This document shows, piece after piece, positions 1-64,000 of a stretch of DNA of 64,000 nt (within the stretch, counting starts at the first letter, position 1; every line of letters begins with the position of its first letter). The translations under genes were made by a program, and so were the position numbers. Origin of the DNA: Escherichia coli. Lineage in GTDB: Bacteria > Pseudomonadota > Gammaproteobacteria > Enterobacterales > Enterobacteriaceae. The notes beneath the pieces are model-generated. The model was not told the DNA's origin, made no database searches, and saw only the letters and a program-made list of their open reading frames with translations. The stretch lies in assembly GCF_030384885.1 (NCBI RefSeq), contig NZ_CP128613.1; one strand, written 5' to 3'.

Positions 1-39
1 GATACAGTAATATTAGGGTGGGATGCCAGTCTCAATAAT

Positions 40-783
40 ATGGATGGTCCGACAAAACAAGAATTTGAAGAGATGTTGGAACCAGAAGGTTTAGATTTGA
101 ATAATTATCTCACCGACTCTTGCACACCTGTCAGGAAGGTTACAATTTCCCCGATGCTGGTTGAAAGAAACGTTCACGCCGAACCAAGTTGGAAGGAAGT
201 ATCTCTTACGGACCCCCGCATCACAGAGAACAGCATGCTGCAAAAATTTCTGTCTGATTATATGGAAAAAATTAATCCTGGAGTTCACGAATTAAACGCA
301 AGATTGAGATTACAATATATAGATGGGGATTTATTTGCACAAATATATGAATCAATTAGCTATGATGAGTTACTTCAAAATATCCAAAGCAATAGTTTTG
401 ATCTTCCGAGCGAAGATGAATGGGAATATTTATGTGGCGGTGGTTCCAGGACACTCTGGCGCTGGGGGAATAATTTCGACTATCAAATGAAAATCCCATT
501 TATTACTTCAGAAGAACCAACAACCTGGGATATAGAATGGCCTAATCAGTTTGGGTTGCAGATTGCATTTGATCCCTATCTTCAGGAAATTATTAATGAT
601 AAAGATATTCTTCTGAAAGGTGGCGATGGTGGGTGCAATCTCTGCGGAGGTGCTAATGTTGTATTAGGATTCTTGCCTGTGGCAACTTATTACAAAGGAT
701 ATAATAAACATACGGACGAATTAGAATATATGGATGACATTGGAGACAATTATACTTCTTATCGCAGAATAATTCGTTTATGA
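40..783 (+). CDS. hypothetical protein with FGE-sulfatase-like (SUMF1/EgtB/PvdO-type) domain
   Basis: 247-aa ORF; motifs SEDEWEYLCGGG, WRWGNN and PNQFGLQ resemble the conserved core of formylglycine-generating-enzyme-family domains; sits in AT-rich DNA. Confidence 0.45.
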   Translation: MDGPTKQEFEEMLEPEGLDLNNYLTDSCTPVRKVTISPMLVERNVHAEPSWKEVSLTDPRITENSMLQKFLSDYMEKINPGVHELNARLRLQYIDGDLFAQIYESISYDELLQNIQSNSFDLPSEDEWEYLCGGGSRTLWRWGNNFDYQMKIPFITSEEPTTWDIEWPNQFGLQIAFDPYLQEIINDKDILLKGGDGGCNLCGGANVVLGFLPVATYYKGYNKHTDELEYMDDIGDNYTSYRRIIRL

Positions 784-834
784 GTAAAAATTATATTTCA
801 GGACAAGAAGTTATGCTCGAGTCAAGCTAATGAA

Positions 835-2346
835 TTGCTTAACGCAAGGAATAAAAACGTATTGATGAACACTGGGAATTTCGAGTCGATACAAATCATG
901 ATCGCCGCGCAAGAGTGGCGTAGCCTGCCGCTGCATCTGCGTTTGTATCAGGCTTTTCGTCAGTTGGTGATTTCTGGCGCGTTGTCTGATGGCGCAAAAC
1001 TGCCGTCCGCTCGCGCACTGGCCCAGCAACTGCACCTTTCCAGAGATACCATCGAAAATGCCTATTCCCAGCTCCACCGCGACGGTTTTATGGCTCGCAG
1101 GCAGGGGGCCGGGAGTTTCGCCAGCCGCCAGGGGATACCGCATATTCAGGGCCAGCATGCGCAACCACCCTCGCCCGGACAAGTACCGGCTTTAAGCGCT
1201 CGCTGGCAGCCAATTGCCGATCGCGCAGTCTCTTTCGATGCCCGCCAGATGCAGACCTTTACGCTTGGCCTGCCGGAAACGCGAAACTTCCCGCTAAACA
1301 TTTGGCAGAACTTTTCCCGCCAGATCCAACGTGAGCAGGCGCATACGCTGATGTTAAATAGCGATCCGCAGGGCGAGCCACAGCTGCGCCAGCAAATTGC
1401 GCATTACCTTAATTTTGAACGCGGCGCGAAGGTAGATGCCGGGCAGATTGTGATTGTCAGCGGCGCACGGCAGGCGTTCTGGCTGTGCGGGCAACTGCTG
1501 GCAGAGGCCGGACAGTCGGTGGCGATGGAAAATCCGGGCTATCCCGGCGCGCGTCAGGCGTTTTCTGCCGCACAGCTTAATCTTCTTCCCGTTGAAGTGG
1601 ATGACGCCGGGATCCGGGTGGATAAACTGCCGCCCGCGCCGCTGGTTTACGTCACGCCCTCGCACCAGTTTCCTTCCGGTCATTTGCTCACGCTGGCGCG
1701 GCGTCATGCCCTGATTGCCTGGGCGCAGGCGCACAATGCATGGATTATCGAAGACGACTACGACAGCGAATTTCACTACACCAGCGCGCCCGTCGCCTGT
1801 CTGCAAGGGTTAGACTGCGAGCAACGCACCCTGTATGTCGGCACTTTCAGCAAAACGCTCTATCCCGGCCTGCGCATCGGTTATCTGGTGGTGCCGACGT
1901 CGCTGGCTGCGCACTTTGCCGCCGCGCGTAATTTGCTTGATGGCGCAACGCCTGCGTTATCCCAACTAACGCTGGCGCGATTTATCGAGTCCGGTCATTT
2001 TGCCGCCCATATTCGCAACATGCGCAGTATGTACGCAGTGCGACAGGCGAGCCTGGCAGAGGCTATTCATCAACACTTAAGTGAATGGGTCACGCCAGTG
2101 GTGACATCCGGTGGGTTACAAATGCCCTGCTGGCTGCATGAAGGTATTGATGAGCAACAGACGCTAAATGCCGCGCGCCGCGCCGGGTTAAACATCGCCG
2201 GAATGCGCCAGTTCTGGCTGACGCACCCCGCGCCCGCGGGCTGGCTGCTGGGATTTGCCGCCTTTACCCCCTACGAGATTGAACAGGGCGTCAAGCGTCT
2301 GCGGGCTGCATTATGCACTGAAAACGTGCGCCCAGCCGGGTCATAA
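835..2346 (+). CDS. MocR/GntR-family transcriptional regulator with PLP-dependent aminotransferase-like domain
   Basis: 503-aa ORF; N-terminal HTH-like segment (LPSARALAQQLHLSRDTIENAY) followed by an aminotransferase-fold domain with candidate PLP lysine (TFSKTLYPG); true start probably an internal Met near 898. Confidence 0.7.
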   Translation: MLNARNKNVLMNTGNFESIQIMIAAQEWRSLPLHLRLYQAFRQLVISGALSDGAKLPSARALAQQLHLSRDTIENAYSQLHRDGFMARRQGAGSFASRQGIPHIQGQHAQPPSPGQVPALSARWQPIADRAVSFDARQMQTFTLGLPETRNFPLNIWQNFSRQIQREQAHTLMLNSDPQGEPQLRQQIAHYLNFERGAKVDAGQIVIVSGARQAFWLCGQLLAEAGQSVAMENPGYPGARQAFSAAQLNLLPVEVDDAGIRVDKLPPAPLVYVTPSHQFPSGHLLTLARRHALIAWAQAHNAWIIEDDYDSEFHYTSAPVACLQGLDCEQRTLYVGTFSKTLYPGLRIGYLVVPTSLAAHFAAARNLLDGATPALSQLTLARFIESGHFAAHIRNMRSMYAVRQASLAEAIHQHLSEWVTPVVTSGGLQMPCWLHEGIDEQQTLNAARRAGLNIAGMRQFWLTHPAPAGWLLGFAAFTPYEIEQGVKRLRAALCTENVRPAGS

Positions 2347-3397
2347 TCTCATACGGGATGGTGTTGCAGGCAGCGGCAACCTGTTCCAGCGTCTGGCCTG
2401 CGCCAATAAATTCCACCTTATCGCCCGCTGTCGGCGTGACGGCGCTGGCATCGACCATAAAGCTGTCCATACAAACCCGCCCCAATACCGGTAACCGCAC
2501 GCCGCGCCAGCATACGCCCGCCGGAGGACGCATATTTCGCGGAACGCCATCCGCGTAACCCGCGGATATCGTAGCGATACGCAGCGGACGCGTGGCGGTA
2601 ATCGTACTGCCATAGCCAACTGGCGTTCCCGCCGGGACATCCTGCACGCGCAGAATAGTTAGCGTCAGCGTAAAAGCCGGTTTTAGCGGCCTGGAAAACC
2701 ACGGCTGGGCGACGCCAAACAGCGCAATCCCCGGACGGCAGAGATCTTCCCGCCAACCTGGTTGCAAAAACATTCCGCAGGAGTTCGCCAGCGAAAATCG
2801 GCTGCTGGGGAAAACCGTTTTTGCCTGCTGGAATAGCGCGTGTTGCGCCACATTTAACGCATGATCCGGCCTGTCGGCGTTCGCCAGATGGCTGATGATA
2901 TAGTCCGGCGCAGGCCAGTTACGCTCACGAAATATCGCCGCCAGACGCATCAGTTGTTGCGGCATCACGCCCAGCCGCGACATACCGGAATCGAGCTGGA
3001 TCATCACCGCACGCCGCTGCTGGCGCGTTTCCAGTAACGTAAGCCACGCCATCACCTGGTCAATGGAATTGAGCAATGGCGTGATCTGCTGCGCGTAACA
3101 ATACGCCATCGCCTCCGGCATAACCCCATTAAGCACTACCACCATCGCATCAGTGGGCAGGATTTTACGCAGCGCCACGCCCTCCGAAAGCTGTGCCACA
3201 AAAAAGATCCGGCAGTTCGCCGCATACAGGGCGGGCGCAATCGCCTCCGCCCCCAGACCATAGGCATTGGCTTTCAACACCGCGCCACATTGCGCAGGGG
3301 CAACATGGCGCGCCAGCGTGCGATAATTATCGACGATGGCGGCGAGATTGACGCACATAACGCCGCACGCCGCCTGGATTTCAGTAGAAGTCATCAT
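2291..3397 (-). CDS. alanine racemase family protein (PLP-dependent)
   Basis: 368-aa ORF with PLP-lysine motif VLKANAYGLG typical of alanine racemases; start overlaps the stop of the upstream SHMT-like gene. Confidence 0.7.
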   Translation of the reverse strand: MMTSTEIQAACGVMCVNLAAIVDNYRTLARHVAPAQCGAVLKANAYGLGAEAIAPALYAANCRIFFVAQLSEGVALRKILPTDAMVVVLNGVMPEAMAYCYAQQITPLLNSIDQVMAWLTLLETRQQRRAVMIQLDSGMSRLGVMPQQLMRLAAIFRERNWPAPDYIISHLANADRPDHALNVAQHALFQQAKTVFPSSRFSLANSCGMFLQPGWREDLCRPGIALFGVAQPWFSRPLKPAFTLTLTILRVQDVPAGTPVGYGSTITATRPLRIATISAGYADGVPRNMRPPAGVCWRGVRLPVLGRVCMDSFMVDASAVTPTAGDKVEFIGAGQTLEQVAAACNTIPYEIMTRLGARFQCIMQPADA

Positions 3398-4632
3398 TGA
3401 TAAGACAACGGGTAGCGGTTGGTTAGTTGTATTACTTTTTGCTCAATATCGGCGCAAATGCCTGCGATATCTGACGAGTTGATGGCGAAAATGATTTCAC
3501 TTATCCAGTCAGCAATAAGCACAAAATCATCCGCCTTCATCCCACGCGTGGTGCAGGCCGCGCTGCCAATACGGACCCCGGAGGTAATCGACGGCGGCTG
3601 CGGATCGCCCGGCAGGGTGTTTTTATTGACCGTGATCCCCGCCAGTTCGAGAAAGTACTCCACCTGTGCGCCGGTTAACCCCTGCGGGCGCAGGTCGATA
3701 ATCCCCAGATGGCAGTCGGTGCCGCCCGTTAACAGCGTCAGACCGCGCTGCGCCAGTTGCTGGCACATCGCCTGCGCATTGTCGATAACCTACCCGGCGT
3801 AACGTTTAAATTCTGGTTGTAATGCCTCGCCAAGCGCCACCGCTTTCGCCGCGATAACGTGCATCAACGGCCCGCCCTGCAAACCGGGAAAGATGGCGCT
3901 GTCGATTTTTTTCGCAAGCCTGGCGTCATTGGTGAGGATCATGCCGCCGCGCGGCCCGCGCAACGTTTTATGCGTGGTGGTGGTGACCACATCAGCATAC
4001 GCCAGCGGCGAAGGAAAACAGCCGCCCGCCACCAGCCCGGCAAAGTGCGCCATATCCACCAGCAAAATGGCATCAACGGCATCGGCAATGCGGCGAAAAC
4101 GGGCAAAATCATAGTGGCGTGGATAAGCCGATCCTCCGGCAATAATTAACCGTGGGCGCTCGCGTAGCGCGATCATCTCGACCTCATCCATATCAATCAG
4201 GCCACTATGGGCATCGACGCCATAGTGAAAGGCGTTAAACCATTTGCCGGATTGATTGACCGGAGAACCGTGCGTGAGATGCCCGCCGCATTGCAGGCTC
4301 ATGCCAAGAATTTTGTCGCCGGGCTTCAGCAACGCCAGATAGACCGCCTGATTCGCCTGGCTGCCGGAGTGAGGCTGCACATTGACGTAACGCGCGCCAA
4401 AGAGCTGCTGCGCGCGGGTTATCGCCAGCATCTCAACCTCATCAATAAACTTACAGCCGCCGTAATAGCGATGCTGGTAATAACCTTCGGCGTATTTATT
4501 GGTTAACACCGACCCCTGCGCCGCGAGAACGGCGGGGCTTACGAAATTCTCCGAGGCAATCAGTTCCAGCGACTGCTGCTGGCGCTGTTGCTCCTGGTTA
4601 ATCAATGCAAAAAGTGGATCGTTATTTATCAT
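3394..4632 (-). pseudogene. serine hydroxymethyltransferase (GlyA-like) paralog interrupted by an in-frame TAG at 3790-3792
   Basis: ORFs 3790..4698 and 3394..3768 are in the same frame; both halves align to SHMT ([17 protein letters not shown]-lysine motif; GITVNKN); the stop sits where GlyA has a Gln in the YQQQV region. Confidence 0.65.
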
Positions 4633-4864
4633 GCGCTTCCCCCGCAAATTCATCATGCGATGATTTTCGCAGGGAAAACCTCGTCCGCACCCTGCCACTT
4701 TTTAGACTGAGCGCAGACCACCTATGTCGTTTTACTTAAAAGAAGAGGGAAGAAGGCTCCAGGCATCTCCATATGCGATTCTGGTTGGTAATACATCATA
4801 TTCCAGCTGCTCTTATCCGCCTACGTTATTGCATATACGGATAAGGCAGCCTCAATACGTACTT

Positions 4865-6430
4865 TTACTTGATATCTTTCACGCGCATACCGTTGATCTG
4901 TTCATCCGTGATGGTATTACCCGCTTTAAAGTAATCAACCACCGCGTGATAAACGTAATAACCGCCCGTCGTATTGCGCGCTTTACCCTCGGTAAACGCG
5001 GTAAAACCATCTCCACCATCAGCAAGGAAACTCTGAGTGGCAATGTGGTAAACCGTCGCATCTTCAATCGGTTCGCCATTCAGAGTCAGCGAGATAACCC
5101 GCTGACCAACCGGCTTGCTGCTGTCGTACTTCATTTCCAGGCCTTTCGATACCTGTAAAACGCCATTACTTAAACTTGCGCCGTGTTCCATCAAACTGCG
5201 TAATTGTTTACCCGTGAGTTCCATCGTCACCAGTTCGTTGGGGAACGGGAAGGTACTGATGACGCCACCCATCGTAATTGCACCCGCCGGGATCTCATTG
5301 CGGATACCGCCAGAGTTGGTTAACGCCAACTGGGTATTTTTACCCGCCGCTGCCAGCAAAGCGTCCGCCGCCAGATTCCCGAGAGAAGCCGATTCACCAT
5401 AGGCACGTTTCAATTCAACTGGCGATTGCGCCACCGTTTGCTGCACGACTTCATCCAGCTTTTTATTCCAACTATCAATCACCTGTTTTGTTTGCGGATC
5501 GGGCTTCCACTCGTCGGCGTAAAGGGTTTTAAGCTCGAAGTTTTTCACCGTAAAAGTGTGCGGCTTCTCTTTGTAGTCTAGAACCAGTTTACCCACATCA
5601 ATCCCGCCGCTGTCAGTGGAGAGGATTAACGTATTGCCGACTTTAATCGGTTCCGGCGTACCCACATGTGCATGCCCGGTGATCAAAATATCCAGCCCTT
5701 TCACCTGACTTGCCGTCTGAATATCTTTATCCAGTGCGCGGCGCACATCTGTGCCCCCCATACTGGACTGGCGGGCCGGAACACCTTCGTGAATCAGCGC
5801 AACGGTCAAATCAACCTTGCCTTTGAGTTCATCGATATAACGTTGTAGCCATTTAATTTCATCACGCGCCTCAATACCCACTCGCGTTGCCGCAGATACC
5901 GTATCATTAAAGGCAAATACACCGTGCAAACCAATCACGCCAATTTTCACGCCGTCTTTTTCAATGATGGTATAGGGCTTATCCCAGAATGATTTACTGC
6001 TGTTCTGATAAAAAACATTACCCTGCACAATCGGGAATTTTGCCTGACTCAACTGTAATAACGTATTGTCCCAGCCGTGATCAAATTCATGATTACCTAT
6101 AGTGGCCGCATCGAACGGCATGGTATTCATAATATCGATAATCGCCTTGCCTTTAGTCAGGCTGCTAATATACGGCCCGGTAAAATAGTCACCCGCATCA
6201 AAAAACCAGGTCGCTTTGTTTTTAGCTTTTTCTTGTTTAACAAGCGTAGTGATATTTGCCCAGCCGCCAATATCTCGTTTACCGTCAGCAATCCACGGCA
6301 CTTTATAAGGCTCTACATGTGCATGGAGGTCGTTGGTATAAATGATGGTGACATCTTTGGCGCAAGCCCAAAACGGCAGTGTTAATGCGATACCCGCAGC
6401 AAGCATTTTAATTTTCATAAACAATCCCAT
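4865..6430 (-). CDS. secreted bifunctional metallophosphatase / 5'-nucleotidase (UshA family), paralog 1
   Basis: 521-aa ORF; signal-peptide-like N-terminus; metallophosphatase motifs [23 protein letters not shown]; C-terminal 5'-nucleotidase domain. Confidence 0.8.
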
Positions 6431-6477
6431 CCAGTGAGATAAAGGATTGCTACATTACGTTCTGAAAGGCTTTTTTA

Positions 6478-6493
6478 TGTGAGAATACTCACA
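6478..6493. promoter_or_regulatory. perfect consensus CRP-type site TGTGA-N6-TCACA in divergent promoter region
   Basis: sequence TGTGAGAATACTCACA read directly between the divergent nucleotidase gene (4865..6430) and the zinc-ribbon gene (6551..7678). Confidence 0.4.
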
Positions 6494-6550
6494 TCCAGAG
6501 GCGATAACTGTAGGACAAAATCAACGACCTTATGAAATCGTTGGTGATAT

Positions 6551-7678
6551 ATGTCAAATCTGTTTGCGATTAATGTCTGTAAAACGTTCGGTTGTCGAAA
6601 TTTGGGATTGGCCTCATCGGAAGATTACAGTTGGCCAGACTATAAACTGGGTTTTCCGGCACTGCACTGCCAGGCATGCGGAAGTTACCCCCCTTTGTTT
6701 GATGAACAACAATTTCGTGACTGGTTGTCAGTTCACATGACTGCGTGTGCCATAGAAACAGGGCATTTTTGTCCATCATGCTATTGTAAAGAAAAGATTT
6801 TTTATGGCCACAACCCGCAGGGAACACAACGCGTTCAATGCCGTTCATGCAAAAAAGTCTGGACTCCGAAACAGCAGCCAGCAAGAGAAATTACGTATCC
6901 CCAGTCCATTGAAACCGTTCAACTGTTCATGCCCTTTCAAGGAGCCAGCGCAGTACAAAAGCTCTATGTTTTAGTCAGTCTTGACGCCACTCGTGGCAAC
7001 ATCCTTCATCTCTCCACGAATTATACGCAACATCAGACAGGAGACAGTCTGCGGTACAGTTACAGAGGCAATACAGAACCAACTGAGCACCATAGCGATA
7101 TTGCGCAGAGGGTAGATATGCGTGAAGCACAATTCTTGCGCCGGAGCCAGTTCGATGAAATTCAGTATGGCAGTGCTGTGCTCAAGCGCAACGGCAAGGG
7201 AGCCATACTACGCCCGGTTATCACGGCACACGGGCATTTCAGAATACTGAAAATCCGCTTTCCACATGTCAAAACGCATATCATTTCACACGAATGTTTT
7301 CTGAGAGGCGCAATTATTACAGCCTGGGCAGATCAGTTCCGCCAACAACAAGGCGAACTTTGGTTCGTAGAGGAAGAAATCAGCGACCGTAATGCTGATA
7401 TTCCCTGGCATTTTCAGGGAACGACATACCATGGTTGGTGGCAAAATCAGTGGCAACGCTGGGGGCAGGGGAATAACAGCAAGATGGTCTGCCTGCTCAC
7501 AGGAGTCTCCTTAGAAAGGGGCGCAAATGTTTCTCTGGCAACCAGTCGTTGCTTTATCACATGGCTGACAGACCAACACGACTTTACCCAAAGCGCGTTA
7601 TTATCCGCAGGTCGCGTAACGAAAATGCTGACCTCACTGGCGTTAAAATACAATGAATCGCTCACTCCATCTTGTTAG
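6551..7678 (+). CDS. hypothetical protein with N-terminal Cys-rich zinc-ribbon (IS1 InsA-like / transposase-type zinc finger)
   Basis: 375-aa ORF; Cys pattern CPSCYC...QRVQCRSCKKVW resembles InsA-type zinc ribbons; the rest has no motif I recognise. Confidence 0.45.
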   Translation: MSNLFAINVCKTFGCRNLGLASSEDYSWPDYKLGFPALHCQACGSYPPLFDEQQFRDWLSVHMTACAIETGHFCPSCYCKEKIFYGHNPQGTQRVQCRSCKKVWTPKQQPAREITYPQSIETVQLFMPFQGASAVQKLYVLVSLDATRGNILHLSTNYTQHQTGDSLRYSYRGNTEPTEHHSDIAQRVDMREAQFLRRSQFDEIQYGSAVLKRNGKGAILRPVITAHGHFRILKIRFPHVKTHIISHECFLRGAIITAWADQFRQQQGELWFVEEEISDRNADIPWHFQGTTYHGWWQNQWQRWGQGNNSKMVCLLTGVSLERGANVSLATSRCFITWLTDQHDFTQSALLSAGRVTKMLTSLALKYNESLTPSC

Positions 7679-7907
7679 TCAATACACTCGACAAACGACC
7701 ATAAATTAATGGGATCACTATTTCTCATTTAATTAAATATATGAATGTATGACTGAAAAATATAATCACAGTCAATGTTTAATTAATAACATTATTTGTT
7801 ACTAAGATCACATAATACTTTCCTGACCTATGTTTACATAAAAATAAGACACGGTGTTCCTTTTATTTAAATAATTCAACCAATGTAACAACCCCTATCA
7901 AGGAGGG

Positions 7908-9461
7908 ATGATGAGAACTGTATTTACGACTTTATCAGTCATATTCAGCGTGATGTTTTCTCACAGTATACTAGCTCAGGACGTTACTATTTATTATACG
8001 AATGATATTCACGCACATGTCAATCCGGCAAAAATTCCCGCTGTTGATAAGAACAGACTTGTAGGTGGTATGGCTAATATTGCAGGCATCGTTAATGAAG
8101 CGAAGAAAAAAAACAAAGATGTCTTTTTCTTTGATGCAGGCGACTATTTTACCGGTCCGTATATCAGTACCCTGACCAAAGGTGAAGCTATTATTGATAT
8201 CATGAACACCATGCCCTTTGATGCGGTGTCCGTTGGTAATCACGAGTTCGATCACGGCGTGCCCAATATGGTATCTCAGTTATCAAAAGCAAAATTCCCC
8301 ATTCTGCTGGGAAATATTTACTACACCGATACAAATAAACCAGTTTGGGATCATCCGTGGACCATTATCGAAAAAGATGGTTTAAAGATTGGTGTGATTG
8401 GATTGCATGGTGCATTCGCTTTCTATGATACAGTCGCGGCAAAAGCACGTGAAGGCGTAGAAGCCAGAGACGAAATTAAATATTTAAATAAAGCACTTGC
8501 AGAATTAAAAGGTAAAGTCGACATTACCGTTTTGCTAATTCACGAAGGTGTTCCGGCGCGTCAATCAAGCTTTGGTAGTAAAGATGTGGAGCGGCTACTA
8601 CAGGCAGATATTGAGACAGCTAAAAAAGTGAATGGTGTTGATGTCTTAATTACCGGTCACGCACATGTCGGAACACCGCAACCAATAAAAGTTAATAACA
8701 CATTAATTGTATCTACCGATGCATACGGCACCGACATCGGAAAACTTGTGCTTGATTACAATCCGAAAACAAAGAAAATTGATAGTTATAATGGTGAGTT
8801 AATCACCATCTTTGCAGATCAATTTAAACCTGACACCATCGTTCAAAATACTATCGATAAATGGAGCATAAAGCTTAACAAAATAACACAGGAAGTTGTC
8901 GGCCATTCTCCCGTAGTTTTAACACGTGAGTATGGCAGTTCTTCTTCTACCGGTAACCTTATTCTAGATGCAATGATGGAAAAAACACCTGATGCCATTG
9001 CCGGATTTCAAAATAGCGGTGGGATGCGAGCTGATTTTCCTAAAGGTGATATCACACTGGGAGATGTTATTAGCACATTCCCCTTTAATAATGACCTCAT
9101 CGAGATGGATTTGACGGGCCGCGATCTCAAATCATTGATGACGCATGCAACCAATCTAACTAACGGTGTGTTACAGGTTTCAAAAAGCGTTGCGGTTGTC
9201 TATGACAGCAAAAAACCACTCAACCAACGGTTAATCTCTTTCACCATTAACGGCAAACCCGTGGAAGATAATCAAACATATCGTATTGCCACGCACTCCT
9301 TTTGTGCCAGTGGTGGTGACGGTTTTGAAGCATTTTTGAATGGAAAAAATGTGAAGACGATACCGGGAACAACCTCGGCGGAATCTATCATCGATTATTT
9401 CAAAAATCATAAACCTGTCACCCCAGACTTAACTAAACGAGTCATGGACGTCGCCAAATAA
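7908..9461 (+). CDS. secreted bifunctional metallophosphatase / 5'-nucleotidase (UshA family), paralog 2
   Basis: 517-aa ORF; signal peptide; same metallophosphatase motifs as paralog 1 ([23 protein letters not shown]). Confidence 0.8.
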   Translation: MMRTVFTTLSVIFSVMFSHSILAQDVTIYYTNDIHAHVNPAKIPAVDKNRLVGGMANIAGIVNEAKKKNKDVFFFDAGDYFTGPYISTLTKGEAIIDIMNTMPFDAVSVGNHEFDHGVPNMVSQLSKAKFPILLGNIYYTDTNKPVWDHPWTIIEKDGLKIGVIGLHGAFAFYDTVAAKAREGVEARDEIKYLNKALAELKGKVDITVLLIHEGVPARQSSFGSKDVERLLQADIETAKKVNGVDVLITGHAHVGTPQPIKVNNTLIVSTDAYGTDIGKLVLDYNPKTKKIDSYNGELITIFADQFKPDTIVQNTIDKWSIKLNKITQEVVGHSPVVLTREYGSSSSTGNLILDAMMEKTPDAIAGFQNSGGMRADFPKGDITLGDVISTFPFNNDLIEMDLTGRDLKSLMTHATNLTNGVLQVSKSVAVVYDSKKPLNQRLISFTINGKPVEDNQTYRIATHSFCASGGDGFEAFLNGKNVKTIPGTTSAESIIDYFKNHKPVTPDLTKRVMDVAK

Positions 9462-9495
9462 AATATCATTTATCAGTCTATTTATTTAACAAGGA

Positions 9496-11121
9496 ATGCG
9501 AATGAAAACAGTGCAGCGTACTTTACTTGCCGCAACATTGCTGACTATTTTTTCGGTCTCGGTCATGGCGCAGGATGTCACGATTATTTATACAAATGAT
9601 CTTCACGCTCATGTGGATTCTTATAAAGTGCCGTATATCGCAGACGGAAAACGCGACATTGGCGGCTTTGCCAATATATCTACTTTAGTAAAACAAGAGA
9701 AAGCGAAAAATAAAGCCACCTTTTATTTTGATGCTGGAGACTATTTCACCGGCCCTTATATCAGCAGTCTGACAAAGGGCGAAGCAATAATTGACATTAT
9801 GAATACCATGCCTTTTGACGCAGTATCAATCGGTAATCATGAGTTTGACCATGGCTGGGATAATGCCCTGCGACAATTAAGCAAAGCGAATTTTCCTGTT
9901 TTATTGGGCAATGTTTATCATAAAGAGAGTGAAAAACCCTTCTGGAACAAGCCCTACACCATCCTGGAAAAAGATGGCATCAAGATTGGTATTATTGGGC
10001 TACACGGCGTATTTGCATTTAATGATACGGTCTCGGAGCTCTCTCTCCAGGGACTCGATAATGACAATAATAACCGCTTTGATAAATCTTCCGAGACCCT
10101 TAAGAATCAGGGGATTGAAGCACGTGATGAAGTGAAGTATTTGCAGCATTATATCGACGAGTTACGTGATAAGGTTGACCTCACTGTGGCGCTGGTTCAT
10201 GAAGGCGTTCCGGCGCGTCAGTCCAGCATTGGCAATACAGATGTTAGACGCGCTCTTGATAAAGATATTCAAACCGCTAGCAAGGTGAAAGGATTGGATA
10301 TTCTGATTACCGGGCATGCCCACGTCGGAACGCCAGAACCAATCAAAGTCGGCAACACCTTAATCCTTTCGACTGATAGTGGCGGTATCGATATTGGTAA
10401 ATTAGTCCTTGATGTCAACCCTACAGCTCGTACCCATAAAATGAAGAGCTTTGAGCTGAAAACAGTTTATGCCGATGAATGGATACCCGATCCAACGACA
10501 CAAAAAGTTATCAATGGCTGGAATAAAAAACTGGCGGATATTGTACGCCAACCAGTGGGTGAATCATCGATTGCATTAACTCGCGCCTATGGTGAGTCAT
10601 CGCAACTAGGCAACCTGTTTACCGATGCAATGCTTGTCGCTGCTCCGACTGCACAGATTGCATTGATAAACTCCGGCAGCTTACGTGCGGATATAAATGC
10701 AGGCACGATTACCTTTGGCGACATTACCAGTACATTCCCCTTCAAGAATGAACTTACTGAAATGGATCTCAGCGGTAAGGATCTGCGTAACCTACTGGAA
10801 CACGGGGCATCGCTTACCAATGGCATCCTGCAAATGTCAAAAGGCGCAGAAATGCGCTATACCCCGCAGAAACCAGTAGGTCAGCGCATAGTATCTTTTA
10901 AAATTAATGGTGAAGAGATCGTTGATACGAATATTTACCATGTTGCAACAACGACTTTCCTTGCACTGGGGGGCGATGGTTTTCTGGCATTCAAAGAAGG
11001 GAAAAATGTTCAGGTCCGCGCCGGAAAAAACATGTCCGATGTCGTGATCGATTATTTGAAGAAAGGCCACAAGATTACGCCTGCACAGGTAAATGAAATG
11101 CGGGTGGACGTTAGCAAATAA
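9496..11121 (+). CDS. secreted bifunctional metallophosphatase / 5'-nucleotidase (UshA family), paralog 3
   Basis: 541-aa ORF, closely similar to paralog 1 by eye, with a short inserted segment (LQGLDNDNNNRFDKSSETLKNQG). Confidence 0.8.
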   Translation: MRMKTVQRTLLAATLLTIFSVSVMAQDVTIIYTNDLHAHVDSYKVPYIADGKRDIGGFANISTLVKQEKAKNKATFYFDAGDYFTGPYISSLTKGEAIIDIMNTMPFDAVSIGNHEFDHGWDNALRQLSKANFPVLLGNVYHKESEKPFWNKPYTILEKDGIKIGIIGLHGVFAFNDTVSELSLQGLDNDNNNRFDKSSETLKNQGIEARDEVKYLQHYIDELRDKVDLTVALVHEGVPARQSSIGNTDVRRALDKDIQTASKVKGLDILITGHAHVGTPEPIKVGNTLILSTDSGGIDIGKLVLDVNPTARTHKMKSFELKTVYADEWIPDPTTQKVINGWNKKLADIVRQPVGESSIALTRAYGESSQLGNLFTDAMLVAAPTAQIALINSGSLRADINAGTITFGDITSTFPFKNELTEMDLSGKDLRNLLEHGASLTNGILQMSKGAEMRYTPQKPVGQRIVSFKINGEEIVDTNIYHVATTTFLALGGDGFLAFKEGKNVQVRAGKNMSDVVIDYLKKGHKITPAQVNEMRVDVSK

Positions 11122-11135
11122 TAAAAAAATTATAA

Positions 11136-11166
11136 TGCCATTCATTCACTGAATGGCATTATTTTC
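11136..11166 (+). terminator. rho-independent terminator after nucleotidase paralog 3
   Basis: inverted repeat AATGCCATTCA-ttcac-TGAATGGCATT followed by a T-run. Confidence 0.6.
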
Positions 11167-11198
11167 TCTAAATCAACAATAGATAATGAGATATATTT

Positions 11199-12059
11199 AT
11201 GTGTATAAAAAAGCACGGGATAGCTTTATCGATTCTATTAATACCTTGCATTGGAAACGCTCAGAAAATTAAAAGTGAGGAAGGCTGGTTACATCAAAGC
11301 TTGAATGTCATTGGTCGCACAGACTCTCGCTTTGGCCCAAGGCTGACTAACGACCTCTACCCTGAATATACTGTAGCAGGAAGAAAAGACTGGTTTGATT
11401 TTTATGGTTATGTTGATCTACCAAAATTCTTTGGCGTCGGCAGTCACTATGATGTTGGGATCTGGGATGAGGGCTCACCACTATTTACGGAAATAGAACC
11501 TCGGTTTTCCATTGACAAATTGACCGGATTAAATCTTGCGTTCGGCCCTTTTAAAGAATGGTTCATTGCAAACAACTATGTCTATGATATGGGTGACAAC
11601 CAGTCATCCCGGCAAAGTACATGGTATATGGGGCTTGGTACAGATATCGACACGGGTCTACCAATTAAGCTTTCTGCCAATATATACGCCAAGTATCAGT
11701 GGCAAAACTATGGTGCCGCTAATGAAAATGAATGGGACGGATATCGATTCAAAATAAAATATAGCATTCCTCTTACCCATTTATTCGGAGGGCGATTGGT
11801 ATACAATAGTTTTACTAACTTTGATTTTGGATCCGATCTTGCGGACAAATCACACAATAATAAACGAACCAGTAATGCTATTGCTTCAAGCCATATCCTT
11901 TCCCTGCTATATGAACACTGGAAATTTGCATTTACACTACGTTATTTTCACAACGGTGGACAATGGAATGCTGGGGAGAAAGTTAACTTCGGAGATGGTC
12001 CATTTGAATTAAAAAACACAGGATGGGGAACCTATACTACTATTGGTTATCAATTTTAA
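11199..12059 (+). CDS. nucleoside-specific outer-membrane channel, Tsx family (paralog of tsx)
   Basis: 286-aa ORF with signal peptide; long conserved blocks shared with Tsx ([15 protein letters not shown]; [26 protein letters not shown]); ends in aromatic residue typical of beta-barrels. Confidence 0.85.
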
Positions 12060-12240
12060 ATCAGGTGATGTTTTAGATATTTTTACTTAATGCCATTTTG
12101 TAATTGTCATAAATAACTTCACCATTCACACTGTGAATTCATCGCTCAACACAAAAGCCCCCTTATTACCGGGGCACTGACCAAAGGCAAAATGACAATC
12201 AATCACCACCTCCGCAGGAGGTGGTTTAGAGGTGACAACA

Positions 12241-12268
12241 AAAGCTGGCAACTGCCAGCTTTTGTTCA
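12241..12268 (-). terminator. rho-independent terminator downstream of metL
   Basis: palindrome AAAAGCTGGCAACTGCCAGCTTTT followed by a T-run on the minus strand, just after the metL stop. Confidence 0.6.
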
Positions 12269-12275
12269 ATAATCA

Positions 12276-14708
12276 CTACAACAACTGCGCCAGACGGTTA
12301 ATATCCGACTGAATCGCCCCGGCGGTGACGTCGCGCCCTGCGCCTGGCCCACGGATCACCAGCGGGTTGTCGCGATACCAGCGGCTTTCGATGGCAAAGA
12401 CGTTATCGCACGGTAGTAGTGATGCCAGCGGATGGTCTTCTCGCACCGCTTCCACGCCTACTCGCGCTTTGCCGTTAGCATCGAAACGCGCCACGTAGCG
12501 CAACACCAGCCCCATTTCACGGGCCGCTTCCAACCGTTGTACCATCTGCTCATTAAGTTCATCGCCATTTTCAAAGAAATGGTCGATGCTGCCACCTTCG
12601 CAATGGGTTGGCACCAGTGATTCAACACGCACCTGGTCCGGTTCAATGTTGTAACCCGCTTCACGCGCCAGAATCACCAGCTTGCGCATCACATCTTTGC
12701 CGGAGAGGTCATCACGCGGGTCAGGTTCAGTTAAGCCCTGCTGCCACGCCTGATCCACCAGCTCAGTAAACGGCACGCTACCGTCGAATTGCAGGAACAG
12801 CCAGGAGAGCGTGCCGGAGAAGATCCCGCTGATCGACAAAATAGTGTCGCCGCTGTCGATCAGATCGCGCACGGTATGGTTGATCGGCAAACCTGCGCCG
12901 ACGGTGGCGTTGTATAGCCAGTGACGCCCGGTTTTTTCGAACGCGTCGTGGATCTGTCGATATTTATTGCTGTCGCTGGCTCCCGCCAGTTTGTTGGCAC
13001 TGATGACGTGGAAACCGTGGCTGGCGAAATCGAGATACTGATCAGCAAGCTGCTGGCTGGCAGTAACGTCCAGCACCACTAAATCATCATACGGATGGGC
13101 ACGCATCCACAGGAACAGCGACTCTTCATCCTGTTCGACGGCTTCATCATTAAAGAAGGCTAGCGCACGGCTGGCGTCCAGCCCGTCATAGCTCAACAGG
13201 CTGCGACGGCTGTCCACCACGCCTGCCAGCACAAATTCAAAGCCGGTGCGCGCCGAGAGCGTGCTCTGCTCACGGGCGAACAGTTCCAGCCAGCGGGAAC
13301 CGATATTGCCCTTACCGAACAATACCAGGCCGATGCGTTTTTCTGCGCGGAAGACGGACTGATGCAGCCCCTGAATCAGGCTTTCGGTAGGTCCGGTACG
13401 CAGTACTGCCACCAGGCTGATGCCGTCATCGGACTGCCAGGTAAATTCGACCGGCTGGCCTTTCAGTTGCTGCCAGAAGCGGTGGCAATGCAGCGGGTTA
13501 CGGGTGACGCCTGCACCAACCATCGCCACCAGCGCCAGCCCCTGACGCAGGCGCAGTTCGCCAGGTAATCCTGCTTCGTCGAGGATTTTCAGCGCACTAT
13601 CGGCCACTTCCGAGGTGTAGCAAAATTGCAGCAACTGGCGATCGTTATGCACGCCAACCGCCAGTGGGCGCACCTGAGCACGTTTCAGGATTTGGTCGAT
13701 CTCTTTATGCGCCAGTTTGAAATCCTGACTGGCGGGCACCTGAAACTCAATCAAACAGACATCATCGTGGCTGGTGACAATACGCGCGCCAGTACCGGAA
13801 GCCAGCACGCGTTCAATGCGCGTGGAACCTTGATCCGGCGTGTAGCTACAGCGCAGCTGCAGGTCGATTTCACTGCCAGAAACTGGCTGTAAAGTACGGG
13901 CGTGAAGAACGGGGGCCGCCAGACGCGCCAGTTCACTGGCTTCATCAAGACGCAGCAATGGCAGCAGGCAGGCATCTTTCACTTTACGCGGGTCAGCGCT
14001 GTATACCCCGGCGACGTCGCTCCAGATGGTTACGCGGGAAACTCCCGCCAGCGCACCGATTTGTGTCGCGGAATAGTCGGAACCGTTACGCCCCAGCAGC
14101 ACCGTTTCACCGGCGTTGTTACGGCTGATAAACCCGGTCACCACCAGACGTTTGCCCGGATGTTGTACCAGTAGCTGTTGCAGCAACGGGTAAGAAAGCC
14201 CTTCATCAACCTGCGGCTGCGCGGCGCGTTCAGCGCGTAAAAACTCGCGGGCATCAAGCCAGGCCGCAGGCAATCCTTGTTGATTAAGTACCGCAGACAT
14301 CAGGCGCGCCGACCACACTTCACCGTGGCCCACCACTTCCGCATACACCGCATCGTTAATACCGCTGTCGAGCAGCGCCGCCAGGCGTTCCAGATCGCTG
14401 ACAAAAGCGCTAATGAGGCTATCGGCTTCTTCGGCGGGTAGCAGGCCGCTAATCAGATCGCACTGATAGCGACGCAGCGTTTGTTGAACCTGATGCGCAG
14501 AGAGACGATCGGTCTGGCTTAGTTTCAACCAGTTAATCAACTGGTTAGTGGTGCTACCGGCGGCGGAAACCACCATCATATCGTCAGGCTGAGAGTACTC
14601 CGCCATAATGCCCGCGACACGCAAATAACACTTCACATCAGCCAGACTACTGCCACCAAATTTATGCAGTTGACGACCTTTCGCCCCTGCCTGCGCAATC
14701 ACACTCAT
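12276..14708 (-). CDS. metL: bifunctional aspartokinase II / homoserine dehydrogenase II
   Basis: 810-aa ORF recognised as MetL; immediately downstream of metB as in the metBL operon. Confidence 0.95.
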   Translation of the reverse strand: MSVIAQAGAKGRQLHKFGGSSLADVKCYLRVAGIMAEYSQPDDMMVVSAAGSTTNQLINWLKLSQTDRLSAHQVQQTLRRYQCDLISGLLPAEEADSLISAFVSDLERLAALLDSGINDAVYAEVVGHGEVWSARLMSAVLNQQGLPAAWLDAREFLRAERAAQPQVDEGLSYPLLQQLLVQHPGKRLVVTGFISRNNAGETVLLGRNGSDYSATQIGALAGVSRVTIWSDVAGVYSADPRKVKDACLLPLLRLDEASELARLAAPVLHARTLQPVSGSEIDLQLRCSYTPDQGSTRIERVLASGTGARIVTSHDDVCLIEFQVPASQDFKLAHKEIDQILKRAQVRPLAVGVHNDRQLLQFCYTSEVADSALKILDEAGLPGELRLRQGLALVAMVGAGVTRNPLHCHRFWQQLKGQPVEFTWQSDDGISLVAVLRTGPTESLIQGLHQSVFRAEKRIGLVLFGKGNIGSRWLELFAREQSTLSARTGFEFVLAGVVDSRRSLLSYDGLDASRALAFFNDEAVEQDEESLFLWMRAHPYDDLVVLDVTASQQLADQYLDFASHGFHVISANKLAGASDSNKYRQIHDAFEKTGRHWLYNATVGAGLPINHTVRDLIDSGDTILSISGIFSGTLSWLFLQFDGSVPFTELVDQAWQQGLTEPDPRDDLSGKDVMRKLVILAREAGYNIEPDQVRVESLVPTHCEGGSIDHFFENGDELNEQMVQRLEAAREMGLVLRYVARFDANGKARVGVEAVREDHPLASLLPCDNVFAIESRWYRDNPLVIRGPGAGRDVTAGAIQSDINRLAQLL

Positions 14709-14710
14709 TT

Positions 14711-15871
14711 TTACCCCTTGTTTGCAGCCCGGAAGCCATTTTCCAGGTCGGCAATTAAATCTTCGCCATCTTCAATACCGGTGGAGATACGCAGCAGCGT
14801 CTCGGAGATCCCGGCGGCAGCACGCGCTTCTGGTGCCATGCCTGCATGTGTCATGGTTGCGGCGTGAGAGATTAAACTTTCCACTCCCCCTAATGATTCC
14901 GCCAGCGTAAACAACGACAACCCGCCCAGGAAACGACGCAGCGTCTGCTCATCGCCATCCAGTTCAAAACTCAACATTGCGCCAAAGCCTTTTTGCTGGC
15001 GCGCGGCAATTTCATGCCCCTGATTTTCCGGCAGCGACGGGTGATACAGTTTTTTCACTAACGGCTGGGTTTGCAGATATTTCACTATCGCCTGCGCGTT
15101 GCGCTGCGCCAGCTCCATACGCGGCACCAGCGTTCGCAAACCGCGCAGCAACAAATAACTGTCAAACGCGCCGCCCGTCACGCCAATATTGTTTGCCCAC
15201 CAGGCCAGTTCGGTGACAACGTCCGGGTCTTTAGCAATCACCACGCCAGCCACTACATCTGAGTGACCGTTCAGATATTTCGTGCATGAATGCAACACCA
15301 GATCGGCACCTAATGCCAGTGGATTTTGTAATGCCGGGCTTAAGAAGGTGTTATCCACCACGCTCACCGCCCCGACTTCCCTTGCCAGATGGCAGATTTT
15401 CGCAATATCCACGACGCGTAACAATGGATTACTTGGGCTTTCTACCAGTACTAGTTTGGGTTTTTCTGCCAGTGCAGCCTGCAATGCCTGCTCATCTCCT
15501 TGATCAACAAACAGCACGCGATAACAGCCGCGTTTCGCCAGGCTGTCGAACAGGCGATAGCTGCCGCCGTAGCAGTCGTGCGGCGCAACCAGCAAATCGC
15601 CAGGTTTCAAAAAGACGGTCGTTACCAGGTGGATGGCAGACATGCCGGTATTAGTCAGCACTGCACCAGCACCGCCTTCCAGTTCAGCCAGCGCACGCTG
15701 AACCACATCGCGCGTTGGGTTGCCGCGACGCGAGTAATCATGCGCGCGCGGTTCATTAAATCCGGTAAAGTTATAGGTGCTGGAAAGATGGATGGGAGGG
15801 ACAACGCAACCATACTGTTCGTCGTCATTTAACCCGCTACGCACTGCAATGGTGGCCTGTTTACGCGTCAT
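14711..15871 (-). CDS. metB: cystathionine gamma-synthase
   Basis: recognised as MetB (MTRKQATIAVRSGLNDDEQYG...); the track ORF extends further upstream, start moved to the Met matching the 386-aa protein. Confidence 0.95.
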   Translation of the reverse strand: MTRKQATIAVRSGLNDDEQYGCVVPPIHLSSTYNFTGFNEPRAHDYSRRGNPTRDVVQRALAELEGGAGAVLTNTGMSAIHLVTTVFLKPGDLLVAPHDCYGGSYRLFDSLAKRGCYRVLFVDQGDEQALQAALAEKPKLVLVESPSNPLLRVVDIAKICHLAREVGAVSVVDNTFLSPALQNPLALGADLVLHSCTKYLNGHSDVVAGVVIAKDPDVVTELAWWANNIGVTGGAFDSYLLLRGLRTLVPRMELAQRNAQAIVKYLQTQPLVKKLYHPSLPENQGHEIAARQQKGFGAMLSFELDGDEQTLRRFLGGLSLFTLAESLGGVESLISHAATMTHAGMAPEARAAAGISETLLRISTGIEDGEDLIADLENGFRAANKG

Positions 15872-15926
15872 GTGATGAAGTTCCCTGGGCTTGGTCGGTG
15901 AAATGTCAGGCACCAGAGTAAACATT

Positions 15927-15966
15927 GTGTTAATGGACGTCAATACATCTGGACATCTAAACTTCT
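15927..15966. promoter_or_regulatory. tandem met boxes (MetJ operator) in the metJ / metBL divergent control region
   Basis: tandem 8-bp repeats GGACGTCA ATACATCT GGACATCT AAACTTCT, matching the AGACGTCT met-box consensus. Confidence 0.6.
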
Positions 15967-16147
15967 TTGCGTATAGATTGAGCAAATCCCAAATAGCCGT
16001 TAAAATTATATGCATTATCACGCCGACAGGTGCATTACACGATGTCACGGTAACGCCTGTACGGTAAACTATGCGGGTTTACGGTCAGTACCCACATAAA
16101 TTGTGTGGTCTGATCTCAATTTATTGACGAAGAGGATTAAGTATCTC

Positions 16148-16465
16148 ATGGCTGAATGGAGCGGCGAATATATCAGCCCATACGCTGAGCACGGCAAGAA
16201 GAGTGAACAAGTCAAAAAGATTACGGTTTCCATTCCTCTTAAGGTGTTAAAAATCCTCACCGATGAACGCACGCGTCGTCAGGTGAACAACCTGCGTCAC
16301 GCTACCAACAGCGAGCTGCTGTGCGAAGCGTTTCTGCATGCCTTTACCGGGCAACCTCTGCCGGATGATGCCGACCTGCGTAAAGAGCGCAGCGACGAAA
16401 TCCCGGAAGCGGCAAAAGAGATCATGCGTGAGATGGGGATTAACCCGGAAACGTGGGAATACTAA
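16148..16465 (+). CDS. metJ: methionine repressor MetJ
   Basis: recognised as MetJ ([35 protein letters not shown]...); start moved to the Met matching the 105-aa protein. Confidence 0.95.
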
Positions 16466-16524
16466 AGCGGAAAAGAGCGGCGCGGAGTTAACCAGCCGCT
16501 TTTTTCATACATGGACGTTTAACT

Positions 16525-17133
16525 ATGAAATACAGGCTACTGATCCTCAACCTGCTGGTTTCTGTGCCTGCCTTTGCCTGGCAGCCGCAAACTGGCGACA
16601 TCATCTTTCAAATCTCTCGCTCATCGCAAAGTAAAGCGATCCAACTGGCGACCCATTCCGATTACAGCCACACCGGTATGCTGGTGATGCGTAACAAAAA
16701 GCCCTACGTTTTTGAAGCGGTCGGCCCGGTGAAATACACCCCGCTCAAGCAGTGGATCGCCCATGGTGAAAAGGGTAAATACGTTGTTCGCCGCGTTGAA
16801 GGCGGACTGAGTGTTGAACAACAGCAAAAACTGGCGCAAACGGCAAAACGTTATCTCGGAAAACCGTACGATTTCAGCTTCTCATGGAGCGACGATCGCC
16901 AGTACTGTTCGGAAGTGGTGTGGAAGGTTTACCAGAATGCGCTGGGGATGCGCGTGGGTGAACAGCAAAAACTGAAAGAGTTCGATCTCAGCAACCCGCT
17001 GGTTCAGGCGAAGCTCAAAGAACGTTACGGGAAAAATATTCCGCTTGAGGAAACGGTGGTCTCGCCACAAGCCGTTTTCGATGCGCCACAACTCACCACA
17101 GTCGCCAAAGAATGGCCGCTGTTTTCGTGGTAA
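16525..17133 (+). CDS. yiiX: YiiX family protein (putative lipid-binding hydrolase)
   Basis: 202-aa ORF with signal peptide; recognised as YiiX; position next to metJ matches K-12. Confidence 0.85.
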   Translation: MKYRLLILNLLVSVPAFAWQPQTGDIIFQISRSSQSKAIQLATHSDYSHTGMLVMRNKKPYVFEAVGPVKYTPLKQWIAHGEKGKYVVRRVEGGLSVEQQQKLAQTAKRYLGKPYDFSFSWSDDRQYCSEVVWKVYQNALGMRVGEQQKLKEFDLSNPLVQAKLKERYGKNIPLEETVVSPQAVFDAPQLTTVAKEWPLFSW

Positions 17134-17136
17134 TGG

Positions 17137-17250
17137 ATGATGAAAAAAATAATTCCCGCCGTAGTCTGTTTGTTGCTTTGTAGTTGCACGACCTTTCCGC
17201 AAGCTGTCGCTCCGGCAGGGAAAGATTACGAAAGCCCGCTCCCAGCAAGG
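17137..17250 (+). other. lipoprotein-like ORF fragment running into the ISAs1 element
   Basis: ORF 17137..17514 begins MMKKIIPAVVCLLLCSCTT (signal peptide with lipobox-like LCSC) and then overlaps the 3' end of the transposase gene on the opposite strand. Confidence 0.25.
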
Positions 17251-18480
17251 ACTGACGCCAGATACTTTCTGTCCATGGCTGCTTTTCGCATCTTACGTCT
17301 TAACCCTGCCTTGAATACCTTATCATTCGTTAAAATATTAATAGCGATGTGCCGTATCCCTGAAAATAATTCTGCGGCGTTTCCTCTTCGTATTTTGCAG
17401 TCGTCTTCATTCATTACCACGTCCAGACGCCAGTGCAGCTTATTCTCCACGTGCCAGTGGTTTCGGATTGCTGTGGCGAACTTTTCTGCGGTTAAATCAG
17501 CAGAACTGATATAATATCTGACCGTCATTTCTGGCTCTTTCTTTTGTTCTGCTATTATTGACCGAAAGGAGAATGCCACGCATAATTTCTTCAGTCCTTT
17601 CCATTCAAACGTGAAATCAATAAGTTCATCACGGACATCGCAAACAATATGAAGACGGATTTCTTCTCTGCCGTGACTCTTTTCACTCATTGCGTAACTG
17701 TCATGCTCTGGATTATTTAATTCTTTCAGCGGAAATTTTTCCTCGAAGGCTTTATTTAGCCGCCCCTGGTTTCCTTTTACAGCGAATACATAATCACCGC
17801 CCTGTTTTTGTATCTTCTCTGCAATATCTTTCTGGCAACCCATCGCATCAGTTGTGATGATTTTTCCTTTAATATCCAGCATGTTAAGAAGTTCAGGGAT
17901 AGCTGTAATTTCATTGGATTTCTCATCCGTCCTGATCTGTCCGATGACCAGACTGTGCATTGTTGAGAATGCACTAATGACATGAATCGCTCCCCTGCGG
18001 CGACTCTTGTCATAAGAATGCCGGAGTGTTTTTCCATCAATTGCGATGACGTCTTTATCATCTGAAGTATGGCAATCTCGCATCCAGTTAATAAAGCACT
18101 CGTGAAATTTTGAAGGACTGATACAGGATACAACTCTGGCGATGGTATCGTGAACAGGAATACCATTTTCAAAATCACCATATTGTTTTAAAAAATCGCG
18201 ATGTGCTTCCCCAAAATCCTCTATATGTTCCCAGCCTTCTGCACCAGAAATAACGGCGCAAATAGTCAACAGTAGAATATCCGATAATTTATGTTCCACT
18301 TTCCAGGTTTGTCTGTAATCGGGGATAATAGAAATATGTTCCATCAATTTTTTAAGTTCCATTCTTTTCTCCTTAATTATGTAAGGAGTATTTGATCATG
18401 TATAAGCAATAAAAAAACAGCTTCAGGCAATGAGGAATATCTCAATTTTTAAACATAAAATGCGAATTGTTTAGTACAAA
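17140..18480 (-). mobile_element. ISAs1-family insertion sequence (H-repeat element); ends approximate
   Basis: single transposase ORF filling a segment of about 1.3 kb, typical of H-rpt elements; terminal repeats not determined. Confidence 0.6.
17226..18362 (-). CDS. ISAs1-family transposase (H-repeat-associated protein)
   Basis: 378-aa ORF recognised as the H-repeat (H-rpt) protein found in Rhs elements. Confidence 0.85.
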
Positions 18481-18489
18481 AAAGCAGCG

Positions 18490-19100
18490 TTAAGTGAGTA
18501 GGCCACCGGAACCTCCCCGACAGCCTCTCGCAGAACCGTACGTGAAACTCTCGCTTCATACGGCTCCCGTCAGGCAAACGCGCTTCCTGGTCCTGCTTTC
18601 CAGTGGGCAAACAACTCCGGCTTCTCTTTTGACAGCCTTTCCATTAGCTGACACGCCTTCGTCTTTCTATACCGCAGGGTTTTATATTTCTTTCTCGCCC
18701 ACGCAATCAGCGTCAGATTAATATATCTGCATACTTTCTTCATCGCTGATTTGTGGTATCTCGCGTAATAATTCAGCCACCCCAATATTATCGGATTCAG
18801 CCACTTCGCAATATCTTCGAGACTCATCTCCACCCTGCGTCTGATCCACAGTTTCCTGAGTTTTCCAATCATGCCTTCGGGTTTACTCATCTCACTGTAT
18901 CTCACATAGGATCAGATCTCGTCTGATCGTTCCCCCTGCGCTCACTACCATGGCTCTTTACCACAGCAGCCGGGGTTGTTTGGGACCGACTTCCGACAGC
19001 AGATCCCGGTGGGCCTGCCACCATCTCTTCACAAGCTTATGCTTATTACATGCAAAACGTCCCGTTTTGCATCTTTGTGCCTACGGCACACCGTGATCTT
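18490..19100 (-). mobile_element. 5'-truncated group II intron remnant (maturase C-terminus plus RNA domains V and VI)
   Basis: ORF 18570..18905 carries a maturase-like motif (WLNPIILGWLNYYARY); downstream on the same strand, about 18532-18566, is GAGCCGTATGAAGCGAGAGTTTCACGTACGGTTCTG, which folds as a domain-V-like hairpin. Confidence 0.6.
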
Positions 19101-19111
19101 TCCCTGTCGGC

Positions 19112-19320
19112 ATGTTGACCACTGACGAATGGGGTAGTTACGCTAGAGAGTTACCAAAGGAGAAGCATCTGACTGGTAAGATTTTTACTCAGCATATTGA
19201 GCGTAACAATCTGACCCTGAGAACCCGAATCAAACGTCTGGCCCGCAGAACCATCTGTTTCTCGCGTTCTGTAGAACTTCATGAAAAAGTCATCGGTGCT
19301 TTTATCGAAAATATATGTTC
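19112..19320 (+). pseudogene. IS1-family transposase (InsB-like) C-terminal fragment
   Basis: ORF 19112..19426 contains TDEWGSYARELPK...FTQHIERNNLTLRTRIKRLARRTICFSRSVELHEKVIG, similar to the C-terminal part of IS1 InsB; no N-terminal part. Confidence 0.6.
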
Positions 19321-19395
19321 TACTAATTGGAGTCATCACCCTTCTGATGAGCTTTCCTTGGATGATTACCAGACTGAATACATAGCCAAAGATTT

Positions 19396-19719
19396 TTACC
19401 TCATTCTGCTTTTTTTTCTCAAATGACATATATTATATTTTACATCATATTCATAGGCATATGACATTCCCCCGCCCCCCATTATGTCATTGTGGGTTGA
19501 TGTTGGGCTTTCATAAAAAAATACATCTTTTTTTGAACTAGCATTAATTATATTTACTTTATATATTAAAATATTTTCTCCATCTGGAAATATTTTAGCC
19601 ACACAATATAAAGCAGCCAAATCCGAATTACTTAAAAATATATTGTCATCACTCATAACTCCAGCCATTAAATGACTGGAGACTAAAGCAAGGAAATAAC
19701 AACATTGTATTGCCTTCAT
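19396..19719 (-). CDS. putative immunity protein for the adjacent Rhs C-terminal toxin
   Basis: about 107 aa from internal Met (MKAIQCCYFLALVSSHLMAGV...), hydrophobic signal-peptide-like N-terminus; start codon lies 1 nt after the toxin stop with an AAGGGAG RBS; very AT-rich. Confidence 0.5.
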   Translation of the reverse strand: MKAIQCCYFLALVSSHLMAGVMSDDNIFLSNSDLAALYCVAKIFPDGENILIYKVNIINASSKKDVFFYESPTSTHNDIMGGGGMSYAYEYDVKYNICHLRKKSRMR

Positions 19720-19720
19720 T

Positions 19721-20275
19721 TTAATTACTCCCTTGCCTGATAATTGTAACTCCATTCCCTTTAGCTTTGGGATTATATTTTAGATAGGTGTTATTTGGTG
19801 TTCCCAAGTAACTACTGTATTCTTTTTTTCCCATTCCATTCATATAAGAATTCGTTAAATCTTTGCTTGAAAAATTTAGACTATCATAAACATCATTTTC
19901 TTTTGTTACTTTATTTCCTTTATCGTCAGAGTAAAAACCGTGAGTGTGATAATCGCCTACTCTCTCTGAACCTTCAGGGCATTTTATATTTCGCAAGTCT
20001 ACACTATCATTATCATTTGAACTTATCGGATTCATGGGGAAATATTCACCTTGCTTCTTACATATTAGTCCACCATATTCTTTATTCTCGTTAATTGATT
20101 CTCCATTACACATTGCCAATGCAAATATTCCAATATCATCTATATTTTTTGATTTAAATTCATATAATCCTAATGGATCCATGCCATTCACCGGGCTCAG
20201 CGGATATGTATACAGGTTCCATCCCCCCTTCAGCCCAATCGGATCCTGAGTGATATACCGCCCCTGTAACCGTCC
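19721..20275 (-). CDS. Rhs C-terminal tip: end of Rhs core (DPxGL motif) plus variable toxin domain
   Basis: reading frame encodes ...[35 protein letters not shown] followed by about 145 aa of low-GC sequence with conserved Cys/His (GDYHTHG); DPxGL marks the core/toxin boundary in Rhs proteins; no in-frame ATG at the 5' end. Confidence 0.6.
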
Positions 20276-20664
20276 TCACCGGGAAACAGGTGCTCAAAAT
20301 ACAGGCTTCTGCCGCCGTTATCACTGAGTATCAGAGTGTTATCGCGCAGCTGCAAGCGGATATCCGCAGGCATTTTCCAGCCGGGGCCGAGGCTCCCCAC
20401 CGGCGCGGGCGTTTTTGTCCGGTAACTGCTGTAGGTGCGGGAGAGGATGAACGGCAGCGGGCCGGGCAGGGCAAGGTCGGTTTCGCCGGGAAGGACCTTC
20501 GCACCGAGCAGCGGATTGACCGGATGGCCGGACGTCACCCCGCCGGGGCACACCGAACAGGCCACGCCGGTGGGGGCACCAATACGTACCCCGGCAGAAC
20601 CCTGGACAATGGGGCCACCATACTGCGTCATGTCGCCCTGACGCGCCGCCGGTTTTCCGCTCAT
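20230..20664 (-). pseudogene. Rhs N-terminal (PAAR-like) fragment, out of frame with the C-terminal tip
   Basis: 144-aa ORF MSGKPAARQGDMTQYGGPIVQGSAGVRIGAPTGVACSVCPGG... matches the conserved N-terminus of E. coli Rhs proteins for about 125 residues, then terminates. Confidence 0.7.
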
Positions 20665-20786
20665 CGTAAAATCCTTTTAAAATAAATAAGAACCAGAAGC
20701 CTAGCGCCAGTCAACAACAGGAAATGATAATGAGTTAACACCCCGGAATGTTTCAGAATTTATAAAAGGCAAATTACAGGCACAAA

Positions 20787-20815
20787 AAAAGCGCCGTGCG
20801 GCGCTTTTTTCGGAA
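20787..20815 (-). terminator. rho-independent terminator downstream of rpmE
   Basis: hairpin AAAAAAAGCGCCGTGCGGCGCTTTTTT immediately after the rpmE stop. Confidence 0.65.
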
Positions 20816-20823
20816 ATCCGGTC

Positions 20824-21075
<252 letters not shown>

Positions 21076-21079
21076 CTAA

Positions 21080-23437
<2,358 letters not shown>

Positions 23438-23592
23438 TGCGCAAACGATGCGAGGCGGATCGAAAAATTCAATATTCATCACACTTTTCATGAAAATTCT
23501 GTAACCGTTTTCACGCGCTATCTGCTAAAAATGTTGCCGATGTGAAGTAAACATGGAAGTAGTACGCCTGCCGTGCCGGGCGAGGAGTGAGT

Positions 23593-24618
23593 GTGAAAGC
23601 GAAGAAGCAGGAAACTGCCGCGACCATGAAAGACGTTGCCCTGAAGGCAAAAGTCTCTACAGCGACCGTCTCCCGAGCATTAATGAATCCCGATAAAGTC
23701 TCCCAGGCCACCCGTAATCGGGTTGAAAAAGCGGCCCGGGAAGTAGGTTATTTGCCGCAGCCTATGGGGCGCAACGTCAAACGTAATGAATCCCGCACCA
23801 TTCTGGTGATTGTCCCGGATATCTGCGATCCCTTCTTTAGCGAAATTATTCGCGGTATCGAAGTTACGGCGGCAAATCACGGATATCTGGTGCTGATTGG
23901 CGACTGTGCGCATCAAAATCAGCAGGAAAAAACCTTTATCGATTTGATTATCACCAAGCAAATTGATGGCATGTTGCTGCTGGGTTCAAGGCTGCCGTTT
24001 GATGCCAGCATTGAGGAACAGCGTAATCTGCCGCCGATGGTGATGGCGAACGAATTTGCGCCGGAACTGGAGCTGCCTACAGTTCATATCGACAATCTGA
24101 CCGCCGCATTTGATGCAGTAAATTATTTATATGAGCAAGGTCATAAACGGATTGGCTGTATAGCCGGTCCCGAAGAGATGCCGCTGTGTCACTACCGCCT
24201 GCAAGGCTACGTTCAGGCGCTGCGTCGCTGCGGCATTATGGTTGATCCGCAATACATCGCCCGGGGCGACTTCTCCTTTGAAGCCGGAAGCAAAGCGATG
24301 CAACAGCTGCTTGCTCTTCCGCAACCGCCTACTGCTGTCTTCTGCCATAGCGATGTAATGGCGCTCGGCGCACTTTCTCAGGCAAAACGCCAGGGGCTGA
24401 AAGTCCCGGAAGACCTTTCCATAATCGGTTTTGATAACATCGACCTGACGCAATTTTGTGATCCGCCGCTGACAACCATCGCGCAGCCGCGTTACGAAAT
24501 CGGTCGGGAAGCTATGCTGTTATTGCTTGATCAAATGCAGGGGCAACACGTTGGCAGTGGCTCTCGTTTAATGGACTGCGAACTTATCATCCGGGGATCA
24601 ACGCGCGCGTTACCTTAA
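23593..24618 (+). CDS. cytR: LacI-family transcriptional repressor CytR
   Basis: recognised as CytR; probable GTG start giving 341 aa. Confidence 0.9.
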   Translation: MKAKKQETAATMKDVALKAKVSTATVSRALMNPDKVSQATRNRVEKAAREVGYLPQPMGRNVKRNESRTILVIVPDICDPFFSEIIRGIEVTAANHGYLVLIGDCAHQNQQEKTFIDLIITKQIDGMLLLGSRLPFDASIEEQRNLPPMVMANEFAPELELPTVHIDNLTAAFDAVNYLYEQGHKRIGCIAGPEEMPLCHYRLQGYVQALRRCGIMVDPQYIARGDFSFEAGSKAMQQLLALPQPPTAVFCHSDVMALGALSQAKRQGLKVPEDLSIIGFDNIDLTQFCDPPLTTIAQPRYEIGREAMLLLLDQMQGQHVGSGSRLMDCELIIRGSTRALP

Positions 24619-24709
24619 AGTAAACCTTTAAGACTGCCGTGACTGGTCAAAGGCCCGCCGCTTAAGTAACATGGCGGGCTGACGAACGAATAAATACAGC
24701 GAAACGATA

Positions 24710-25657
24710 GTGGCACAACGAGATTATGTACGCCGCAGCCAACCGGCACCTTCGCGGCGAAAAAAAAGCACCTCACGGAAAAAGCAACGAAATCTGCCTG
24801 CGGTTTCTCCCGCAATGGTCGCTATTGCTGCCGCCGTTCTTGTGACCTTTATCGGTGGTCTGTACTTCATTACGCATCACAAGAAAGAAGAGTCCGAGAC
24901 ACTGCAAAGCCAGAAAGTGACCGGAAACGGATTACCACCGAAACCAGAAGAACGCTGGCGCTACATTAAAGAGCTGGAAAGTCGCCAGCCGGGTGTGCGT
25001 GCACCAACAGAACCTTCTGCCGGTGGTGAAGTGAAAACGCCGGAGCAACTGACACCAGAACAACGTCAGCTTCTTGAACAAATGCAGGCTGATATGCGCC
25101 AGCAACCAACGCAACTGGTTGAAGTCCCATGGAATGAACAGACGCCGGAACAGCGTCAGCAAACGCTTCAACGTCAGGCACAACAGCGTCAGATTCAGGC
25201 GGCTCAACAGCAGCAGCGTCAGGCTGAGCAGGCATATCAACAACCGCGTACCGCGCAAGCGCAGCAACCACCGCGCCAGACGCAGCAGACTCGCCAGGCG
25301 GCTCAGCAGCCGTACCAGGATCTCCTGCAAACGCCAGCACACACTGCCGCGGCGCAGCCGAAGTCACAGCAAGTCGCGCCTGTTAGCCGGGCCGCTGACG
25401 CGCCAAAACAGACGGCGGAGAAAAAAGACGAGCGGCGCTGGATGGTACAGTGCGGTTCGTTCCGAGGCGCGGAACAGGCAGAGACGGTACGTGCTCAGCT
25501 GGCGTTCGAAGGCTTTGACTCGAAAATTACCACCAACAATGGCTGGAATCGTGTGGTGATTGGCCCGATTAAAGGGAAAGAAAATGCCGACGGCACCCTG
25601 AATCGCCTGAAGATGGCGGGTCATACAAACTGTATTCGACTCGCTACCGGGGGTTGA
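24710..25657 (+). CDS. ftsN: cell division protein FtsN
   Basis: recognised as FtsN (GTG start; TM segment, Gln-rich linker, C-terminal SPOR domain). Confidence 0.9.
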   Translation: MAQRDYVRRSQPAPSRRKKSTSRKKQRNLPAVSPAMVAIAAAVLVTFIGGLYFITHHKKEESETLQSQKVTGNGLPPKPEERWRYIKELESRQPGVRAPTEPSAGGEVKTPEQLTPEQRQLLEQMQADMRQQPTQLVEVPWNEQTPEQRQQTLQRQAQQRQIQAAQQQQRQAEQAYQQPRTAQAQQPPRQTQQTRQAAQQPYQDLLQTPAHTAAAQPKSQQVAPVSRAADAPKQTAEKKDERRWMVQCGSFRGAEQAETVRAQLAFEGFDSKITTNNGWNRVVIGPIKGKENADGTLNRLKMAGHTNCIRLATGG

Positions 25658-25686
25658 AACCCTCAAAATCCCCCCCATCTATAATT
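25654..25686 (+). promoter_or_regulatory. sigma-32 heat-shock promoter of hslVU
   Basis: TTGAAA -35 and CCCCATCT -10 with 13-bp spacing, matching the sigma-32 consensus, upstream of hslV. Confidence 0.6.
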
Positions 25687-25749
25687 GCATTATGCCCCGT
25701 ACTTTTGTACGGGGTTTGTACTCTGTATTCGTAACCAAGGGGTCAGCTC

Positions 25750-26280
25750 GTGACAACTATAGTAAGCGTACGCCGTAACGGCCATGTGGTCATCGCTGGT
25801 GATGGTCAGGCCACGTTGGGCAATACCGTAATGAAAGGTAACGTGAAAAAGGTCCGCCGTCTGTACAACGACAAAGTCATCGCGGGCTTTGCGGGCGGTA
25901 CTGCGGATGCTTTTACGCTGTTCGAACTGTTTGAACGTAAACTGGAAATGCATCAGGGCCATCTGGTCAAAGCCGCCGTTGAGCTGGCAAAAGACTGGCG
26001 TACCGATCGCATGTTACGCAAACTTGAAGCACTGCTGGCAGTCGCGGATGAAACCGCTTCACTGATCATCACCGGTAACGGTGACGTGGTGCAGCCAGAA
26101 AACGATCTTATTGCTATCGGCTCCGGCGGCCCTTACGCCCAGGCTGCGGCGCGCGCGCTGTTAGAAAACACTGAACTAAGCGCCCGTGAAATTGCTGAAA
26201 AGGCGTTGGATATTGCAGGCGACATTTGCATCTATACCAACCATTTCCACACCATCGAAGAATTAAGCTACAAAGCGTAA
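25750..26280 (+). CDS. hslV: ATP-dependent protease subunit HslV
   Basis: 176-aa ORF recognised as HslV (N-terminal Thr after Met). Confidence 0.95.
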
Positions 26281-26289
26281 GGATCTCCC

Positions 26290-27621
26290 ATGTCTGAAAT
26301 GACCCCACGCGAAATCGTCAGCGAACTGGATAAGCACATCATCGGCCAGGACAACGCCAAGCGTTCCGTGGCGATTGCACTGCGTAACCGCTGGCGTCGC
26401 ATGCAGCTTAACGAAGAGCTGCGCCATGAAGTGACCCCGAAAAATATCCTGATGATCGGCCCGACCGGTGTCGGTAAAACTGAAATCGCTCGTCGTCTGG
26501 CTAAGCTGGCGAATGCGCCGTTCATTAAAGTTGAAGCGACCAAATTCACCGAAGTGGGCTATGTAGGTAAGGAAGTGGATTCTATTATCCGCGATCTGAC
26601 CGATGCCGCCGTGAAAATGGTACGCGTCCAGGCTATTGAGAAAAACCGTTATCGCGCTGAAGAACTGGCAGAAGAACGTATTCTCGACGTGCTGATCCCA
26701 CCGGCTAAAAACAACTGGGGACAGACCGAACAACAGCAGGAACCGTCCGCTGCTCGTCAGGCATTCCGCAAAAAACTGCGTGAAGGCCAGCTCGATGACA
26801 AAGAAATCGAGATCGATCTTGCCGCAGCACCGATGGGCGTTGAAATTATGGCGCCTCCGGGAATGGAAGAGATGACCAGCCAGCTGCAGTCCATGTTCCA
26901 GAACCTGGGTGGTCAGAAACAAAAAGCGCGTAAGCTGAAAATCAAAGACGCCATGAAGCTGCTGATTGAAGAAGAAGCGGCGAAACTGGTGAATCCGGAA
27001 GAGCTGAAGCAAGACGCTATCGACGCCGTTGAACAGCACGGGATCGTGTTTATTGACGAAATCGACAAAATCTGTAAGCGCGGCGAGTCTTCCGGTCCGG
27101 ATGTTTCTCGTGAAGGTGTTCAGCGTGACCTGCTGCCGCTGGTAGAAGGTTGCACCGTTTCCACCAAACACGGGATGGTCAAAACTGACCACATTCTGTT
27201 TATCGCTTCTGGCGCGTTCCAGATTGCGAAACCGTCTGACCTGATCCCGGAACTGCAAGGTCGTCTGCCAATCCGCGTTGAACTGCAGGCACTGACCACC
27301 AGCGACTTCGAGCGTATTCTGACCGAGCCGAATGCCTCTATCACCGTGCAGTACAAAGCACTGATGGCGACTGAAGGCGTAAATATCGAGTTCACCGACT
27401 CCGGTATTAAGCGGATCGCGGAAGCAGCATGGCAGGTGAACGAATCTACCGAAAACATCGGTGCTCGTCGTTTACATACTGTTCTGGAGCGTTTAATGGA
27501 AGAGATTTCCTACGACGCCAGCGATTTAAGCGGTCAAACCATCACTATTGACGCAGATTATGTGAGCAAACATCTGGATGCGTTGGTGGCAGATGAAGAT
27601 CTGAGCCGTTTTATCCTATAA
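26290..27621 (+). CDS. hslU: ATP-dependent protease ATPase subunit HslU
   Basis: 443-aa ORF recognised as HslU (Walker A GPTGVGKT). Confidence 0.95.
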
Positions 27622-27687
27622 TCGCGTTCAATCATTTTCATCATTGTTTGATGGGGCTGAAAGGCCCCATTTTTATTGGCGCGTATT

Positions 27688-28614
27688 ATGACTGAACAAC
27701 AAATTAGCCGAACTCAGGCGTGGCTGGAAAGTTTACGACCTAAAACCCTCCCCCTCGCCTTTGCTGCAATTATCGTCGGGACGGCGCTGGCATGGTGGCA
27801 AGGTCACTTCGATCCGCTGGTCGCCCTGCTGGCACTGATTACCGCCGGACTGCTTCAAATTCTCTCTAACCTCGCTAATGATTACGGCGATGCAGTAAAA
27901 GGCAGCGATAAACCTGACCGCATTGGCCCGCTACGTGGCATGCAAAAAGGGGTCATTACCCAGCAAGAGATGAAACGGGCGCTCATTATTACCGTCGTGC
28001 TCATCTGTCTCTCCGGGCTGGCACTGGTTGCAGTGGCGTGCCATACGCTGGCCGATTTTGTCGGTTTCCTGATTCTTGGCGGGTTGTCGATCATTGCCGC
28101 TATCACCTACACCGTGGGCAATCGTCCTTATGGTTATATCGGTTTGGGTGATATTTCCGTACTGGTTTTCTTTGGCTGGTTAAGCGTCATGGGCAGCTGG
28201 TATTTACAGGCTCATACATTGATTCCGGCACTGATCCTTCCGGCGACCGCATGCGGCCTGCTGGCAACGGCAGTACTGAACATTAATAACCTGCGTGATA
28301 TCAATAGCGACCGCGAAAATGGCAAAAACACGCTGGTAGTGCGCTTAGGTGAAGTGAACGCGCGTCGTTATCATGCCTGCCTGCTGATGGGCTCTCTGGT
28401 GTGTCTGGCGCTGTTTAATCTCTTTTCACTGCATAGCCTGTGGGGCTGGCTGTTCCTGCTGGCGGCACCATTACTGGTGAAGCAAGCCCGTTATGTGATG
28501 CGGGAAATGGACCCGGTGGCGATGCGACCGATGCTGGAACGCACTGTCAAGGGAGCGTTACTGACTAACGTGCTGTTTGTTTTAGGGATATTCCTAAGCC
28601 AGTGGGCAGCATAA
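27688..28614 (+). CDS. menA: 1,4-dihydroxy-2-naphthoate octaprenyltransferase
   Basis: recognised as MenA (polytopic membrane prenyltransferase); start moved to MTEQQ. Confidence 0.9.
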   Translation: MTEQQISRTQAWLESLRPKTLPLAFAAIIVGTALAWWQGHFDPLVALLALITAGLLQILSNLANDYGDAVKGSDKPDRIGPLRGMQKGVITQQEMKRALIITVVLICLSGLALVAVACHTLADFVGFLILGGLSIIAAITYTVGNRPYGYIGLGDISVLVFFGWLSVMGSWYLQAHTLIPALILPATACGLLATAVLNINNLRDINSDRENGKNTLVVRLGEVNARRYHACLLMGSLVCLALFNLFSLHSLWGWLFLLAAPLLVKQARYVMREMDPVAMRPMLERTVKGALLTNVLFVLGIFLSQWAA

Positions 28615-28706
28615 CTGACAAATATCAATTAACAATTGATGATTTTGCCAACAGCCCACATAGCGCGATATACTGAAAATTCTCGCAGCAACTGAATGTT
28701 AAGCCT

Positions 28707-29192
28707 ATGAAATACGATACTTCCGAGCTTTGTGACATCTATCAAGAAGATGTTAACGTCGTGGAACCGCTGTTCTCCAACTTTGGCGGACGGGCGTCGT
28801 TTGGCGGACAAATAATCACGGTAAAATGTTTCGAGGACAACGGGTTGCTGTACGATCTGCTCGAACAGAATGGCCGTGGTCGTGTTCTCGTCGTTGATGG
28901 CGGTGGTTCTGTTCGTCGCGCACTGGTCGATGCTGAGCTGGCGCGTCTGGCAGTACAAAATGAATGGGAAGGCCTGGTCATTTACGGCGCGGTGCGTCAG
29001 GTAGATGACCTGGAAGAGCTGGATATCGGCATCCAGGCGATGGCAGCAATTCCAGTCGGTGCCGCTGGCGAAGGCATTGGCGAAAGCGATGTCCGCGTTA
29101 ATTTTGGCGGCGTCACCTTCTTCTCCGGTGACCATCTTTATGCCGACAATACCGGAATTATTCTTTCAGAAGATCCGCTGGATATTGAATAA
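28707..29192 (+). CDS. rraA: ribonuclease E inhibitor RraA
   Basis: 161-aa ORF recognised as RraA (formerly MenG). Confidence 0.95.
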
Positions 29193-29207
29193 GTACCTGC
29201 CATGCGT

Positions 29208-29238
29208 TAAAAGGGGAATTAAATTCCCCTTTTTTATA
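29208..29238 (+). terminator. rho-independent terminator after rraA
   Basis: hairpin AAAAGGGGAATT-AAATTCCCCTTTTTT. Confidence 0.65.
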
Positions 29239-29450
29239 TGCAAAATATTCATAAAGACTATCATTTGTTTTTATTTAATTCATTTTAAATATCAATAGTT
29301 CACATCTGACAATATAAATTAATTATCGATAAATCATTTCATAAAAATATGCAGCATTAAAAATTAATGCTATATGGTAAATTAACTATTCTGGGAATAG
29401 GGATATGAATCATCGTTAGTAGCGAACGTATTATATAATAAGGGATTGAT

Positions 29451-30167
29451 ATGAGATACGTTATCTTATTAATACTATGGATAATAACTACTTTTCTTAG
29501 TCATCTTCAGCACAGCAACCTACTGTCTGGAGATCCTGGCATGGTTGGCGAGTATATCGGTTCAGTATTTCTGGGGCCGTTGTTACTTCCCGTGCTTGTG
29601 TCAGGTATTCTGTGCGCATTTATTAAAAAAAAACGTAACTTCGCCAGTTTTACTCGCGGGTGCTGTTGGGTATTGGGAATCCTGCTTTTATCCAAAGTCG
29701 GCAATACGTTTCGTATGTTTACCCCGTGGCAATATACCTTTGAGAATGCTGCGATAACCGTGACTATCCCGAACCGACACTGGAATACGGTTTCCATTAG
29801 TACTAATAAAACCATTGATATAAGAAGTGAGGATAATAGCGTCTTCATTTCTGCTTTCCGCCTGCCCGCAGGACGTAGCGCCGATGACCCGCTGGAAGCG
29901 TTAAAGAAGAAGCAGCGAGACAATCTCAAGGATCAATACAATGAGGAAGCCTTCCAGTTTCATGATTGTAATGCCAAACATTTCACCTGTAAGTATCAGG
30001 ATGTGTTGATAAATTTTGATGGTCAGCAGAAAAGAACCATCAGTGTTTATCTTGAAGACACCCCCAGGGCTGTGGGGATCATTGCATTAATGGCGCCAGA
30101 TACGGCAGATAAATATCGCCAACAGGCGATGGAGATTATGCTTTCCGCTAAAAATGCAGTGAAGTAA
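29451..30167 (+). CDS. hypothetical membrane-anchored protein on an AT-rich insert
   Basis: 238-aa ORF; two or three predicted N-terminal TM helices then a soluble domain; no motif I recognise; AT-rich upstream region. Confidence 0.5.
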   Translation: MRYVILLILWIITTFLSHLQHSNLLSGDPGMVGEYIGSVFLGPLLLPVLVSGILCAFIKKKRNFASFTRGCCWVLGILLLSKVGNTFRMFTPWQYTFENAAITVTIPNRHWNTVSISTNKTIDIRSEDNSVFISAFRLPAGRSADDPLEALKKKQRDNLKDQYNEEAFQFHDCNAKHFTCKYQDVLINFDGQQKRTISVYLEDTPRAVGIIALMAPDTADKYRQQAMEIMLSAKNAVK

Positions 30168-30169
30168 AA

Positions 30170-30195
30170 AATAAGGCGCCTTGCGGCGCCTCTGC
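30170..30195 (-). terminator. hairpin terminator between the 238-aa ORF and zapB (T-run on the zapB side)
   Basis: AAGGCGCC-ttgc-GGCGCCT stem with T-run on the minus strand. Confidence 0.55.
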
Positions 30196-30205
30196 GTGGA
30201 AGAGA

Positions 30206-30514
<309 letters not shown>

Positions 30515-30876
30515 TTAATAAATACGAGCGCACTTTAGTTAGCTCCGATTGTATGAAGCCGCGCCATCGCTGTCCAGCGGCACGCCTTGCAGATTACGGT
30601 TTGCCACACTTTTCATCCTTCTCCTGGAGACATAATCCACGCAAATCGAAAATGTTAATAAATTTGTTGCGCGAATGATCTAACAAACATGCATCATGTA
30701 CAATCAGATGGAATAAATGGCGCGATAACGCTCATTTTATGACGAAGCACACACATTTTAAGTTCGATATTTCTCGTTTTTGCTCGTTAACGATAAGTTT
30801 ACAGCATGCCTACAAGCATCGTGGAGGTCCGTGACTTTCACGCATACAACAAACATTAACTCTTCAGGATCCGATT

Positions 30877-33253
<2,377 letters not shown>

Positions 33254-33289
33254 TATCAGGCATCTGAACCAATTGCCTGATACTGATCG

Positions 33290-33376
33290 CCTGATGCGAC
33301 GCTTACGCGTCTTATCAGGCCTACGAGCCGATGCCATTTTGTGTAGGCCGGATAAGGCGTTCACGCCGCATCCGGC
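33290..33376. repeat. REP/BIME element (two inverted REP units) between glpK and glpX
   Basis: GCCTGATGCGACGCTTACGCGTCTTATCAGGCCTAC and GTAGGCCGGATAAGGCGTTCACGCCGCATCCGGCA. Confidence 0.8.
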
Positions 33377-33483
33377 ATGTCGTAGACTCTGAAATCGTGC
33401 GGGGGCAACCCCCGCACACATCAATAATCCCGCCCTTCCCCTGTGCTACACTTCGCGCCATTCCTTACTGCTTAGAGTTTGCT

Positions 33484-34494
33484 ATGAGACGAGAACTTGC
33501 CATCGAATTTTCCCGCGTCACCGAATCTGCGGCGCTGGCTGGCTACAAATGGTTAGGACGCGGCGATAAAAACACCGCGGACGGCGCAGCGGTTAACGCC
33601 ATGCGCATTATGCTCAACCAGGTCAACATTGACGGTACCATCGTCATTGGTGAAGGTGAAATCGACGAAGCACCGATGCTCTACATTGGTGAAAAAGTCG
33701 GTACCGGTCGCGGTGATGCGGTAGATATTGCTGTTGATCCGATTGAAGGCACGCGCATGACGGCGATGGGCCAGGCTAACGCGCTGGCGGTGCTGGCAGT
33801 AGGCGATAAAGGCTGCTTCCTCAACGCGCCAGATATGTATATGGAGAAGCTGATCGTCGGACCGGGAGCCAAAGGCACCATTGATCTGAACCTGCCGCTG
33901 GCGGATAACCTGCGCAATGTTGCGGCGGCGCTCGGCAAACCGTTAAGCGAACTGACGGTAACGATTCTGGCGAAACCACGCCACGATGCCGTTATCGCAG
34001 AAATGCAGCAACTCGGCGTGCGCGTGTTTGCCATTCCGGATGGTGACGTTGCGGCCTCGATTCTCACCTGTATGCCAGACAGCGAAGTTGACGTGCTGTA
34101 TGGCATTGGTGGCGCGCCGGAAGGCGTGGTTTCTGCGGCGGTGATCCGCGCATTAGATGGCGACATGAATGGTCGTCTGCTGGCACGTCATGACGTCAAA
34201 GGCGACAACGAAGAAAATCGCCGCATTGGCGAGCAGGAGCTGGCGCGCTGCAAAGCGATGGGCATCGAAGCGGGTAAAGTGTTGCGTCTGGGCGATATGG
34301 CGCGCAGCGACAACGTCATCTTTTCTGCCACTGGCATCACCAAAGGTGATCTGCTGGAAGGTATTAGCCGCAAAGGCAATATCGCCACCACCGAAACACT
34401 GCTGATCCGCGGTAAATCACGCACCATTCGTCGCATTCAATCCATCCACTATCTGGATCGTAAAGACCCGGAAATGCAGGTGCACATTCTCTGA
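33484..34494 (+). CDS. glpX: fructose-1,6-bisphosphatase class II
   Basis: recognised as GlpX (MRRELAIEFSRVTESAALAGYKWLGRGDKN...); start moved to give 336 aa. Confidence 0.95.
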   Translation: MRRELAIEFSRVTESAALAGYKWLGRGDKNTADGAAVNAMRIMLNQVNIDGTIVIGEGEIDEAPMLYIGEKVGTGRGDAVDIAVDPIEGTRMTAMGQANALAVLAVGDKGCFLNAPDMYMEKLIVGPGAKGTIDLNLPLADNLRNVAAALGKPLSELTVTILAKPRHDAVIAEMQQLGVRVFAIPDGDVAASILTCMPDSEVDVLYGIGGAPEGVVSAAVIRALDGDMNGRLLARHDVKGDNEENRRIGEQELARCKAMGIEAGKVLRLGDMARSDNVIFSATGITKGDLLEGISRKGNIATTETLLIRGKSRTIRRIQSIHYLDRKDPEMQVHIL

Positions 34495-34590
34495 GTGATT
34501 TGATCGATTGAGCCTTCCAGTCCTTCGGGACTGGAATTTTTTTGTTCGGAGAACGAAGATAAGGCAAGTCAATCAAAACAGGAGAAAAAC

Positions 34591-35337
34591 ATGGCTGATT
34601 GGGTAACAGGCAAAGTCACTAAAGTGCAGAACTGGACCGACGCCCTGTTTAGTCTCACCGTTCACGCTCCCGTGCTTCCATTTACTGCCGGGCAATTCAC
34701 CAAACTAGGCCTTGAAATTGACGGCGAACGCGTCCAGCGTGCCTATTCCTACGTTAACTCTCCTGATAATCCCGATCTGGAGTTTTACCTGGTGACCGTC
34801 CCCGATGGCAAATTAAGCCCACGACTGGCGGCACTGAAACCGGGCGATGAAGTGCAGGTGGTTAGCGAAGCAGCTGGCTTCTTTGTGCTGGATGAAGTAC
34901 CAGATTGCGAAACGCTATGGATGCTGGCAACCGGTACAGCGATTGGCCCTTATTTATCAATTCTGCAACTGGGCAAAGATTTAGATCGCTTCAAAAATCT
35001 GGTTCTGGTTCACGCCGCACGTTATGCCGCCGACTTAAGTTATCTGCCACTGATGCAAGAACTGGAAAAACGCTACGAAGGGAAACTGCGCATTCAGACG
35101 GTGGTCAGTCGGGAAACGGCGGCGGGTTCGCTCACCGGGCGAATACCGGCGTTAATTGAAAGTGGTGAACTGGAAAGTGCGGTGGGCTTGCCGATGGATA
35201 AAGAAACCAGCCATGTGATGCTGTGCGGCAATCCACAGATGGTTCGCGATACGCAACAGTTGCTAAAAGAAACCCGGCAGATGACGAAACATTTACGTCG
35301 TCGACCGGGCCATATGACAGCGGAGCATTACTGGTAA
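34591..35337 (+). CDS. fpr: ferredoxin/flavodoxin-NADP+ reductase
   Basis: 248-aa ORF recognised as Fpr. Confidence 0.95.
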   Translation: MADWVTGKVTKVQNWTDALFSLTVHAPVLPFTAGQFTKLGLEIDGERVQRAYSYVNSPDNPDLEFYLVTVPDGKLSPRLAALKPGDEVQVVSEAAGFFVLDEVPDCETLWMLATGTAIGPYLSILQLGKDLDRFKNLVLVHAARYAADLSYLPLMQELEKRYEGKLRIQTVVSRETAAGSLTGRIPALIESGELESAVGLPMDKETSHVMLCGNPQMVRDTQQLLKETRQMTKHLRRRPGHMTAEHYW

Positions 35338-35341
35338 GCGG

Positions 35342-35770
35342 TTACTTATCGATAAACGGCACGATGAGCAGATCCGCTTTCAACTTATTGATCATCCCGC
35401 GGTATGCCGGCATCAAACGGTTGATAAATGAGTGGTGATGACCACAGACAAGGAGGTCGCACTGCTCTTGTTGCATAATATCCAGCAGTGTTTCCGGCAT
35501 TTCCCCACGTTCAATACGCAGTTTTGTCTTCGGCCATTGAATATTTTTCGTCAGTTTATACAGCTTGTTATCCGACTTATTCTTCAACAATTGAAGAATA
35601 TCCTCTGTTGCAGGGAAGTAGATACCCGGATACAACTCGCTTAAGCCATCATCAATATGAATTAACGTCAGGTGAGCGTCATTATGTCTGGCGAGCTCCA
35701 GGGCTTTATTCACCAGTAAGGCATCTTCTTCATTCCCGGAAATTGCCACGCCAATGTGTTTATAAGCCAT
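35342..35770 (-). CDS. uspD: universal stress protein D
   Basis: 142-aa ORF recognised as UspD (YiiT). Confidence 0.9.
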
Positions 35771-35796
35771 GTTTAACTCCTTCTAAAGCAACTCCA

Positions 35797-36096
35797 TCAA
35801 GCTAACGAACGCAGTGATAACTCAAAAATAATCATCTCGGCCTGGCATGAGAAGGTGAAGGCCGCATCAAGTTCAACTTGCCCCTCCAGATCCTTAATCT
35901 TATAGGCCACGCTGGCCCCTTCATCCGCAGAGGATGCAGCGGTGGCAAGCTCTTTCAGTTTAGTCATAAAGGACTCTGCTTCTTCGCGGGTGGCAAAAAA
36001 GCGCGAAAACTTACTGGTACAGTTGTCGTTATCAATCACCGTACCGATATCAATCGCACATCCTTTAGTACTGCATTTATCTACGACATCTTTCAT
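35797..36096 (-). CDS. yiiS: YiiS family protein
   Basis: 99-aa ORF recognised as YiiS; position matches K-12. Confidence 0.85.
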
Positions 36097-36307
36097 AGGG
36101 CACCTCTGTATATTCGCCTCTCTGTCGATTACGACTTAAGAATAATGCGCCGTTAAGGGAAGAACAAACAAGTAATGATCTTATGGATTACCATTTTTTT
36201 TGATATTGCTTAAGGTGAAGAGCTCAGAAGGATTTTCCGGGCATTGTCATTTTCAACGTGGAAATAACAAACCCGGAAAAAAATAGCAGTAAGAGATATA
36301 TTAAAGG

Positions 36308-36748
36308 TTAATTACTTGATTTATTGTCGGCTTTATACTTCACATCCTGAGTATCTTTACCATATTTATTTTCGCCTTGTGTGCCAACAAACGCACCAAG
36401 ATCGATAAACATCATCACCAGAATCAACGTCGGGACAAAACGCCCCACCGCCCATTGCCAGACACCAGGTAAAATCGCCCAGTTACCCGCCAGCAGCATC
36501 CACGCCACAATCATCAGAAATGCCCATGCGCCGGAACGCCCGCGATCATGCAAGCGCTTAACGGTTACTGCCGCTGTTGGCCAAAGCAAGCACACAAGGC
36601 AAAACGCCGCGGTCTGAATATCGAGTAAATTTTTACCCGCCAGTGAGAAAAGCACCAGCATGCCTGCGAACCACAGGCCTATCCAAATCCAGAAATCACG
36701 GCGTCCAATACGCCCTTTAAATGAAAATAACCATTGCTGTATGGTCAT
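36308..36748 (-). CDS. yiiR: inner membrane protein YiiR
   Basis: 146-aa ORF with four predicted TM helices; recognised as YiiR. Confidence 0.85.
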   Translation of the reverse strand: MTIQQWLFSFKGRIGRRDFWIWIGLWFAGMLVLFSLAGKNLLDIQTAAFCLVCLLWPTAAVTVKRLHDRGRSGAWAFLMIVAWMLLAGNWAILPGVWQWAVGRFVPTLILVMMFIDLGAFVGTQGENKYGKDTQDVKYKADNKSSN

Positions 36749-36848
36749 GTAAGTTCCTTGATGGTTGTCTTTTCCAGGATTCTACCCTTTTGACAAGGGC
36801 GACAGATATCGTTTTAATCAGAGCCAGTCATAACAAAAGGTACTGTCA

Positions 36849-37448
36849 ATGAAGCCAGGGTGTACGCTGTTTTTTCTCTTATGTTCTGCATTAACCGTTA
36901 CAACAGCGGCGCATGCACAAACACCAGATACGGCAACGACCGCGCCTTATCTGCTGGCTGGAGCCCCTACTTTCGATCTCTCCATCAGCCAGTTTCGAGA
37001 AGACTTTAACAGCCAGAACCCCAGCCTGCCACTGAACGAATTTCGTGCCATCGACAGCAGTCCCGACAAAGCCAATCTCACTCGTGCTGCAAGTAAAATT
37101 AATGAGAACTTGTATGCTTCTACAGCGCTGGAGCGCGGTACCTTAAAAATCAAAAGCATTCAAATGACCTGGCTACCCATCCAGGGGCCAGAGCAAAAAG
37201 CCGCGAAAGCGAAAGCTCAGGAATACATGGCAGCGGTGATCCGCACACTCACCCCATTAATGACCAAAACACAAAGCCAGAAAAAACTGCAGTCGCTACT
37301 AACGGCGGGGAAAAACAAACGTTATTACACCGAGACCGAAGGTGCACTGCGTTATGTTGTCGCGGACAACGGCGAAAAGGGGCTGACCTTCGCTGTTGAA
37401 CCGATTAAGCTGGCGCTATCTGAATCGCTTGAAGGTTTGAATAAATGA
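36849..37448 (+). CDS. yiiQ: periplasmic protein YiiQ
   Basis: 199-aa ORF with signal peptide; recognised as YiiQ. Confidence 0.85.
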   Translation: MKPGCTLFFLLCSALTVTTAAHAQTPDTATTAPYLLAGAPTFDLSISQFREDFNSQNPSLPLNEFRAIDSSPDKANLTRAASKINENLYASTALERGTLKIKSIQMTWLPIQGPEQKAAKAKAQEYMAAVIRTLTPLMTKTQSQKKLQSLLTAGKNKRYYTETEGALRYVVADNGEKGLTFAVEPIKLALSESLEGLNK

Positions 37449-37555
37449 CAAAAAGCAAAGCCTTTGTGCCGATGAATCTCTATACTGTTTCACAGACCTG
37501 CTGCCCTGCGGGGCGGCCATCTTCCTTTATTCGCTTATAAGCGTGGAGAATTAAA

Positions 37556-38323
37556 ATGCGACATCCTTTAGTGATGGGTAACTGGAAACTGAACGGCAGC
37601 CGCCACATGGTTCACGAGCTGGTTTCTAACCTGCGTAAAGAGCTGGCAGGTGTTGCTGGCTGTGCGGTTGCAATCGCACCACCGGAAATGTACATCGATA
37701 TGGCGAAGCGCGAAGCTGAAGGCAGCCACATCATGCTGGGTGCGCAAAACGTGGACCTGAACCTGTCCGGCGCATTCACCGGTGAAACCTCTGCTGCTAT
37801 GCTGAAAGACATCGGCGCACAGTACATCATCATCGGCCACTCTGAACGTCGTACTTACCACAAAGAGTCTGACGAACTGATCGCGAAAAAATTCGCGGTG
37901 CTGAAAGAGCAGGGTCTGACTCCGGTTCTGTGCATCGGTGAAACCGAAGCTGAAAACGAAGCGGGCAAAACTGAAGAAGTTTGTGCACGTCAGATCGACG
38001 CGGTACTGAAAACTCAGGGTGCTGCAGCATTCGAAGGTGCGGTAATCGCTTACGAACCAGTATGGGCAATCGGTACTGGCAAATCGGCAACTCCGGCGCA
38101 GGCACAGGCTGTTCACAAGTTCATCCGTGACCACATCGCTAAAGTTGACGCTAACATCGCTGAACAAGTGATCATCCAGTACGGCGGCTCTGTAAACGCG
38201 TCTAACGCTGCAGAACTGTTTGCTCAGCCAGACATCGACGGCGCGCTGGTTGGCGGTGCTTCTCTGAAAGCTGACGCTTTCGCAGTGATCGTTAAAGCTG
38301 CAGAAGCGGCTAAACAGGCTTAA
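37556..38323 (+). CDS. tpiA: triosephosphate isomerase
   Basis: 255-aa ORF recognised as TpiA (active-site [15 protein letters not shown]). Confidence 0.97.
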
Positions 38324-38365
38324 GTCTGACAGGTGCCGGATTTCACATCCGGCACTTAACTCGCC

Positions 38366-39121
38366 TCAACGCAAAATCTCACATTGATGATCCTGGATTT
38401 CCTCGGCTGAAGCACGGTTCAGCGTCAGTAGATTTCGTTGTGTCGCCAGCAACACAAACGAATTATCACTCTGCCGCACCATCGCCAGCCCGTAGCTTCC
38501 CATATGTTCCCGCGCCTCAGGCACTTCTTCTGCAAGCATCATAAATGGGCTGCGTTGTACCAGTTCGCTTTCCGTTACCCGACGCGCCAGATATTCATGC
38601 CCGCGCAAGCCACCTGGCAGCGGCAACCAGCGACTGCTGATGTTCGCCAGATTGTTATCCAGCTGTTCGCGCACATCAGGGCGAATACAAGAGATATGAA
38701 TATGAAAATGGTTTTGCGTACGTCCGGTGCGGGAGTTAATCGCTAAAGAAACCGCGCGATCGGGAACCGGCTGGCCGTATTTTTTGCTCATAAAATCACG
38801 CGCCTGCCAGGCCAACCAAAAGAAGTTCGGCGTTGAAGGATCGGTCAACAAAGGACTTTCAGTACCGTTAATACGATACGTTGGCATCAACAGATATTGC
38901 AGTGGGCCATTAAGATCTTTTAAAACCACGTATCCGGCATTAGGTTTGACTTCCGCACATGGCGAAGGATTTTGATTTTGCTGCTGATTGGGCAAACATT
39001 CCTCAAGGACAATCTTACGTAATGTATCCGACTCTTCACCGGTTAATTTCCAGTAACCAATACCGGCAGCCACAACGGCGATAACTATCATCACCAAAAA
39101 AAGAAGACCCGCTTTTTTCAT
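38366..39121 (-). CDS. cdh: CDP-diacylglycerol pyrophosphatase
   Basis: recognised as Cdh ([20 protein letters not shown]...); start moved to give 251 aa. Confidence 0.9.
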
Positions 39122-39227
39122 CTTTTTTTCCCTGTACCTCAAAGAGATGCAAGGGTAACGCAAAATCGTGACAAATAAAAAACCCGGTCGCGAGAAACCA
39201 CCGGGTTTGATAATTATCCTGGGGAAA

Positions 39228-40217
39228 TCAGCGTTTGCTGATCTGATCGAACGTACCGCCGTTAGCAAAATGCTCTTTTTGCGCTTTCGTCCAGCCGCCG
39301 AACTCTTCATCAATGGTGAATAACTTCAATTTTGGAAACGCATTTTCGTACTTTTTCGCTACCTCAGCGTCGCGCGGACGGTAGTAGTTTTTCGCGGCAA
39401 TTTCCTGACCTTCTGGCGAGTAGAGATATTTCAGGTAGGCTTCCGCCACCTCTTTAGTACCTTTTTTCTCAACCACTTTATCGACCACCGACACGGTTGG
39501 CTCTGCGAGGATAGACTCACTCGGCGTGACGATTTCGAATTTATCTTTCCCCAGTTCATTCGCTGCCAGCAGAGCTTCGTTTTCCCAAGCAATCAGTACA
39601 TCGCCAATTCCGCGCTCGACAAAAGTGTTAGTGGAGCCGCGCGCGCCAGAATCCAGAACTTCGACGTTTTTATACAGTGCCCGAACAAAATCCTGCGCTT
39701 TTGCCTGATCGTTGTTGTTGTGGTGCAGCGCGTAGCCCCAGGCAGCCAGGTAGTTCCAGCGCGCGCCACCAGAGCTTTTCGGATTAGGCGTGATCACCGA
39801 AACACCCGGTTTAATCAGATCGTTCCAGTCATGGATCTGCTTCGGATTGCCCTTACGTACCAGGAAAACAATGGTGGAAGTGTACGGTGCGGAGTTATCC
39901 GGCAGACGTTTGATCCACTCTTTATCAATCCGCCCGCGTTCCGCAATTGCGTCCACGTCATAGGCCAGAGCCAGAGTGACAACATCAGCTTCAATACCAT
40001 TGATTACCGACGTCGCTTGTTTGCCTGAACCACCGTGTGACTGACGAATCACCACGTTATCGCCAGTTTGCTGTTTCCAGTGGGCGCTGAATGCCTTGTT
40101 GTACTGTTCGTACAATTCGCGCGTTGGATCATATGAAACGTTAAGAAGCTGAATATCCTTTGCCATAACGCTGGTTGCCGCCAGCAAAAATGTTAACCCT
40201 ACGCCCCACTTGTTCAT
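39228..40217 (-). CDS. sbp: sulfate-binding periplasmic protein
   Basis: 329-aa ORF with signal peptide; recognised as Sbp. Confidence 0.95.
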
Positions 40218-40382
40218 CGCCCGACTCTCTTATGTTGTGTTGTGATGAGCAAAGCGTGCCAGAAGGTTAACCAAACATTAAAGAATAAAAAAAGATTGGC
40301 TATAACTTGCGGGTATATGTTGGGGGATTAAAAAGGCGGAAGAAATCCGCCTCATATTGCTGACAAAGTGCGCTTTGTCCAT

Positions 40383-40481
40383 GCCATATGCGGCGCGAAC
40401 GCCTTACACGGCCTACAAAAGTTTGCAAATTCAATAAATTGCAGAATTCATGTAGGCCTGATAAGCGAAGCGCATCAGGCA
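40383..40481. repeat. REP/BIME element between sbp and pfkA
   Basis: GCCATATGCGGCGCGAACGCCTTACACGGCCTAC and TGTAGGCCTGATAAGCGAAGCGCATCAGGCA. Confidence 0.75.
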
Positions 40482-40536
40482 TTTTTGCTTCTGTCATCGG
40501 TTTCAGGCTAAAGGAATCTGCCTTTTTCCGAAATCA

Positions 40537-41499
40537 TTAATACAGTTTTTTCGCGCAGTCCAGCCAGTCGCCTTTGAACGGACGCTTCATGTTTTCGATA
40601 GCGTCGATGATGTCGTGGTGAACCAGCTGTTCGTTCTGGATACCTACACAACGACCGCCGTAACCTGCCAGCAGCAGTTCAATGGCGTAAGCACCCATAC
40701 GGGAAGCCAGAATACGGTCGTAAGGCACCGGAGAACCACCACGCTGAATGTGGCCCAACACAGTTGCACGGGTTTCACGACCAGTTTCTTTCTCGATGAA
40801 ATGCGCCAGTTCGTCAACATCACACATGTGTTCAGTAATCGCCACGATCGCGTGTTTTTTACCTTTCGCGATACCCGCTTTGATTTCGTTTACCAGGTCT
40901 TCACGGCTGAATTCAACTTCCGGAACTACAACGAATTCACAGCCACCGGCAATGGCCGCAGCCAGGGTCAGATCGCCACAATAACGACCCATCACTTCCA
41001 CCACGGAAATACGCTGGTGAGAAGAAGAGGTGTCACGCAGACGGTCGATCGCTTCTACAACGGTGCTCAGCGCAGTGAAGAAACCGATAGTGTAGTCAGT
41101 GCCTTTGATGTCGTTGTCGATAGTGCCCGGCAGGCCGATGCACGGGAAGCCCATTTCGGTCAGACGCATTGCACCCATGTAGGAACCGTCACCGCCGATA
41201 ACCACCAGCGCGTCGATACCACGTTTTTTCAGGTTTTCGATAGCCACAGCGCGGATGTTCTCGTCGCGGAATTCCGGGAAGCGTGCAGAACCGAGGAACG
41301 TACCGCCACGGTTAATCATGTCAGATACGCTGTAACGGTCTAGCTGTACCATACGGTCTTCATACAGACCCAGATAGCCGTCATAAATACCCATTACTTC
41401 CAGACCTTCTGTCAGCGCAGAACGAACAACCCCGCGAATTGCGGCGTTCATGCCTGGCGCATCACCGCCGCTTGTCAACACACCGATTTTCTTAATCAT
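40537..41499 (-). CDS. pfkA: ATP-dependent 6-phosphofructokinase I
   Basis: recognised as PfkA ([23 protein letters not shown]...); start moved to give 320 aa. Confidence 0.97.
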
Positions 41500-41679
41500 G
41501 ACTACCTCTGAACTTTGGAATGCAAAATGAAATCTGTTGCCGGAAGTCTTCTTGCACATCGAAGTGATCCAACGAATGTGCAAATAGTATAACAATCACT
41601 TCCTGCTGAATTGATTCAGGTCAGGCCAAATGGCGGTATTTTATACACAAAATGCGGGTCTGGCTCTCTTTTATACTGA

Positions 41680-42582
41680 TTATGAAAGCATAGACCGTTT
41701 ACCCTCCCTGGGTACGACGGAACAGGGGTCCTGATGGATAATCACATCCGATCCCGGAAAACGCCGTAAAATAGCCTGCTCTACCTGATCCGCCACCATA
41801 TGTGCCTGAACCAAAGGCAGAGAGTCTTCCATTTCCAAATGAATCTGAATAAAGCGGGTCGGCCCTGACTGCCGCGTGCGAAGATCGTGAGCGCCGCTAA
41901 CACCCGGCCAGGAAGTCACGATATCAATAATTTCTTGCCGTTCCTCATCAGGTAATGCGCGATCCAGTAATGACTGTACCGCCTCATATCCCATGCGTAA
42001 CGCGCTATATAAAATATAGATGCCGATTCCCAATGCAAACAGAGCATCGGCGCGATGCCAGCCGTACCAGGACAACCCCAGCGCCAGCAGAATTGCGCCG
42101 TTCATCATAACATCAGACTGGTAATGTAGCATATCAGCCCGCACCGCCTGGCTTTGCGTCCGGCGCACCACCCACCGCTGAAATGAGACAAGGATAATCG
42201 TACAAATTAGCGCCACAATTGTTACGATAACCCCGACGCCTGGATCTGTCATCGGTGTTGGAGATACCAGATGTTGAATACCCGTCAAAAACAGGAATAG
42301 TGCCGAACCGGAGATAAACATACTTTGCGCCAGCGCCGCGAGGGACTCAGCTTTACCGTGACCAAACGAGTGATTATCGTCGGCAGGTTGCAGGGAATAT
42401 CGCACCACCAGTAAATTCGTCAACGACGCGCCGATATCCACCAGCGAATCCACCAGCGCGGCGAGAATACTCACCGACCCGGTATACCACCATGCAAAAA
42501 TTTTAATCAGCAATAGCAGCGAAGCCATCGCCGTTGCAGCAATCGCCGCCCGACTGACCAGCCGTCCATAAGATTGATTCAT
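41680..42582 (-). CDS. fieF: cation diffusion facilitator family ferrous-iron/zinc efflux pump FieF
   Basis: recognised as FieF (YiiP); start moved to MNQSYGR. Confidence 0.9.
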
Positions 42583-42663
42583 AAATACTCCCGCTATCAA
42601 CTGACGGTAGTATAACGGAAGCAAATCATCTGCAATGCATTAAGCAGTAGGCAAATTGAGGAT

Positions 42664-42727
42664 AAAAAAAACCCCCACATCATGTGGGGGAAGACAGGGA
42701 TGGTGTCTATGGCAAGGAAAACAGGGT
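42664..42727 (-). ncRNA. cpxQ: CpxQ small RNA (processed 3' UTR of cpxP mRNA)
   Basis: segment after the cpxP stop ends in the terminator hairpin CCCCCACATGATGTGGGGG plus U-run; matches my recollection of CpxQ. Confidence 0.55.
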
Positions 42728-42730
42728 TTA

Positions 42731-43231
42731 CTACTGGGAACGTGAGTTGCTACTACTCAATAGCTTCAACGATGAACTTTTTTGCCATTGCGTCACGTCG
42801 CGCAACTGCTCCATTCGTTGTTGATGTTTCTCGTTTAAAACCGCTTGCTGCTCCGGCGTTAACAGGCGATACATTTGGTTGCGGACTTTTGCCATCTCAA
42901 CCTGACGAGCAATTTGCTCATTCGCCATTTTTTCTGCCTGTGCGCGCACAGCGTTTTCATCAAAATTTTCTGCGGTGACAAGGCGATGCATTGTCTCCAG
43001 TTCGCTAACATTAACAGGCGGCTGTTCGTGCCGGGCCTGTTGCATAAGATCTCGCATCTGCTGACGCTGATGTTCGGTTAAACTTATGCCGTCGAACATA
43101 TGGCTCTGCGTACTGCGCTGCGTAAGTTCTTCACCCGGATGCCAGTTATCGCCTGAACCGACTTCAGCAGCGTGGCTTAATGAACTGACTGCCAGCGTTG
43201 AGGCCATGACGGCAGCGGTAACTATGCGCAT
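42731..43231 (-). CDS. cpxP: periplasmic stress adaptor CpxP
   Basis: recognised as CpxP with signal peptide; start moved to second Met. Confidence 0.9.
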
Positions 43232-43310
43232 CATTTGCTCCCAAAATCTTTCTGTCGCGATTCAACGATAGAGAGTTTACGATTCAGGCTGCAAACATGC
43301 GTCAGGGGGT

Positions 43311-43325
43311 GTAAAACAACGTAAA
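43311..43325. promoter_or_regulatory. CpxR box (GTAAA-N5-GTAAA) in the cpxP / cpxRA divergent control region
   Basis: GTAAAACAACGTAAAG between cpxP and cpxR. Confidence 0.65.
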
Positions 43326-43380
43326 GTCATGGATTAGCGACGTCTGATGACGTAATTTCTGCCTCGGAGGTATTTAAACA

Positions 43381-44079
43381 ATGAATAAAATCCTGTTAGT
43401 TGATGATGACCGAGAGCTGACTTCCCTGTTAAAGGAGCTGCTCGAGATGGAAGGCTTCAACGTGATTGTTGCCCACGATGGGGAGCAGGCGCTTGATCTT
43501 CTGGACGACAGCATTGATTTACTTTTGCTTGATGTCATGATGCCGAAGAAAAATGGTATCGACACATTAAAAGCACTTCGCCAGACACACCAGACGCCTG
43601 TCATTATGTTGACGGCGCGCGGCAGTGAACTTGATCGCGTTCTCGGCCTTGAGCTGGGCGCAGATGACTATCTCCCGAAACCGTTTAATGATCGTGAGCT
43701 GGTGGCACGTATTCGCGCGATCCTGCGCCGTTCGCACTGGAGCGAGCAACAGCAAAACAACGACAACGGTTCACCGACACTGGAAGTTGATGCCTTAGTG
43801 CTGAATCCAGGCCGTCAGGAAGCCAGCTTCGACGGGCAAACGCTGGAGTTAACCGGCACTGAGTTTACCCTGCTCTATTTGCTGGCACAGCATCTGGGTC
43901 AGGTGGTTTCCCGTGAGCATTTAAGCCAGGAAGTGCTGGGCAAACGCCTGACGCCTTTCGACCGCGCTATCGATATGCACATTTCCAACCTGCGTCGTAA
44001 ACTGCCGGATCGTAAAGATGGTCACCCGTGGTTTAAAACCTTGCGTGGTCGCGGCTATCTGATGGTTTCTGCTTCATGA
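43381..44079 (+). CDS. cpxR: two-component response regulator CpxR (OmpR family)
   Basis: 232-aa ORF recognised as CpxR. Confidence 0.97.
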   Translation: MNKILLVDDDRELTSLLKELLEMEGFNVIVAHDGEQALDLLDDSIDLLLLDVMMPKKNGIDTLKALRQTHQTPVIMLTARGSELDRVLGLELGADDYLPKPFNDRELVARIRAILRRSHWSEQQQNNDNGSPTLEVDALVLNPGRQEASFDGQTLELTGTEFTLLYLLAQHLGQVVSREHLSQEVLGKRLTPFDRAIDMHISNLRRKLPDRKDGHPWFKTLRGRGYLMVSAS

Positions 44080-45449
44080 TAGGCAGCTTAACCGCGCGCA
44101 TCTTCGCCATCTTCTGGCTGACGCTGGCGCTGGTGTTGATGTTGGTTTTGATGTTACCCAAGCTCGATTCACGCCAGATGACCGAGCTTCTGGATAGCGA
44201 ACAGCGTCAGGGGCTGATGATTGAGCAGCATGTCGAAGCGGAACTGGCGAACGATCCGCCCAACGATTTAATGTGGTGGCGGCGTCTGTTCCGGGCGATT
44301 GATAAGTGGGCACCGCCAGGACAGCGTTTGTTATTGGTGACCACCGAGGGCCGCGTGATCGGCGCTGAACGCAGCGAAATGCAGATCATTCGTAACTTTA
44401 TTGGTCAGGCCGATAACGCCGATCATCCGCAGAAGAAAAAGTATGGCCGCGTGGAACTGGTCGGTCCGTTCTCAGTGCGTGATGGCGAAGATAATTACCA
44501 ACTTTATCTGATTCGTCCGGCCAGCAGTTCTCAATCCGATTTCATTAACTTACTGTTTGACCGCCCGCTATTACTGCTGATTGTCACCATGCTGGTCAGT
44601 ACGCCGCTGCTGTTGTGGTTGGCCTGGAGTCTGGCAAAACCGGCGCGTAAGCTGAAAAACGCGGCCGATGAAGTTGCCCAGGGAAACTTACGCCAGCACC
44701 CGGAACTTGAAGCGGGGCCACAGGAATTCCTTGCCGCTGGTGCCAGTTTTAACCAGATGGTCACCGCACTGGAACGTATGATGACCTCCCAGCAGCGCCT
44801 GCTTTCTGATATCTCTCACGAACTGCGCACGCCACTGACGCGCCTGCAACTGGGTACGGCGTTATTGCGCCGTCGTAGTGGTGAAAGCAAGGAACTGGAG
44901 CGTATTGAAACCGAAGCCCAGCGTCTGGACAGCATGATCAACGACCTGTTGGTGATGTCACGTAATCAGCAGAAAAACGCGCTGGTGAGCGAGACATTGA
45001 AAGCTAACCAGTTGTGGGGTGAAGTGCTGGATAACGCGGCGTTCGAAGCGGAACAAATGGGCAAGTCGTTTACGGTTAACTTCCCGCCTGGGCCGTGGCC
45101 TCTGTATGGCAACCCGAACGCTCTGGAAAGTGCGCTGGAAAACATTGTTCGTAATGCTCTGCGTTATTCCCATACGAAGATTGAGGTGGGCTTTGCGGTA
45201 GATAAAGATGGTATCACCATTACGGTGGACGACGATGGTCCTGGCGTTAGCCCGGAAGATCGCGAGCAGATTTTCCGTCCGTTCTATCGCACCGATGAAG
45301 CGCGCGATCGTGAATCTGGCGGTACAGGTCTTGGGCTGGCGATTGTCGAAACCGCCATCCAGCAGCATCGTGGCTGGGTTAAAGCGGAAGACAGCCCGCT
45401 GGGTGGTTTACGACTGGTGATTTGGCTGCCGCTGTATAAGCGGAGTTAA
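44076..45449 (+). CDS. cpxA: envelope-stress sensor histidine kinase CpxA
   Basis: 457-aa ORF recognised as CpxA (H-box SHELRTPLT; ATPase G-boxes); 4-bp overlap with cpxR. Confidence 0.97.
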   Translation: MIGSLTARIFAIFWLTLALVLMLVLMLPKLDSRQMTELLDSEQRQGLMIEQHVEAELANDPPNDLMWWRRLFRAIDKWAPPGQRLLLVTTEGRVIGAERSEMQIIRNFIGQADNADHPQKKKYGRVELVGPFSVRDGEDNYQLYLIRPASSSQSDFINLLFDRPLLLLIVTMLVSTPLLLWLAWSLAKPARKLKNAADEVAQGNLRQHPELEAGPQEFLAAGASFNQMVTALERMMTSQQRLLSDISHELRTPLTRLQLGTALLRRRSGESKELERIETEAQRLDSMINDLLVMSRNQQKNALVSETLKANQLWGEVLDNAAFEAEQMGKSFTVNFPPGPWPLYGNPNALESALENIVRNALRYSHTKIEVGFAVDKDGITITVDDDGPGVSPEDREQIFRPFYRTDEARDRESGGTGLGLAIVETAIQQHRGWVKAEDSPLGGLRLVIWLPLYKRS

Positions 45450-45459
45450 ACTCCGCATT

Positions 45460-45544
<85 letters not shown>

Positions 45545-45554
45545 TCTCCGGGGG

Positions 45555-46229
45555 TTATTTTCCCCACAACCGCCGTGAAAAATCTTCGATTTTGCCGCTC
45601 AGTCGGCGCTTCTGCATCGTTCGCGTCCAGCTTTTCGATAACCCGGCAGCGGAGAGTAAACGGTGATACTGCTCGTCATCAAACGGCATATGCCATGCGA
45701 TGGCAGCAGCCTCCTGCACGGTCAAATCGCTGACACGGGAAACCAACTCCAGCGGCGCATCAGCAGATACCAACCCTGGCGCAATCACGCTATACAACCA
45801 TCCCACTTTACCCGTGTTTTGCATCAACTGCGCTATATCGCTGATATCAAAATGGTAATTGAGTTTATAGCAAGGGGAGCGTGGCTGGCTGACCTGAATT
45901 AATGCCTCTCCCCAGCGGAAAATATCGCCAATATAAACATTACTTTCCGTCAGACCGTCGGTTGAGAGATTTTCGCCAAACGCAGGCGCAACAAACAACT
46001 CCGCCTGTTCAGGAAATTCCCGCGCCCAGTAGAGATAATGTTCGCGAGGATAATGACACAGCGCCCTGTCTGGCCCACCGTGAACGACTTTCTCTGCCTG
46101 CTCGTCACCTTCCAGCCCCAGCTCTGTAAGCATCAATTCGCCATCAACCTGGATTTTGGCAATTGCGCTGGGTTTGCCTTCGGGATAAGCCTGAATCTTG
46201 CCCGTGTATACATCAACCGGATATCGCAT
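45555..46229 (-). CDS. yiiM: MOSC-domain protein YiiM
   Basis: recognised as YiiM (MRYPVDVYTGKIQAYPEGKPSAIAK...); start moved to internal Met. Confidence 0.85.
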   Translation of the reverse strand: MRYPVDVYTGKIQAYPEGKPSAIAKIQVDGELMLTELGLEGDEQAEKVVHGGPDRALCHYPREHYLYWAREFPEQAELFVAPAFGENLSTDGLTESNVYIGDIFRWGEALIQVSQPRSPCYKLNYHFDISDIAQLMQNTGKVGWLYSVIAPGLVSADAPLELVSRVSDLTVQEAAAIAWHMPFDDEQYHRLLSAAGLSKSWTRTMQKRRLSGKIEDFSRRLWGK

Positions 46230-46377
46230 CTGTTCCCTCTCCACGAGAAATTTCCCCATTAGACCATATTTATTTTATGTCAGGCGTGCTGTTTTCGCGG
46301 TATGTATCCAGGCAGGAGCTCAATCGCAAACCGGACGAACGTTAGTTCATCCGGCTGTGGGGATTAAGGAAGCAGGT

Positions 46378-47361
46378 TTATTTTACCGTGCCTAAAATTT
46401 CGATTTTCGCCACTCTGGCTTTGACTTTACGTGACCAGATAGAGGTAAGGATTGGCACCAGAATCGAAGTCACAATGACCGCCGTCGCGACCAGCGAAGT
46501 TGCTGCCGGAGCCATCGGTTTCAACGCAGGCACCATTTCTGCAATCAGCACAGGTGTCGCTACCGCCGCCCCTGCGGAACTGGAAGCGGCAATTCCGGCA
46601 GTGCCATCGCCACCGCCAATCAATTTATCGGCGATAATCAACGGAATACCGGTCACGATAATTACTGCCACACCCAACAGGATCCCCAGCAAACCTGTCT
46701 GGGCAATTACAGTCAAATCAATGGTATTGCCCAGCGCGAAGGCAAAGAATGGAATCAGCGTCTGCACCGCTTTGCTGAAAAATTCTCGTAATTCAGGGTC
46801 AAGGTTCCCAAGGGCAAAGCCCACCAGGAACGGTAACACTGCGCCGACGAAAACATGCGGTTCAAACGAGGCAATCCCGGCAGTGCCCAGGATAATCATC
46901 GTCATGAGCGGCCCGGACTCCAATGACATCAACACAAATGCCCCAGCTTCTTCTTTCGTACCGTACTGCTGCATGATGGAAGCGTAAAGTCCGCCGTTGG
47001 TCATATCCATCGCCGCCACCAGCGCCAGCGTTGAAAGTCCGGCAAAGAATCCAACTTCAACACCATGTTCCGGAATAATGCGCGAGGCAATTGCCGCAAC
47101 CACCCACGCGACGGCAATTTTTGTTACCACCAGCGTACCGGATTTACGCAATACCGTTCCCGTCGCGCTTAATTTTATTGACGCCCCCATGCAAAAAAAC
47201 CACACCGCCAGAATGGGCACCGTACCGGTAATCATCCCGTTGGTGAATGATCCAAAATATTTCCCCGCCCCCGGCGAGAAGGTGTGGCACAGTGCGCCAA
47301 GGAATAGCGGGACGAGCATCATCCCCCCCGGGATTTTTTCAATCGAGCGTTTTATCTGCAT
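46378..47361 (-). CDS. kdgT: 2-keto-3-deoxygluconate permease
   Basis: recognised as KdgT (polytopic membrane protein); start moved to MQIKRSIEK. Confidence 0.9.
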
Positions 47362-47620
47362 TTCCATCACCTGTCGGCATATTTTTAAGGGCTGATGCGT
47401 AATTCCTCAACGGAGCATCAGTGTTGATGAAAACGAAGATAGACATTCATTTAATCAATAAAAGTGATCAAAACCACATCAATTGAAACACTGTTTTATT
47501 TTTATCGGATCATTGTTTTTATTTTGAAATTGATCACAAAAAAACCACCGCCGTTGGCGATGGTTCATTTTTTAAGCTGATATGCGGCGTAAACGCCTCA
47601 TTGCAGCAGGCGGCAAATGA

Positions 47621-48241
47621 TTATTTTTTCGCCGCGAAACGTGCCGCTGCTTCGTCCCAGTTCACCACGTTCCAGAACTCTTTGATGTAGTCAGGACGGC
47701 GGTTCTGGAATTTCAGGTAGTAAGCATGTTCCCACACATCCAGGCCCAGAATCGGGAAGCCGGAAGCGCCAGAAATAGCTTCACCCATCAGCGGGGAGTC
47801 CTGGTTAGCAGTAGAAACCACCGCCAGTTTATCGCCTTTCAGCACCAGCCATGCCCAGCCGGAACCAAAGCGGGAAGCTGCCGCTTTCTCAAATTCTGCT
47901 TTGAAGTTATCAACGGAGCCGAAGTCACGTTCGATAGCCGCTTTCAGGTCACCCTGTAAGGTGGTGCCTTTTTTCAAACCTTTCCAGAACAGGCTGTGGT
48001 TAGCGTGACCGCCAGCGTTGTTGCGCAGTACGGTTTTCTTGTCTGCTGGCAGCTGGTCCAGTTTGGTGATCAGCTCTTCAACCGGCAGGTTGGCAAATTC
48101 TGGCAGGCTTTCCAGCGCCGCGTTGGCGTTGTTGACGTAGGTCTGATGGTGTTTGGTGTGGTGGATTTCCATGGTCTGCTTATCGAAGTGCGGTTCCAGG
48201 GCATCGTAAGCATACGGCAGGGATGGCAGGGTATAGCTCAT
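47621..48241 (-). CDS. sodA: manganese superoxide dismutase
   Basis: recognised as SodA; start moved to [18 protein letters not shown]. Confidence 0.97.
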
Positions 48242-48299
48242 ATTCATCTCCAGTATTGTCGGGCGGCCGATTGTTAATGCCGCGTAAGCAGTTGGTTCA

Positions 48300-48335
48300 T
48301 TATAGTTAATTAAATGATATTGAAAATGATTATCA
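48300..48335 (-). promoter_or_regulatory. Fur-box-like operator in the sodA promoter region
   Basis: GATAATCATTTTCAATATCATTTAATTAACTATAATGAACC (reverse strand) contains GATAAT/ATCATT repeats resembling the Fur consensus plus a TATAAT -10. Confidence 0.5.
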
Positions 48336-48525
48336 ATGCCGTACTTTTCGTAAGGGTATGGTTTTGCAGGAAAATGCCCGAGATGTGAAGCAAATCACCC
48401 ACTTAATGCCGTGATTGCCAGTAAATCGACAACGGCGGCAACAGGCGAAAGGTTAATCGACAGCACGATTTTTACACTCATCTCGTCGGAGATGTGACGC
48501 GACGAAAAATGATGAGGATAAGAAG

Positions 48526-49560
48526 ATGAGTAACGCGATTACGATGGGGATATTTTGGCATTTGATCGGCGCGGCCAGTGCAGCCTGTTTTTACGCGCCG
48601 TTCAAAAAAGTAAAGAAATGGTCATGGGAAACCATGTGGTCAGTCGGTGGGATTGTTTCGTGGATTATTCTGCCGTGGGCCATCAGCGCCCTGTTACTAC
48701 CGAATTTCTGGGCGTATTACAGCTCGTTTAGTCTCTCTACGCTGCTGCCTGTTTTTCTGTTCGGCGCTATGTGGGGGATCGGTAATATCAACTACGGCCT
48801 GACCATGCGTTATCTCGGCATGTCGATGGGAATTGGCATCGCCATTGGCATTACGTTGATTGTCGGTACGCTGATGACGCCAATTATCAACGGCAATTTC
48901 GATGTTCTGATTAATACCGAAGGCGGACGCATGACGTTGCTCGGCGTTCTGGTGGCGCTGATTGGCGTAGGGATTGTAACTCGCGCCGGGCAGTTGAAAG
49001 AGCGCAAGATGGGCATAAAAGCCGAAGAGTTCAACCTGAAAAAAGGGCTGGTGCTGGCGGTGATGTGCGGCATTTTCTCTGCCGGGATGTCCTTTGCGAT
49101 GAACGCCGCAAAACCGATGCATGAAGCAGCTGCCGCACTGGGCGTCGATCCACTGTATGTCGCTCTGCCAAGCTATGTTGTCATCATGGGAGGCGGCGCG
49201 ATCATCAACCTCGGTTTCTGCTTCATTCGTCTGGCAAAAGTGAAGGATTTGTCGCTAAAAGCCGACTTTTCGCTGGCAAAACCGCTGATCATTCACAACG
49301 TGTTACTCTCGGCACTGGGCGGTTTGATGTGGTATCTGCAATTCTTTTTCTATGCCTGGGGCCACGCCCGCATTCCGGCGCAGTATGACTACATCAGCTG
49401 GATGCTGCATATGAGCTTCTATGTATTGTGCGGCGGTATCGTCGGGCTGGTGCTGAAAGAGTGGAACAATGCAGGTCGCCGTCCGGTAACGGTGTTGAGC
49501 CTCGGCTGTGTGGTGATTATTGTCGCCGCCAACATCGTCGGCATGGGCATGGCGAATTAA
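48526..49560 (+). CDS. rhaT: L-rhamnose-proton symporter
   Basis: 344-aa polytopic membrane ORF recognised as RhaT. Confidence 0.95.
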
Positions 49561-50495
49561 TCTTTCTGCGAATTGAGATGACGCCACTGGCTGGGCGTCA
49601 TCCCGGCTTCCCGGGTAAACACCACCGAAAAATAGTTACTATCTTCAAAGCCACATTCGGTTGAAATATCACTGATTAACAGGCGGCTATGCTGGAGAAG
49701 ATATTGCGCATGACACACTCTGACCTGCCGCAGATATTGATTGATGGTCATTCCAGTCTGCTGGCGAAATTGCTGACGCAAAACGCGCTCACTGCACGAT
49801 GCCTCATCACAAAATTCATCCAGCGCAAAGGGACTTTTCAGGCTGGCCGCCAGCCGGGTAATCAGCTTATCCAGCAACGTTTCGCTGGATGTTGGCGGCA
49901 ACGAATCACTGGTGTAACGATGGCGATTCAGCAACATCACCAACTGCCCGAACAGCAACTCTGCCATTTCGTTAGCAAACGGCACATGCTGACTACTTTC
50001 ATGCTCAAGCTGACCGATAACCTGCCGCGCCTGTGCCATCCCCATGCTACCTAAGCGCCAGTGTGGTTGCCCTGCGCTGGCGCTAAATCCCGGAATCGCC
50101 CCCTGCCAGTCAAGATTCAGCTTCAGCCGCTCCGGGCAATAAATAATATTCTGCAAAACCAGATCGTTAACGGAAGCGTAGGAGTGTTTATCGTCAGCAT
50201 GAATGTAAAAGAGATCGCCACGGGTAATGCGATAAGGGCGATCGTTGAGCACATGCAGACCATTACCGCGCCAGACAATCACCAGCTCACAAAAATCATG
50301 TGTATGTTCGGCAAAGACATCTTGCGGATAACGGTCAGCCACAGCGACTGCCTGCTGGTCGCTGGCAAAAAAATCATCTTTGAGAAGTTTTAACTGATGC
50401 GCCACCGTGGCTACCTCGGCCAGAGAACGAAGTTGATTATTCGCAATATGGCGAACAAATACGTTGAGAAGATTCGCGTTATTGCAGAAAGCCAT
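49557..50495 (-). CDS. rhaR: AraC-family transcriptional activator RhaR
   Basis: recognised as RhaR (cupin N-domain plus AraC HTH); start uncertain (312-aa and 282-aa forms both plausible). Confidence 0.85.
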
Positions 50496-51315
50496 CCCGT
50501 CCCTGGCGAATATCACGCGGTGACCAGTTAAACTCTCGGCGAAAAAGCGTCGAAAAGTGGTTACTGTCACTAAATCCGCAGCGATAGGCGATGTCAGTAA
50601 CGCTGGCCTCGCTGTGGCGTAGCAGATGTCGGGCTTTCATCAGTCGCAGGCGGTTCAGGTAACGCTGAGGCGTCAGTCCCGTTTTCTGCTTAAGCTGTCG
50701 ATGTAGCGTACGCAGCGAAAGAGAAAATTGATCCGCCACGGCATCCCAATTTACCTCATCGGCAAAATGGTCCTCCAGCCAGGCCAGAAGCAAGTTGAGA
50801 CGTGATGCGCTGTTTTCCAGGTTCTCCTGCAAACTGCTTTTACGCAGCAAGAGCAGTAATTGCATAAACAAGATCTCGCGACTGGCGGTCGAGGGTAAAT
50901 CATTTTCCCCTTCCTGCTGTTCCATCTGTGCAACCAGCTGTCGCACCTGCTGCAACACGCTGTGGTTAACGCGCCAGTGAGACGGATACTGCCCATCCTG
51001 CTCTTGTGGCAGCAACTGATTCAGCCCGGCGAGAAACTGAAATCGATCCGGCGAGCGATACAGTACATTGGTCAGACACAGATTATCGGTATGTTCATAC
51101 AGATGCCGATCATGATCGCGTACGAAACAGACAGTCCCACCGGTGATGGTATAGGGCTGCCCATTAAACACATGAATACCCGTGCCATGTTCGACAATCA
51201 CAATTTCATGAAAATCATGATGATGTTCAGGATAATCCGCCTGCGGGAGCCGGGGTTCTATCGCCACGGACGCGTTACCAGACGGAAAAAAATCCACACT
51301 ATGTAATACGGTCAT
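50479..51315 (-). CDS. rhaS: AraC-family transcriptional activator RhaS
   Basis: 278-aa ORF recognised as RhaS; overlaps rhaR start as in the rhaSR operon. Confidence 0.95.
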
Positions 51316-54328
<3,013 letters not shown>

Positions 54329-54332
54329 ACAC

Positions 54333-54367
54333 TGCCGGATGCGGCGCGAGCGCCTTATCCGGCCTAC
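54333..54367. repeat. REP element between rhaA and rhaD
   Basis: TGCCGGATGCGGCGCGAGCGCCTTATCCGGCCTAC. Confidence 0.75.
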
Positions 54368-54410
54368 GGGTCGTGCATCCGACAACACCGAATTTACAGG
54401 AACACAGAAC

Positions 54411-55235
54411 ATGCAAAACATTACCCAGTCCTGGTTTGTCCAGGGAATGATCAAAGCCACCACCGACGCCTGGCTGAAAGGCTGGGACGAGCGCAACGGC
54501 GGCAACCTGACGCTGCGCCTGGATGACGCCGATATCGCGCCTTATCACGACAACTTCCATGCACAACCGCGCTATATCCCGCTCAGCCAGCCCATGCCTT
54601 TACTGGCAAATACACCGTTTATTGTCACCGGCTCCGGCAAATTCTTTCGTAACATCCAGCTTGATCCTGCGGCTAACTTAGGCGTCGTAAAAGTCGACAG
54701 CGACGGCGCGGGCTACCACATTCTCTGGGGGCTAACTCACGAAGCCGTTCCAACCTCTGAACTTCCGGCTCACTTCCTTTCCCACTGCGAGCGCATTAAA
54801 GCCACCAACGGTAAAGATCGGGTGATCATGCACTGCCACGCCACCAACCTGATCGCCCTTACCTACGTACTGGAAAACGACACCGCGCTCTTCACTCGCC
54901 AGCTTTGGGAAGGCAGCACCGAGTGTCTGGTAGTGTTCCCGGATGGCGTCGGCATTTTGCCGTGGATGGTGCCCGGCACGGACGAAATCGGCCAGGCGAC
55001 CGCACAGGAAATGCAAAAACATTCGCTGGTGTTGTGGCCCTTCCACGGCGTCTTCGGCAGCGGTCCGACACTGGATGAAACATTCGGTTTAATCGACACC
55101 GCAGAAAAATCAGCACAAGTATTAGTGAAGGTTTATTCGATGGGCGGCATGAAACAGACCATCAGTCGTGAAGAGCTGATAGCACTCGGCCAGCGTTTCG
55201 GCGTTACACCACTAGCCAGTGCGCTGGCGCTGTAA
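54411..55235 (+). CDS. rhaD: rhamnulose-1-phosphate aldolase
   Basis: recognised as RhaD ([24 protein letters not shown]...); start moved to give 274 aa. Confidence 0.95.
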
Positions 55236-55244
55236 GGAGCAAAC

Positions 55245-55559
55245 ATGATCCGCAAAGCCTTTGTCATGCAGGTTAACCCCGACGCCCACGAAGAGTATCA
55301 GCGTCGGCATAATCCAATCTGGCCGGAACTGGAAGCAGTGTTGAAATCTCACGGTGCGCATAACTACGCCATTTACCTTGACAAAGCGCGTAATCTGCTG
55401 TTTGCCACGGTAGAGATTGAATCTGAAGAACGGTGGAATGCGGTAGCCAGTACTGATGTTTGCCAACGTTGGTGGAAGTATATGACCGACGTTATGCCAG
55501 CTAACCCGGATAACAGCCCAGTCAGTAGCGAGCTGCAAGAAGTGTTTTACCTGCCTTAA
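55245..55559 (+). CDS. rhaM: L-rhamnose mutarotase
   Basis: 104-aa ORF recognised as RhaM (YiiL). Confidence 0.95.
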
Positions 55560-55872
55560 TTGCCCAATGTGCCGGAAACGCCTCCGGCACAATACTTTTA
55601 ATTTCTACTTAAAAAAATAAACATATTGCACCTTCAATGAGTATATCCAGGCAAGTTATATTTCCCCGATACATTATGAGCAAATCACAAAAATAATGAA
55701 TAACTCATTAATGATTCATGTCGTTTATTTAAATAACCATTATTTGCATTACTCCGCAAACCTGACCTTTCCCTCTATCTCAAATTGTCATCGTTTGCCG
55801 ACATATCGACTCTCATCACTTAGTCGCTCCACCATTACAATGGGTTAAAATATATTTTATGGAGTTCGATTA

Positions 55873-56421
55873 ATGGCTGCTCTTACTGCAAGCTGTATTG
55901 CCTTGAATATTCAGGGCAATAGCGATTATTCCATTCTGAGACAGCTGGCTACAATAGCATGTCAAAATGGTTTCATTACCGATTCTCATACGTTTCTGCA
56001 GACCCTACTGCGACGCGAAAAAATGCACTCCACAGGATTTGGTTCTGGCATTGCCGTACCACACGGTAAAAGAGCCTGCGTTAAACTACCCTTCGTGTTA
56101 TTCGCCCGCAAAGCACAGGCCATTAACTGGAAAGCCAGCGACGGCTAAGGCGAAAACCTGATTGTTAATCGTCTCGCCATCCCACATGGCTGGAGCGAAC
56201 AGGAACGCCGTTTTCGTGGATTTTTTATTACCCTCGCCCAACCGCTCGAGGTGAATAACGAAGTCATTAACCATGTGTTGATCGCCTGTGCCGCCGCTGA
56301 TGCGCGCCACGAGTTGAAAATATTCAGCTCTCTGGCAAGCGTACTATGTACGTATCCGGCGGAGACTATTGCCGGGCTAACGGGATATGAAGGGTGTATA
56401 GCGTTACTTCGTCAGGAGTGA
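55873..56421 (+). pseudogene. frvA: frvA-like PTS EIIA (fructose-type) remnant with in-frame TAA at 56146-56148
   Basis: first 91 codons contain the EIIA phospho-His motif GSGIAVPHGK; after the stop the same frame stays open to about 56421 with a second IPHG-like motif; expected neighbours frvB/frvX/frvR not found before yiiG. Confidence 0.5.
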
Positions 56422-56458
56422 ATGATGTCGGATCCACGTTTGACACGGCTTAACGACG

Positions 56459-56494
56459 TGTAGGTCGGATAAAGCGTTTACGCCGCATCCGACC
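56459..56494. repeat. REP element upstream of the yiiG 3' end
   Basis: GTAGGTCGGATAAAGCGTTTACGCCGCATCCGACC. Confidence 0.75.
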
Positions 56495-56522
56495 TTGTAT
56501 TTCTCAGCAAAAATAAAAACGT

Positions 56523-57578
56523 TTAACGCAGGCGATTATAATCATCGACCATTTCGTTGTACTCACGTAATGCTCTCGGGAAAGAGTCGTCGACCATCCA
56601 ACTTGTGTTTGCATCCTGAAGTTGCTCTTTATCCCAGTCAGAATACGGAACTTTATCTCTGACGCGGCGAACATATTTTTTAGCCTCGAGTTGATACTGG
56701 TCTGCCGAATTAATGAACGAGAAATTCATACCGCCTTTATCCGCTTCTTTGGCCTGCGCCACCAGCGTTTCCAGTTCAGAGACTTTCTTCATTGCCGCAT
56801 CAACATCAAACTTCTCTTGCGAAATCAGGTTATTAATTTGTTTCGCTGAAATCATGACTGCCAGGGAGTAGTAGTGGAATGTTTTTCCTTCTGTTTCTTC
56901 AATATTTTTCAGTTCCGCAAGCTGACGCTTATCGTTAATTTCCTGAATCGCCGCATGATAAGATTCTGCTACAGGTTCAAAGGCTTCAAGATTTTTTAAG
57001 AATGTCTGGTGCAGCGTTTTCCCTTTCGCAAACGCATCGTCTTTATAATTTTCCTGGGTGTAATATTTATCCATTTCGTTAATGGTATTACCCAACGCCA
57101 CGGCAGCATCAATATAACTCACCGCCACGCCATCAATAGGTTGCAGCGCAGGCGTTAACGCCACAGCACTTTTTACGCCTTTTTCACACTCAGCGAGGTT
57201 GGATTCACTAATACCGTAGATACCATAAACAGTACGCTCTTCACCGGTAGGGCCCTGTTTAAAATCTTTCAGCCAGTCAGCATAACGCGCCAGACTGCTC
57301 TGTACAGGGATCTGTAACTTGTTGTAGCACTTGATATAGACATCCATTTTTTCGTCGAAAACCGCTTGTTCATCGACCACCGGTTGAGCAGGCGTTTCAG
57401 GTTTAACTTCTGCTTTTGCAACGGGAGCTTCAGCAGGTTTCGCTTCAGGAGCTGGTGCGGCAGGTTGACTATTGGCAGGCGGGGGCGTTTCTGTTTCGGA
57501 TTTTTTATCGTCACAACCCGTGAGACCGAGGGCCATTATGGCGACTATAATAGCGGAAGATAATAAATTCCTTTTCAT
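56523..57578 (-). CDS. yiiG: lipoprotein YiiG
   Basis: 351-aa ORF with lipoprotein signal (LTGCDDKK) and Pro/Ala-rich linker; recognised as YiiG. Confidence 0.85.
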   Translation of the reverse strand: MKRNLLSSAIIVAIMALGLTGCDDKKSETETPPPANSQPAAPAPEAKPAEAPVAKAEVKPETPAQPVVDEQAVFDEKMDVYIKCYNKLQIPVQSSLARYADWLKDFKQGPTGEERTVYGIYGISESNLAECEKGVKSAVALTPALQPIDGVAVSYIDAAVALGNTINEMDKYYTQENYKDDAFAKGKTLHQTFLKNLEAFEPVAESYHAAIQEINDKRQLAELKNIEETEGKTFHYYSLAVMISAKQINNLISQEKFDVDAAMKKVSELETLVAQAKEADKGGMNFSFINSADQYQLEAKKYVRRVRDKVPYSDWDKEQLQDANTSWMVDDSFPRALREYNEMVDDYNRLR

Positions 57579-57788
57579 TTAATTGCCTTATAAATAGATA
57601 AATAAGAGTGTGAATATAATAAATGAAAAAAGAAAATGTCACTACACGCGTTTTGTTTATAAATAAATCGATAATATTCATAAAATGAATAAGTCCTGTA
57701 ATTTAATTTCTAAATCACAGGACTTATTTTAACTAACGGCACAACCTTTGCGGGAGGGAGTGTCATGTCCCCCACCATTAATCATGCA

Positions 57789-60095
57789 CTACATCCCGTA
57801 GCGTTCGGCAATAGTGGCATGTTTCTCTTCATTCGCCCCGGCTTCTTTGGCGAGACGCCACCAGCACAACGGATGTTCCCAGTCAGCGGTCAATTCGTGC
57901 AAGGTCTTATCGATATCACCTTTAGAAATTGAACGCGGCGCACTGATAACAAAGTAGAATGCGGGAAGTGGCTGCGCATCTTCACCCTGATGACTGTCCG
58001 TTAACGTATAGTCGTCATTACTGTTGCTCCAGTAGTACCAGTTTCGTTCACGGAGCGCCTCACGGAAAGTATTAAACTCTTCTTCACCAGGCATGACACC
58101 TTCGCAGAACCAGGACTCGCCGTATTCGGTCGGGATAATGGTGTTCAGGCACCCATAAAGCGGAGTGAAATTCTTCCGTTCTTCCTCATCCTCTGGTTGG
58201 GTGTTCAATATTTCTGCATCGAATACCACAACTTCATCAACATGTTGCGGATAATCGGTCCGGTAAGTTGGCTCAATGATCCTTGCTGTTACCGGCCCAA
58301 TACGTTGAGCATAGTAATAGCGGTATTCATAATTTTCCCGGAAGCGGATGTTTAACAGCCCCCATTTTTCGTCAATAAAACCTTCGCCTTCCGTGAGCTC
58401 GATTTCCAGTTCAGCAGCAATAGCACGAACCAAATCCCATTGTTGCAGGATGCTGGCGGTCGCCATGATATCCCACTGGAGATTGCGAATATCTTCTTCA
58501 CGGCTAATCATCAGTTGCTGCAATTGTTGTAAATAATCCAGCTGTCGATCCCAGGCTTCCTGTTTTTGTGCTGCCCAAGAGCACATGCGATAAACGCCAA
58601 CCCACTCACGCCCTTTTTCGTGTTGCAGCAACTGTTGCCCAATCGACTCCAGTTCACTCCAGTCTTCCTGTTGGTTGAGCACTCGCGCACGGAACCACAA
58701 GGCCATATGTAGCAGCCCCGCCTGTTCATACTGCTTCGCCAGGTGCTCAATGGTTTGCAGATCGTCACGGTGGAGCAATAAATCCAACAGATCGAAGCAA
58801 AGACCATTATCTTCCTGGATGTGGCTTTCGACGTAGCGTTGCAGAAGTTCAATCGACTCATCAATCGCATTACAGGCGTTTAACGCATTGACCAGTTTGC
58901 CCAGCAATTCCGCATCATCTGGCGCGTTCAGGTAAGCGCGGCGGAATGTTTCGACGTCTTTTTCTGGATCTGGTTGCGTTTCTTCATCGCTATTTTCAGG
59001 TACTTCTACAACCGGACGAGCAAGCAACTCTGCTTCTTTGGCGGCGATTTTTTCACTCAGTTCGAGAAACTCACGATCAACCCCCAGTAACACGCGTAAT
59101 TTTGGCATGTGTCGCTGGGCCAGTTTCATCGCTATTTTGGCAACCCAGACGGATTCACGCTCCAGCGCCAGGGTAATTTGCAGTTTCGCCAGATCAACCA
59201 CTTTGCGGTGCGCTCCGGCCTGCGAGCGGTGCTCCAGCATTTTTTGGATGATGCGCGCCAGTTGCCAGTTGTTTCTTTGTGGATGACGGGGAAGTAACAC
59301 AGTAATGATTTTCAGCCATGACCCCCATGAATGGGGAGTCAGATCTGACCAACGCGGTAATTCCTCCCAGACTTCTTCGTCCTGCCCGCATAACGCCATG
59401 ATGTACAGTTTTTTGAGGTGATTACTAATGCGGTCGCGGCCCCAGTAATCATTGGCTTCTGTCAGCTCATCAATCAGTATGCGTGCTTCATCATAACGCT
59501 GAAGTTCAATCAGAATATCGGCACGAGTATAAAGTAATGCATCAATATCATCTTCCCCGGCTGCTTTAACTGCGTCGATTTGTCGATCCAGATAAGCCAA
59601 TGCCTCCTCTATTCTTTTGGAATCTATCAGTGCACTGGCATATTCAGTGGACAAACACTGAAAACAGCTCCAGGTCGGATCAATCCGCGCGATGGTTTCT
59701 TCACATACCGCCATACGTTCATTCGCCCAGCCAGGTGCATCAATATTTTCGTAGCAGGCGGATAAATCCTGGGTAACGCAGATAGATTGTGGGCAATCTT
59801 TTGTCTCTTCCCGGTGCGCTTTTTCAAACAGCGCCACTACGTCAGGCAGTACTTTTTCACCTTCTTCGCGGTTAGTCAGGCGATGGCGCATTTCCCAGTG
59901 ACCAATAAAAATCTCCAGCCACGGATTTTTTGCCACCTGGGTAAGTGCTTTTACTTCAGGTAACAGCGAATCGCACTTTTCCATTTGCAGGTGCATAACG
60001 CCTTCCGAATAATCATCGATAAGTTGCGGAATATATTCCTGCCCGGCATCGCGTAACTCCTTAGTATATTTGTGATACCACTCCCATATATCCAT
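57789..60095 (-). CDS. hypothetical 768-aa helical protein, translationally coupled partner of the Hsp90-like ATPase
   Basis: large acidic, predicted mostly alpha-helical protein with no motif I recognise; ATG lies 1 nt after the upstream stop with an AAGGAA RBS inside the upstream gene. Confidence 0.6.
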   Translation of the reverse strand: MDIWEWYHKYTKELRDAGQEYIPQLIDDYSEGVMHLQMEKCDSLLPEVKALTQVAKNPWLEIFIGHWEMRHRLTNREEGEKVLPDVVALFEKAHREETKDCPQSICVTQDLSACYENIDAPGWANERMAVCEETIARIDPTWSCFQCLSTEYASALIDSKRIEEALAYLDRQIDAVKAAGEDDIDALLYTRADILIELQRYDEARILIDELTEANDYWGRDRISNHLKKLYIMALCGQDEEVWEELPRWSDLTPHSWGSWLKIITVLLPRHPQRNNWQLARIIQKMLEHRSQAGAHRKVVDLAKLQITLALERESVWVAKIAMKLAQRHMPKLRVLLGVDREFLELSEKIAAKEAELLARPVVEVPENSDEETQPDPEKDVETFRRAYLNAPDDAELLGKLVNALNACNAIDESIELLQRYVESHIQEDNGLCFDLLDLLLHRDDLQTIEHLAKQYEQAGLLHMALWFRARVLNQQEDWSELESIGQQLLQHEKGREWVGVYRMCSWAAQKQEAWDRQLDYLQQLQQLMISREEDIRNLQWDIMATASILQQWDLVRAIAAELEIELTEGEGFIDEKWGLLNIRFRENYEYRYYYAQRIGPVTARIIEPTYRTDYPQHVDEVVVFDAEILNTQPEDEEERKNFTPLYGCLNTIIPTEYGESWFCEGVMPGEEEFNTFREALRERNWYYWSNSNDDYTLTDSHQGEDAQPLPAFYFVISAPRSISKGDIDKTLHELTADWEHPLCWWRLAKEAGANEEKHATIAERYGM

Positions 60096-60096
60096 T

Positions 60097-61932
60097 TTAT
60101 TTTCCTTGATTAATTAAGACAGGAATAACCTGAGTAAAATCTTCCAGTGCCTGATGTAAATCCCACTGCTGTTCTTTATTACCACTGGAGCACAAAATCA
60201 CTTTCAGCGATTTTAATAACCGTAATGCTGCCGCTGGCTGTTGATGGTGTTGTAATGCCGTCACCAGTTGCATGACACAGGGGTTATTAAGATTGATATA
60301 CAGACTTGAAGTTTTAGTCTTTTGGATTTGCGAGGTAAATTGCCGCGCCAGCATTAACGCTGCGGTGCTGATGCGTTTATCTGCGTCATCCTGTTCGAGA
60401 ATTTGTTTTAATTCTGCTTCGCGGTCTGGCGTGACCACGAGCGGTAAAACCGCTGGTTCGAAGCGGGAGATAATTAATTGCTCGCCGTCGCAAAGATGCT
60501 CTTCCAGATAAGCAACCTGCTCTTCAGGTAATTCTGCCAGGCTGAACAACTGCTCATTACCCGTTTGCGTACCGACTTCGATAATCCGGCAGTGATATAA
60601 CAGCGCCCAACGACGTAAAAATGGCACCACCGCATAACGATCGCCACGGGCTACGGGCCGTTGCAGAATATGAAACAACATCTCTTCAAAACCGCCGTCG
60701 CGGCTTAACAGAATATGAATGCTGTTATTAACGCGTAAATCCTTCGCCAGCAACGCCCCTTTTGACGTTGGCACCTGCAAGCGATCTTTGAGCAAATCAA
60801 ACAGACGGTCATCACATAATGCCGCACCGAGCAACGCTTCGTTGTGGCGCATTAATACACGCCGCCAGATTTCTGGCTGATTTTGTGCGAGATCGGACAA
60901 ACCAGAAATCAGCGCCTCTTTTAACGCCTCCTGCACCGCAACCCAGGTTTCGTCCCGCTGGAGATCTTCCCGGCTCGCCGTAGGCGTTAGTTTCGATGAC
61001 TCAATCACGCCGCCAATAAATCCGGCCCAGGGAGGTAACAACTCACGCGCTTCATCATCCAGTAACATACCGCGCAAAAACAGCGACAGGTTGCGGTTAT
61101 CGCTGGTGCCGTAGGTTGCGCCATCCTGAATCCATAAAATCCCGACCGCATCGCTCATACCCGCTGGCACCACCGGAATGGTGCAAATCGGTTCAAAGGA
61201 GGATTCAAACTGGGCGGCAAAGGCGAGATTTTTACGCTGCACCAGCGCGCGGTGTATGGTTACGCCTTCGGGGGCAACTTCACGCCACGGTGGTTGAAGT
61301 TTATTTACCGGCTCGCTGGCATCGCCGACATAGACCGGTTCGTGCAGCAATATGCAGTAGCGGGAAAGAACGCGGTTCAGCAGATTATTACTCGCCAGAT
61401 GGCTGTACTCTTCTTTGAGCGTCAGAATCACCTGCGTTCCCGGCGCCGAGGACTGATGCGGCGTAACGGTATATTTTTGCCCGTCGGTAGAGTGGTATTT
61501 CCAGCTCTGATCCGGCGTTTGCCAGGATGTGGTCAACACCGTGACCTCTTTCGCCAACACAAAGGCCGACAAAAAACCGAGGCCGAACATACCAATTAAA
61601 CCGGTGTTGTCATCCTGCTGGCGCAACATTCGGGTATAACCCACGCCCACTGTCGCCAGGAAGCCGTGAATTTCGCTTTCTGTCAGACCCGCACCGGTAT
61701 CGGTAATGGTGATGGTGGACTTCGCCACGTCTGCCACTACACGAATTTGGTTATCCTTTGGCGCATCGGGCTGCTCAATCCTGCGGCGAACGATCGCATC
61801 ATGGCCGTTCTGCACCAGCTCGCGCACGGCAACTACGGGAGTGGAGTAAAGATGCTTACTGAGCACCTCAATTAAACCGTTTAAATTAACTTCTGTAGAA
61901 TATGAACTGCCAGGTAACTGTAATGTACTCAT
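60097..61932 (-). CDS. Hsp90/HtpG-like GHKL (Bergerat-fold) ATPase family protein
   Basis: 611-aa ORF; GHKL motifs ELVQNGHDA (E-x3-N-x2-D), ITDTGAGLT (DxGxG), GMFGLGFLSAF (GxxGxG), in the order and spacing seen in HtpG; not the canonical htpG. Confidence 0.7.
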   Translation of the reverse strand: MSTLQLPGSSYSTEVNLNGLIEVLSKHLYSTPVVAVRELVQNGHDAIVRRRIEQPDAPKDNQIRVVADVAKSTITITDTGAGLTESEIHGFLATVGVGYTRMLRQQDDNTGLIGMFGLGFLSAFVLAKEVTVLTTSWQTPDQSWKYHSTDGQKYTVTPHQSSAPGTQVILTLKEEYSHLASNNLLNRVLSRYCILLHEPVYVGDASEPVNKLQPPWREVAPEGVTIHRALVQRKNLAFAAQFESSFEPICTIPVVPAGMSDAVGILWIQDGATYGTSDNRNLSLFLRGMLLDDEARELLPPWAGFIGGVIESSKLTPTASREDLQRDETWVAVQEALKEALISGLSDLAQNQPEIWRRVLMRHNEALLGAALCDDRLFDLLKDRLQVPTSKGALLAKDLRVNNSIHILLSRDGGFEEMLFHILQRPVARGDRYAVVPFLRRWALLYHCRIIEVGTQTGNEQLFSLAELPEEQVAYLEEHLCDGEQLIISRFEPAVLPLVVTPDREAELKQILEQDDADKRISTAALMLARQFTSQIQKTKTSSLYINLNNPCVMQLVTALQHHQQPAAALRLLKSLKVILCSSGNKEQQWDLHQALEDFTQVIPVLINQGK

Positions 61933-62207
61933 TTTTCAATACTCATAATCCATCACCTACTATTGAAAATACATTGCTGTTTTTTACAACCGGTGCAAGG
62001 TTTGTTATTTGCATTCACTCATCGGAAACATTTATTTATTGACGCGATGATTAAAACAAAATGTCTTATATAAATAATGATTAATTCTTAAAGGATTAAT
62101 GCGACTGGAGTATATCGATATAAACTGGAATTAACGAGATAATTTCTTGTGGTGAAATTATTATTTAAATGCTGAATAATATATTGAGGATTATTTAATA
62201 GAAAAAT

Positions 62208-62236
62208 AAAACCGCAATCCAGAATCAGAATTGCGG
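62208..62236 (-). terminator. rho-independent terminator downstream of fdhD
   Basis: hairpin ACCGCAATCC...AATTGCGGT with T-run on the minus strand after the fdhD stop. Confidence 0.55.
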
Positions 62237-62243
62237 TATTTCT

Positions 62244-63080
62244 TTAATTATGAATCAAACGCTGCGGATGGGTATAAACCGTTGCCCGACCCGGCTTACA
62301 AAAGCCCACCAGCGTCAAATTACAGCGCTCAGCCACTTCTACGGCAAGCGTGGTCGCGGCAGACACCGCAAACAAAATTTCTACGCCGCACATCGCTGAC
62401 TTTTGCACCATTTCATAACTGGCACGACTGGAAACCAGCACCGCACCTTGATGCCAGCTTTCCCCTTCTTGTGACCGGCGGCCTAACAGTTTATCCAGCG
62501 CCACATGGCGACCCACGTCTTCATGCCCGCCTACCAGTTCGCCAGATGGCAACATCCAGGCAGCGGCGTGAGTACAACCAGTCAGTTGCCCCACTGGCTG
62601 GAAATCATTGAGATGGCGTAATGCATCATCCAGTTTGTTGAGATCAAATGTCTGAGTGAACGGCAGCGGCTGCACCGGTTTACCGATGTCATTAAGTTGC
62701 TCCACGCCGCACACGCCACATCCCGTACGTCCCGCCAGTGCCCGACGACGCTCCTTCAACCCCATAAAGCGGCGGCTGGAAAGCTCAATTTGCACTTCCA
62801 GACCATTACAGGAAGGAACGACATCCATGCCAAAGATATCGCGCGGACTTTCGATAATCCCCTCGGAAAGCGAAAAACCGAGCGCAAAGTATTCAAGGTC
62901 TTTGGGCGACGCCATCATCACCACATGCGAAATGCCGTTGTAGACCAGCGCAACGGGAACCTCTTCCGCCACCTCATCTAACCGTGGGTGTTGTAAATCG
63001 TCACGCCGCCATAACTCAATTTGACGAACACCTGTGACATTTGTCACATTTTTGATTTCTTTTTGCTGTGTTTTTTTCAC
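62244..63080 (-). CDS. fdhD: formate dehydrogenase accessory sulfurtransferase FdhD
   Basis: 278-aa ORF recognised as FdhD. Confidence 0.95.
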
Positions 63081-63273
63081 TTTCTATTAACCGGATAAGA
63101 ACACACACACCAACATTATGGTATTCTGTTACAAACCCTTCCTGGATGGAGGGAAATTGAGCCAATTCTGGACCTTTGCGGCCCCTTCCGCAAAGAAAAA
63201 TAACTCCCACTCCCTGCACACGCAGCAAGCGAATGTAAATGGGACGTGACAATGTCGAAACAAGGAGCAATCC

Positions 63274-64000
63274 ATGCAGGTCAGCAGAAGGCAGTTCTTT
63301 AAGATCTGCGCTGGCGGTATGGCAGGCACCACGGCAGCGGCACTGGGTTTTGCACCCAGCGTAGCACTCGCGGAAACCCGGCAGTATAAACTGCTGCGCA
63401 CCCGCGAAACCCGTAATACCTGCACCTATTGTTCCGTAGGCTGTGGGCTGTTGATGTACAGCCTCGGTGACGGAGCAAAAAACGCCAAAGCATCTATCTT
63501 CCATATCGAAGGTGACCCGGATCACCCGGTCAACCGCGGTGCACTTTGTCCGAAAGGCGCTGGCCTGGTGGATTTCATCCACTCCGAAAGCCGTCTGAAG
63601 TTCCCGGAATACCGTGCCCCTGGTTCTGATAAATGGCAGCAAATCAGTTGGGAAGAAGCGTTTGATCGCATCGCCAAATTGATGAAAGAAGACCGCGATG
63701 CTAACTACATTGCGCAAAACGCCGAAGGCGTGACTGTTAACCGCTGGCTCTCCACCGGAATGCTGTGTGCTTCCGCGTCGAGTAACGAAACCGGCTATTT
63801 AACGCAAAAATTCTCCCGCGCGCTGGGTATGCTCGCGGTCGACAACCAGGCGCGTGTCTGACACGGACCAACGGTAGCAAGTCTTGCTCCAACATTTGGT
63901 CGCGGTGCGATGACCAACCACTGGGTCGACATCAAGAACGCCAACCTCGTCGTGGTGATGGGCGGTAACGCCGCTGAAGCTCACCCGGTCGGGTTCCGCT
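63274..64000 (+). CDS. fdoG: formate dehydrogenase-O major subunit (selenocysteine-containing), 5' part; continues past window end
   Basis: Tat signal (RRQFFK); track ORF stops at TGA 63859-63861 but the frame continues as HGPTVASLAPTFGRGAMTNHWVDIKN..., matching FdoG with Sec at codon 196. Confidence 0.9.

Follow-up and report, generated by a model that had tools for sequence, protein, structure and literature searches.

What occupies the space between rraA and zapB in those Escherichia coli chromosomes where the two genes are not neighbours, where did it come from, and what could its product do? We address these questions for a stretch of 64,000 nucleotides from an E. coli chromosome (GCF_030384885.1, NZ_CP128613.1), referred to below as the window; all coordinates are counted from its first letter. 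An initial annotation, made from the DNA alone, had described the extra DNA as an AT-rich, single-gene insert encoding a membrane-anchored protein. The protein proves to belong to a small, previously unnamed family with a recognizable fold and a long history at this one chromosomal position. What it does can be narrowed to a few readings of unequal probability.

Locus between rraA and zapB

The ORF list of the window gives the gene order hslU-menA-rraA-ORF-zapB-glpF-glpK. The parts of the locus that are needed for the description are as follows:

26290-27621: hslU (ORF list)
28707-29192, + strand: rraA, the conserved left flank (ORF list; RefSeq annotation of the 100% identical NZ_CP027579)
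29193-29450, + strand: AT-rich spacer (composition, alignment and pairwise identities)
29209-29239, + strand: intrinsic terminator of rraA, the 'left hairpin', with stem AAAAGGGGAATT/AATTCCCCTTTT and then a T-run (terminator scan)
29451-30167, + strand: the gene, 238 aa plus stop (ORF, dN/dS, conserved first 30 codons, presence in 679 of 5,426 genomes)
30173-30192, no strand assigned: GC-rich 'right hairpin', AAGGCGCC-TTGC-GGCGCCTC (terminator scan and sequence)
30206-30451, - strand: zapB, convergent with the ORF and conserved as the right flank (ORF list; RefSeq annotation)

Positions 28700-30480 are 100% identical to the corresponding DNA of E. coli strain 2013C-4282, which was isolated from human stool in the USA. 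The gap between rraA and zapB is 1,013 bp in the window and 84 bp in the K-12-type 'empty' arrangement, which is that of ~87% of complete E. coli genomes; the two genes are thus adjacent, and the gene absent, in the K-12-type arrangement, as the initial annotation had stated. It had also given the extra DNA as one ORF of 238 aa, and one gene of that length is what the DNA between rraA and zapB holds. The description of the whole kilobase as AT-rich stands in part: the 258-bp spacer has 25.6% GC and the drop (to 22-25%) is confined to it, whereas the ORF has 43.4% (whole window, 50.1%).

A scan for repeats found no flanking direct or inverted repeats, terminal repeats or target-site duplications bracketing the extra DNA. 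The hairpins reported on both sides are present, at 29209-29233 and 30173-30192, but both are ordinary terminators rather than the ends of an element. The left one is an inverted repeat of 12 nt with 100% complementarity that terminates rraA, and it is also present in the two-gene form of the locus found in O157 (see below). The right one has an A-run toward the ORF and a T-run on the - strand; it is formally the terminator of zapB, situated between the ORF and zapB, and could plausibly function in both directions.

Start codon and selection

The ORF is a real, constrained gene, as judged from dN/dS and from a confident structure prediction (pLDDT 85). Among seven Escherichia alleles, pairwise dN/dS is 0.10-0.31 at a dS of 0.09-0.41, the dS being similar in order to that of the flanks. 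The neighbouring rraA, menA and glpF have dN/dS values of 0.00-0.06 in the same genomes, so that the gene is under purifying selection and yet its protein evolves several-fold faster than its neighbours. The upstream paralogue found in other strains has a dN/dS of 0.31-0.64. Within the gene, the values for the transmembrane (TM) part (0.19) and for the predicted periplasmic part (0.27) are both <1; at the level of overall dN/dS, these alleles give no direct signal of positive selection. The ORF is full length in all six of the other Escherichia alleles that were aligned by codon, and blastn covers at least 80% of it in 677 of 679 carrier genomes, leaving two in which it is disrupted.

RefSeq places the start elsewhere:

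29541-29543, + strand: internal ATG used as the start by RefSeq (PGAP), giving a 208-aa product (annotation of NZ_CP027579)

The 30 codons that this choice removes, counted from 29451, encode a hydrophobic helix that the paralogue and every full-length relative retain, and their pN/pS is 0.17 among the seven Escherichia alleles. A Shine-Dalgarno-like AAGGGA (29440-29445) lies 5 nt before the ATG at 29451. Because of this conservation, the low pN/pS and the AAGGGA, we prefer the start at 29451; the internal ATG is probably a mis-called start. Databases name the gene product only as 'hypothetical protein', and in the literature we found no paper on the gene and no description of the rraA-zapB site.

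Three states of the locus in E. coli

All counts of distribution refer to 5,426 complete E. coli genomes. Presence of the gene at the rraA-zapB junction is polymorphic: 679 genomes carry it, always in one copy and always on the chromosome, and about 4,746 are in the empty state. Its description as a single-gene locus holds for the window, but that form is rare; 661 genomes have a second gene of 224-228 aa upstream. The two genes of this form (gene 1 upstream, gene 2 downstream) are tandem paralogues with 29% identity (E = 2e-31) and the same architecture. Carriers of both include O157:H7, O145:H28, CE10 and 118UI; UMN026 has at least the upstream gene, and SMS-3-5 has a family gene. In strain TCM3e1 the gene is split by an IS5-family element, and an ORF annotated as a transposase in Shigella dysenteriae contains a fragment of it. 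The one-gene form of the window, with the full AT-rich spacer, accounts for 18 genomes.

The window haplotype is thus a rare state that retains the distal copy only, together with a conserved AT-rich spacer. A full-length spacer occurs in just 18 of the 5,426 E. coli genomes. Its counterparts in E. whittamii, E. albertii, Escherichia sp. E1V33 and E. coli SCPM-O-B-8794 match that of the window at 81-96% identity. When the spacer is compared with the O157 locus using blastn, its first ~85 nt match at 84% identity, a segment made up of the rraA terminator and the decayed first codons of gene 1, and its last 16 nt match the sequence just upstream of gene 2 in the two-gene form; the ~155 nt in the middle have no match there. 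This adds one feature:

29238-29288, + strand: decayed 5' end of gene 1, the upstream paralogue (blastn against the O157 locus)

A 16-codon ORF in the spacer, MQNIHKDYHLFLFNSF followed by a stop, resembles the beginning of gene 1 as found in the two-gene haplotype (MQNIILLFIY...). The spacer as a whole is not a decayed gene 1, as only its two ends match and a tblastn search with gene 1 came back empty. Nor does it contain a recognizable structured RNA: an Rfam scan of the extra DNA returned no RNA family, the best match (sraA, E = 0.8) being well under the gathering score. The spacer is presumably the promoter and regulatory region of the gene. A promoter-like TTCACA-16-AATTAT at 29299-29326 is a match to consensus only and does not exceed the expectation from shuffled sequence. 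With so AT-rich a region upstream, the gene may be silent in laboratory conditions.

Relatives beyond E. coli and the origin of the gene

The one-gene haplotype, including the spacer and the spacing, is common to E. albertii, E. whittamii and other divergent Escherichia lineages. A search of the locus with a narrow alignment gave matches in Escherichia species only. Across 1.84 billion representative proteins, searched exhaustively with a profile, the family comes to just 33 representatives. In other enteric lineages, members 17-43% identical to the window protein lie directly 3' of rraA or beside zapB, next to RraA proteins that are 86-95% identical over the aligned parts (tblastn); in every enteric lineage examined, the family gene comes after rraA in the same orientation. 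Individual cases illustrate the arrangement:

P0051: between RraA (91% identical) and ZapB (91% identical)
P0033: follows RraA (95% identical)
P0034: follows RraA (91% identical), and is itself followed by genes for an esterase, an MFS protein, an AraC protein and an apparent pfkA
P0046: follows a 3' fragment of rraA
P0029: adjoins zapB-glpF-glpK

A few further members are on non-enteric metagenomic contigs, where the neighbours are unrelated. When every ORF of 30 loci was scanned with HMMs, no toxin came to light, and no additional paralogue outside Escherichia.

Searches for signs of mobility gave consistent results. No homologue was found by tblastn in 50,697 phage records, the best PHROGs match has E = 0.15, the sole match among plasmid records is to a 4.9-Mb record, i.e. 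a chromosome, and the locus has no integrase and no att site. A prophage or other mobile origin is rejected on these grounds together with the lack of terminal repeats and target-site duplications. The suggestion of a prophage remnant is consequently not supported, and the word 'insert', insofar as it implied mobility, fits poorly with the divergent members in the same slot and with the haplotype found also in E. albertii and E. whittamii.

The simplest reading is that the gene is an old chromosomal one, fast-diverging and duplicated in Escherichia, and that many separate losses have removed it, among others from the lineages leading to K-12. We prefer ancestral presence with repeated loss to insertion because divergent members occupy the same slot and the haplotype is found across Escherichia. 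The gene may nevertheless have spread through homologous recombination via the conserved flanks. Compared with other E. coli, rraA of the window has a dS of 0.11-0.12 and glpF one of 0.02, and this contrast hints at import by homologous recombination. Taken as a whole, we hold the structural and evolutionary description of the gene with high confidence.

Predicted structure of the protein

The initial annotation had called the protein membrane-anchored, with N-terminal TM helices and a soluble domain, and both hydropathy and an AlphaFold model agree: hydrophobic helices at the N-terminus precede a soluble alpha/beta domain. In coordinates of the window, the two parts are:

29451-29720, + strand: membrane anchor, residues 1-90 (AlphaFold secondary structure, hydropathy and loop charges)
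29721-30164, + strand: predicted periplasmic domain with Mog1/PsbP/DUF1795 fold, residues 91-238

The AlphaFold2 model, obtained from an alignment of 23 sequences, has a mean pLDDT of 85.3 and consists of three long helices (residues 2-26, 29-57 and 64-90), followed without a linker by the alpha/beta domain (93-231). The loop between helices 1 and 2 (residues 20-34) contains no Lys or Arg, and that between helices 2 and 3 (57-72) contains five. By the positive-inside rule, these charges point to an N-in, C-out topology, which would put the domain in the periplasm. The weak point of this topology prediction is helix 3, whose hydrophobicity is lower than that of helices 1 and 2.

Five residues besides the start Met are invariant or nearly so across the family: P107, W111, C173, C180 and L201. 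P107 and W111 form a conserved strand motif (P107-x3-W111) in the domain. C180 is invariant and C173 is kept in at least 90% of sequences; the resulting CX6C pair (C173-x6-C180) lies in a beta-hairpin and would fit a periplasmic disulfide. All of the invariant residues look structural, and in the family alignment there is neither a catalytic-looking motif nor a family-wide conserved surface. Since the only conserved residues look structural, we read the domain as non-catalytic.

The domain has a Mog1/PsbP-like alpha/beta fold. Relatives by fold in the PDB, with the figure listed for each, include 3lyd (uncharacterised, 11.8), CyanoP (2xb3, 11.5), PA0094/EagT6 (1tu1, 10.8), LpqN (6e5d, 10.2), TplEi/Tli4 (5h7y, 9.4), SciW (6xrb, 9.0), DcrB (6e8a, 8.3) and Tsi3 (4luq, 7.7). 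Foldseek with the better model left this PDB set unchanged; against AFDB50, it found the family first and, after it, many uncharacterised proteins with a membrane anchor that are labelled 'PsbP C-terminal' or 'DUF1795'.

Comparison with known families

Sequence searches place the protein in no described family, which bears out the statement in the initial annotation that none could be recognized: Pfam, NCBIfam, PADLOC, PHROGs and PDB sequence profiles all lack a family match. With Pfam hmmscan, neither the window protein nor any of the 23 aligned members matches DUF1795 (PF08786) at E <= 0.1; one of the 23 matches PsbP (PF01789) weakly (i-Evalue 3.4e-3), and the window protein does not. PADLOC-DB v2 contains no defence model that matches either paralogue at E <= 1. 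Matches to the NCBIfam YgiW/BOF OB-fold (E = 0.05) are noise, far below the cut-off, and those to PDB sequence profiles are chance matches of TM helices. UniRef labels one E. albertii orthologue as 'DUF1795 domain-containing'.

Likeness of fold allows more distant comparisons. DcrB (PF08786, 6e8a), an inner-membrane lipoprotein of E. coli and Salmonella, has the same fold, the same compartment (predicted in the present case) and a membrane tether. However, the window protein has no detectable sequence similarity to DcrB, and where DcrB has a lipobox Cys, the N-terminus of the window protein, MRYVILLILWIITTFLSHLQ, has no Cys and three TM helices serve instead. It also has the CX6C pair, and its gene is not core, being absent from ~87% of E. 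coli. The periplasmic immunity proteins of type VI secretion systems (T6SS), Tsi3 (4luq/3wa5), TplEi/Tli4 (5h7y) and PA3488 (7wdk), have the fold in common with the window protein. The latter differs from them in its polytopic TM anchor, in the lack of an effector gene beside any member examined, and in a locus fixed by rraA rather than placed in a T6SS, vgrG or rhs cluster. The Eag chaperones EagT6/PA0094 (1tu1, 6xrf) and SciW (6xrb) are soluble, cytoplasmic proteins encoded beside prePAAR/Rhs effectors, whereas the window protein brings its own anchor of three TM helices, is predicted to have its domain on the periplasmic side and lacks an effector, VgrG or PAAR neighbour. Unlike PsbP and CyanoP (PF01789), the family does not occur in the setting of a photosystem. 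Beyond the family, its AFDB neighbours are uncharacterised membrane proteins with a 'PsbP C-terminal domain' that are 10-18% identical.

One further comparison concerns the anchor. Imm4225 is a three-TM immunity protein against a periplasm-acting T6SS toxin with DUF4225 (PMC9765294). Both it and the window protein have three TM helices and would work at the inner membrane and periplasm, but Imm4225 has 89 aa and, unlike the window protein, no periplasmic domain. In this family, P0046 (locus L008) adjoins a decayed DUF4225 toxin fragment and two small membrane ORFs, on a single short contig; small TM ORFs on the opposite strand, downstream of the fragment, are candidate immunity genes of its own. 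The window protein is thus a member of none of the families compared, and represents a new, unnamed small family within the Mog1/PsbP/DUF1795 structural class.

Possible functions

For the function, we lean tentatively, and at rather low confidence, toward a non-catalytic binder of the immunity or exclusion type at the periplasmic side of the inner membrane. The three N-terminal TM helices would hold the non-enzymatic Mog1/PsbP/DUF1795-fold domain directly against the inner membrane, on its periplasmic face and probably stabilized by a disulfide. The domain would then act as a binding module that catches an incoming envelope-targeting protein at the membrane surface; candidate targets are an interbacterial toxin acting in the periplasm or membrane, or an entry component of a phage or colicin. 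Tandem paralogues would broaden the specificity. This reading is favoured because frequent loss, fast divergence and diverged tandem copies are typical of genes in conflict. We also count for it that Tsi3, Tli4 and PA3488, all periplasmic immunity proteins of T6SS, have the same fold, as well as the three-TM precedent of Imm4225 combined with the decayed DUF4225 neighbour of P0046. The orphan immunity gene that the initial annotation had suggested stays a candidate.

Several observations weigh on the other side. Families of immunity proteins tend to move together with their polymorphic toxins. No intact toxin, secretion-system or phage gene lies beside the family members in the window or in the 13 representatives examined; the neighbours are core or metabolic genes, the decayed DUF4225 fragment being the sole exception. 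The family is tiny (its 33 representatives) and bound to its locus, dN/dS is <1 in both the TM and the periplasmic part, PADLOC and PHROGs are empty, and DcrB, an envelope lipoprotein of housekeeping type, fits the same fold, predicted compartment and tethering. The broader proposal, that the rraA-linked genes form a hitherto overlooked family, restricted in lineage, of immunity or exclusion proteins in the inner membrane, and that their divergence, between tandem copies and between genera, reflects an arms race at a fixed locus, is a possibility that we regard as slightly more doubtful still.

The likeness to DcrB underlies the main rival, which is nearly as likely as immunity or exclusion, though likewise improbable taken singly: an envelope maintenance factor whose domain binds an endogenous partner, such as a lipid, a component of lipoprotein maturation or an inner-membrane protein, in conditional envelope homeostasis. 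A fixed chromosomal locus with no toxin partner and no mobility is what such a factor would lead one to expect, as is purifying selection on both domains. It sits less well with the ~87% of E. coli that do without the gene, with the disruption of the gene by an IS in some strains, and with a family that has no conserved surface residues throughout and whose members fall to 17-43% identity at the same position while RraA keeps 86-95%. The failure of the Pfam DUF1795 and PsbP models and the three-TM anchor, in place of a lipobox, also separate the protein from DcrB itself.

Immunity or exclusion would make the protein protective. The opposite is also conceivable, namely that it is an inner-membrane entry factor exploited by phages or colicins and under pressure to diverge or vanish. 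DcrB is needed for adsorption of phage C1, and the present protein has a DcrB-type fold; polymorphic presence, repeated loss and fast divergence are natural in a dispensable protein exposed to the periplasm. Such exploitation accounts for loss but not for retention under purifying selection (dN/dS 0.1-0.3), it leaves the maintenance of tandem paralogues in 661 genomes unexplained, and we know of no phage or colicin that depends on the window protein. We therefore consider it unlikely.

Slightly less probable again is the defence or abortive-infection gene that the initial annotation had considered, here a single-gene anti-phage effector that would disrupt the membrane upon infection. Many defence effectors carry TM helices; the protein is a small membrane protein encoded at a variable site between core genes, and the AT-rich DNA upstream is a hint of conditional expression. 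Nothing positive has emerged in its favour, however: PADLOC has no match, there is no sensor or enzymatic domain, and the soluble domain is predicted to lie in the periplasm, away from phage nucleic acid and cytoplasmic triggers. Instead of alternating defence cargo, the slot contains the same family in every lineage examined, and the gene is never found on phages, plasmids or islands.

A functionless relic of an ancestral gene pair, a prophage or a mobile element, kept by drift, is equally improbable, for although most E. coli have lost the gene, gene 1 has already decayed in the window haplotype, some alleles are IS-interrupted or truncated, and no function or literature is known, a relic would hardly show a dN/dS of 0.10-0.31, a full-length ORF in 6/6 other alleles, coverage of at least 80% in 677/679 carriers, a confidently predicted structure and a Cys pair kept across members only 17-43% identical, and it has no phage homology.

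Significance

The gene is an uncharacterised accessory gene without a phenotype, mildly interesting to a specialist and not surprising. For annotation, the consequence is that the RefSeq start is probably 30 codons too far downstream, so that the first TM helix is missing from the annotated protein. K-12-type E. coli differs at this locus from O157:H7, other strains of phylogroups D, E and F, E. albertii and some Shigella. Should the protein be protective, the locus would be one for immunity or exclusion that is fixed in the chromosome and non-mobile, and a membrane-anchored variant would join the PsbP/DUF1795 fold class, to which DcrB, Eag chaperones and T6SS immunity proteins already belong. 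If the protein is instead DcrB-like, E. coli would offer a natural presence/absence system for studying this fold at the inner membrane. Either way, the locus is a three-state marker, with empty, one-gene and two-gene forms.

Start codon and annotation

In the RefSeq/PGAP annotation, translation of the family gene (the 238-aa ORF between rraA and zapB) consistently starts at an internal ATG (29541-29543 in the window, where the ORF itself begins at 29451; likewise in NZ_CP027579, NZ_CP076237, NZ_CP041996 and NZ_CP032515). The resulting 208-aa product is without the first transmembrane helix of the family protein; in the upstream paralogue, gene 1 of the two-gene haplotype, the equivalent helix is retained in the annotation. 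Codons 1-30 of the family gene are kept family-wide and have a pN/pS of 0.17.

The only ‘plasmid’ match of the gene is the E. coli PLSDB record NZ_CP141089.1, which at 4.94 Mb is evidently a chromosome filed among plasmids.

Variation at the locus

The locus has been inactivated independently in two strains: in E. coli TCM3e1 (L006, 1549-3375) the family gene is interrupted by an IS5-like insertion of the ISKpn26 family, and in Shigella dysenteriae 1617 a fragment of the gene (P0017) lies inside an ORF annotated as a transposase.

Synonymous divergence between the window strain and O157:H7 is 0.10 in menA (27688-28614) and 0.12 in rraA (28707-29192), but only 0.024 in glpF (30877-31722). Recombination with a more divergent Escherichia lineage may have brought in the left part of the locus.

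Where rraA and zapB are adjacent, the terminator in the empty spacer (L003, 1999-2022) reads AGGCACCGCAAGGTGCC, followed by a T-run. The hairpin at the right-hand end of the island (30173-30192 in the window) reads, as its reverse complement, AGGCGCCGCAAGGCGCC, also followed by a T-run. The two match closely, differing by a compensatory change from A:T to G:C in the stem, and the island hairpin could be the empty-site terminator in inverted orientation; convergence of terminators with GNRA loops could also produce the likeness.

Linkage to rraA

A distant family member, P0046, is found in the following locus:

L008, 1-1960: Logan contig ERR11042056_20370, carrying P0046

Here all that is present of rraA 5' of P0046 is a 3' fragment, and past it, on the opposite strand, are a 148-aa fragment of a DUF4225 toxin domain and two 106-aa hydrophobic ORFs, which have the look of a toxin/immunity remnant left as an orphan. 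As a T6SS toxin domain, DUF4225 acts in the periplasm (PMC9765294).

In an enteric lineage of about 54% GC, the relatives P0034 and P0030 (loci L026-L028 and L018) still lie 3' of rraA, and the family gene is followed not by zapB but by an esterase-MFS-AraC block and then an apparent pfkA. The family gene is thus linked to rraA rather than to the rraA-zapB junction itself.

Follow-up and report, generated by a model that had tools for sequence, protein, structure and literature searches.

Does the short untranslated region that separates cpxP from fieF serve only as the transcription terminator of cpxP, or does it also encode a small regulatory RNA? The question arises in a 64,000-nucleotide stretch of the Escherichia coli chromosome, hereafter the window, in which the first-pass annotation had matched the 3′ untranslated region of cpxP to the small RNA CpxQ. 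The segment 42664..42721 on the minus strand is almost certainly the E. coli cpxQ gene, the RNA of which would be released from the cpxP transcript. A 1-kb query around the locus is 100% identical to sequenced E. coli strains, in which it is annotated as fieF, cpxP, and cpxR; the annotation at the cpxP match reads "cell-envelope stress modulator CpxP". The genes cpxR and cpxA are adjacent to cpxP in the window. The layout of the locus is as follows.

43311..43325, plus strand: CpxR box with the perfect consensus GTAAAACAACGTAAA, in the cpxR–cpxP intergenic region upstream of cpxP (motif scan)
42731..43231, minus strand: coding sequence of cpxP, the parental mRNA of CpxQ (list of open reading frames, E. 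coli and K-12 annotation)
42733..42731, minus strand: stop codon TAG of cpxP (sequence)
42730..42728, minus strand: second in-frame stop codon TAA, directly 3′ of the TAG of cpxP (sequence)
42722..42730, minus strand: 9-nt spacer UAAACCCUG between the cpxP stop codon and the mature 5′ end of CpxQ, containing the TAA (sequence, start of K-12 cpxQ)
42664..42721, minus strand: CpxQ, 58 nt, UUUUCCUUGCCAUAGACACCAUCCCUGUCUUCCCCCACAUGAUGUGGGGGUUUUUUUU (identity to K-12 b4716)
42691..42721, minus strand: 5′ part of CpxQ (nt 1–31), upstream of the hairpin, apparently constrained in sequence and holding the putative target-pairing seed (conservation in Enterobacterales)
42715..42704, minus strand: CpxQ nt 7–18, predicted to pair with the nhaB coding sequence (helix scan)
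42672..42690, minus strand: intrinsic terminator hairpin of cpxP and CpxQ, 8-bp stem, loop UGA (terminator scan, fold)
42664..42671, minus strand: U8 tail, 3′ end of the transcript (sequence)
42661..42707, minus strand: unoccupied 47-nt attB core of WPhi-type P2-like phages (identity to phage cores)
41680..42582, minus strand: fieF, the next downstream gene, on the same strand as cpxP and starting 81 nt past the 3′ end of CpxQ (list of open reading frames, annotation)

The start of cpxP given here is the one chosen in RefSeq; an additional in-frame ATG is located at position 43234. Counted from the cpxP stop codon, the U-run ends after 67 nt, and the 38 nt between the second stop codon and the hairpin are unstructured when read on the minus strand. 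A 98-residue open reading frame on the opposite strand within cpxP (42682..42978, plus strand) was treated as a mechanical reading frame only.

The RefSeq record of E. coli MG1655 (NC_000913.3) contains the non-coding RNA gene cpxQ (b4716, "small regulatory RNA CpxQ") at 4106330..4106387. The annotated RNA is 58 nt long, starts 9 nt after cpxP, and ends 81 nt before fieF. The window segment is identical to it in 57 of 58 bases, has the same position and strand, and is also identical in the sequences flanking the 5′ end. The only difference is in the loop of the terminator, at window position 42680, where the window has UGA and K-12 has UGC. The proposed match of the 3′ untranslated region to CpxQ is therefore borne out. 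The bounds of 42664–42727 that had been given for it are exact at the 3′ end; the 5′ bound is placed 6 nt too far upstream, as the processed end is at 42721. CpxQ of E. coli K-12 and Salmonella is reportedly the subject of studies by Chao and Vogel (2016) and Grabowicz et al. (2016), and CpxQ downstream of cpxP is an already known gene, present here as the common E. coli allele in its normal place.

The 58-nt sequence was found in 5423 of 5426 complete E. coli genomes. It is identical to that of the window in 4192 of the genomes, has one or two mismatches in 1223 (K-12 included), and is 90–95% identical in nine. The window thus carries the majority form of the gene in E. coli (4192/5423), and the laboratory strain K-12 the minority form. 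UGA is also the commonest loop among 37 variants of CpxQ from Enterobacterales. In the PGAP-annotated E. coli genomes among the matches listed, no feature lies under CpxQ, and the gene is named only in the curated record of MG1655; the expectation of the first-pass annotation that protein-centred annotation would miss this RNA is confirmed in these genomes.

The roughly 60 nt after the cpxP stop codon had been described as ending in a GC-rich hairpin and a U-run, and the hairpin string CCCCCACATGATGTGGGGG is indeed present without change at 42690..42672, followed by eight T. The terminator scan delimits the hairpin CCCCCACAUGAUGUGGGGG at the same positions, with eight base pairs, six of them G–C, a 3-nt loop, and the U8 tail behind it. 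The complete 67-nt untranslated region folds with −17.4 kcal/mol (z = −2.35), and 5 of 200 shuffled sequences fold as well. The hairpin alone proves little, because matches to the loose terminator pattern are not unusual in the region: two instances were seen in 1.2 kb, against 1.4 expected by chance. The case beyond chance is based on conservation and on identity to the annotated gene, and not on the hairpin alone.

All 37 distinct orthologous terminators, which were folded one by one with the base pairs indexed from the base of the stem, form G+C-rich hairpins of 6–9 bp followed by at least seven U. Equivalent positions of the stem carry C–G, G–C, U–A, or A–U pairs in different variants, so that pairing is kept by compensatory changes. 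RNAalifold applied to a MAFFT alignment of the same 37 variants recovered only three terminator pairs, which is an artefact of the alignment, because variable loop lengths misaligned the stem. A small stem, AGACA/UGUCU, is predicted between CpxQ nt 14–18 and 26–30; all ten of its positions are invariant, and covariation speaks neither for nor against it.

Conservation was analyzed by scanning one genome per species for the pattern CCTGTTTNCCTTGCCAN{25,50}TTTTTT, which yielded at least 120 loci. At least about 110 of them belong to Enterobacterales, including Escherichia, Salmonella, Citrobacter, Klebsiella, Enterobacter, Pantoea, Erwinia, Yersinia, Dickeya, Brenneria, Lonsdalea, and other genera. 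In the approximately 100–110 Enterobacterales loci listed, a homologue of CpxP (48–98% identity) ends about 50–60 nt upstream on the same strand wherever the flank was long enough, and fieF is usually located downstream of CpxQ. The other roughly ten loci listed (L009, L014, L016, L028, L051, L063, L084, L086, L114, and L119) are in genomes of Bacteroidales, Nitrospirae, Chloroflexi, and other unrelated groups and have no cpxP nearby. They were set aside as chance matches to the 21-base pattern, although their number is somewhat above a rough estimate of 3–4.

The first 16 nt of the CpxQ element were set by the search pattern, so that the pattern itself accounts for their invariance. At the N position, which the pattern left free, every locus has T. 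No constraint was placed on the following 19 nt, TAGACACCATCCCTGTCTT, either, and they are essentially invariant in the roughly 110 loci listed. The mean pairwise identity is 47.5% in the 90 nt upstream, which form the end of cpxP, 98.8% in CpxQ nt 17–35, and 22% in the 60 nt past the U-run. These values agree with the published observation that no other part of cpxP is as strongly conserved as the untranslated region (PMC9438474). The alignments and folds indicate two kinds of constraint: on sequence in the 5′ 31 nt, as would be expected of a base-pairing seed, and on structure in the 3′ part, as would be expected of a terminator and Hfq module.

The expression of CpxQ in the strain of the window would, by analogy with K-12 and Salmonella, begin with envelope stress, which would activate CpxR and thereby transcription of cpxP. 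The CpxR box GTAAAACAACGTAAA at 43311..43325 is the only match without mismatches in the 64-kb window, and control of cpxP and CpxQ expression through a CpxR box is known from the literature (PMC4817254, PMC9438474). The transcript would end at the hairpin and U8 terminator. By the same analogy, RNase E would cut it 9 nt past the stop codon, after the last G of the spacer (UG/UUUU, with the slash marking the cut), to produce an RNA with a 5′ monophosphate. The context of the cut, CCCUG/UUUUCC, is identical to that in K-12. The consensus of RNase E is RN/WUU; the U at −2 and G at −1 of the window site do not fit the R at −2, whereas UUU at +1 to +3 fits. The U-tail of Hfq-dependent small RNAs is part of the Hfq-binding module, and the terminator hairpin and U-tail of the window RNA would likewise be expected to bind Hfq. 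The single-stranded 5′ 31 nt would pair with the mRNAs of nhaB, skp, agp, ydjN, fimA, and cfa and repress them. It has been established for CpxQ that RNase E cuts it from the cpxP mRNA, that Hfq sharpens the cleavage and protects the product, that these six targets are repressed, and that CpxQ and the CpxP protein are two arms of the Cpx response to inner-membrane stress (PMC9438474, PMC4817254, PMC10250213).

The putative seed is complementary to the published site in nhaB. The longest uninterrupted helix between CpxQ nt 1–31 and the whole K-12 nhaB coding sequence has 12 bp and joins CpxQ nt 7–18 to nhaB +299..+310, with U7 opposite a G. The published site is about 300 nt into the coding sequence and includes the same G:U pair in E. 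coli (PMC10250213). A global RNAduplex calculation with CpxQ nt 1–31 and the nhaB mRNA was not discriminating, as 134 of 300 shuffled sequences paired equally well, and the scan for contiguous helices was used instead.

Searches of the window with Rfam 15 returned no match at the CpxQ locus at the gathering score, and no family named CpxQ was found between 42500 and 43400 at E ≤ 10. Matches on the sense strand to NsiR1, RyhB, anti-hemB, and OmrA-B, with scores of 16–20 bits, were rejected as weak look-alikes of the terminator that arise by chance. The first-pass annotation had held that CpxQ would be refuted by the lack of an Rfam match or by the lack of sequence identity to CpxQ. The Rfam match is lacking; however, this is not a valid test, because Rfam 15 is without a sense-strand CpxQ model, and the missing match does not count against CpxQ. 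The sequence identity of 57/58 is the valid comparison, and CpxQ passes it. The absence of a sense-strand model is also the reason why PGAP leaves cpxQ unannotated.

The best Rfam match at the locus is to RF02628, Hrs1 ("Hfq-regulated sRNA 1"), which extends over 42664..42736 on the plus strand, antisense to cpxP, with 44.5 bits (E = 3.5e-7), below the gathering score of 56.4 bits. Scores of 59–83 bits, above the gathering score, are reached at six loci of Erwinia and Pantoea (L107:5269-5341, L079:3606-3679, L121:1373-1446, L097:10636-10708, L011:360-430, and L095:3374-3447), and in all six the match is on the strand opposite cpxP and the CpxQ motif. The consensus of RF02628 opens with AAAAAAA followed by a hairpin, which has the look of a reverse-complemented terminator, and its reverse complement aligns with CpxQ over the seed and the terminator. 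In Erwinia amylovora, hrs1 is located between cpxP and fieF with all three genes in one orientation ("> > >"; PMC4070566, Table 1), and Hrs1 has a Rho-independent terminator and is less abundant in an hfq mutant (PMC4070566). What is called Hrs1 in Erwinia is therefore orthologous to CpxQ, and RF02628 appears to have been built on the reverse complement. As it stands, the model would assign the gene to the incorrect strand in Erwinia and Pantoea and fail to find it elsewhere; both faults would be mended by a corrected and broader model.

The orientation of the Hrs1 model implies a functional RNA on the plus strand, antisense to the 3′ untranslated region of cpxP. Such an RNA would account for the plus-strand match in the window and for the Erwinia and Pantoea loci that exceed the gathering score on the strand opposite cpxP. 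It has, however, scarcely any probability, because the model consensus places A7 before the hairpin, the plus strand has no U-run behind it, no promoter-like plus-strand site was found nearby, and hrs1 was described in the orientation of cpxP and fieF. A cpxQ gene on the minus strand that is transcribed from a separate promoter within the last part of cpxP, and is not a processing product, is just as improbable. Some small RNAs from other 3′ untranslated regions, such as MicL, have an internal promoter. A promoter scan of the minus strand from 42722 to 42900, the end of cpxP, however, found no sigma-70-like site, a result in keeping with processing and not with an additional promoter. Furthermore, the mature RNA begins with a run of U, a poor initiating sequence as transcription avoids starting with U (PMC10250213), the release of CpxQ depends on RNase E (PMC9438474), and its natural 5′ end is a monophosphate (PMC10250213).

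It is slightly less improbable, but still very unlikely, that the segment is only the intrinsic terminator and 3′ untranslated region of cpxP, without a trans-acting function. The hairpin and U8 form a standard terminator, and patterns of this kind are as common in the region as noted above. For a terminator, however, structure matters and sequence does not, whereas here the 31 nt that precede the stem hardly vary, next to a cpxP 3′ end with far lower identity. Deletion of nt 1–31 with the terminator kept is reported to change the levels of nhaB, skp, or cfa in E. coli and Salmonella. The curated K-12 annotation presents the segment as a small RNA gene, and target repression has been shown by experiment (PMC4817254, PMC9438474, PMC10250213). 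[quoted passage not shown]

E. coli genomes contain about 670 extra, partial copies of the CpxQ 58-mer, and in 834 E. coli genomes the kilobase that spans cpxR, cpxP, and fieF is not contiguous. A segment of 47 nt, window 42661..42707, which comprises CpxQ nt 15–58 and ATC, is identical in all 47 positions in phage WPhi and in about 60 Peduovirus records. The partial copies correspond to the attachment core of WPhi-type P2-like phages. The attP core of WPhi (L125:1601-1647) adjoins the int gene, 115 nt away, and the site also adjoins int in NZ_JBQJRQ010000002.1 (L122:6001-6045), where the shared core is 45 nt long. This 32.3-kb circular sequence was deposited as E. coli "plasmid unnamed3", but is a complete P2-like phage genome with genes for tail proteins, Ogr, Cox, an integrase, and a replication endonuclease. 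In the lysogen Ecol_542, the attL junction (L123:20001-20058) has the order cpxP, intact CpxQ, int, prophage, so that integration rebuilds the small RNA. Integration of this type, observed in this one lysogen, probably explains many of the 834 split loci. The site has been listed before as "cpxP-fieF: Wphi1 (P2)" (PMC3032704), and the integration position of WPhi has been published (PMC3448106). No prophage is present at the WPhi-type site in the window, where the site is empty.

Every WPhi-type phage carries CpxQ nt 15–58, a segment with the complete terminator, the Hfq module, and a portion of the seed; a lysogen would therefore have a second copy, truncated at its 5′ end, at attR just upstream of fieF. 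It is very unlikely that transcription of this copy, or of the one in the free phage, yields an RNA resembling CpxQ and competing for Hfq or for part of the CpxQ targets; if this were so, the phage RNA would link lysogeny to the envelope-stress response. The CpxQ-derived hairpin was also considered as the terminator of WPhi ogr and rejected, as ogr has its own hairpin and T-run directly past the stop codon, upstream of the core.

Rfam matches elsewhere in the window include group II intron RNA domains at 18493..19022 on the minus strand (group-II-D1D4-2 with 93 bits and Intron_gpII domain V/VI with 63 bits), and the predicted group II intron lies within the stretch of the E. coli chromosome represented by the window. 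An naRNA4 (CssrE) element with 82.7 bits at 45464..45541 (plus strand), just after cpxA, shows hairpins in pairs, as in repetitive extragenic (REP) elements, and ES036 (CssrF) matches with 48.2 bits at 40418..40459 (plus strand), near pfkA. A SECIS element is located at 63856..63914 (plus strand); the corresponding region of Ecol_542 has the formate dehydrogenase genes fdnG and fdoH. The promoter hairpin of ClpQY (hslVU) at 25695..25752 (plus strand) and an L31 ribosomal-protein leader at 21043..21095 (minus strand) were also detected; like the SECIS element, they are cis-elements expected in this DNA.

The finding adds little to biology, because CpxQ is a textbook example of a small RNA derived from a 3′ untranslated region and is present here in the common E. 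coli allele. The practical value is in annotation, as PGAP leaves cpxQ out and the Hrs1 model of Rfam is apparently on the wrong strand.

CpxQ of the window has the same locus, strand, length, seed, processing-site context, and terminator stem as CpxQ of K-12 (b4716) and Salmonella, and differs from the K-12 RNA in a single base of the loop. Hrs1 of Erwinia amylovora (Zeng and Sundin 2014) shares with CpxQ the place between cpxP and fieF, the orientation, the dependence on Hfq, and the Rho-independent terminator; however, it was defined by RNA-seq as a 74-nt RNA that starts about 15 nt further upstream, and it was described as conserved only within Erwinia. The attB of WPhi has a core identical to window 42661..42707, yet here the same DNA serves a further, unrelated purpose, which is not an alternative identity of the segment. 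SdhX, NarS, SroC, and MalH come from other parental genes, have other targets, and bear no sequence relationship to CpxQ, but they have the same architecture, in which the terminator of an mRNA doubles as Hfq module, the region just past the stop codon contains a conserved seed, and the RNA begins with a 5′ monophosphate.

Follow-up and report, generated by a model that had tools for sequence, protein, structure and literature searches.

The DNA between rhaM and yiiG in the window (the whole 64,000-nucleotide stretch that was analysed) is very probably a non-functional remnant of the frvABXR operon, produced by a deletion between short repeats and then by a nonsense mutation at the joint. The gene order around the remnant is the usual one for E. 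coli (glpFKX, tpiA, pfkA, cpxPRA, sodA, rhaT, rhaRS, rhaBADM, remnant, yiiG), and window positions 55560-56530 match the E. coli 2013C-4282 chromosome at 100% identity (NZ_CP027579.1; window position 1 corresponds to record position 3302606). Strain 2013C-4282, together with TW10509 and MOD1-EC4550, is a member of cryptic clade I (Okuno et al., PMC10100065). The K-12 operon consists of frvA (EIIA), frvB (EIIBC), frvX (aminopeptidase) and frvR (putative regulator); the window locus resembles it in its position between rhaM and yiiG and in its orthologous arms, and differs from it in lacking 4168 bp, in having arms that are about 85% identical to those of K-12 and in carrying a stop at the joint. 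The features of the locus are as follows.

55560..55872, plus strand: rhaM-frvA intergenic region, the former frv promoter region, with no carbohydrate-porin gene
55873..56145, plus strand: frvA' arm, frvA codons 1-91, the N-terminal two thirds of EIIA with VPHG (from the ORF and profiles)
56134..56149, plus strand: junction microhomology GCCAGCGACGGCTAAG, to which K-12 frvA and frvR both align
56146..56148, plus strand: TAA nonsense codon from GAA (Glu92 of frvA, which is Glu492 of frvR)
56149..56421, plus strand: 'frvR arm, frvR codons 493-582 and TGA, the C-terminal part of the EIIA-like domain with IPHG
56460..56495, no strand assigned: REP-like imperfect palindrome between the remnant and yiiG (inverted repeat 56462-56477 / 56480-56495)
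56523..57578, minus strand: yiiG, the intact right-hand neighbour (dN/dS against K-12 of 0.13)

As the first-pass annotation had read it, the ORF that begins at ATG 55873 ends after 91 codons at TAA 56146-56148, and past that stop a further 90 codons are open in the same frame, up to a TGA at 56419-56421. The chance of a 90-codon open stretch in random sequence is about 0.013, and the frame is open past the TAA because it is the native frvR frame. In all, 61% of frvA and 15% of frvR are left, with the TAA at the joint, as in a pseudogene. The PGAP/RefSeq annotation describes the two pieces as "PTS fructose transporter subunit IIA, missing C-terminus" and "putative frv operon regulatory protein, missing N-terminus", both partial pseudogenes; the frv remnant is an ordinary pseudogene, known already from public annotation. 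Neither frvB nor frvX was found between the remnant and yiiG, in agreement with the first-pass annotation, which had also listed frvR as missing; this last point did not hold, since the final 90 codons of frvR are the downstream partner of the fusion that it had proposed. A REP element and yiiG had been placed just downstream, and both were recovered there. The REP-like palindrome is extragenic, and its 16-nt arms are 81% complementary, which places it among REP-like elements. A second copy of it lies at 45461-45494 with 3 mismatches (0 expected by chance), and at the site between the remnant and yiiG the element is present in strain 06-00048 and absent from K-12 and GF43. Aligned to the K-12 rhaM-frvA spacer, 55560..55872 shows about 27 substitutions and one 13-bp indel.

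A nonsense mutation together with a deletion that fuses frvA to a downstream gene's 3' end had been put forward as plausible, and the alignment to K-12 that had been proposed for mapping the breakpoint supports it. BLASTN against K-12 gave two collinear blocks, window 54333-56152 matching rhaD-rhaM-frvA through frvA codon 94 and window 56134-57753 matching the frvR 3' end and yiiG from frvR codon 488. The 4168 bp missing relative to K-12 comprise the frvA 3' end, frvB, frvX and frvR codons 1-491. The two blocks overlap by 19 nt, and this overlap is a microhomology, a near-repeat found in both parent genes. The 16-nt near-repeat reads GCCAGCGATGGCGAAG in K-12 frvA (position 2833 of the K-12 locus, L002), GCCCGCGAAGGCGAAG in K-12 frvR (L002 7001) and GCCAGCGACGGCTAAG in the window at 56134-56149, where one copy is left. 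The two K-12 copies are identical at 14 of 16 positions with an exact core GGCGAAG, and diagnostic bases confine the crossover to 56138-56149. Only four 16-mers of the 5-kb K-12 frv region reach 14 or more matches out of 16, and the junction repeat is among them. In K-12, frvA codon 92 and frvR codon 492 are both GAA and both in phase 0, so that the 4168-bp deletion fused the frames codon to codon. A repeat at both breakpoints with a single copy at the junction is the signature of a microhomology-mediated deletion, as read against parental junction sequences taken from K-12 as a proxy for the true parent. With K-12 standing in for the parent in this way, the deletion step is shown by alignment.

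In the history that emerges, a deletion of about 4.17 kb (in K-12 coordinates) joined frvA codon 92 to frvR codon 492 within the shared GCGA-GGCGAAG microhomology. This event removed the frvA 3' end, frvB (EIIBC), frvX (peptidase) and the DNA-binding part of frvR, and the frames were joined by chance into a 182-codon chimera running through EIIA profile positions 3-94 and then about 51-144, with two His loops. Later, in the sub-lineage of the window, a G-to-T change turned GAA into TAA, leaving a 91-codon frvA stub and an untranslated frvR tail. The locus resembles other short-direct-repeat deletions that make bacterial pseudogenes in that a single repeat copy was kept at the junction and the intervening DNA was lost; it differs from them in that the frames happened to join and a later stop arose inside the kept repeat copy. 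It offers a clean natural case of a short-repeat deletion followed by a nonsense mutation, and the precise sequence of the junction could be used to mark the lineage.

The domain content of the two arms was evaluated with Pfam and NCBIfam profiles. On Pfam PTS_EIIA_2 (PF00359), residues 4-95 of the read-through translation cover profile positions 3-94 (K-12 FrvA covers 3-143), and the second arm alone covers profile positions 55-119. On the NCBIfam models, residues 1-105 fall on the FrvA model PRK09913 (positions 1-104) and residues 86-181 on the FrvR model PRK09863 (490-585). A complete EIIA-2 domain takes about 144 profile positions (FrvA has 148 aa), of which the 91-codon ORF supplies only 3-94. 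The first-pass annotation had judged that the total would exceed a single EIIA domain and had pointed to a second IPHG-like motif, and both observations stood: candidates for the conserved phosphorylatable histidine of the xPHG loop occur in VPHG in the first half (stub residues 62-65) and in IPHG in the second arm. The read-through product would amount to roughly one and a half EIIA domains, carrying two His loops and no clean domain. The cognate EIIBC gene frvB is not adjacent, there being none between the remnant and yiiG, and the N-terminal HTH of FrvR is gone, as the match takes in only 490-585 of the 586-position model and the HTH_11 of K-12 FrvR lies at residues 5-60. Since frvB, frvX and the HTH part of frvR have been lost, no Frv PTS function can remain; we infer a locus without PTS function from the missing EIIBC partner and regulator.

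Because both parent genes encode PTS_EIIA_2 domains, the fusion could also be imagined as a homologous recombination between equivalent positions of the FrvA and FrvR EIIA domains, giving a hybrid of normal length. The profile coordinates refute this reading and make it highly improbable: the joint connects FrvA profile position 94 to FrvR position about 51-55, which are non-equivalent. In addition, FrvA and the FrvR C-terminus gave no BLASTP alignment with each other, and the DNA similarity at the junction is confined to the 16-nt near-repeat. The non-equivalent positions and the absence of a BLASTP alignment point instead to an illegitimate short-repeat deletion.

The order of the two steps was read from alleles that carry the fusion without the stop. 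Codon 92 is GAA in K-12 frvA, in K-12 frvR, in GF43, in 06-00048 and in seven 182-codon loci. The 90%-identity cluster of the 91-aa product also holds 182-aa proteins; the GAA alleles among these are P0002, P0003 and P0012, P0002 being identical to the read-through translation of the window except for Glu at 92, and several clade I assemblies have an intact 182-codon ORF. The seven loci (L014-L020) have G, not T, at nt 274, and five of them show one to four further differences from the window; L017 shows eight. Since the same fusion occurs with GAA in related assemblies, the deletion came first and the GAA-to-TAA (G-to-T) change later. Comparison with the GAA alleles shows the TAA step. The stop codon sits within the junction microhomology, an observation that adds to the first-pass annotation.

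Given that the TAA and GAA alleles are one base apart, we considered whether the TAA might be a sequencing or assembly error in a strain that truly has a 182-codon ORF. The probability of this is practically negligible, because the exact 91-aa product was found on about 250 contigs (515 index blocks; NCBI, ENA and Logan assemblies), including that of clade I strain TW10509. Further, four independent loci (L007-L010) match the window at each of the 549 nt, the TAA was also found on a metagenome contig (L054), and the TAA haplotype has a linked synonymous marker, A at nt 162, that occurs in no GAA haplotype. The TAA allele is by far the commonest, each 182-aa variant being found on 1-12 contigs. 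The allele is characteristic of a cryptic clade I Escherichia sub-lineage.

The arms are strongly diverged from all other alleles that were compared. At the DNA level, they are about 85% identical to the K-12, GF43, 06-00048 and clade VI alleles (range 84-88% against the remnants), the frvA arm being 84.6% identical to K-12 frvA over 273 nt. Against other alleles, dS was 0.39-0.77 and dN/dS 0.11-0.24 (against K-12, dS was 0.45-0.65). The flanking rhaD, rhaM and yiiG gave dS values of 0.15-0.30 against K-12 and are 97-99% identical to those of GF43; the synonymous divergence of the arms from K-12 is thus 2-3 times that of these flanking genes. The low dN/dS and the predominance of synonymous differences indicate that most of the divergence of the arms arose under purifying selection. 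Synonymous-biased arms and a 182-codon frame unbroken but for the TAA form the pattern of a selected gene rather than of a long-dead pseudogene; this counts against an old remnant and would fit a recent deletion in a divergent allele that still functioned. Most simply read, the deletion would have hit such a divergent yet functional frv allele, derived from an unsampled lineage.

Within the window-type lineage, 6 nonsynonymous and 4 synonymous polymorphisms were counted, giving a pN/pS of 0.45, which fits neutrality and is unlikely under the between-allele omega of 0.11 (p = 0.027). Also in the lineage is a 128-aa variant (P0009) with a divergent tail and an early end. Besides the nonsense site, all 10 polymorphic sites lie in the first 279 nt, and none lies in the 270-nt frvR arm (L014-L020; Fisher p = 0.002).

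These patterns raise the question of whether the in-frame FrvA(1-92)::FrvR(493-582) chimera was an expressed and selected EIIA-like protein, at least until the recent TAA. A long-selected chimera, if true, would account for the synonymous divergence, for the unbroken 182-codon frame and for the missing parent allele, and the TAA would be a recent inactivation. The dN/dS of 0.11-0.24, whichever other allele the arms were compared with, the retention of the 182-codon ORF in several clade I assemblies, the lack of polymorphism in the frvR arm inside the lineage and the fact that no intact parent allele is known all speak for this. However, the low dN/dS is explained equally well by divergence before the deletion; the cognate EIIBC gene frvB has been lost, the chimera repeats EIIA profile positions of about 51-94 and would be an abnormal domain, no other allele is nearly as common as the null TAA one (about 250 contigs, with 1-12 for each 182-aa variant), and the pN/pS of 0.45 within the lineage comes together with a truncated 128-aa variant. 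We consider a selected chimera improbable and retain the reading of a non-functional remnant.

Several searches were made for an intact parent. No intact window-type frv allele occurs in 5426 complete E. coli genomes, in which the best intact frvA/frvR are 88-89% identical, and a search of 5.8 billion protein clusters returned no FrvA or FrvR closer than the K-12-like alleles. A scan of the GTDB species representatives, with peptide patterns so specific that the E. coli representative itself was missed, found only clade VI strain MOD1-EC7003 (an intact operon with a more distant allele) and two Kluyvera. When metagenomes were scanned with a 22-mer, 44 loci were returned, 43 of which are chance matches in unrelated AT-rich DNA, the other being the TAA remnant on L054. 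A search of a literature library found no paper on this frv deletion.

The first-pass annotation had also suggested checking whether other strains share the deletion; the same fusion was found in the related assemblies described above, and another fusion type in GF43 and 06-00048. Among the 5426 complete E. coli genomes, frvA and frvR are fused at one place in three (2013C-4282, 06-00048 and GF43); 4213 have the arms at separate places, as in an intact operon, and about 1200 have no match. The remnant of GF43 and 06-00048 lies at the same locus, has the same frvA codon at its left end and is likewise annotated by PGAP as two partial pseudogenes. It differs from the window remnant in that its junction lies 37 bp further into frvR with the arms out of frame, in that its arms are K-12-like with a porin gene upstream, and, in 06-00048, in an extra internal stop. 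Against K-12, the frvA arms of GF43 and 06-00048 are about 95% identical, and the frvR arm is about 95% identical in GF43 and 91% in 06-00048. The 5-kb K-12 frv region has only two copies of the exact 9-mer ATTGCTGGA, which lie downstream of the 16-nt repeat at a distance of 6 nt in frvA and 36 nt in frvR.

We favour, with modest confidence, independent deletions at paired microhomologies as the origin of the window-type and GF43-type remnants. A single ancient deletion, after which the GF43 type lost 37 bp more and had its arms replaced by recombination, would explain why the left ends share a codon (GGC GAA) while the right ends are only 37 bp apart, a coincidence that is rare for two random deletions. 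Such a common origin is possible and in our judgement rather doubtful, as the GF43 and 06-00048 arms are K-12-like and only 84-88% identical to the window arms, the differences between the remnant types are mostly synonymous (dN/dS 0.11-0.24), which is unexpected if both had been pseudogenes since a common ancestor, and the two types share no junction-proximal haplotype. Moreover, the microhomologies lie side by side (the 14/16 repeat and the exact ATTGCTGGA, which is found at these two places only), making this a plausible site of recurrent deletion. In a weaker alternative to the long-selected chimera, the paired microhomologies would make frvA-frvR a recurrent deletion hotspot at which the same fusion formed independently in different lineages.

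Apart from the fusions, GGCGAAG at frvA codons 91-93 is the endpoint of several independent natural rearrangements (K-12 copies at L002 2842, 2887 and 7010). P0031 has a 45-bp in-frame deletion between two copies of GGCGAAGA, a second GGCGAAG copy lying 45 bp downstream, and P0016 (Shigella dysenteriae) has a 74-codon tandem duplication with its end at ASDG.

The rhaM-fdhD region as a whole is variable. In strains N3 and UPEC 26-1, frv is fully lost and yiiG is truncated (L022 11096-12225; L021 5075-6069); the deletion begins 18 bp ahead of the frvA start and reaches into the yiiG 3' end, and a second deletion takes the yiiG 5' part. With fusions in some strains and full losses in others, frv has been lost repeatedly: it has been lost several times, and in different ways, in Escherichia. 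Many Escherichia genomes have a carbohydrate porin gene between rhaM and frvA; it lies there in GF43, 06-00048, N3 and UPEC 26-1 (L003 4129-5523, L004 4130-5524, L022 9701-11095, L021 3701-5074), at a site corresponding to window position 55560, and is absent from the window and K-12. Clade VI strain MOD1-EC7003 has a size-matched insert at the porin site, which suggests the same porin gene. The presence of the porin gene does not follow the state of frv.

Between yiiG and fdhD, the window carries a 4.49-kb two-gene insertion (57754-62242) that is not in K-12 or 06-00048. Its ORFs, at 57789-60095 and 60097-61932 (both minus strand), encode a 768-aa TPR-containing protein and a 611-aa HSP90-family GHKL ATPase paralogue, the latter scoring 288 bits on NCBIfam PRK14083, under the 455-bit cut-off. 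This pair was found in 254 of the 5426 complete E. coli genomes, in GF43 and in clade VI strain MOD1-EC7003. We considered a known defence system as an identity for the pair and rejected it, as PADLOC did not match the TPR protein to anything and its hits for the ATPase were weak and below threshold.

The states seen between rhaM and fdhD are therefore an intact frv, two fusion types and a full loss with truncated yiiG, with or without the porin gene and with or without the TPR and HSP90-like pair. This variation may interest researchers of genome plasticity, and it gives no sign of a new mechanism. The remnant itself documents the loss of a dispensable, cryptic PTS operon in a clade I lineage and has little weight beyond annotation.

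Other features were recorded elsewhere in the window. In a comparison of window 54333-54373 with K-12 L002 769-1085, the rhaA-rhaD spacer of the window has one repeat copy and is 82 bp long, against 450 bp in K-12, where the spacer holds about four repeat units 92 bp apart, probably a REP/BIME array. Between yiiX and rpmE (12697-20664) lies a mobile or variable cluster with an ISAs1 transposase, a group II intron reverse transcriptase/maturase (ltrA) and an IS1 fragment, together with an RHS core protein and a small ORF downstream of it. An annotated 208-aa hypothetical protein (WP_123057342.1) is encoded at 29541-30167, between rraA and zapB. Upstream of metL, positions 1-7530 form an accessory block with a serine hydroxymethyltransferase pseudogene that has an internal stop, three paralogous bifunctional metallophosphatase/5'-nucleotidase genes, a 'cytoplasmic protein' gene and a Tsx-like nucleoside channel gene.

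Follow-up and report, generated by a model that had tools for sequence, protein, structure and literature searches.

Genes and flanks between yiiG and fdhD

The window, i.e., the whole stretch of 64,000 nucleotides from Escherichia coli that was analyzed (GCF_030384885.1 NZ_CP128613.1), contains two minus-strand genes between yiiG and fdhD. The features of this interval are as follows (positions counted from the first letter of the window).

57688..57728, minus strand: terminator-like hairpin at the end of the operon (18-nt arms, 94% complementary)
57789..60095, minus strand: partner gene, 768 aa, annotated in RefSeq
57792..58373, minus strand: C-terminal alpha/beta domain of the partner (residues 575-768), ferredoxin-like/ACT-like
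59616..60095, minus strand: conservation hot-spot of the partner (residues 1-160)
60097..61932, minus strand: gene of the Hsp90 paralog (ATPase), 611 aa
60102..60107, minus strand: ribosome-binding site AAGGAA of the partner gene
61929..61946, minus strand: upstream mini-ORF of 5 codons (MSIEK and a stop), read from the sequence
61933..62210, minus strand: AT-rich 5' non-coding region (GC about 0.35) and presumed promoter site of the operon
62211..62237, minus strand: terminator-like hairpin of fdhD (10-bp stem, then a T run)

The ATPase and partner genes form one operon, as had been proposed in an earlier description made from the DNA alone (the sequence-only reading), and both open reading frames were located on the minus strand at the positions above. 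A single spacer base separates the stop codon TAA of the ATPase gene (60099-60097) from the ATG of the partner gene (60095-60093), and the AAGGAA sequence lies within the final codons of the ATPase gene; the 1-nt spacing and the internal ribosome-binding site claimed earlier were thus confirmed. This junction is compatible with translational coupling. The pair does not represent chance reading frames, because it is annotated in RefSeq (WP_000105777.1 / WP_000355936.1), is under strong purifying selection and has hundreds of full-length homologs.

The flanks are AT-rich (GC 0.35-0.41) with a hairpin on each side, again in line with the earlier description, and the GC content of the genes is 0.44-0.55, near that of the host. 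The fdhD hairpin is conserved in sequence among Escherichia species and marks the 5' limit of the pair's own transcription unit. The 5' region is almost unchanged between E. coli, E. fergusonii and E. whittamii, and that of E. marmotae has a REP-like insertion of about 145 bp; 61933..62210 shows no convincing consensus for sigma-70 or sigma-32. The sole good Shine-Dalgarno sequence (AGGTGA) precedes the mini-ORF and not the ATG of the ATPase gene, which overlaps the TGA of the mini-ORF (AAATGA). Kept in all five aligned Escherichia sequences, the mini-ORF may be a coupling leader. In K-12 MG1655, fdhD adjoins yiiG with a gap of 152 bp and the pair is absent, so that the K-12 adjacency stated in the sequence-only reading holds.

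The Hsp90 paralog and its partner

Judged by its sequence, the 611-aa protein is a complete paralog of the Hsp90 family. It had been called an Hsp90-like GHKL ATPase with three Bergerat motifs, and this description stands: ELVQNGHDA (residues 38-46), DTGAG (78-82) and GMFGLGF (114-120) align with the corresponding motifs of TRAP1 and HtpG, and the Pfam models HATPase_c_3 (E 5.8e-9) and HSP90 (PF00183, E 1.1e-7) were matched. The N-terminal GHKL domain contains E38, N42, D78 and the G-rich loop 114-120; in the middle domain, R321 within TASREDLQ occupies the place of the Arg in LSRELLQ (TRAP1) and VSREILQ (HtpG), and is invariant (8/8 aligned sequences). As read from these alignments, the ATPase keeps all residues of the clamp cycle, namely the catalytic Glu, the Mg-binding Asn, the adenine-binding Asp, the Gly-rich loop and the middle-domain Arg. 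Matches in the PDB were TRAP1 and HtpG with the catalytic motifs aligned, LSRE/ASRE among them, and the alignment with E. coli HtpG (23% identity) is full-length, with the C-terminal domain corresponding to the dimerization domain of HtpG, including the C-terminal helices.

The best NCBIfam model was PRK14083 (NF010683, 'HSP90 family protein'), which was matched at profile positions 8-562 of 604 with 288.1 bits (E 1e-85). This score is below the cutoff of 455 bits, and the ATPase therefore belongs to a related subfamily rather than being the PRK14083 equivalog; with the HtpG equivalog NF003555 it scored 196.6 bits against a cutoff of 371. A conserved EEVD-like C-terminal tail was not found in seven Hsp90s of the module, whose C-termini are variable and non-acidic, and thus the binding mode of eukaryotic TPR clamps is unsupported here.

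The partner is an acidic TPR superhelix (alpha-solenoid). Its AF2 model (pLDDT 91.7) has the following parts in addition to the C-terminal domain listed above.

Residues 1-360: alpha-solenoid/TPR block 1
Residues 361-376: disordered linker
Residues 377-562: TPR block 2

It had previously been described as an acidic helical protein, which is right for its pI (4.7) and for residues 1-562, but residues from about 575 to 768 are alpha/beta. That it lies outside any characterized family was borne out, since Pfam gave only weak TPR matches and NCBIfam, PADLOC and PHROGs gave none. The profile of the partner matched TPR proteins in the PDB over residues ~150-545 (E down to 2e-37), and Foldseek returned TPR scaffolds; no kinase, cyclase, nuclease or DNA-binding output domain was recognized in the Pfam, PDB profile and Foldseek searches. 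The ferredoxin-like C-terminal domain is confined to the partner's own family, without known relatives, and shows no catalytic signature.

Length is constant in the partner family (716-801 aa), and its architecture is unvarying; the 150 best of 646 strong representatives include no fusions. Residues 1-160 hold 45 of the 77 columns that are at least 90% conserved. Motifs of this hot-spot are NPWLEVFxRHW (H66, W67), C101-P-Q-S-x-C106-V-T-Q-D110 and W142-x-C144-x-x-C147. The four Cys residues are invariant in 34/34 aligned homologs and in Archangium, and the CX4C and WxCxxC motifs are each located at a helix N-cap. On this conservation, the four residues probably serve in metal binding or as a thiol switch.

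Spread of the pair and history of the E. coli locus

At 75 of the 76 testable species-representative loci, the Hsp90 paralog is encoded directly upstream of the partner and on its strand; the loci span Gamma-, Beta- and Alphaproteobacteria, Myxococcota, Holophaga and a Chloroflexi MAG. Xanthomonas, P. aeruginosa, Cronobacter, Archangium and metagenomic loci have the same arrangement, and the junction of the two genes is short or overlapping across homologous loci. In Thorsellia, the partner is present and the adjacent ATPase is absent. Over 71 loci, the distance matrix of the ATPase correlates with that of the partner at r = 0.91. Across 26 genera, no third conserved gene accompanies the pair; its neighbors are housekeeping genes that vary from genus to genus, and hok/gef genes (Cronobacter) or caspase-like peptidases are close by at a few loci. 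The pair is thus a strict two-gene module inherited together across phyla. Synteny of the locus is kept in 22 Xanthomonas and 8 Stenotrophomonas species, and dN/dS is 0.02-0.04 for the ATPase, 0.05-0.11 for the partner and 0.03-0.06 for fdhD. Selection and synteny together show a housekeeping-like evolution.

As had been supposed, the pair is accessory in E. coli: it was present in 254 of 5426 complete genomes (4.7%), including ST131. It was always chromosomal, and was not found on E. coli plasmids or phages. The accompanying claim that it is an insertion fared worse. A recent horizontal gain, in which some E. coli lineages acquired a 4.5-kb islet between yiiG and fdhD, would account for the lack of the pair in K-12 and about 95% of the complete E. 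coli genomes, for the AT-rich flanks and for the divergence of E. coli alleles (up to ~8% in nucleotides); moreover, transfer of the whole module between phyla is clear, and Holophaga, the Chloroflexi MAG and Myxococcota have it at 50-56% ATPase identity. However, the order fdhD/pair/yiiG is shared with E. marmotae, E. fergusonii, E. whittamii, other Escherichia clades and Superficieibacter, and in Salmonella Infantis the pair is just downstream of fdhD. Its dS follows that of the adjoining fdhD, and the GC content of its genes does not depart from that of the host. The segment carries the two genes only, with no integrase, tRNA or bounding repeat at the locus, the repeats around it being short AT-rich chance matches. 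Furthermore, genomes without the pair have a hairpin matching 57688..57728, the terminator of the pair, immediately behind fdhD, which is the arrangement expected from a clean deletion. We regard recent insertion, which concerns origin and not function, as quite unlikely. The shared position, the fdhD-like dS and the lack of integrase, tRNA and repeats point to ancestral presence and loss in most E. coli; in Escherichia, the operon has more likely occupied the fdhD-yiiG interval for a long time and been lost from most E. coli lineages than been inserted.

Possible function and comparison with known systems

Our main reading, for which function is deduced and to which we give a probability of roughly 0.5, is that the locus is a self-contained operon for a second Hsp90-type chaperone and its dedicated, obligate TPR adaptor or co-chaperone. 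The paralog and the partner would form a stoichiometric complex. The conserved N-terminal module of the partner would dock on the dimer of the paralog and regulate it, a client protein or ligand would sit in the variable TPR groove and at the C-terminal domain, and ATP hydrolysis by the paralog would remodel this client. Judging from their conservation, the four invariant Cys residues would probably gate this activity through metal binding or a thiol switch.

Data from P. aeruginosa bear on the type of role. We take PA1068/PA1069 to be the presumed orthologous pair, from the PAO1 map, the neighborhood and a published description. The PA1069 protein has been detected and was described as operonic with an Hsp90-family gene (PMC4053335); PA1069 is activated by AmrZ, with a ChIP peak (PMC3946381), its mRNA is down about 4-fold at 46 C (PMC4957987), and it is among the proteins that co-immunoprecipitated with a stress-pathway protein (PMC13411936). 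Expression of the presumed orthologs in biofilm and high-Ca2+ conditions, with no heat induction of PA1069, suggests a specialized rather than a general heat-shock role.

The same genomic facts can be turned another way. Instead of helping the ATPase, the partner could be its only dedicated substrate or output, i.e., a metal- or redox-sensing scaffold whose conformation or assembly is set by the paralog, and the pair would then work as a signaling or stress-sensor switch and not in general folding. A client or effector would explain the strict 1:1 operon and the joint inheritance as well as a co-chaperone does, and the partner without an adjacent ATPase in Thorsellia also speaks against an adaptor. 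Conservation of the partner peaks in a Cys/His/acid-rich module, its C-terminal domain resembles ligand-binding ACT/ferredoxin-like folds, the paralogs lack an EEVD-type docking tail, and the co-immunoprecipitation of PA1069 would suit such a switch. However, the partner has no recognizable output domain, long TPR solenoids usually scaffold other proteins, and no conserved downstream gene offers a possible target; this explanation is conceivable but rather doubtful.

An anti-phage module had been suggested by the sequence-only reading and was not upheld. In such a defense or conflict system, the GHKL ATPase would sense infection and the large partner would execute defense or abortive infection. 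In favor of it, the pair is accessory within E. coli, two genes for an ATPase and a large unknown protein are a typical architecture of defense systems, and a phage Hsp90-like PHROG family of unknown function was matched, as were, weakly and by the ATPase, models of Tiamat TmtA and type II REases in PADLOC-DB v2.0.0 (E 5e-6 to 1e-3). These last matches, however, cover about 110 residues of profiles with 1300-1800 positions, i.e., the generic N-terminal GHKL fold only, and the partner had no match in the same database. The pair includes no nuclease, toxin, TIR, protease or pore-forming effector, and no defense neighbors are conserved in 26 genera, although hok/gef genes or caspase-like peptidases occur near a few loci as noted above. 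Its stable syntenic position across Xanthomonas, Stenotrophomonas and Escherichia species and its absence from E. coli plasmids and phages also speak against defense, and the low dN/dS of the ATPase with an invariant architecture is unlike fast-diversifying defense genes. We consider a defense function quite improbable; a stress or chaperone role is plausible, and the pair is probably a dedicated chaperone machine and not a phage-defense insert.

Among known systems, the GHKL defense proteins (Tiamat TmtA, MORC-like and type II REase-associated proteins) share the N-terminal GHKL/Bergerat fold with the ATPase (NF050001, PADLOC), but the similarity is limited to about 110-180 N-terminal residues, with PADLOC E values of 5e-6 or worse. 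The ATPase has the middle and C-terminal domains of a bona fide Hsp90, and the pair lacks a nuclease or effector and does not behave like a defense system in genomes. HtpG (E. coli b0473; NF003555) has the same three-domain layout, Bergerat motifs and middle-domain Arg loop and a similar size (624 aa vs 611 aa). Nevertheless, the ATPase is a second copy beside htpG, with 23% identity and 197 bits against the cutoff of 371, and the mRNA of the P. aeruginosa partner drops on heat shock.

The deep Hsp90 paralogs (HtpG groups B/C, Chen et al. 2006; hsp90B/C, Press et al. 2013; PRK14083) are similar in that PRK14083 is the top NCBIfam model, although the score (288 bits) is below its cutoff (455) and a place in group B or C is putative. 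Second Hsp90 copies of gammaproteobacteria were placed in group C (PMC1525184), and the deep bacterial lineages were explicitly left uncharacterized (PMC3708813); neither paper on these groups mentions an obligate TPR partner. Hsp33 and other Cys4-zinc redox-switch chaperones offer an analogy only, in having four invariant Cys in a chaperone-linked cytoplasmic protein, and the partner has no similarity to them in sequence or fold.

In eukaryotes, the Hsp90 ATPase works with TPR-solenoid proteins that recruit clients or regulate its cycle (Hop/Sti1, Tom70, UNC-45, Tah1/RPAP3, CHIP). Here, in contrast, both genes are in one operon, the paralog is without the conserved MEEVD/EEVD tail, and the partner has no sequence homology to these co-chaperones beyond generic TPR; they, in turn, have no counterpart of its Cys-rich N-terminal module or ferredoxin-like C-terminal domain. 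Bacteria are not known to have an Hsp90 helper protein. The partner, whose size and shape match those of the eukaryotic scaffolds, is a candidate for this missing helper.

Operon layout and flanking sequence

The window is 100% identical to the sequence of E. coli strain 2013C-4282 (NZ_CP027579.1), and the two open reading frames lie on the minus strand exactly where an earlier sequence-only reading had placed them. That reading had also described a 1-nt spacing with the ribosome-binding site (RBS) of the second gene inside the first, hairpins on both sides and AT-rich flanking DNA, and all of these were recovered. At the junction, the TAA stop of the ATPase gene (60099-60097) is followed by one base and then by the ATG of the partner gene at 60095. 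About 275 bp of AT-rich DNA precedes the pair, and two terminator-like hairpins bound the unit. In K-12 MG1655, fdhD and yiiG are adjacent with a gap of 152 bp, in agreement with that reading.

62211-62237, terminator-like hairpin after fdhD, bounding the unit
61929-61946, minus strand, mini-ORF MSIEK* (ATG AGT ATT GAA AAA TGA, five codons)
60097-61932, minus strand, ATPase gene, 611 aa (RefSeq "ATP-binding protein", WP_000105777.1)
60107-60102, minus strand, AAGGAA, RBS of the partner gene within the final codons of the ATPase gene
57789-60095, minus strand, partner gene, 768 aa (RefSeq "hypothetical protein", WP_000355936.1)
57688-57728, terminator-like hairpin after the pair, bounding the unit

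In a promoter scan, the number of upstream sigma-70-like sites equalled the shuffled expectation; no sigma-32 consensus was seen by eye upstream of the pair, and Rfam gave no RNA element in its locus. The TGA of the mini-ORF overlaps the start codon of the ATPase gene (AAATGA), and the sole strong Shine-Dalgarno sequence (AGGTGA) sits before the mini-ORF, not before the annotated ATPase ATG. Near this start, ATGAGTA occurs twice, the copies being 14 nt apart. The mini-ORF arrangement is kept in five Escherichia species or strains, whereas the upstream ATG of Superficieibacter shares the reading frame of the ATPase gene. In Escherichia marmotae, the operon 5' region between fdhD and the ATPase gene (about 4840-4990 of locus L016) contains an insertion of ~145 bp with REP/BIME-like palindromes, e.g. 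GCCTGATAAGCGCAGCGCATCAGGC; the other Escherichia sequences are without it. Elsewhere in the window, a SECIS_3 selenocysteine insertion element (Rfam, 84 bits) is found on the plus strand at 63856-63914 in the formate dehydrogenase alpha-subunit gene, in which the ORF 63274..63861 stops at a UGA read as selenocysteine.

The Hsp90 paralog and its TPR partner

The sequence-only reading had called the first protein an Hsp90-like GHKL ATPase with three Bergerat motifs, and Pfam (HATPase_c_3 and the HSP90 family domain), NCBIfam and alignments with TRAP1 and HtpG, the best matches in a search against solved structures, all agree with this. The motifs ELVQNGHDA, DTGAGL and GMFGLGFLSAF, as well as the "ASRE" arginine loop of the middle domain, align with the catalytic elements of TRAP1/HtpG. 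Seven ATPases of the module and E. coli HtpG could be aligned end to end at 23% identity with invariant catalytic residues, and a conserved acidic C-terminal (EEVD-like) tail was absent from this alignment. The best NCBIfam model was PRK14083, "HSP90 family protein" (288 bits with a cutoff of 455, profile positions 8-562 of 604), and the HtpG equivalog scored 197 bits, below its curated cutoff of 371; since both thresholds were missed, the protein was classed in a related paralog subfamily. Judging from the catalytic motifs, the end-to-end alignment and the scores under the cutoffs, the ATPase is a complete, presumably active Hsp90-family member, and by its sequence it is not HtpG. Among the deep bacterial Hsp90 paralog lineages, termed groups B and C, gammaproteobacterial second copies fall into group C (PMC1525184), and both groups were left uncharacterised from 2004-2013 onward (PMC1525184, PMC3708813). 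From this literature placement, we infer that the window ATPase belongs to group C. Residues 127-415 of the ATPase also match a phage protein family without an assigned function, phrog_32952 (E 2e-19); thus, some phages appear to encode Hsp90-middle-domain-like proteins.

The partner could not be placed in any characterised family, as had been the case from sequence alone: Pfam gave weak TPR matches, there was no match in NCBIfam, PADLOC or PHROGs, and PDB profile and fold searches returned generic TPR scaffolds only. No catalytic or effector domain was recognisable in it. Its homologs vary strikingly little in length (about 750-800 aa) and can be aligned from end to end, and the AlphaFold2 model built from 34 diverse homologs (pLDDT 91.7) has the following predicted domains.

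Residues 1-360, alpha-solenoid
Residues 361-376, disordered linker
Residues 377-562, second TPR block
Residues about 575-768, alpha/beta domain

The earlier description of this protein as acidic and helical is therefore correct for its pI (4.7) and for the solenoid up to residue 562, and incorrect for the alpha/beta domain. Of the 77 alignment columns that are conserved to at least 90%, 45 fall within the first 160 residues, which also contain the motifs NPWLEVFxRHW, CPQSxCVTQD and WxCxxC with four invariant cysteines. Because the helix boundaries of the model place these cysteines at what appear to be opposite ends of a long helix, two sites seem likelier than one.

In Xanthomonas, P. aeruginosa, Cronobacter and metagenomic contigs, the paralog is the immediate upstream same-strand gene of the partner, and the other neighbours of the pair are unrelated among them. 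When each species was represented by a single genome, the partner was detected in at least 157 species, which is a lower bound because exact peptide seeds were used. The E. coli ATPase as a query mostly returned near-identical Escherichia sequences, and distant relatives were reached with a myxobacterial ATPase; in Archangium violaceum, a 765-aa gene 38 nt downstream of the ATPase gene encodes a full-length homolog of the partner (hhalign E 4e-158). The paralog adjoins the partner in 75 of the 76 retrieved loci having enough upstream sequence. The sole exception is Thorsellia anophelis (L083, 4755-7061), in which a 768-aa partner is preceded by an unrelated 520-aa ORF, and its ATPase may be encoded elsewhere in the genome or may have been lost. 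Pairwise distances of the two proteins are correlated (r = 0.91, 71 loci); thus, they travel together, the ATPase being the more conserved (51-62% identity where the partner has 31-41%). Neither a Rosetta-stone fusion nor an alternative architecture was seen in the top 150 of 646 strong matches from a library of 1.8 billion proteins, and clustering of all flanking ORFs from 26 genera revealed no third conserved gene; extra ORF clusters near the pair were shadow ORFs within the two genes. The DNA just upstream of the Cronobacter pair carries two hok/gef toxin genes (L008, 4894-5596), and caspase-like Peptidase_C14 genes lie within 3-5 kb of it in two metagenomic contigs (L011, 1-1862, and L101, 1-985); these associations are not conserved in the other loci.

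Distribution, selection and origin

Of 5426 complete E. coli genomes, 254 carry the pair, ST131 strains among them, always as a single chromosomal copy, and given the K-12 adjacency of fdhD and yiiG, its accessory status within E. coli was confirmed. The alleles have about 92%, 95-98% or 100% nucleotide identity to the window. The sequence-only view that the pair had been inserted was not upheld. The order fdhD, pair, yiiG recurs in E. marmotae, E. fergusonii, E. whittamii, other Escherichia clades and Superficieibacter, and in Salmonella Infantis a few genes separate fdhD from the pair downstream of it. Between Escherichia species, dS of the pair is close to that of fdhD (0.44-0.58 versus 0.57 for the window and E. 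marmotae), no integrase, tRNA or bounding repeat was found at the pair, and in genomes without it, its terminator hairpin directly follows fdhD. Thus, it is simpler to suppose that the pair was ancestral and that most E. coli have lost it, and recombination through the conserved flanks is also possible. A recent horizontal insertion, which would concern the origin of the pair only, seems improbable and is contradicted by the locus that Escherichia, Superficieibacter and Salmonella share.

The dN/dS values (0.02-0.04 for the ATPase, 0.05-0.11 for the partner and 0.03-0.06 for fdhD) indicate strong purifying selection. An anti-phage or conflict system, which had also been suggested, would fit a pair that is accessory in E. 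coli and combines an ATPase with a large protein of unknown function. However, the ATPase gave generic GHKL matches only and the defence and phage databases nothing for the partner, there is neither an effector domain nor a defence context, and the stability of the locus, the very low dN/dS and an architecture that does not vary also speak against such a role, which we consider very unlikely. Accessory pairs of an ATPase and a big unknown protein in E. coli are thus not all defence systems or insertions.

The pair is syntenic among 22 Xanthomonas species and among 8 Stenotrophomonas species, and not between the genera. Plasmid-database matches to the module were three Pseudomonas or Xanthomonas records only, namely an 847-kb P. 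aeruginosa record (H56, NZ_CP131792.1, 430856-433099) and two X. vasicola records (H57 and H58, 14-29 kb); all three carry a plasmid label and may be mis-assigned chromosomal pieces. The single "phage" match came from a Salmonella chromosomal contig that had been filed wrongly. The neighbouring lipoprotein gene yiiG (56523-57578) evolves much faster than its surroundings, with 86% amino acid identity and a dN/dS of 0.21 between the window and E. marmotae (0.02-0.06 for fdhD and the ATPase), and at its start and upstream region identity to the window is only ~90% in most E. coli genomes.

Proposed function and comparison with known systems

PA1069 has been described as operonic with an Hsp90-family gene, and the gene neighbourhood of the P. 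aeruginosa locus (L006) matches the PAO1 map around PA1068-PA1079; from these two points we infer that the pair there is PA1068/PA1069. The PA1069 protein is made in biofilm and high-Ca2+ conditions (PMC4053335, PMC5541441); its gene is activated by AmrZ (PMC3946381), and the transcript is about 4-fold lower at 46 C (PMC4957987). These observations argue for a specialised role and not for that of a classical heat-shock protein. Literature searches turned up no functional work on the pair, and PA1069 is named only in omics tables.

The intact Hsp90 engine, the TPR scaffold with its unique conserved Cys module at the N-terminus and unique C-terminal domain, the tight operon, strict co-inheritance and housekeeping-like selection suggest, with a probability of about 0.5, that the pair is a specialised Hsp90 with the partner as its adaptor or co-chaperone in a stoichiometric complex. 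The conserved N-terminal module of the partner would contact and regulate the ATPase, a client or ligand would sit in the variable TPR groove and the C-terminal domain, and the cysteines would probably serve as a thiol switch or metal site. Alternatively, the partner may be a dedicated client or sensor output of the ATPase, not a helper; the genomic evidence fits this equally well, and we regard it as rather unlikely, if worth keeping in mind. The adaptor reading can be taken further, and only tentatively, to a true bacterial Hsp90 co-chaperone: a TPR adaptor on an EEVD-less paralog, gating its ATPase by an N-terminal cysteine metal or redox switch. If this is true, Hsp90-TPR partnerships would be ancient and widespread in bacteria (Proteobacteria, Myxococcota, Acidobacteria and probably Actinobacteria) and not a eukaryotic invention, and P. 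aeruginosa, Xanthomonas, Stenotrophomonas and E. coli ST131 would have a so far overlooked proteostasis pathway linked to stress or biofilm.

The usual view is that bacterial Hsp90 works without any identified co-chaperone (PMC7926864). Here, one of the old Hsp90 paralogs is accompanied in nearly all cases, across several phyla, by one TPR protein whose architecture does not vary, and the question of a bacterial co-chaperone or dedicated machine becomes a directly testable two-gene problem. Tractable hosts are E. coli strains that have or lack the operon (ST131 included), P. aeruginosa (presumed PA1068/PA1069) and Xanthomonas. The combination of an Hsp90 ATPase with a TPR partner resembles eukaryotic Hsp90 and its TPR co-chaperones; however, eukaryotic Hsp90 has an EEVD tail and a TPR clamp, whereas the window paralog has no EEVD tail. 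Because the tail and clamp feature does not hold and binding is presumed, the likeness is best described as functional resemblance, not membership. The pair is not a new type of system but a widespread, ancient, uncharacterised two-gene Hsp90 machine.

Follow-up and report, generated by a model that had tools for sequence, protein, structure and literature searches.

The window, by which the whole analysed stretch of 64,000 nucleotides is meant, ends inside fdoG, the Escherichia coli gene for the catalytic subunit of formate dehydrogenase-O, an enzyme that is bound to the membrane and faces the periplasm. The features of this end of the window and of the regions before it are collected in Table 1. 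The N-terminus of FdoG carries the twin-arginine motif SRRQFFK and aligns with the N-terminus of FdnG in PDB chain 1kqf_A. The signal peptide is presumably cleaved after Ala33, in keeping with FdnG and FdoG in general. In addition to the iron-sulfur domain listed in Table 1, the molybdopterin-oxidoreductase domain PF00384 is matched in the part of FdoG that lies in the window. The Rfam family RF02778 (FdoG1_thermometer) was considered for 63105-63303 (+) and rejected as a thermometer; with 32 bits, the match stays below the gathering score of 50 and aligns well only at the Shine-Dalgarno sequence and the first codons, but not at the upstream helices.

Before fdhD, the minus strand carries an accessory two-gene cassette (57789-61932) between yiiG (56523-57578) and fdhD; K-12 lacks the cassette, and yiiG adjoins fdhD there. 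Of 5426 complete E. coli genomes, 254 have the cassette at a coverage of at least 80% and with 91.7-100% identity; in every case it is a single copy on the chromosome. The TPR-containing protein fell into no family of NCBIfam, PADLOC or PHROGs, and the ATPase reaches 288 bits on NF010683 (“HSP90 family protein”), below its cut-off of 455. Defence families were also considered, and none was assigned, as PADLOC and PHROGs gave weak ATPase-domain similarities only (in PADLOC, TmtA/REase_II for the ATPase). Possibly, the cassette is a module for defence or stress that has yet to be characterised. Further upstream, two annotated fragments are left of the frv (fructose-like PTS) operon at about 55873-56421, the 5' end of frvA and the 3' end of frvR, which points to the loss of frvB, frvX and most of frvR by an internal deletion relative to K-12. 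The Rfam matches to naRNA4, ES036, the ClpQY promoter element and the L31 leader (Table 1) are expected in such a region of E. coli.

Table 1. Coordinates of features in the window (position 1 is the first nucleotide of the window; U17, G23 and U24 are counted from the U of the UGA as position 1).
Feature	Position	Strand	Basis or remark
L31 ribosomal-protein leader upstream of rpmE	21043-21095	-	Gathering-level Rfam match
ClpQY (hslVU) heat-shock promoter element	25695-25752	+	Gathering-level Rfam match
ES036 sRNA	40418-40459	+	Gathering-level Rfam match
naRNA4 (REP-derived nucleoid-associated RNA)	45464-45541	+	Gathering-level Rfam match
TPR-containing protein, 768 aa	57789-60095	-	Cassette gene
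HSP90/GHKL-type ATPase, 611 aa	60097-61932	-	Cassette gene
fdhD, sulfurtransferase needed for formate dehydrogenase activity	62244-63080	-	ORF and RefSeq annotation; divergent from fdoG
fdhD-fdoG divergent intergenic region (promoters, fdoG 5' UTR)	63081-63273		ORF coordinates
fdoG (alpha subunit of formate dehydrogenase-O), 5' part with codons 1-242	63274-64000	+	Gene cut by the window end
Tat (twin-arginine) signal peptide, residues 1-33 (MQVSRRQFFK...VALA)	63274-63372	+	Motif read directly
[4Fe-4S]-binding domain of molybdopterin oxidoreductase, residues 44-103	63403-63582	+	PF04879 Molybdop_Fe4S4, E = 3e-17
SECIS element, limits of Rfam SECIS_3 (RF01989)	63856-63914	+	84.3 bits, all 59 model positions (1-59)
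UGA selenocysteine codon (codon 196)	63859-63861	+	Aligns with X196 of FdnG 1kqf_A
Paired part of the SECIS (lower stem, internal loop, upper stem-loop)	63862-63904	+	MFE folds, pair counts, RNAalifold
SECIS spacer, UGA to upper stem-loop	63862-63872	+	11 nt
Upper stem-loop (predicted SelB-binding minihelix) GGUAGCAAGUCUUGCUCC	63873-63890	+	Positions 15-32
Bulged U17	63875	+	
Loop bases G23 and U24	63881-63882	+	

Of 5426 complete E. coli genomes, 5425 match the last kilobase of the window, strain 2013C-4282 (NZ_CP027579.1) with 100% identity. Between positions 20264 and 64000, blastn finds four mismatches to this genome. Collinearity over the whole window is ruled out by 15214 positional mismatches, and near-identity is limited to 20264-64000 (blastn). 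Where the group II intron and Rhs lie, two segments of NZ_CP027579.1 have no counterpart in the window (blastn). The intron RNA domains lie at 18493-19022 on the minus strand (RF01999 D1-D4 at 18905-19022, RF00029 at 18493-18568), and between them stands only an ORF of 111 amino acids (18570-18905); its place is taken in the closest complete genome by ltrA, which encodes a reverse transcriptase/maturase of 440 aa. Relative to that genome, the window lacks 1286 bp of ltrA and 3238 bp of an intron-adjacent Rhs core gene.

The open reading frame that begins at the fdoG start codon (63274..63861) comprises 195 codons and is closed by a TGA as codon 196. As the first-pass annotation had observed, the frame continues past this TGA; up to the end of the window it holds no further stop and reads as the stop symbol followed by HGPTVASLAPTFGRGAMTNHWVDIKNANLVVVMGGNAAEAHPVGFR. 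The open frame is weak proof by itself because 46 stop-free codons arise by chance about once in nine cases ((61/64)^46, approximately 0.11), which is not significant. Sequence identity to the K-12 protein is decisive. The 242 residues of the window are 100% identical to K-12 FdoG (b3894), in agreement with the earlier assignment of the downstream sequence to the FdoG catalytic subunit, and 84.7% identical to FdnG (b1474). Since the window stops at codon 242, the integrity of the gene beyond that point is known from the near-identical genome NZ_CP027579.1 only. There, the coding sequence runs for 3051 nt from the same ATG (3365879-3368929) and comprises 1016 codons, with stops at codon 196 and at the end only, and the full-length protein is 99.8% identical to K-12 FdoG and 77.0% to K-12 FdnG.

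RefSeq/PGAP annotates this full 3051-nt CDS. In all genomes listed, it labels the gene “fdnG, formate dehydrogenase-N subunit alpha”, which would make it that of the nitrate-inducible enzyme. The best NCBIfam model, TIGR01553, likewise bears the name of formate dehydrogenase-N, and the 59-nt SECIS sequence is identical in both paralogues and agrees with either name. The two sets of identities given above nevertheless separate the paralogues clearly, and the neighbours speak for the fdo locus. In NZ_CP027579.1, fdoG is followed by fdoH, fdoI and fdhE with a divergent fdhD ahead of it, which is the arrangement of K-12 b3891-b3895, whereas K-12 fdnG lies between yddG and fdnH. TIGR01553 is a family that takes in both FdnG and FdoG, and the “fdnG” label on the gene at the fdo locus appears to have been inherited from the family name. 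It is thus next to inconceivable that the gene is fdnG; by identity and synteny, the gene at 63274-64000 is unambiguously fdoG.

A TGA that closes a reading frame may simply be a terminator. The gene would then be split or decayed, with an N-terminal fragment of 195 residues and a downstream frame that is either untranslated or separately initiated. Plain ORF calling does halt at 63859-63861, and many deposited entries treat the 195-aa product as a protein of its own. However, an in-frame TGA stands at the same codon 196 in both K-12 fdoG and K-12 fdnG (at codon 140 in fdhF), and the residues HGP(T/S)VA follow it directly in all three genes. Downstream of the TGA, the frame shows 100% conservation and fills out the family profile: the read-through product of the near-identical genome covers positions 1-1009 of the 1009 of TIGR01553 with 1573.8 bits against a cut-off of 814.2, and translation must therefore pass the TGA. 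The 242-aa fragment in the window reaches 378 bits on this model, which suits a fragment that makes up one quarter of FdoG. When FdoG with Cys placed at position 196 was used as the query of a PDB search, codon 196 was aligned with the non-standard residue X196, a selenocysteine, of FdnG 1kqf_A, and other top matches are named [quoted passage not shown]. The peptide that spans this position in FdoG is predicted to be ARV-U-HGPTVASLAPTFGR. A conserved and covarying hairpin follows the TGA, and 111 of 117 evaluable listed matches from many phyla stay in frame past it, as described below. A genuine terminator is accordingly extremely unlikely, and the earlier reading of the TGA as a selenocysteine codon is upheld.

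The first-pass annotation had further predicted a SECIS hairpin downstream of the TGA. The complete Rfam SECIS_3 model matches at 63856-63914 with E = 2e-20 and 84.3 bits, above its gathering score of 63; only seven RNA matches in the whole window, this one included, attain the gathering level. The 50-mer of the element occurs once in the window, with 0 occurrences expected by chance. The fdhF-type family SECIS_2 was rejected for the element, which is assigned to the SECIS_3 type because SECIS_2 scores 28.1 bits, far under its gathering score of 70. In the minimal SECIS of fdhF, the spacing of 11 nt and the bases U17, G23 and U24 have been described, these bases being the SelB contacts (PMC8659212), and the fdoG element matches it in all three bases and in the spacing. 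The range originally given for the recoding site, 63859-63910, covers the UGA and the entire paired part. The proposed folding of the RNA after the TGA also returns the expected hairpin as the ViennaRNA MFE structure. Its stability is unexceptional against dinucleotide shuffles (z = -0.77 for 59 nt and -1.18 for 45 nt), and since these scores are not significant, folding energy was dropped as evidence in favour of the covariance model and covariation.

For the comparative analysis, a scan with GCNCGNGTNTGACAYGGNCC in one genome per species gave at least 120 loci, with 117 evaluable among the matches listed. Among these listed matches, 111 are formate dehydrogenase genes with a frame open past the TGA (101 of FdnG/FdoG type and 10 of FdhF type), and six are chance matches in which no formate dehydrogenase frame continues. 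The organisms represented among the listed matches include Enterobacterales, Pseudomonas, Burkholderiales, Acidobacteria, Actinomycetota and Desulfovibrionaceae. From the listed matches, 68 distinct FdnG/FdoG-type 59-mers were aligned; this alignment is free of any fitting to RNA structure because it is ungapped and in codon register. In the upper helix, 97.7% of the cells are paired and compensatory changes occur in four of seven pairs, and RNAalifold finds the same helix independently. Over the whole SECIS structure, 90% are paired, whereas shifting the 3' partners by one to three columns leaves 27-57%, and all 500 shuffles stay below the observed scores for pairing and for covariation. With 84% of its cells paired, the lower stem is weaker, and its register is ambiguous.

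These data bear on the possibility that the UGA is read through without SelB and SECIS, e.g. by near-cognate tRNA suppression, and that constraint on the protein, at its active-site motif HGPTVASLAPTFGRGAMTN, accounts for the conservation by itself. Since the peptide that follows the UGA shows high conservation, coding alone would be expected to conserve much of the DNA, and the unexceptional folding energy fits this explanation as well. Protein constraint cannot, however, yield the covariation of synonymous third positions. At alignment pair 21/33, both members of which are third codon positions, the 68 sites comprise 51 G-C, 9 A-U, 4 C-G and 2 G-U pairs and 2 unpaired cases; at pair 24/30, again two third positions, they comprise 3 G-C, 41 A-U, 22 C-G and no G-U pairs and 2 unpaired cases. 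Covariation between such positions is beyond what protein coding can link. Where the amino acids themselves change, from Ala-Ser...Ala to Ser-Ser...Gly, pairs 22/32 and 21/33 are kept, with 22/32 going from G-C to U-G. U17, G23 and U24 (U20, G26 and U27 of the alignment) are invariant or at least 90% conserved across the 68 sites. The loop base U24 falls on a wobble position and is invariant in all 68 distinct sequences, GC-rich genomes included, the codon always being AGT, GGT or GCT. Together with a covariance model score above the gathering score and the presence of the selenocysteine machinery throughout the species, these observations make readthrough independent of SelB and SECIS very unlikely, and decoding through the SelB/SECIS route is the preferred reading.

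The lower stem shows a difference in register. In the register of Rfam, A8/C48 and A12/G44 of the E. coli sequence are mismatched; shifted by one, the sequence pairs well and forms G11-C46, A12-U45, C13-G44 and C14-G43 with G47 bulged. The shifted register is the one found in the MFE fold, with -13.8 kcal/mol against -7.2 kcal/mol for the Rfam register. Within the alignment, the Rfam register suits the sequences that carry C12/C45, and the shifted register suits those that carry A12/U45 or U12/A45. Unpaired bases in the lower region of the SECIS have been reported to cut read-through by only about 25% (PMC8659212). The register is a detail that presents no problem for the SECIS assignment.

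The sequence around the element is also strongly conserved between paralogues and genera. K-12 fdoG and fdnG share 75% DNA identity, and their longest identical run is 71 nt, followed by one of 36 nt. The run of 71 nt (gene positions 583-653, window 63856-63926) begins 3 nt before the TGA and covers the SECIS. The exact 59-mer of the window is present at 16 or more loci, in Providencia, Photorhabdus, Yersinia, Citrobacter, Enterobacter, Klebsiella, Superficieibacter, E. albertii and others. The run could result from selection on the RNA or from gene conversion between fdoG and fdnG, and the identity across genera favours selection. The element of 59-71 nt is thus frozen at all its synonymous sites, between the paralogues as well as among enterobacterial families. 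A tentative suggestion, for which the odds are rather against than in favour, is that the lower stem of Enterobacterales fdoG and fdnG uses the shifted register, and that the frozen element reflects a constraint beyond SelB binding, for example unfolding or refolding kinetics at the ribosome entrance, or recurrent fdoG-fdnG gene conversion.

The probability that the UGA at codon 196 is decoded as selenocysteine via the SelB/SECIS route, giving a FdoG of 1016 residues, is put at about 0.97. The steps of actual selenocysteine insertion, SelB binding and molybdenum ligation in FdoG are taken from established knowledge. The C-terminal domain of SelB would bind the upper stem-loop of fdoG and bring GTP and Sec-tRNA(Sec), the tRNA being the product of selC, which would first be charged with serine and then converted by SelA with selenophosphate derived from SelD. 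With the UGA in the ribosomal A site, the tethered SelB complex would compete with release factor 2 and deliver Sec-tRNA(Sec), so that the ribosome would proceed past the UGA to the full-length protein. Sec196 would then serve as a ligand of Mo in the bis-MGD cofactor, as in the 77%-identical FdnG (1KQF). At the species level, the machinery is near-universal in E. coli: selC (tRNA-Sec) is present in 5424 and selA-selB in 5425 of the 5426 complete genomes. In the 64-kb window itself, no tRNA gene, no tRNA-Sec and no sel genes were found.

The significance of the site is limited to annotation. The TGA is the known Sec196 codon of E. coli fdoG with its SECIS, and the textbook picture of selenocysteine codons and SECIS elements in E. 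coli formate dehydrogenases is unchanged here. When the TGA is taken as a stop, however, a respiratory enzyme of 1016 residues is split into a stub of 195 residues and an orphan C-terminal ORF. The first-pass annotation had expected that an automated annotator would truncate the gene; this holds for generic gene callers, whose product is deposited, but not for RefSeq/PGAP, which reads through the TGA. The truncation error is widespread in public protein collections. The exact truncated product of 195 amino acids (window 63274-63858) is found on at least 1000 contigs in a public protein collection, and the 90%-identity cluster of truncated FdoG/FdnG products comprises 3382 members, of which nearly all have 195 residues and some (Cronobacter, Hafnia) are misnamed “sulfate ABC transporter substrate-binding protein”.

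Three known systems are closest to the site described here, and the alignment to fdoG and fdnG that had been proposed as a check agrees with the initial expectation for both genes. K-12 fdoG (b3894) is the same in the 242 residues of the window, in the TGA and the following 57 nt, and in its neighbourhood. It shows no difference at the recoding site, and overall 2.4% of nucleotides and 0.2% of residues differ; the two-gene insertion between fdhD and yiiG is present in the studied strain but not in K-12. The second system, fdnG (b1474; FdnG 1KQF, SeCys196), has in common with fdoG the selenocysteine at codon 196, the 71-nt run over TGA and SECIS, and the SECIS_3 family. It is a paralogue at another locus (77% protein and 75% DNA identity), and its regulation and neighbours differ. 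The third is the SECIS of fdhF, the experimentally dissected prototype of the SECIS_2 type, in which the UGA, the 11-nt spacer, the bulged U17 and the loop bases G23 and U24 are as in fdoG. Its upper stem is UGCA/UGCA with the loop GGUC, whereas that of fdoG is AGCA(A)/(U)UGCU with the loop (A)GUC(U), and its lower-stem sequence is unlike that of fdoG. The fdhF enzyme is a cytoplasmic protein of 715 amino acids that is 26-34% identical to FdoG.
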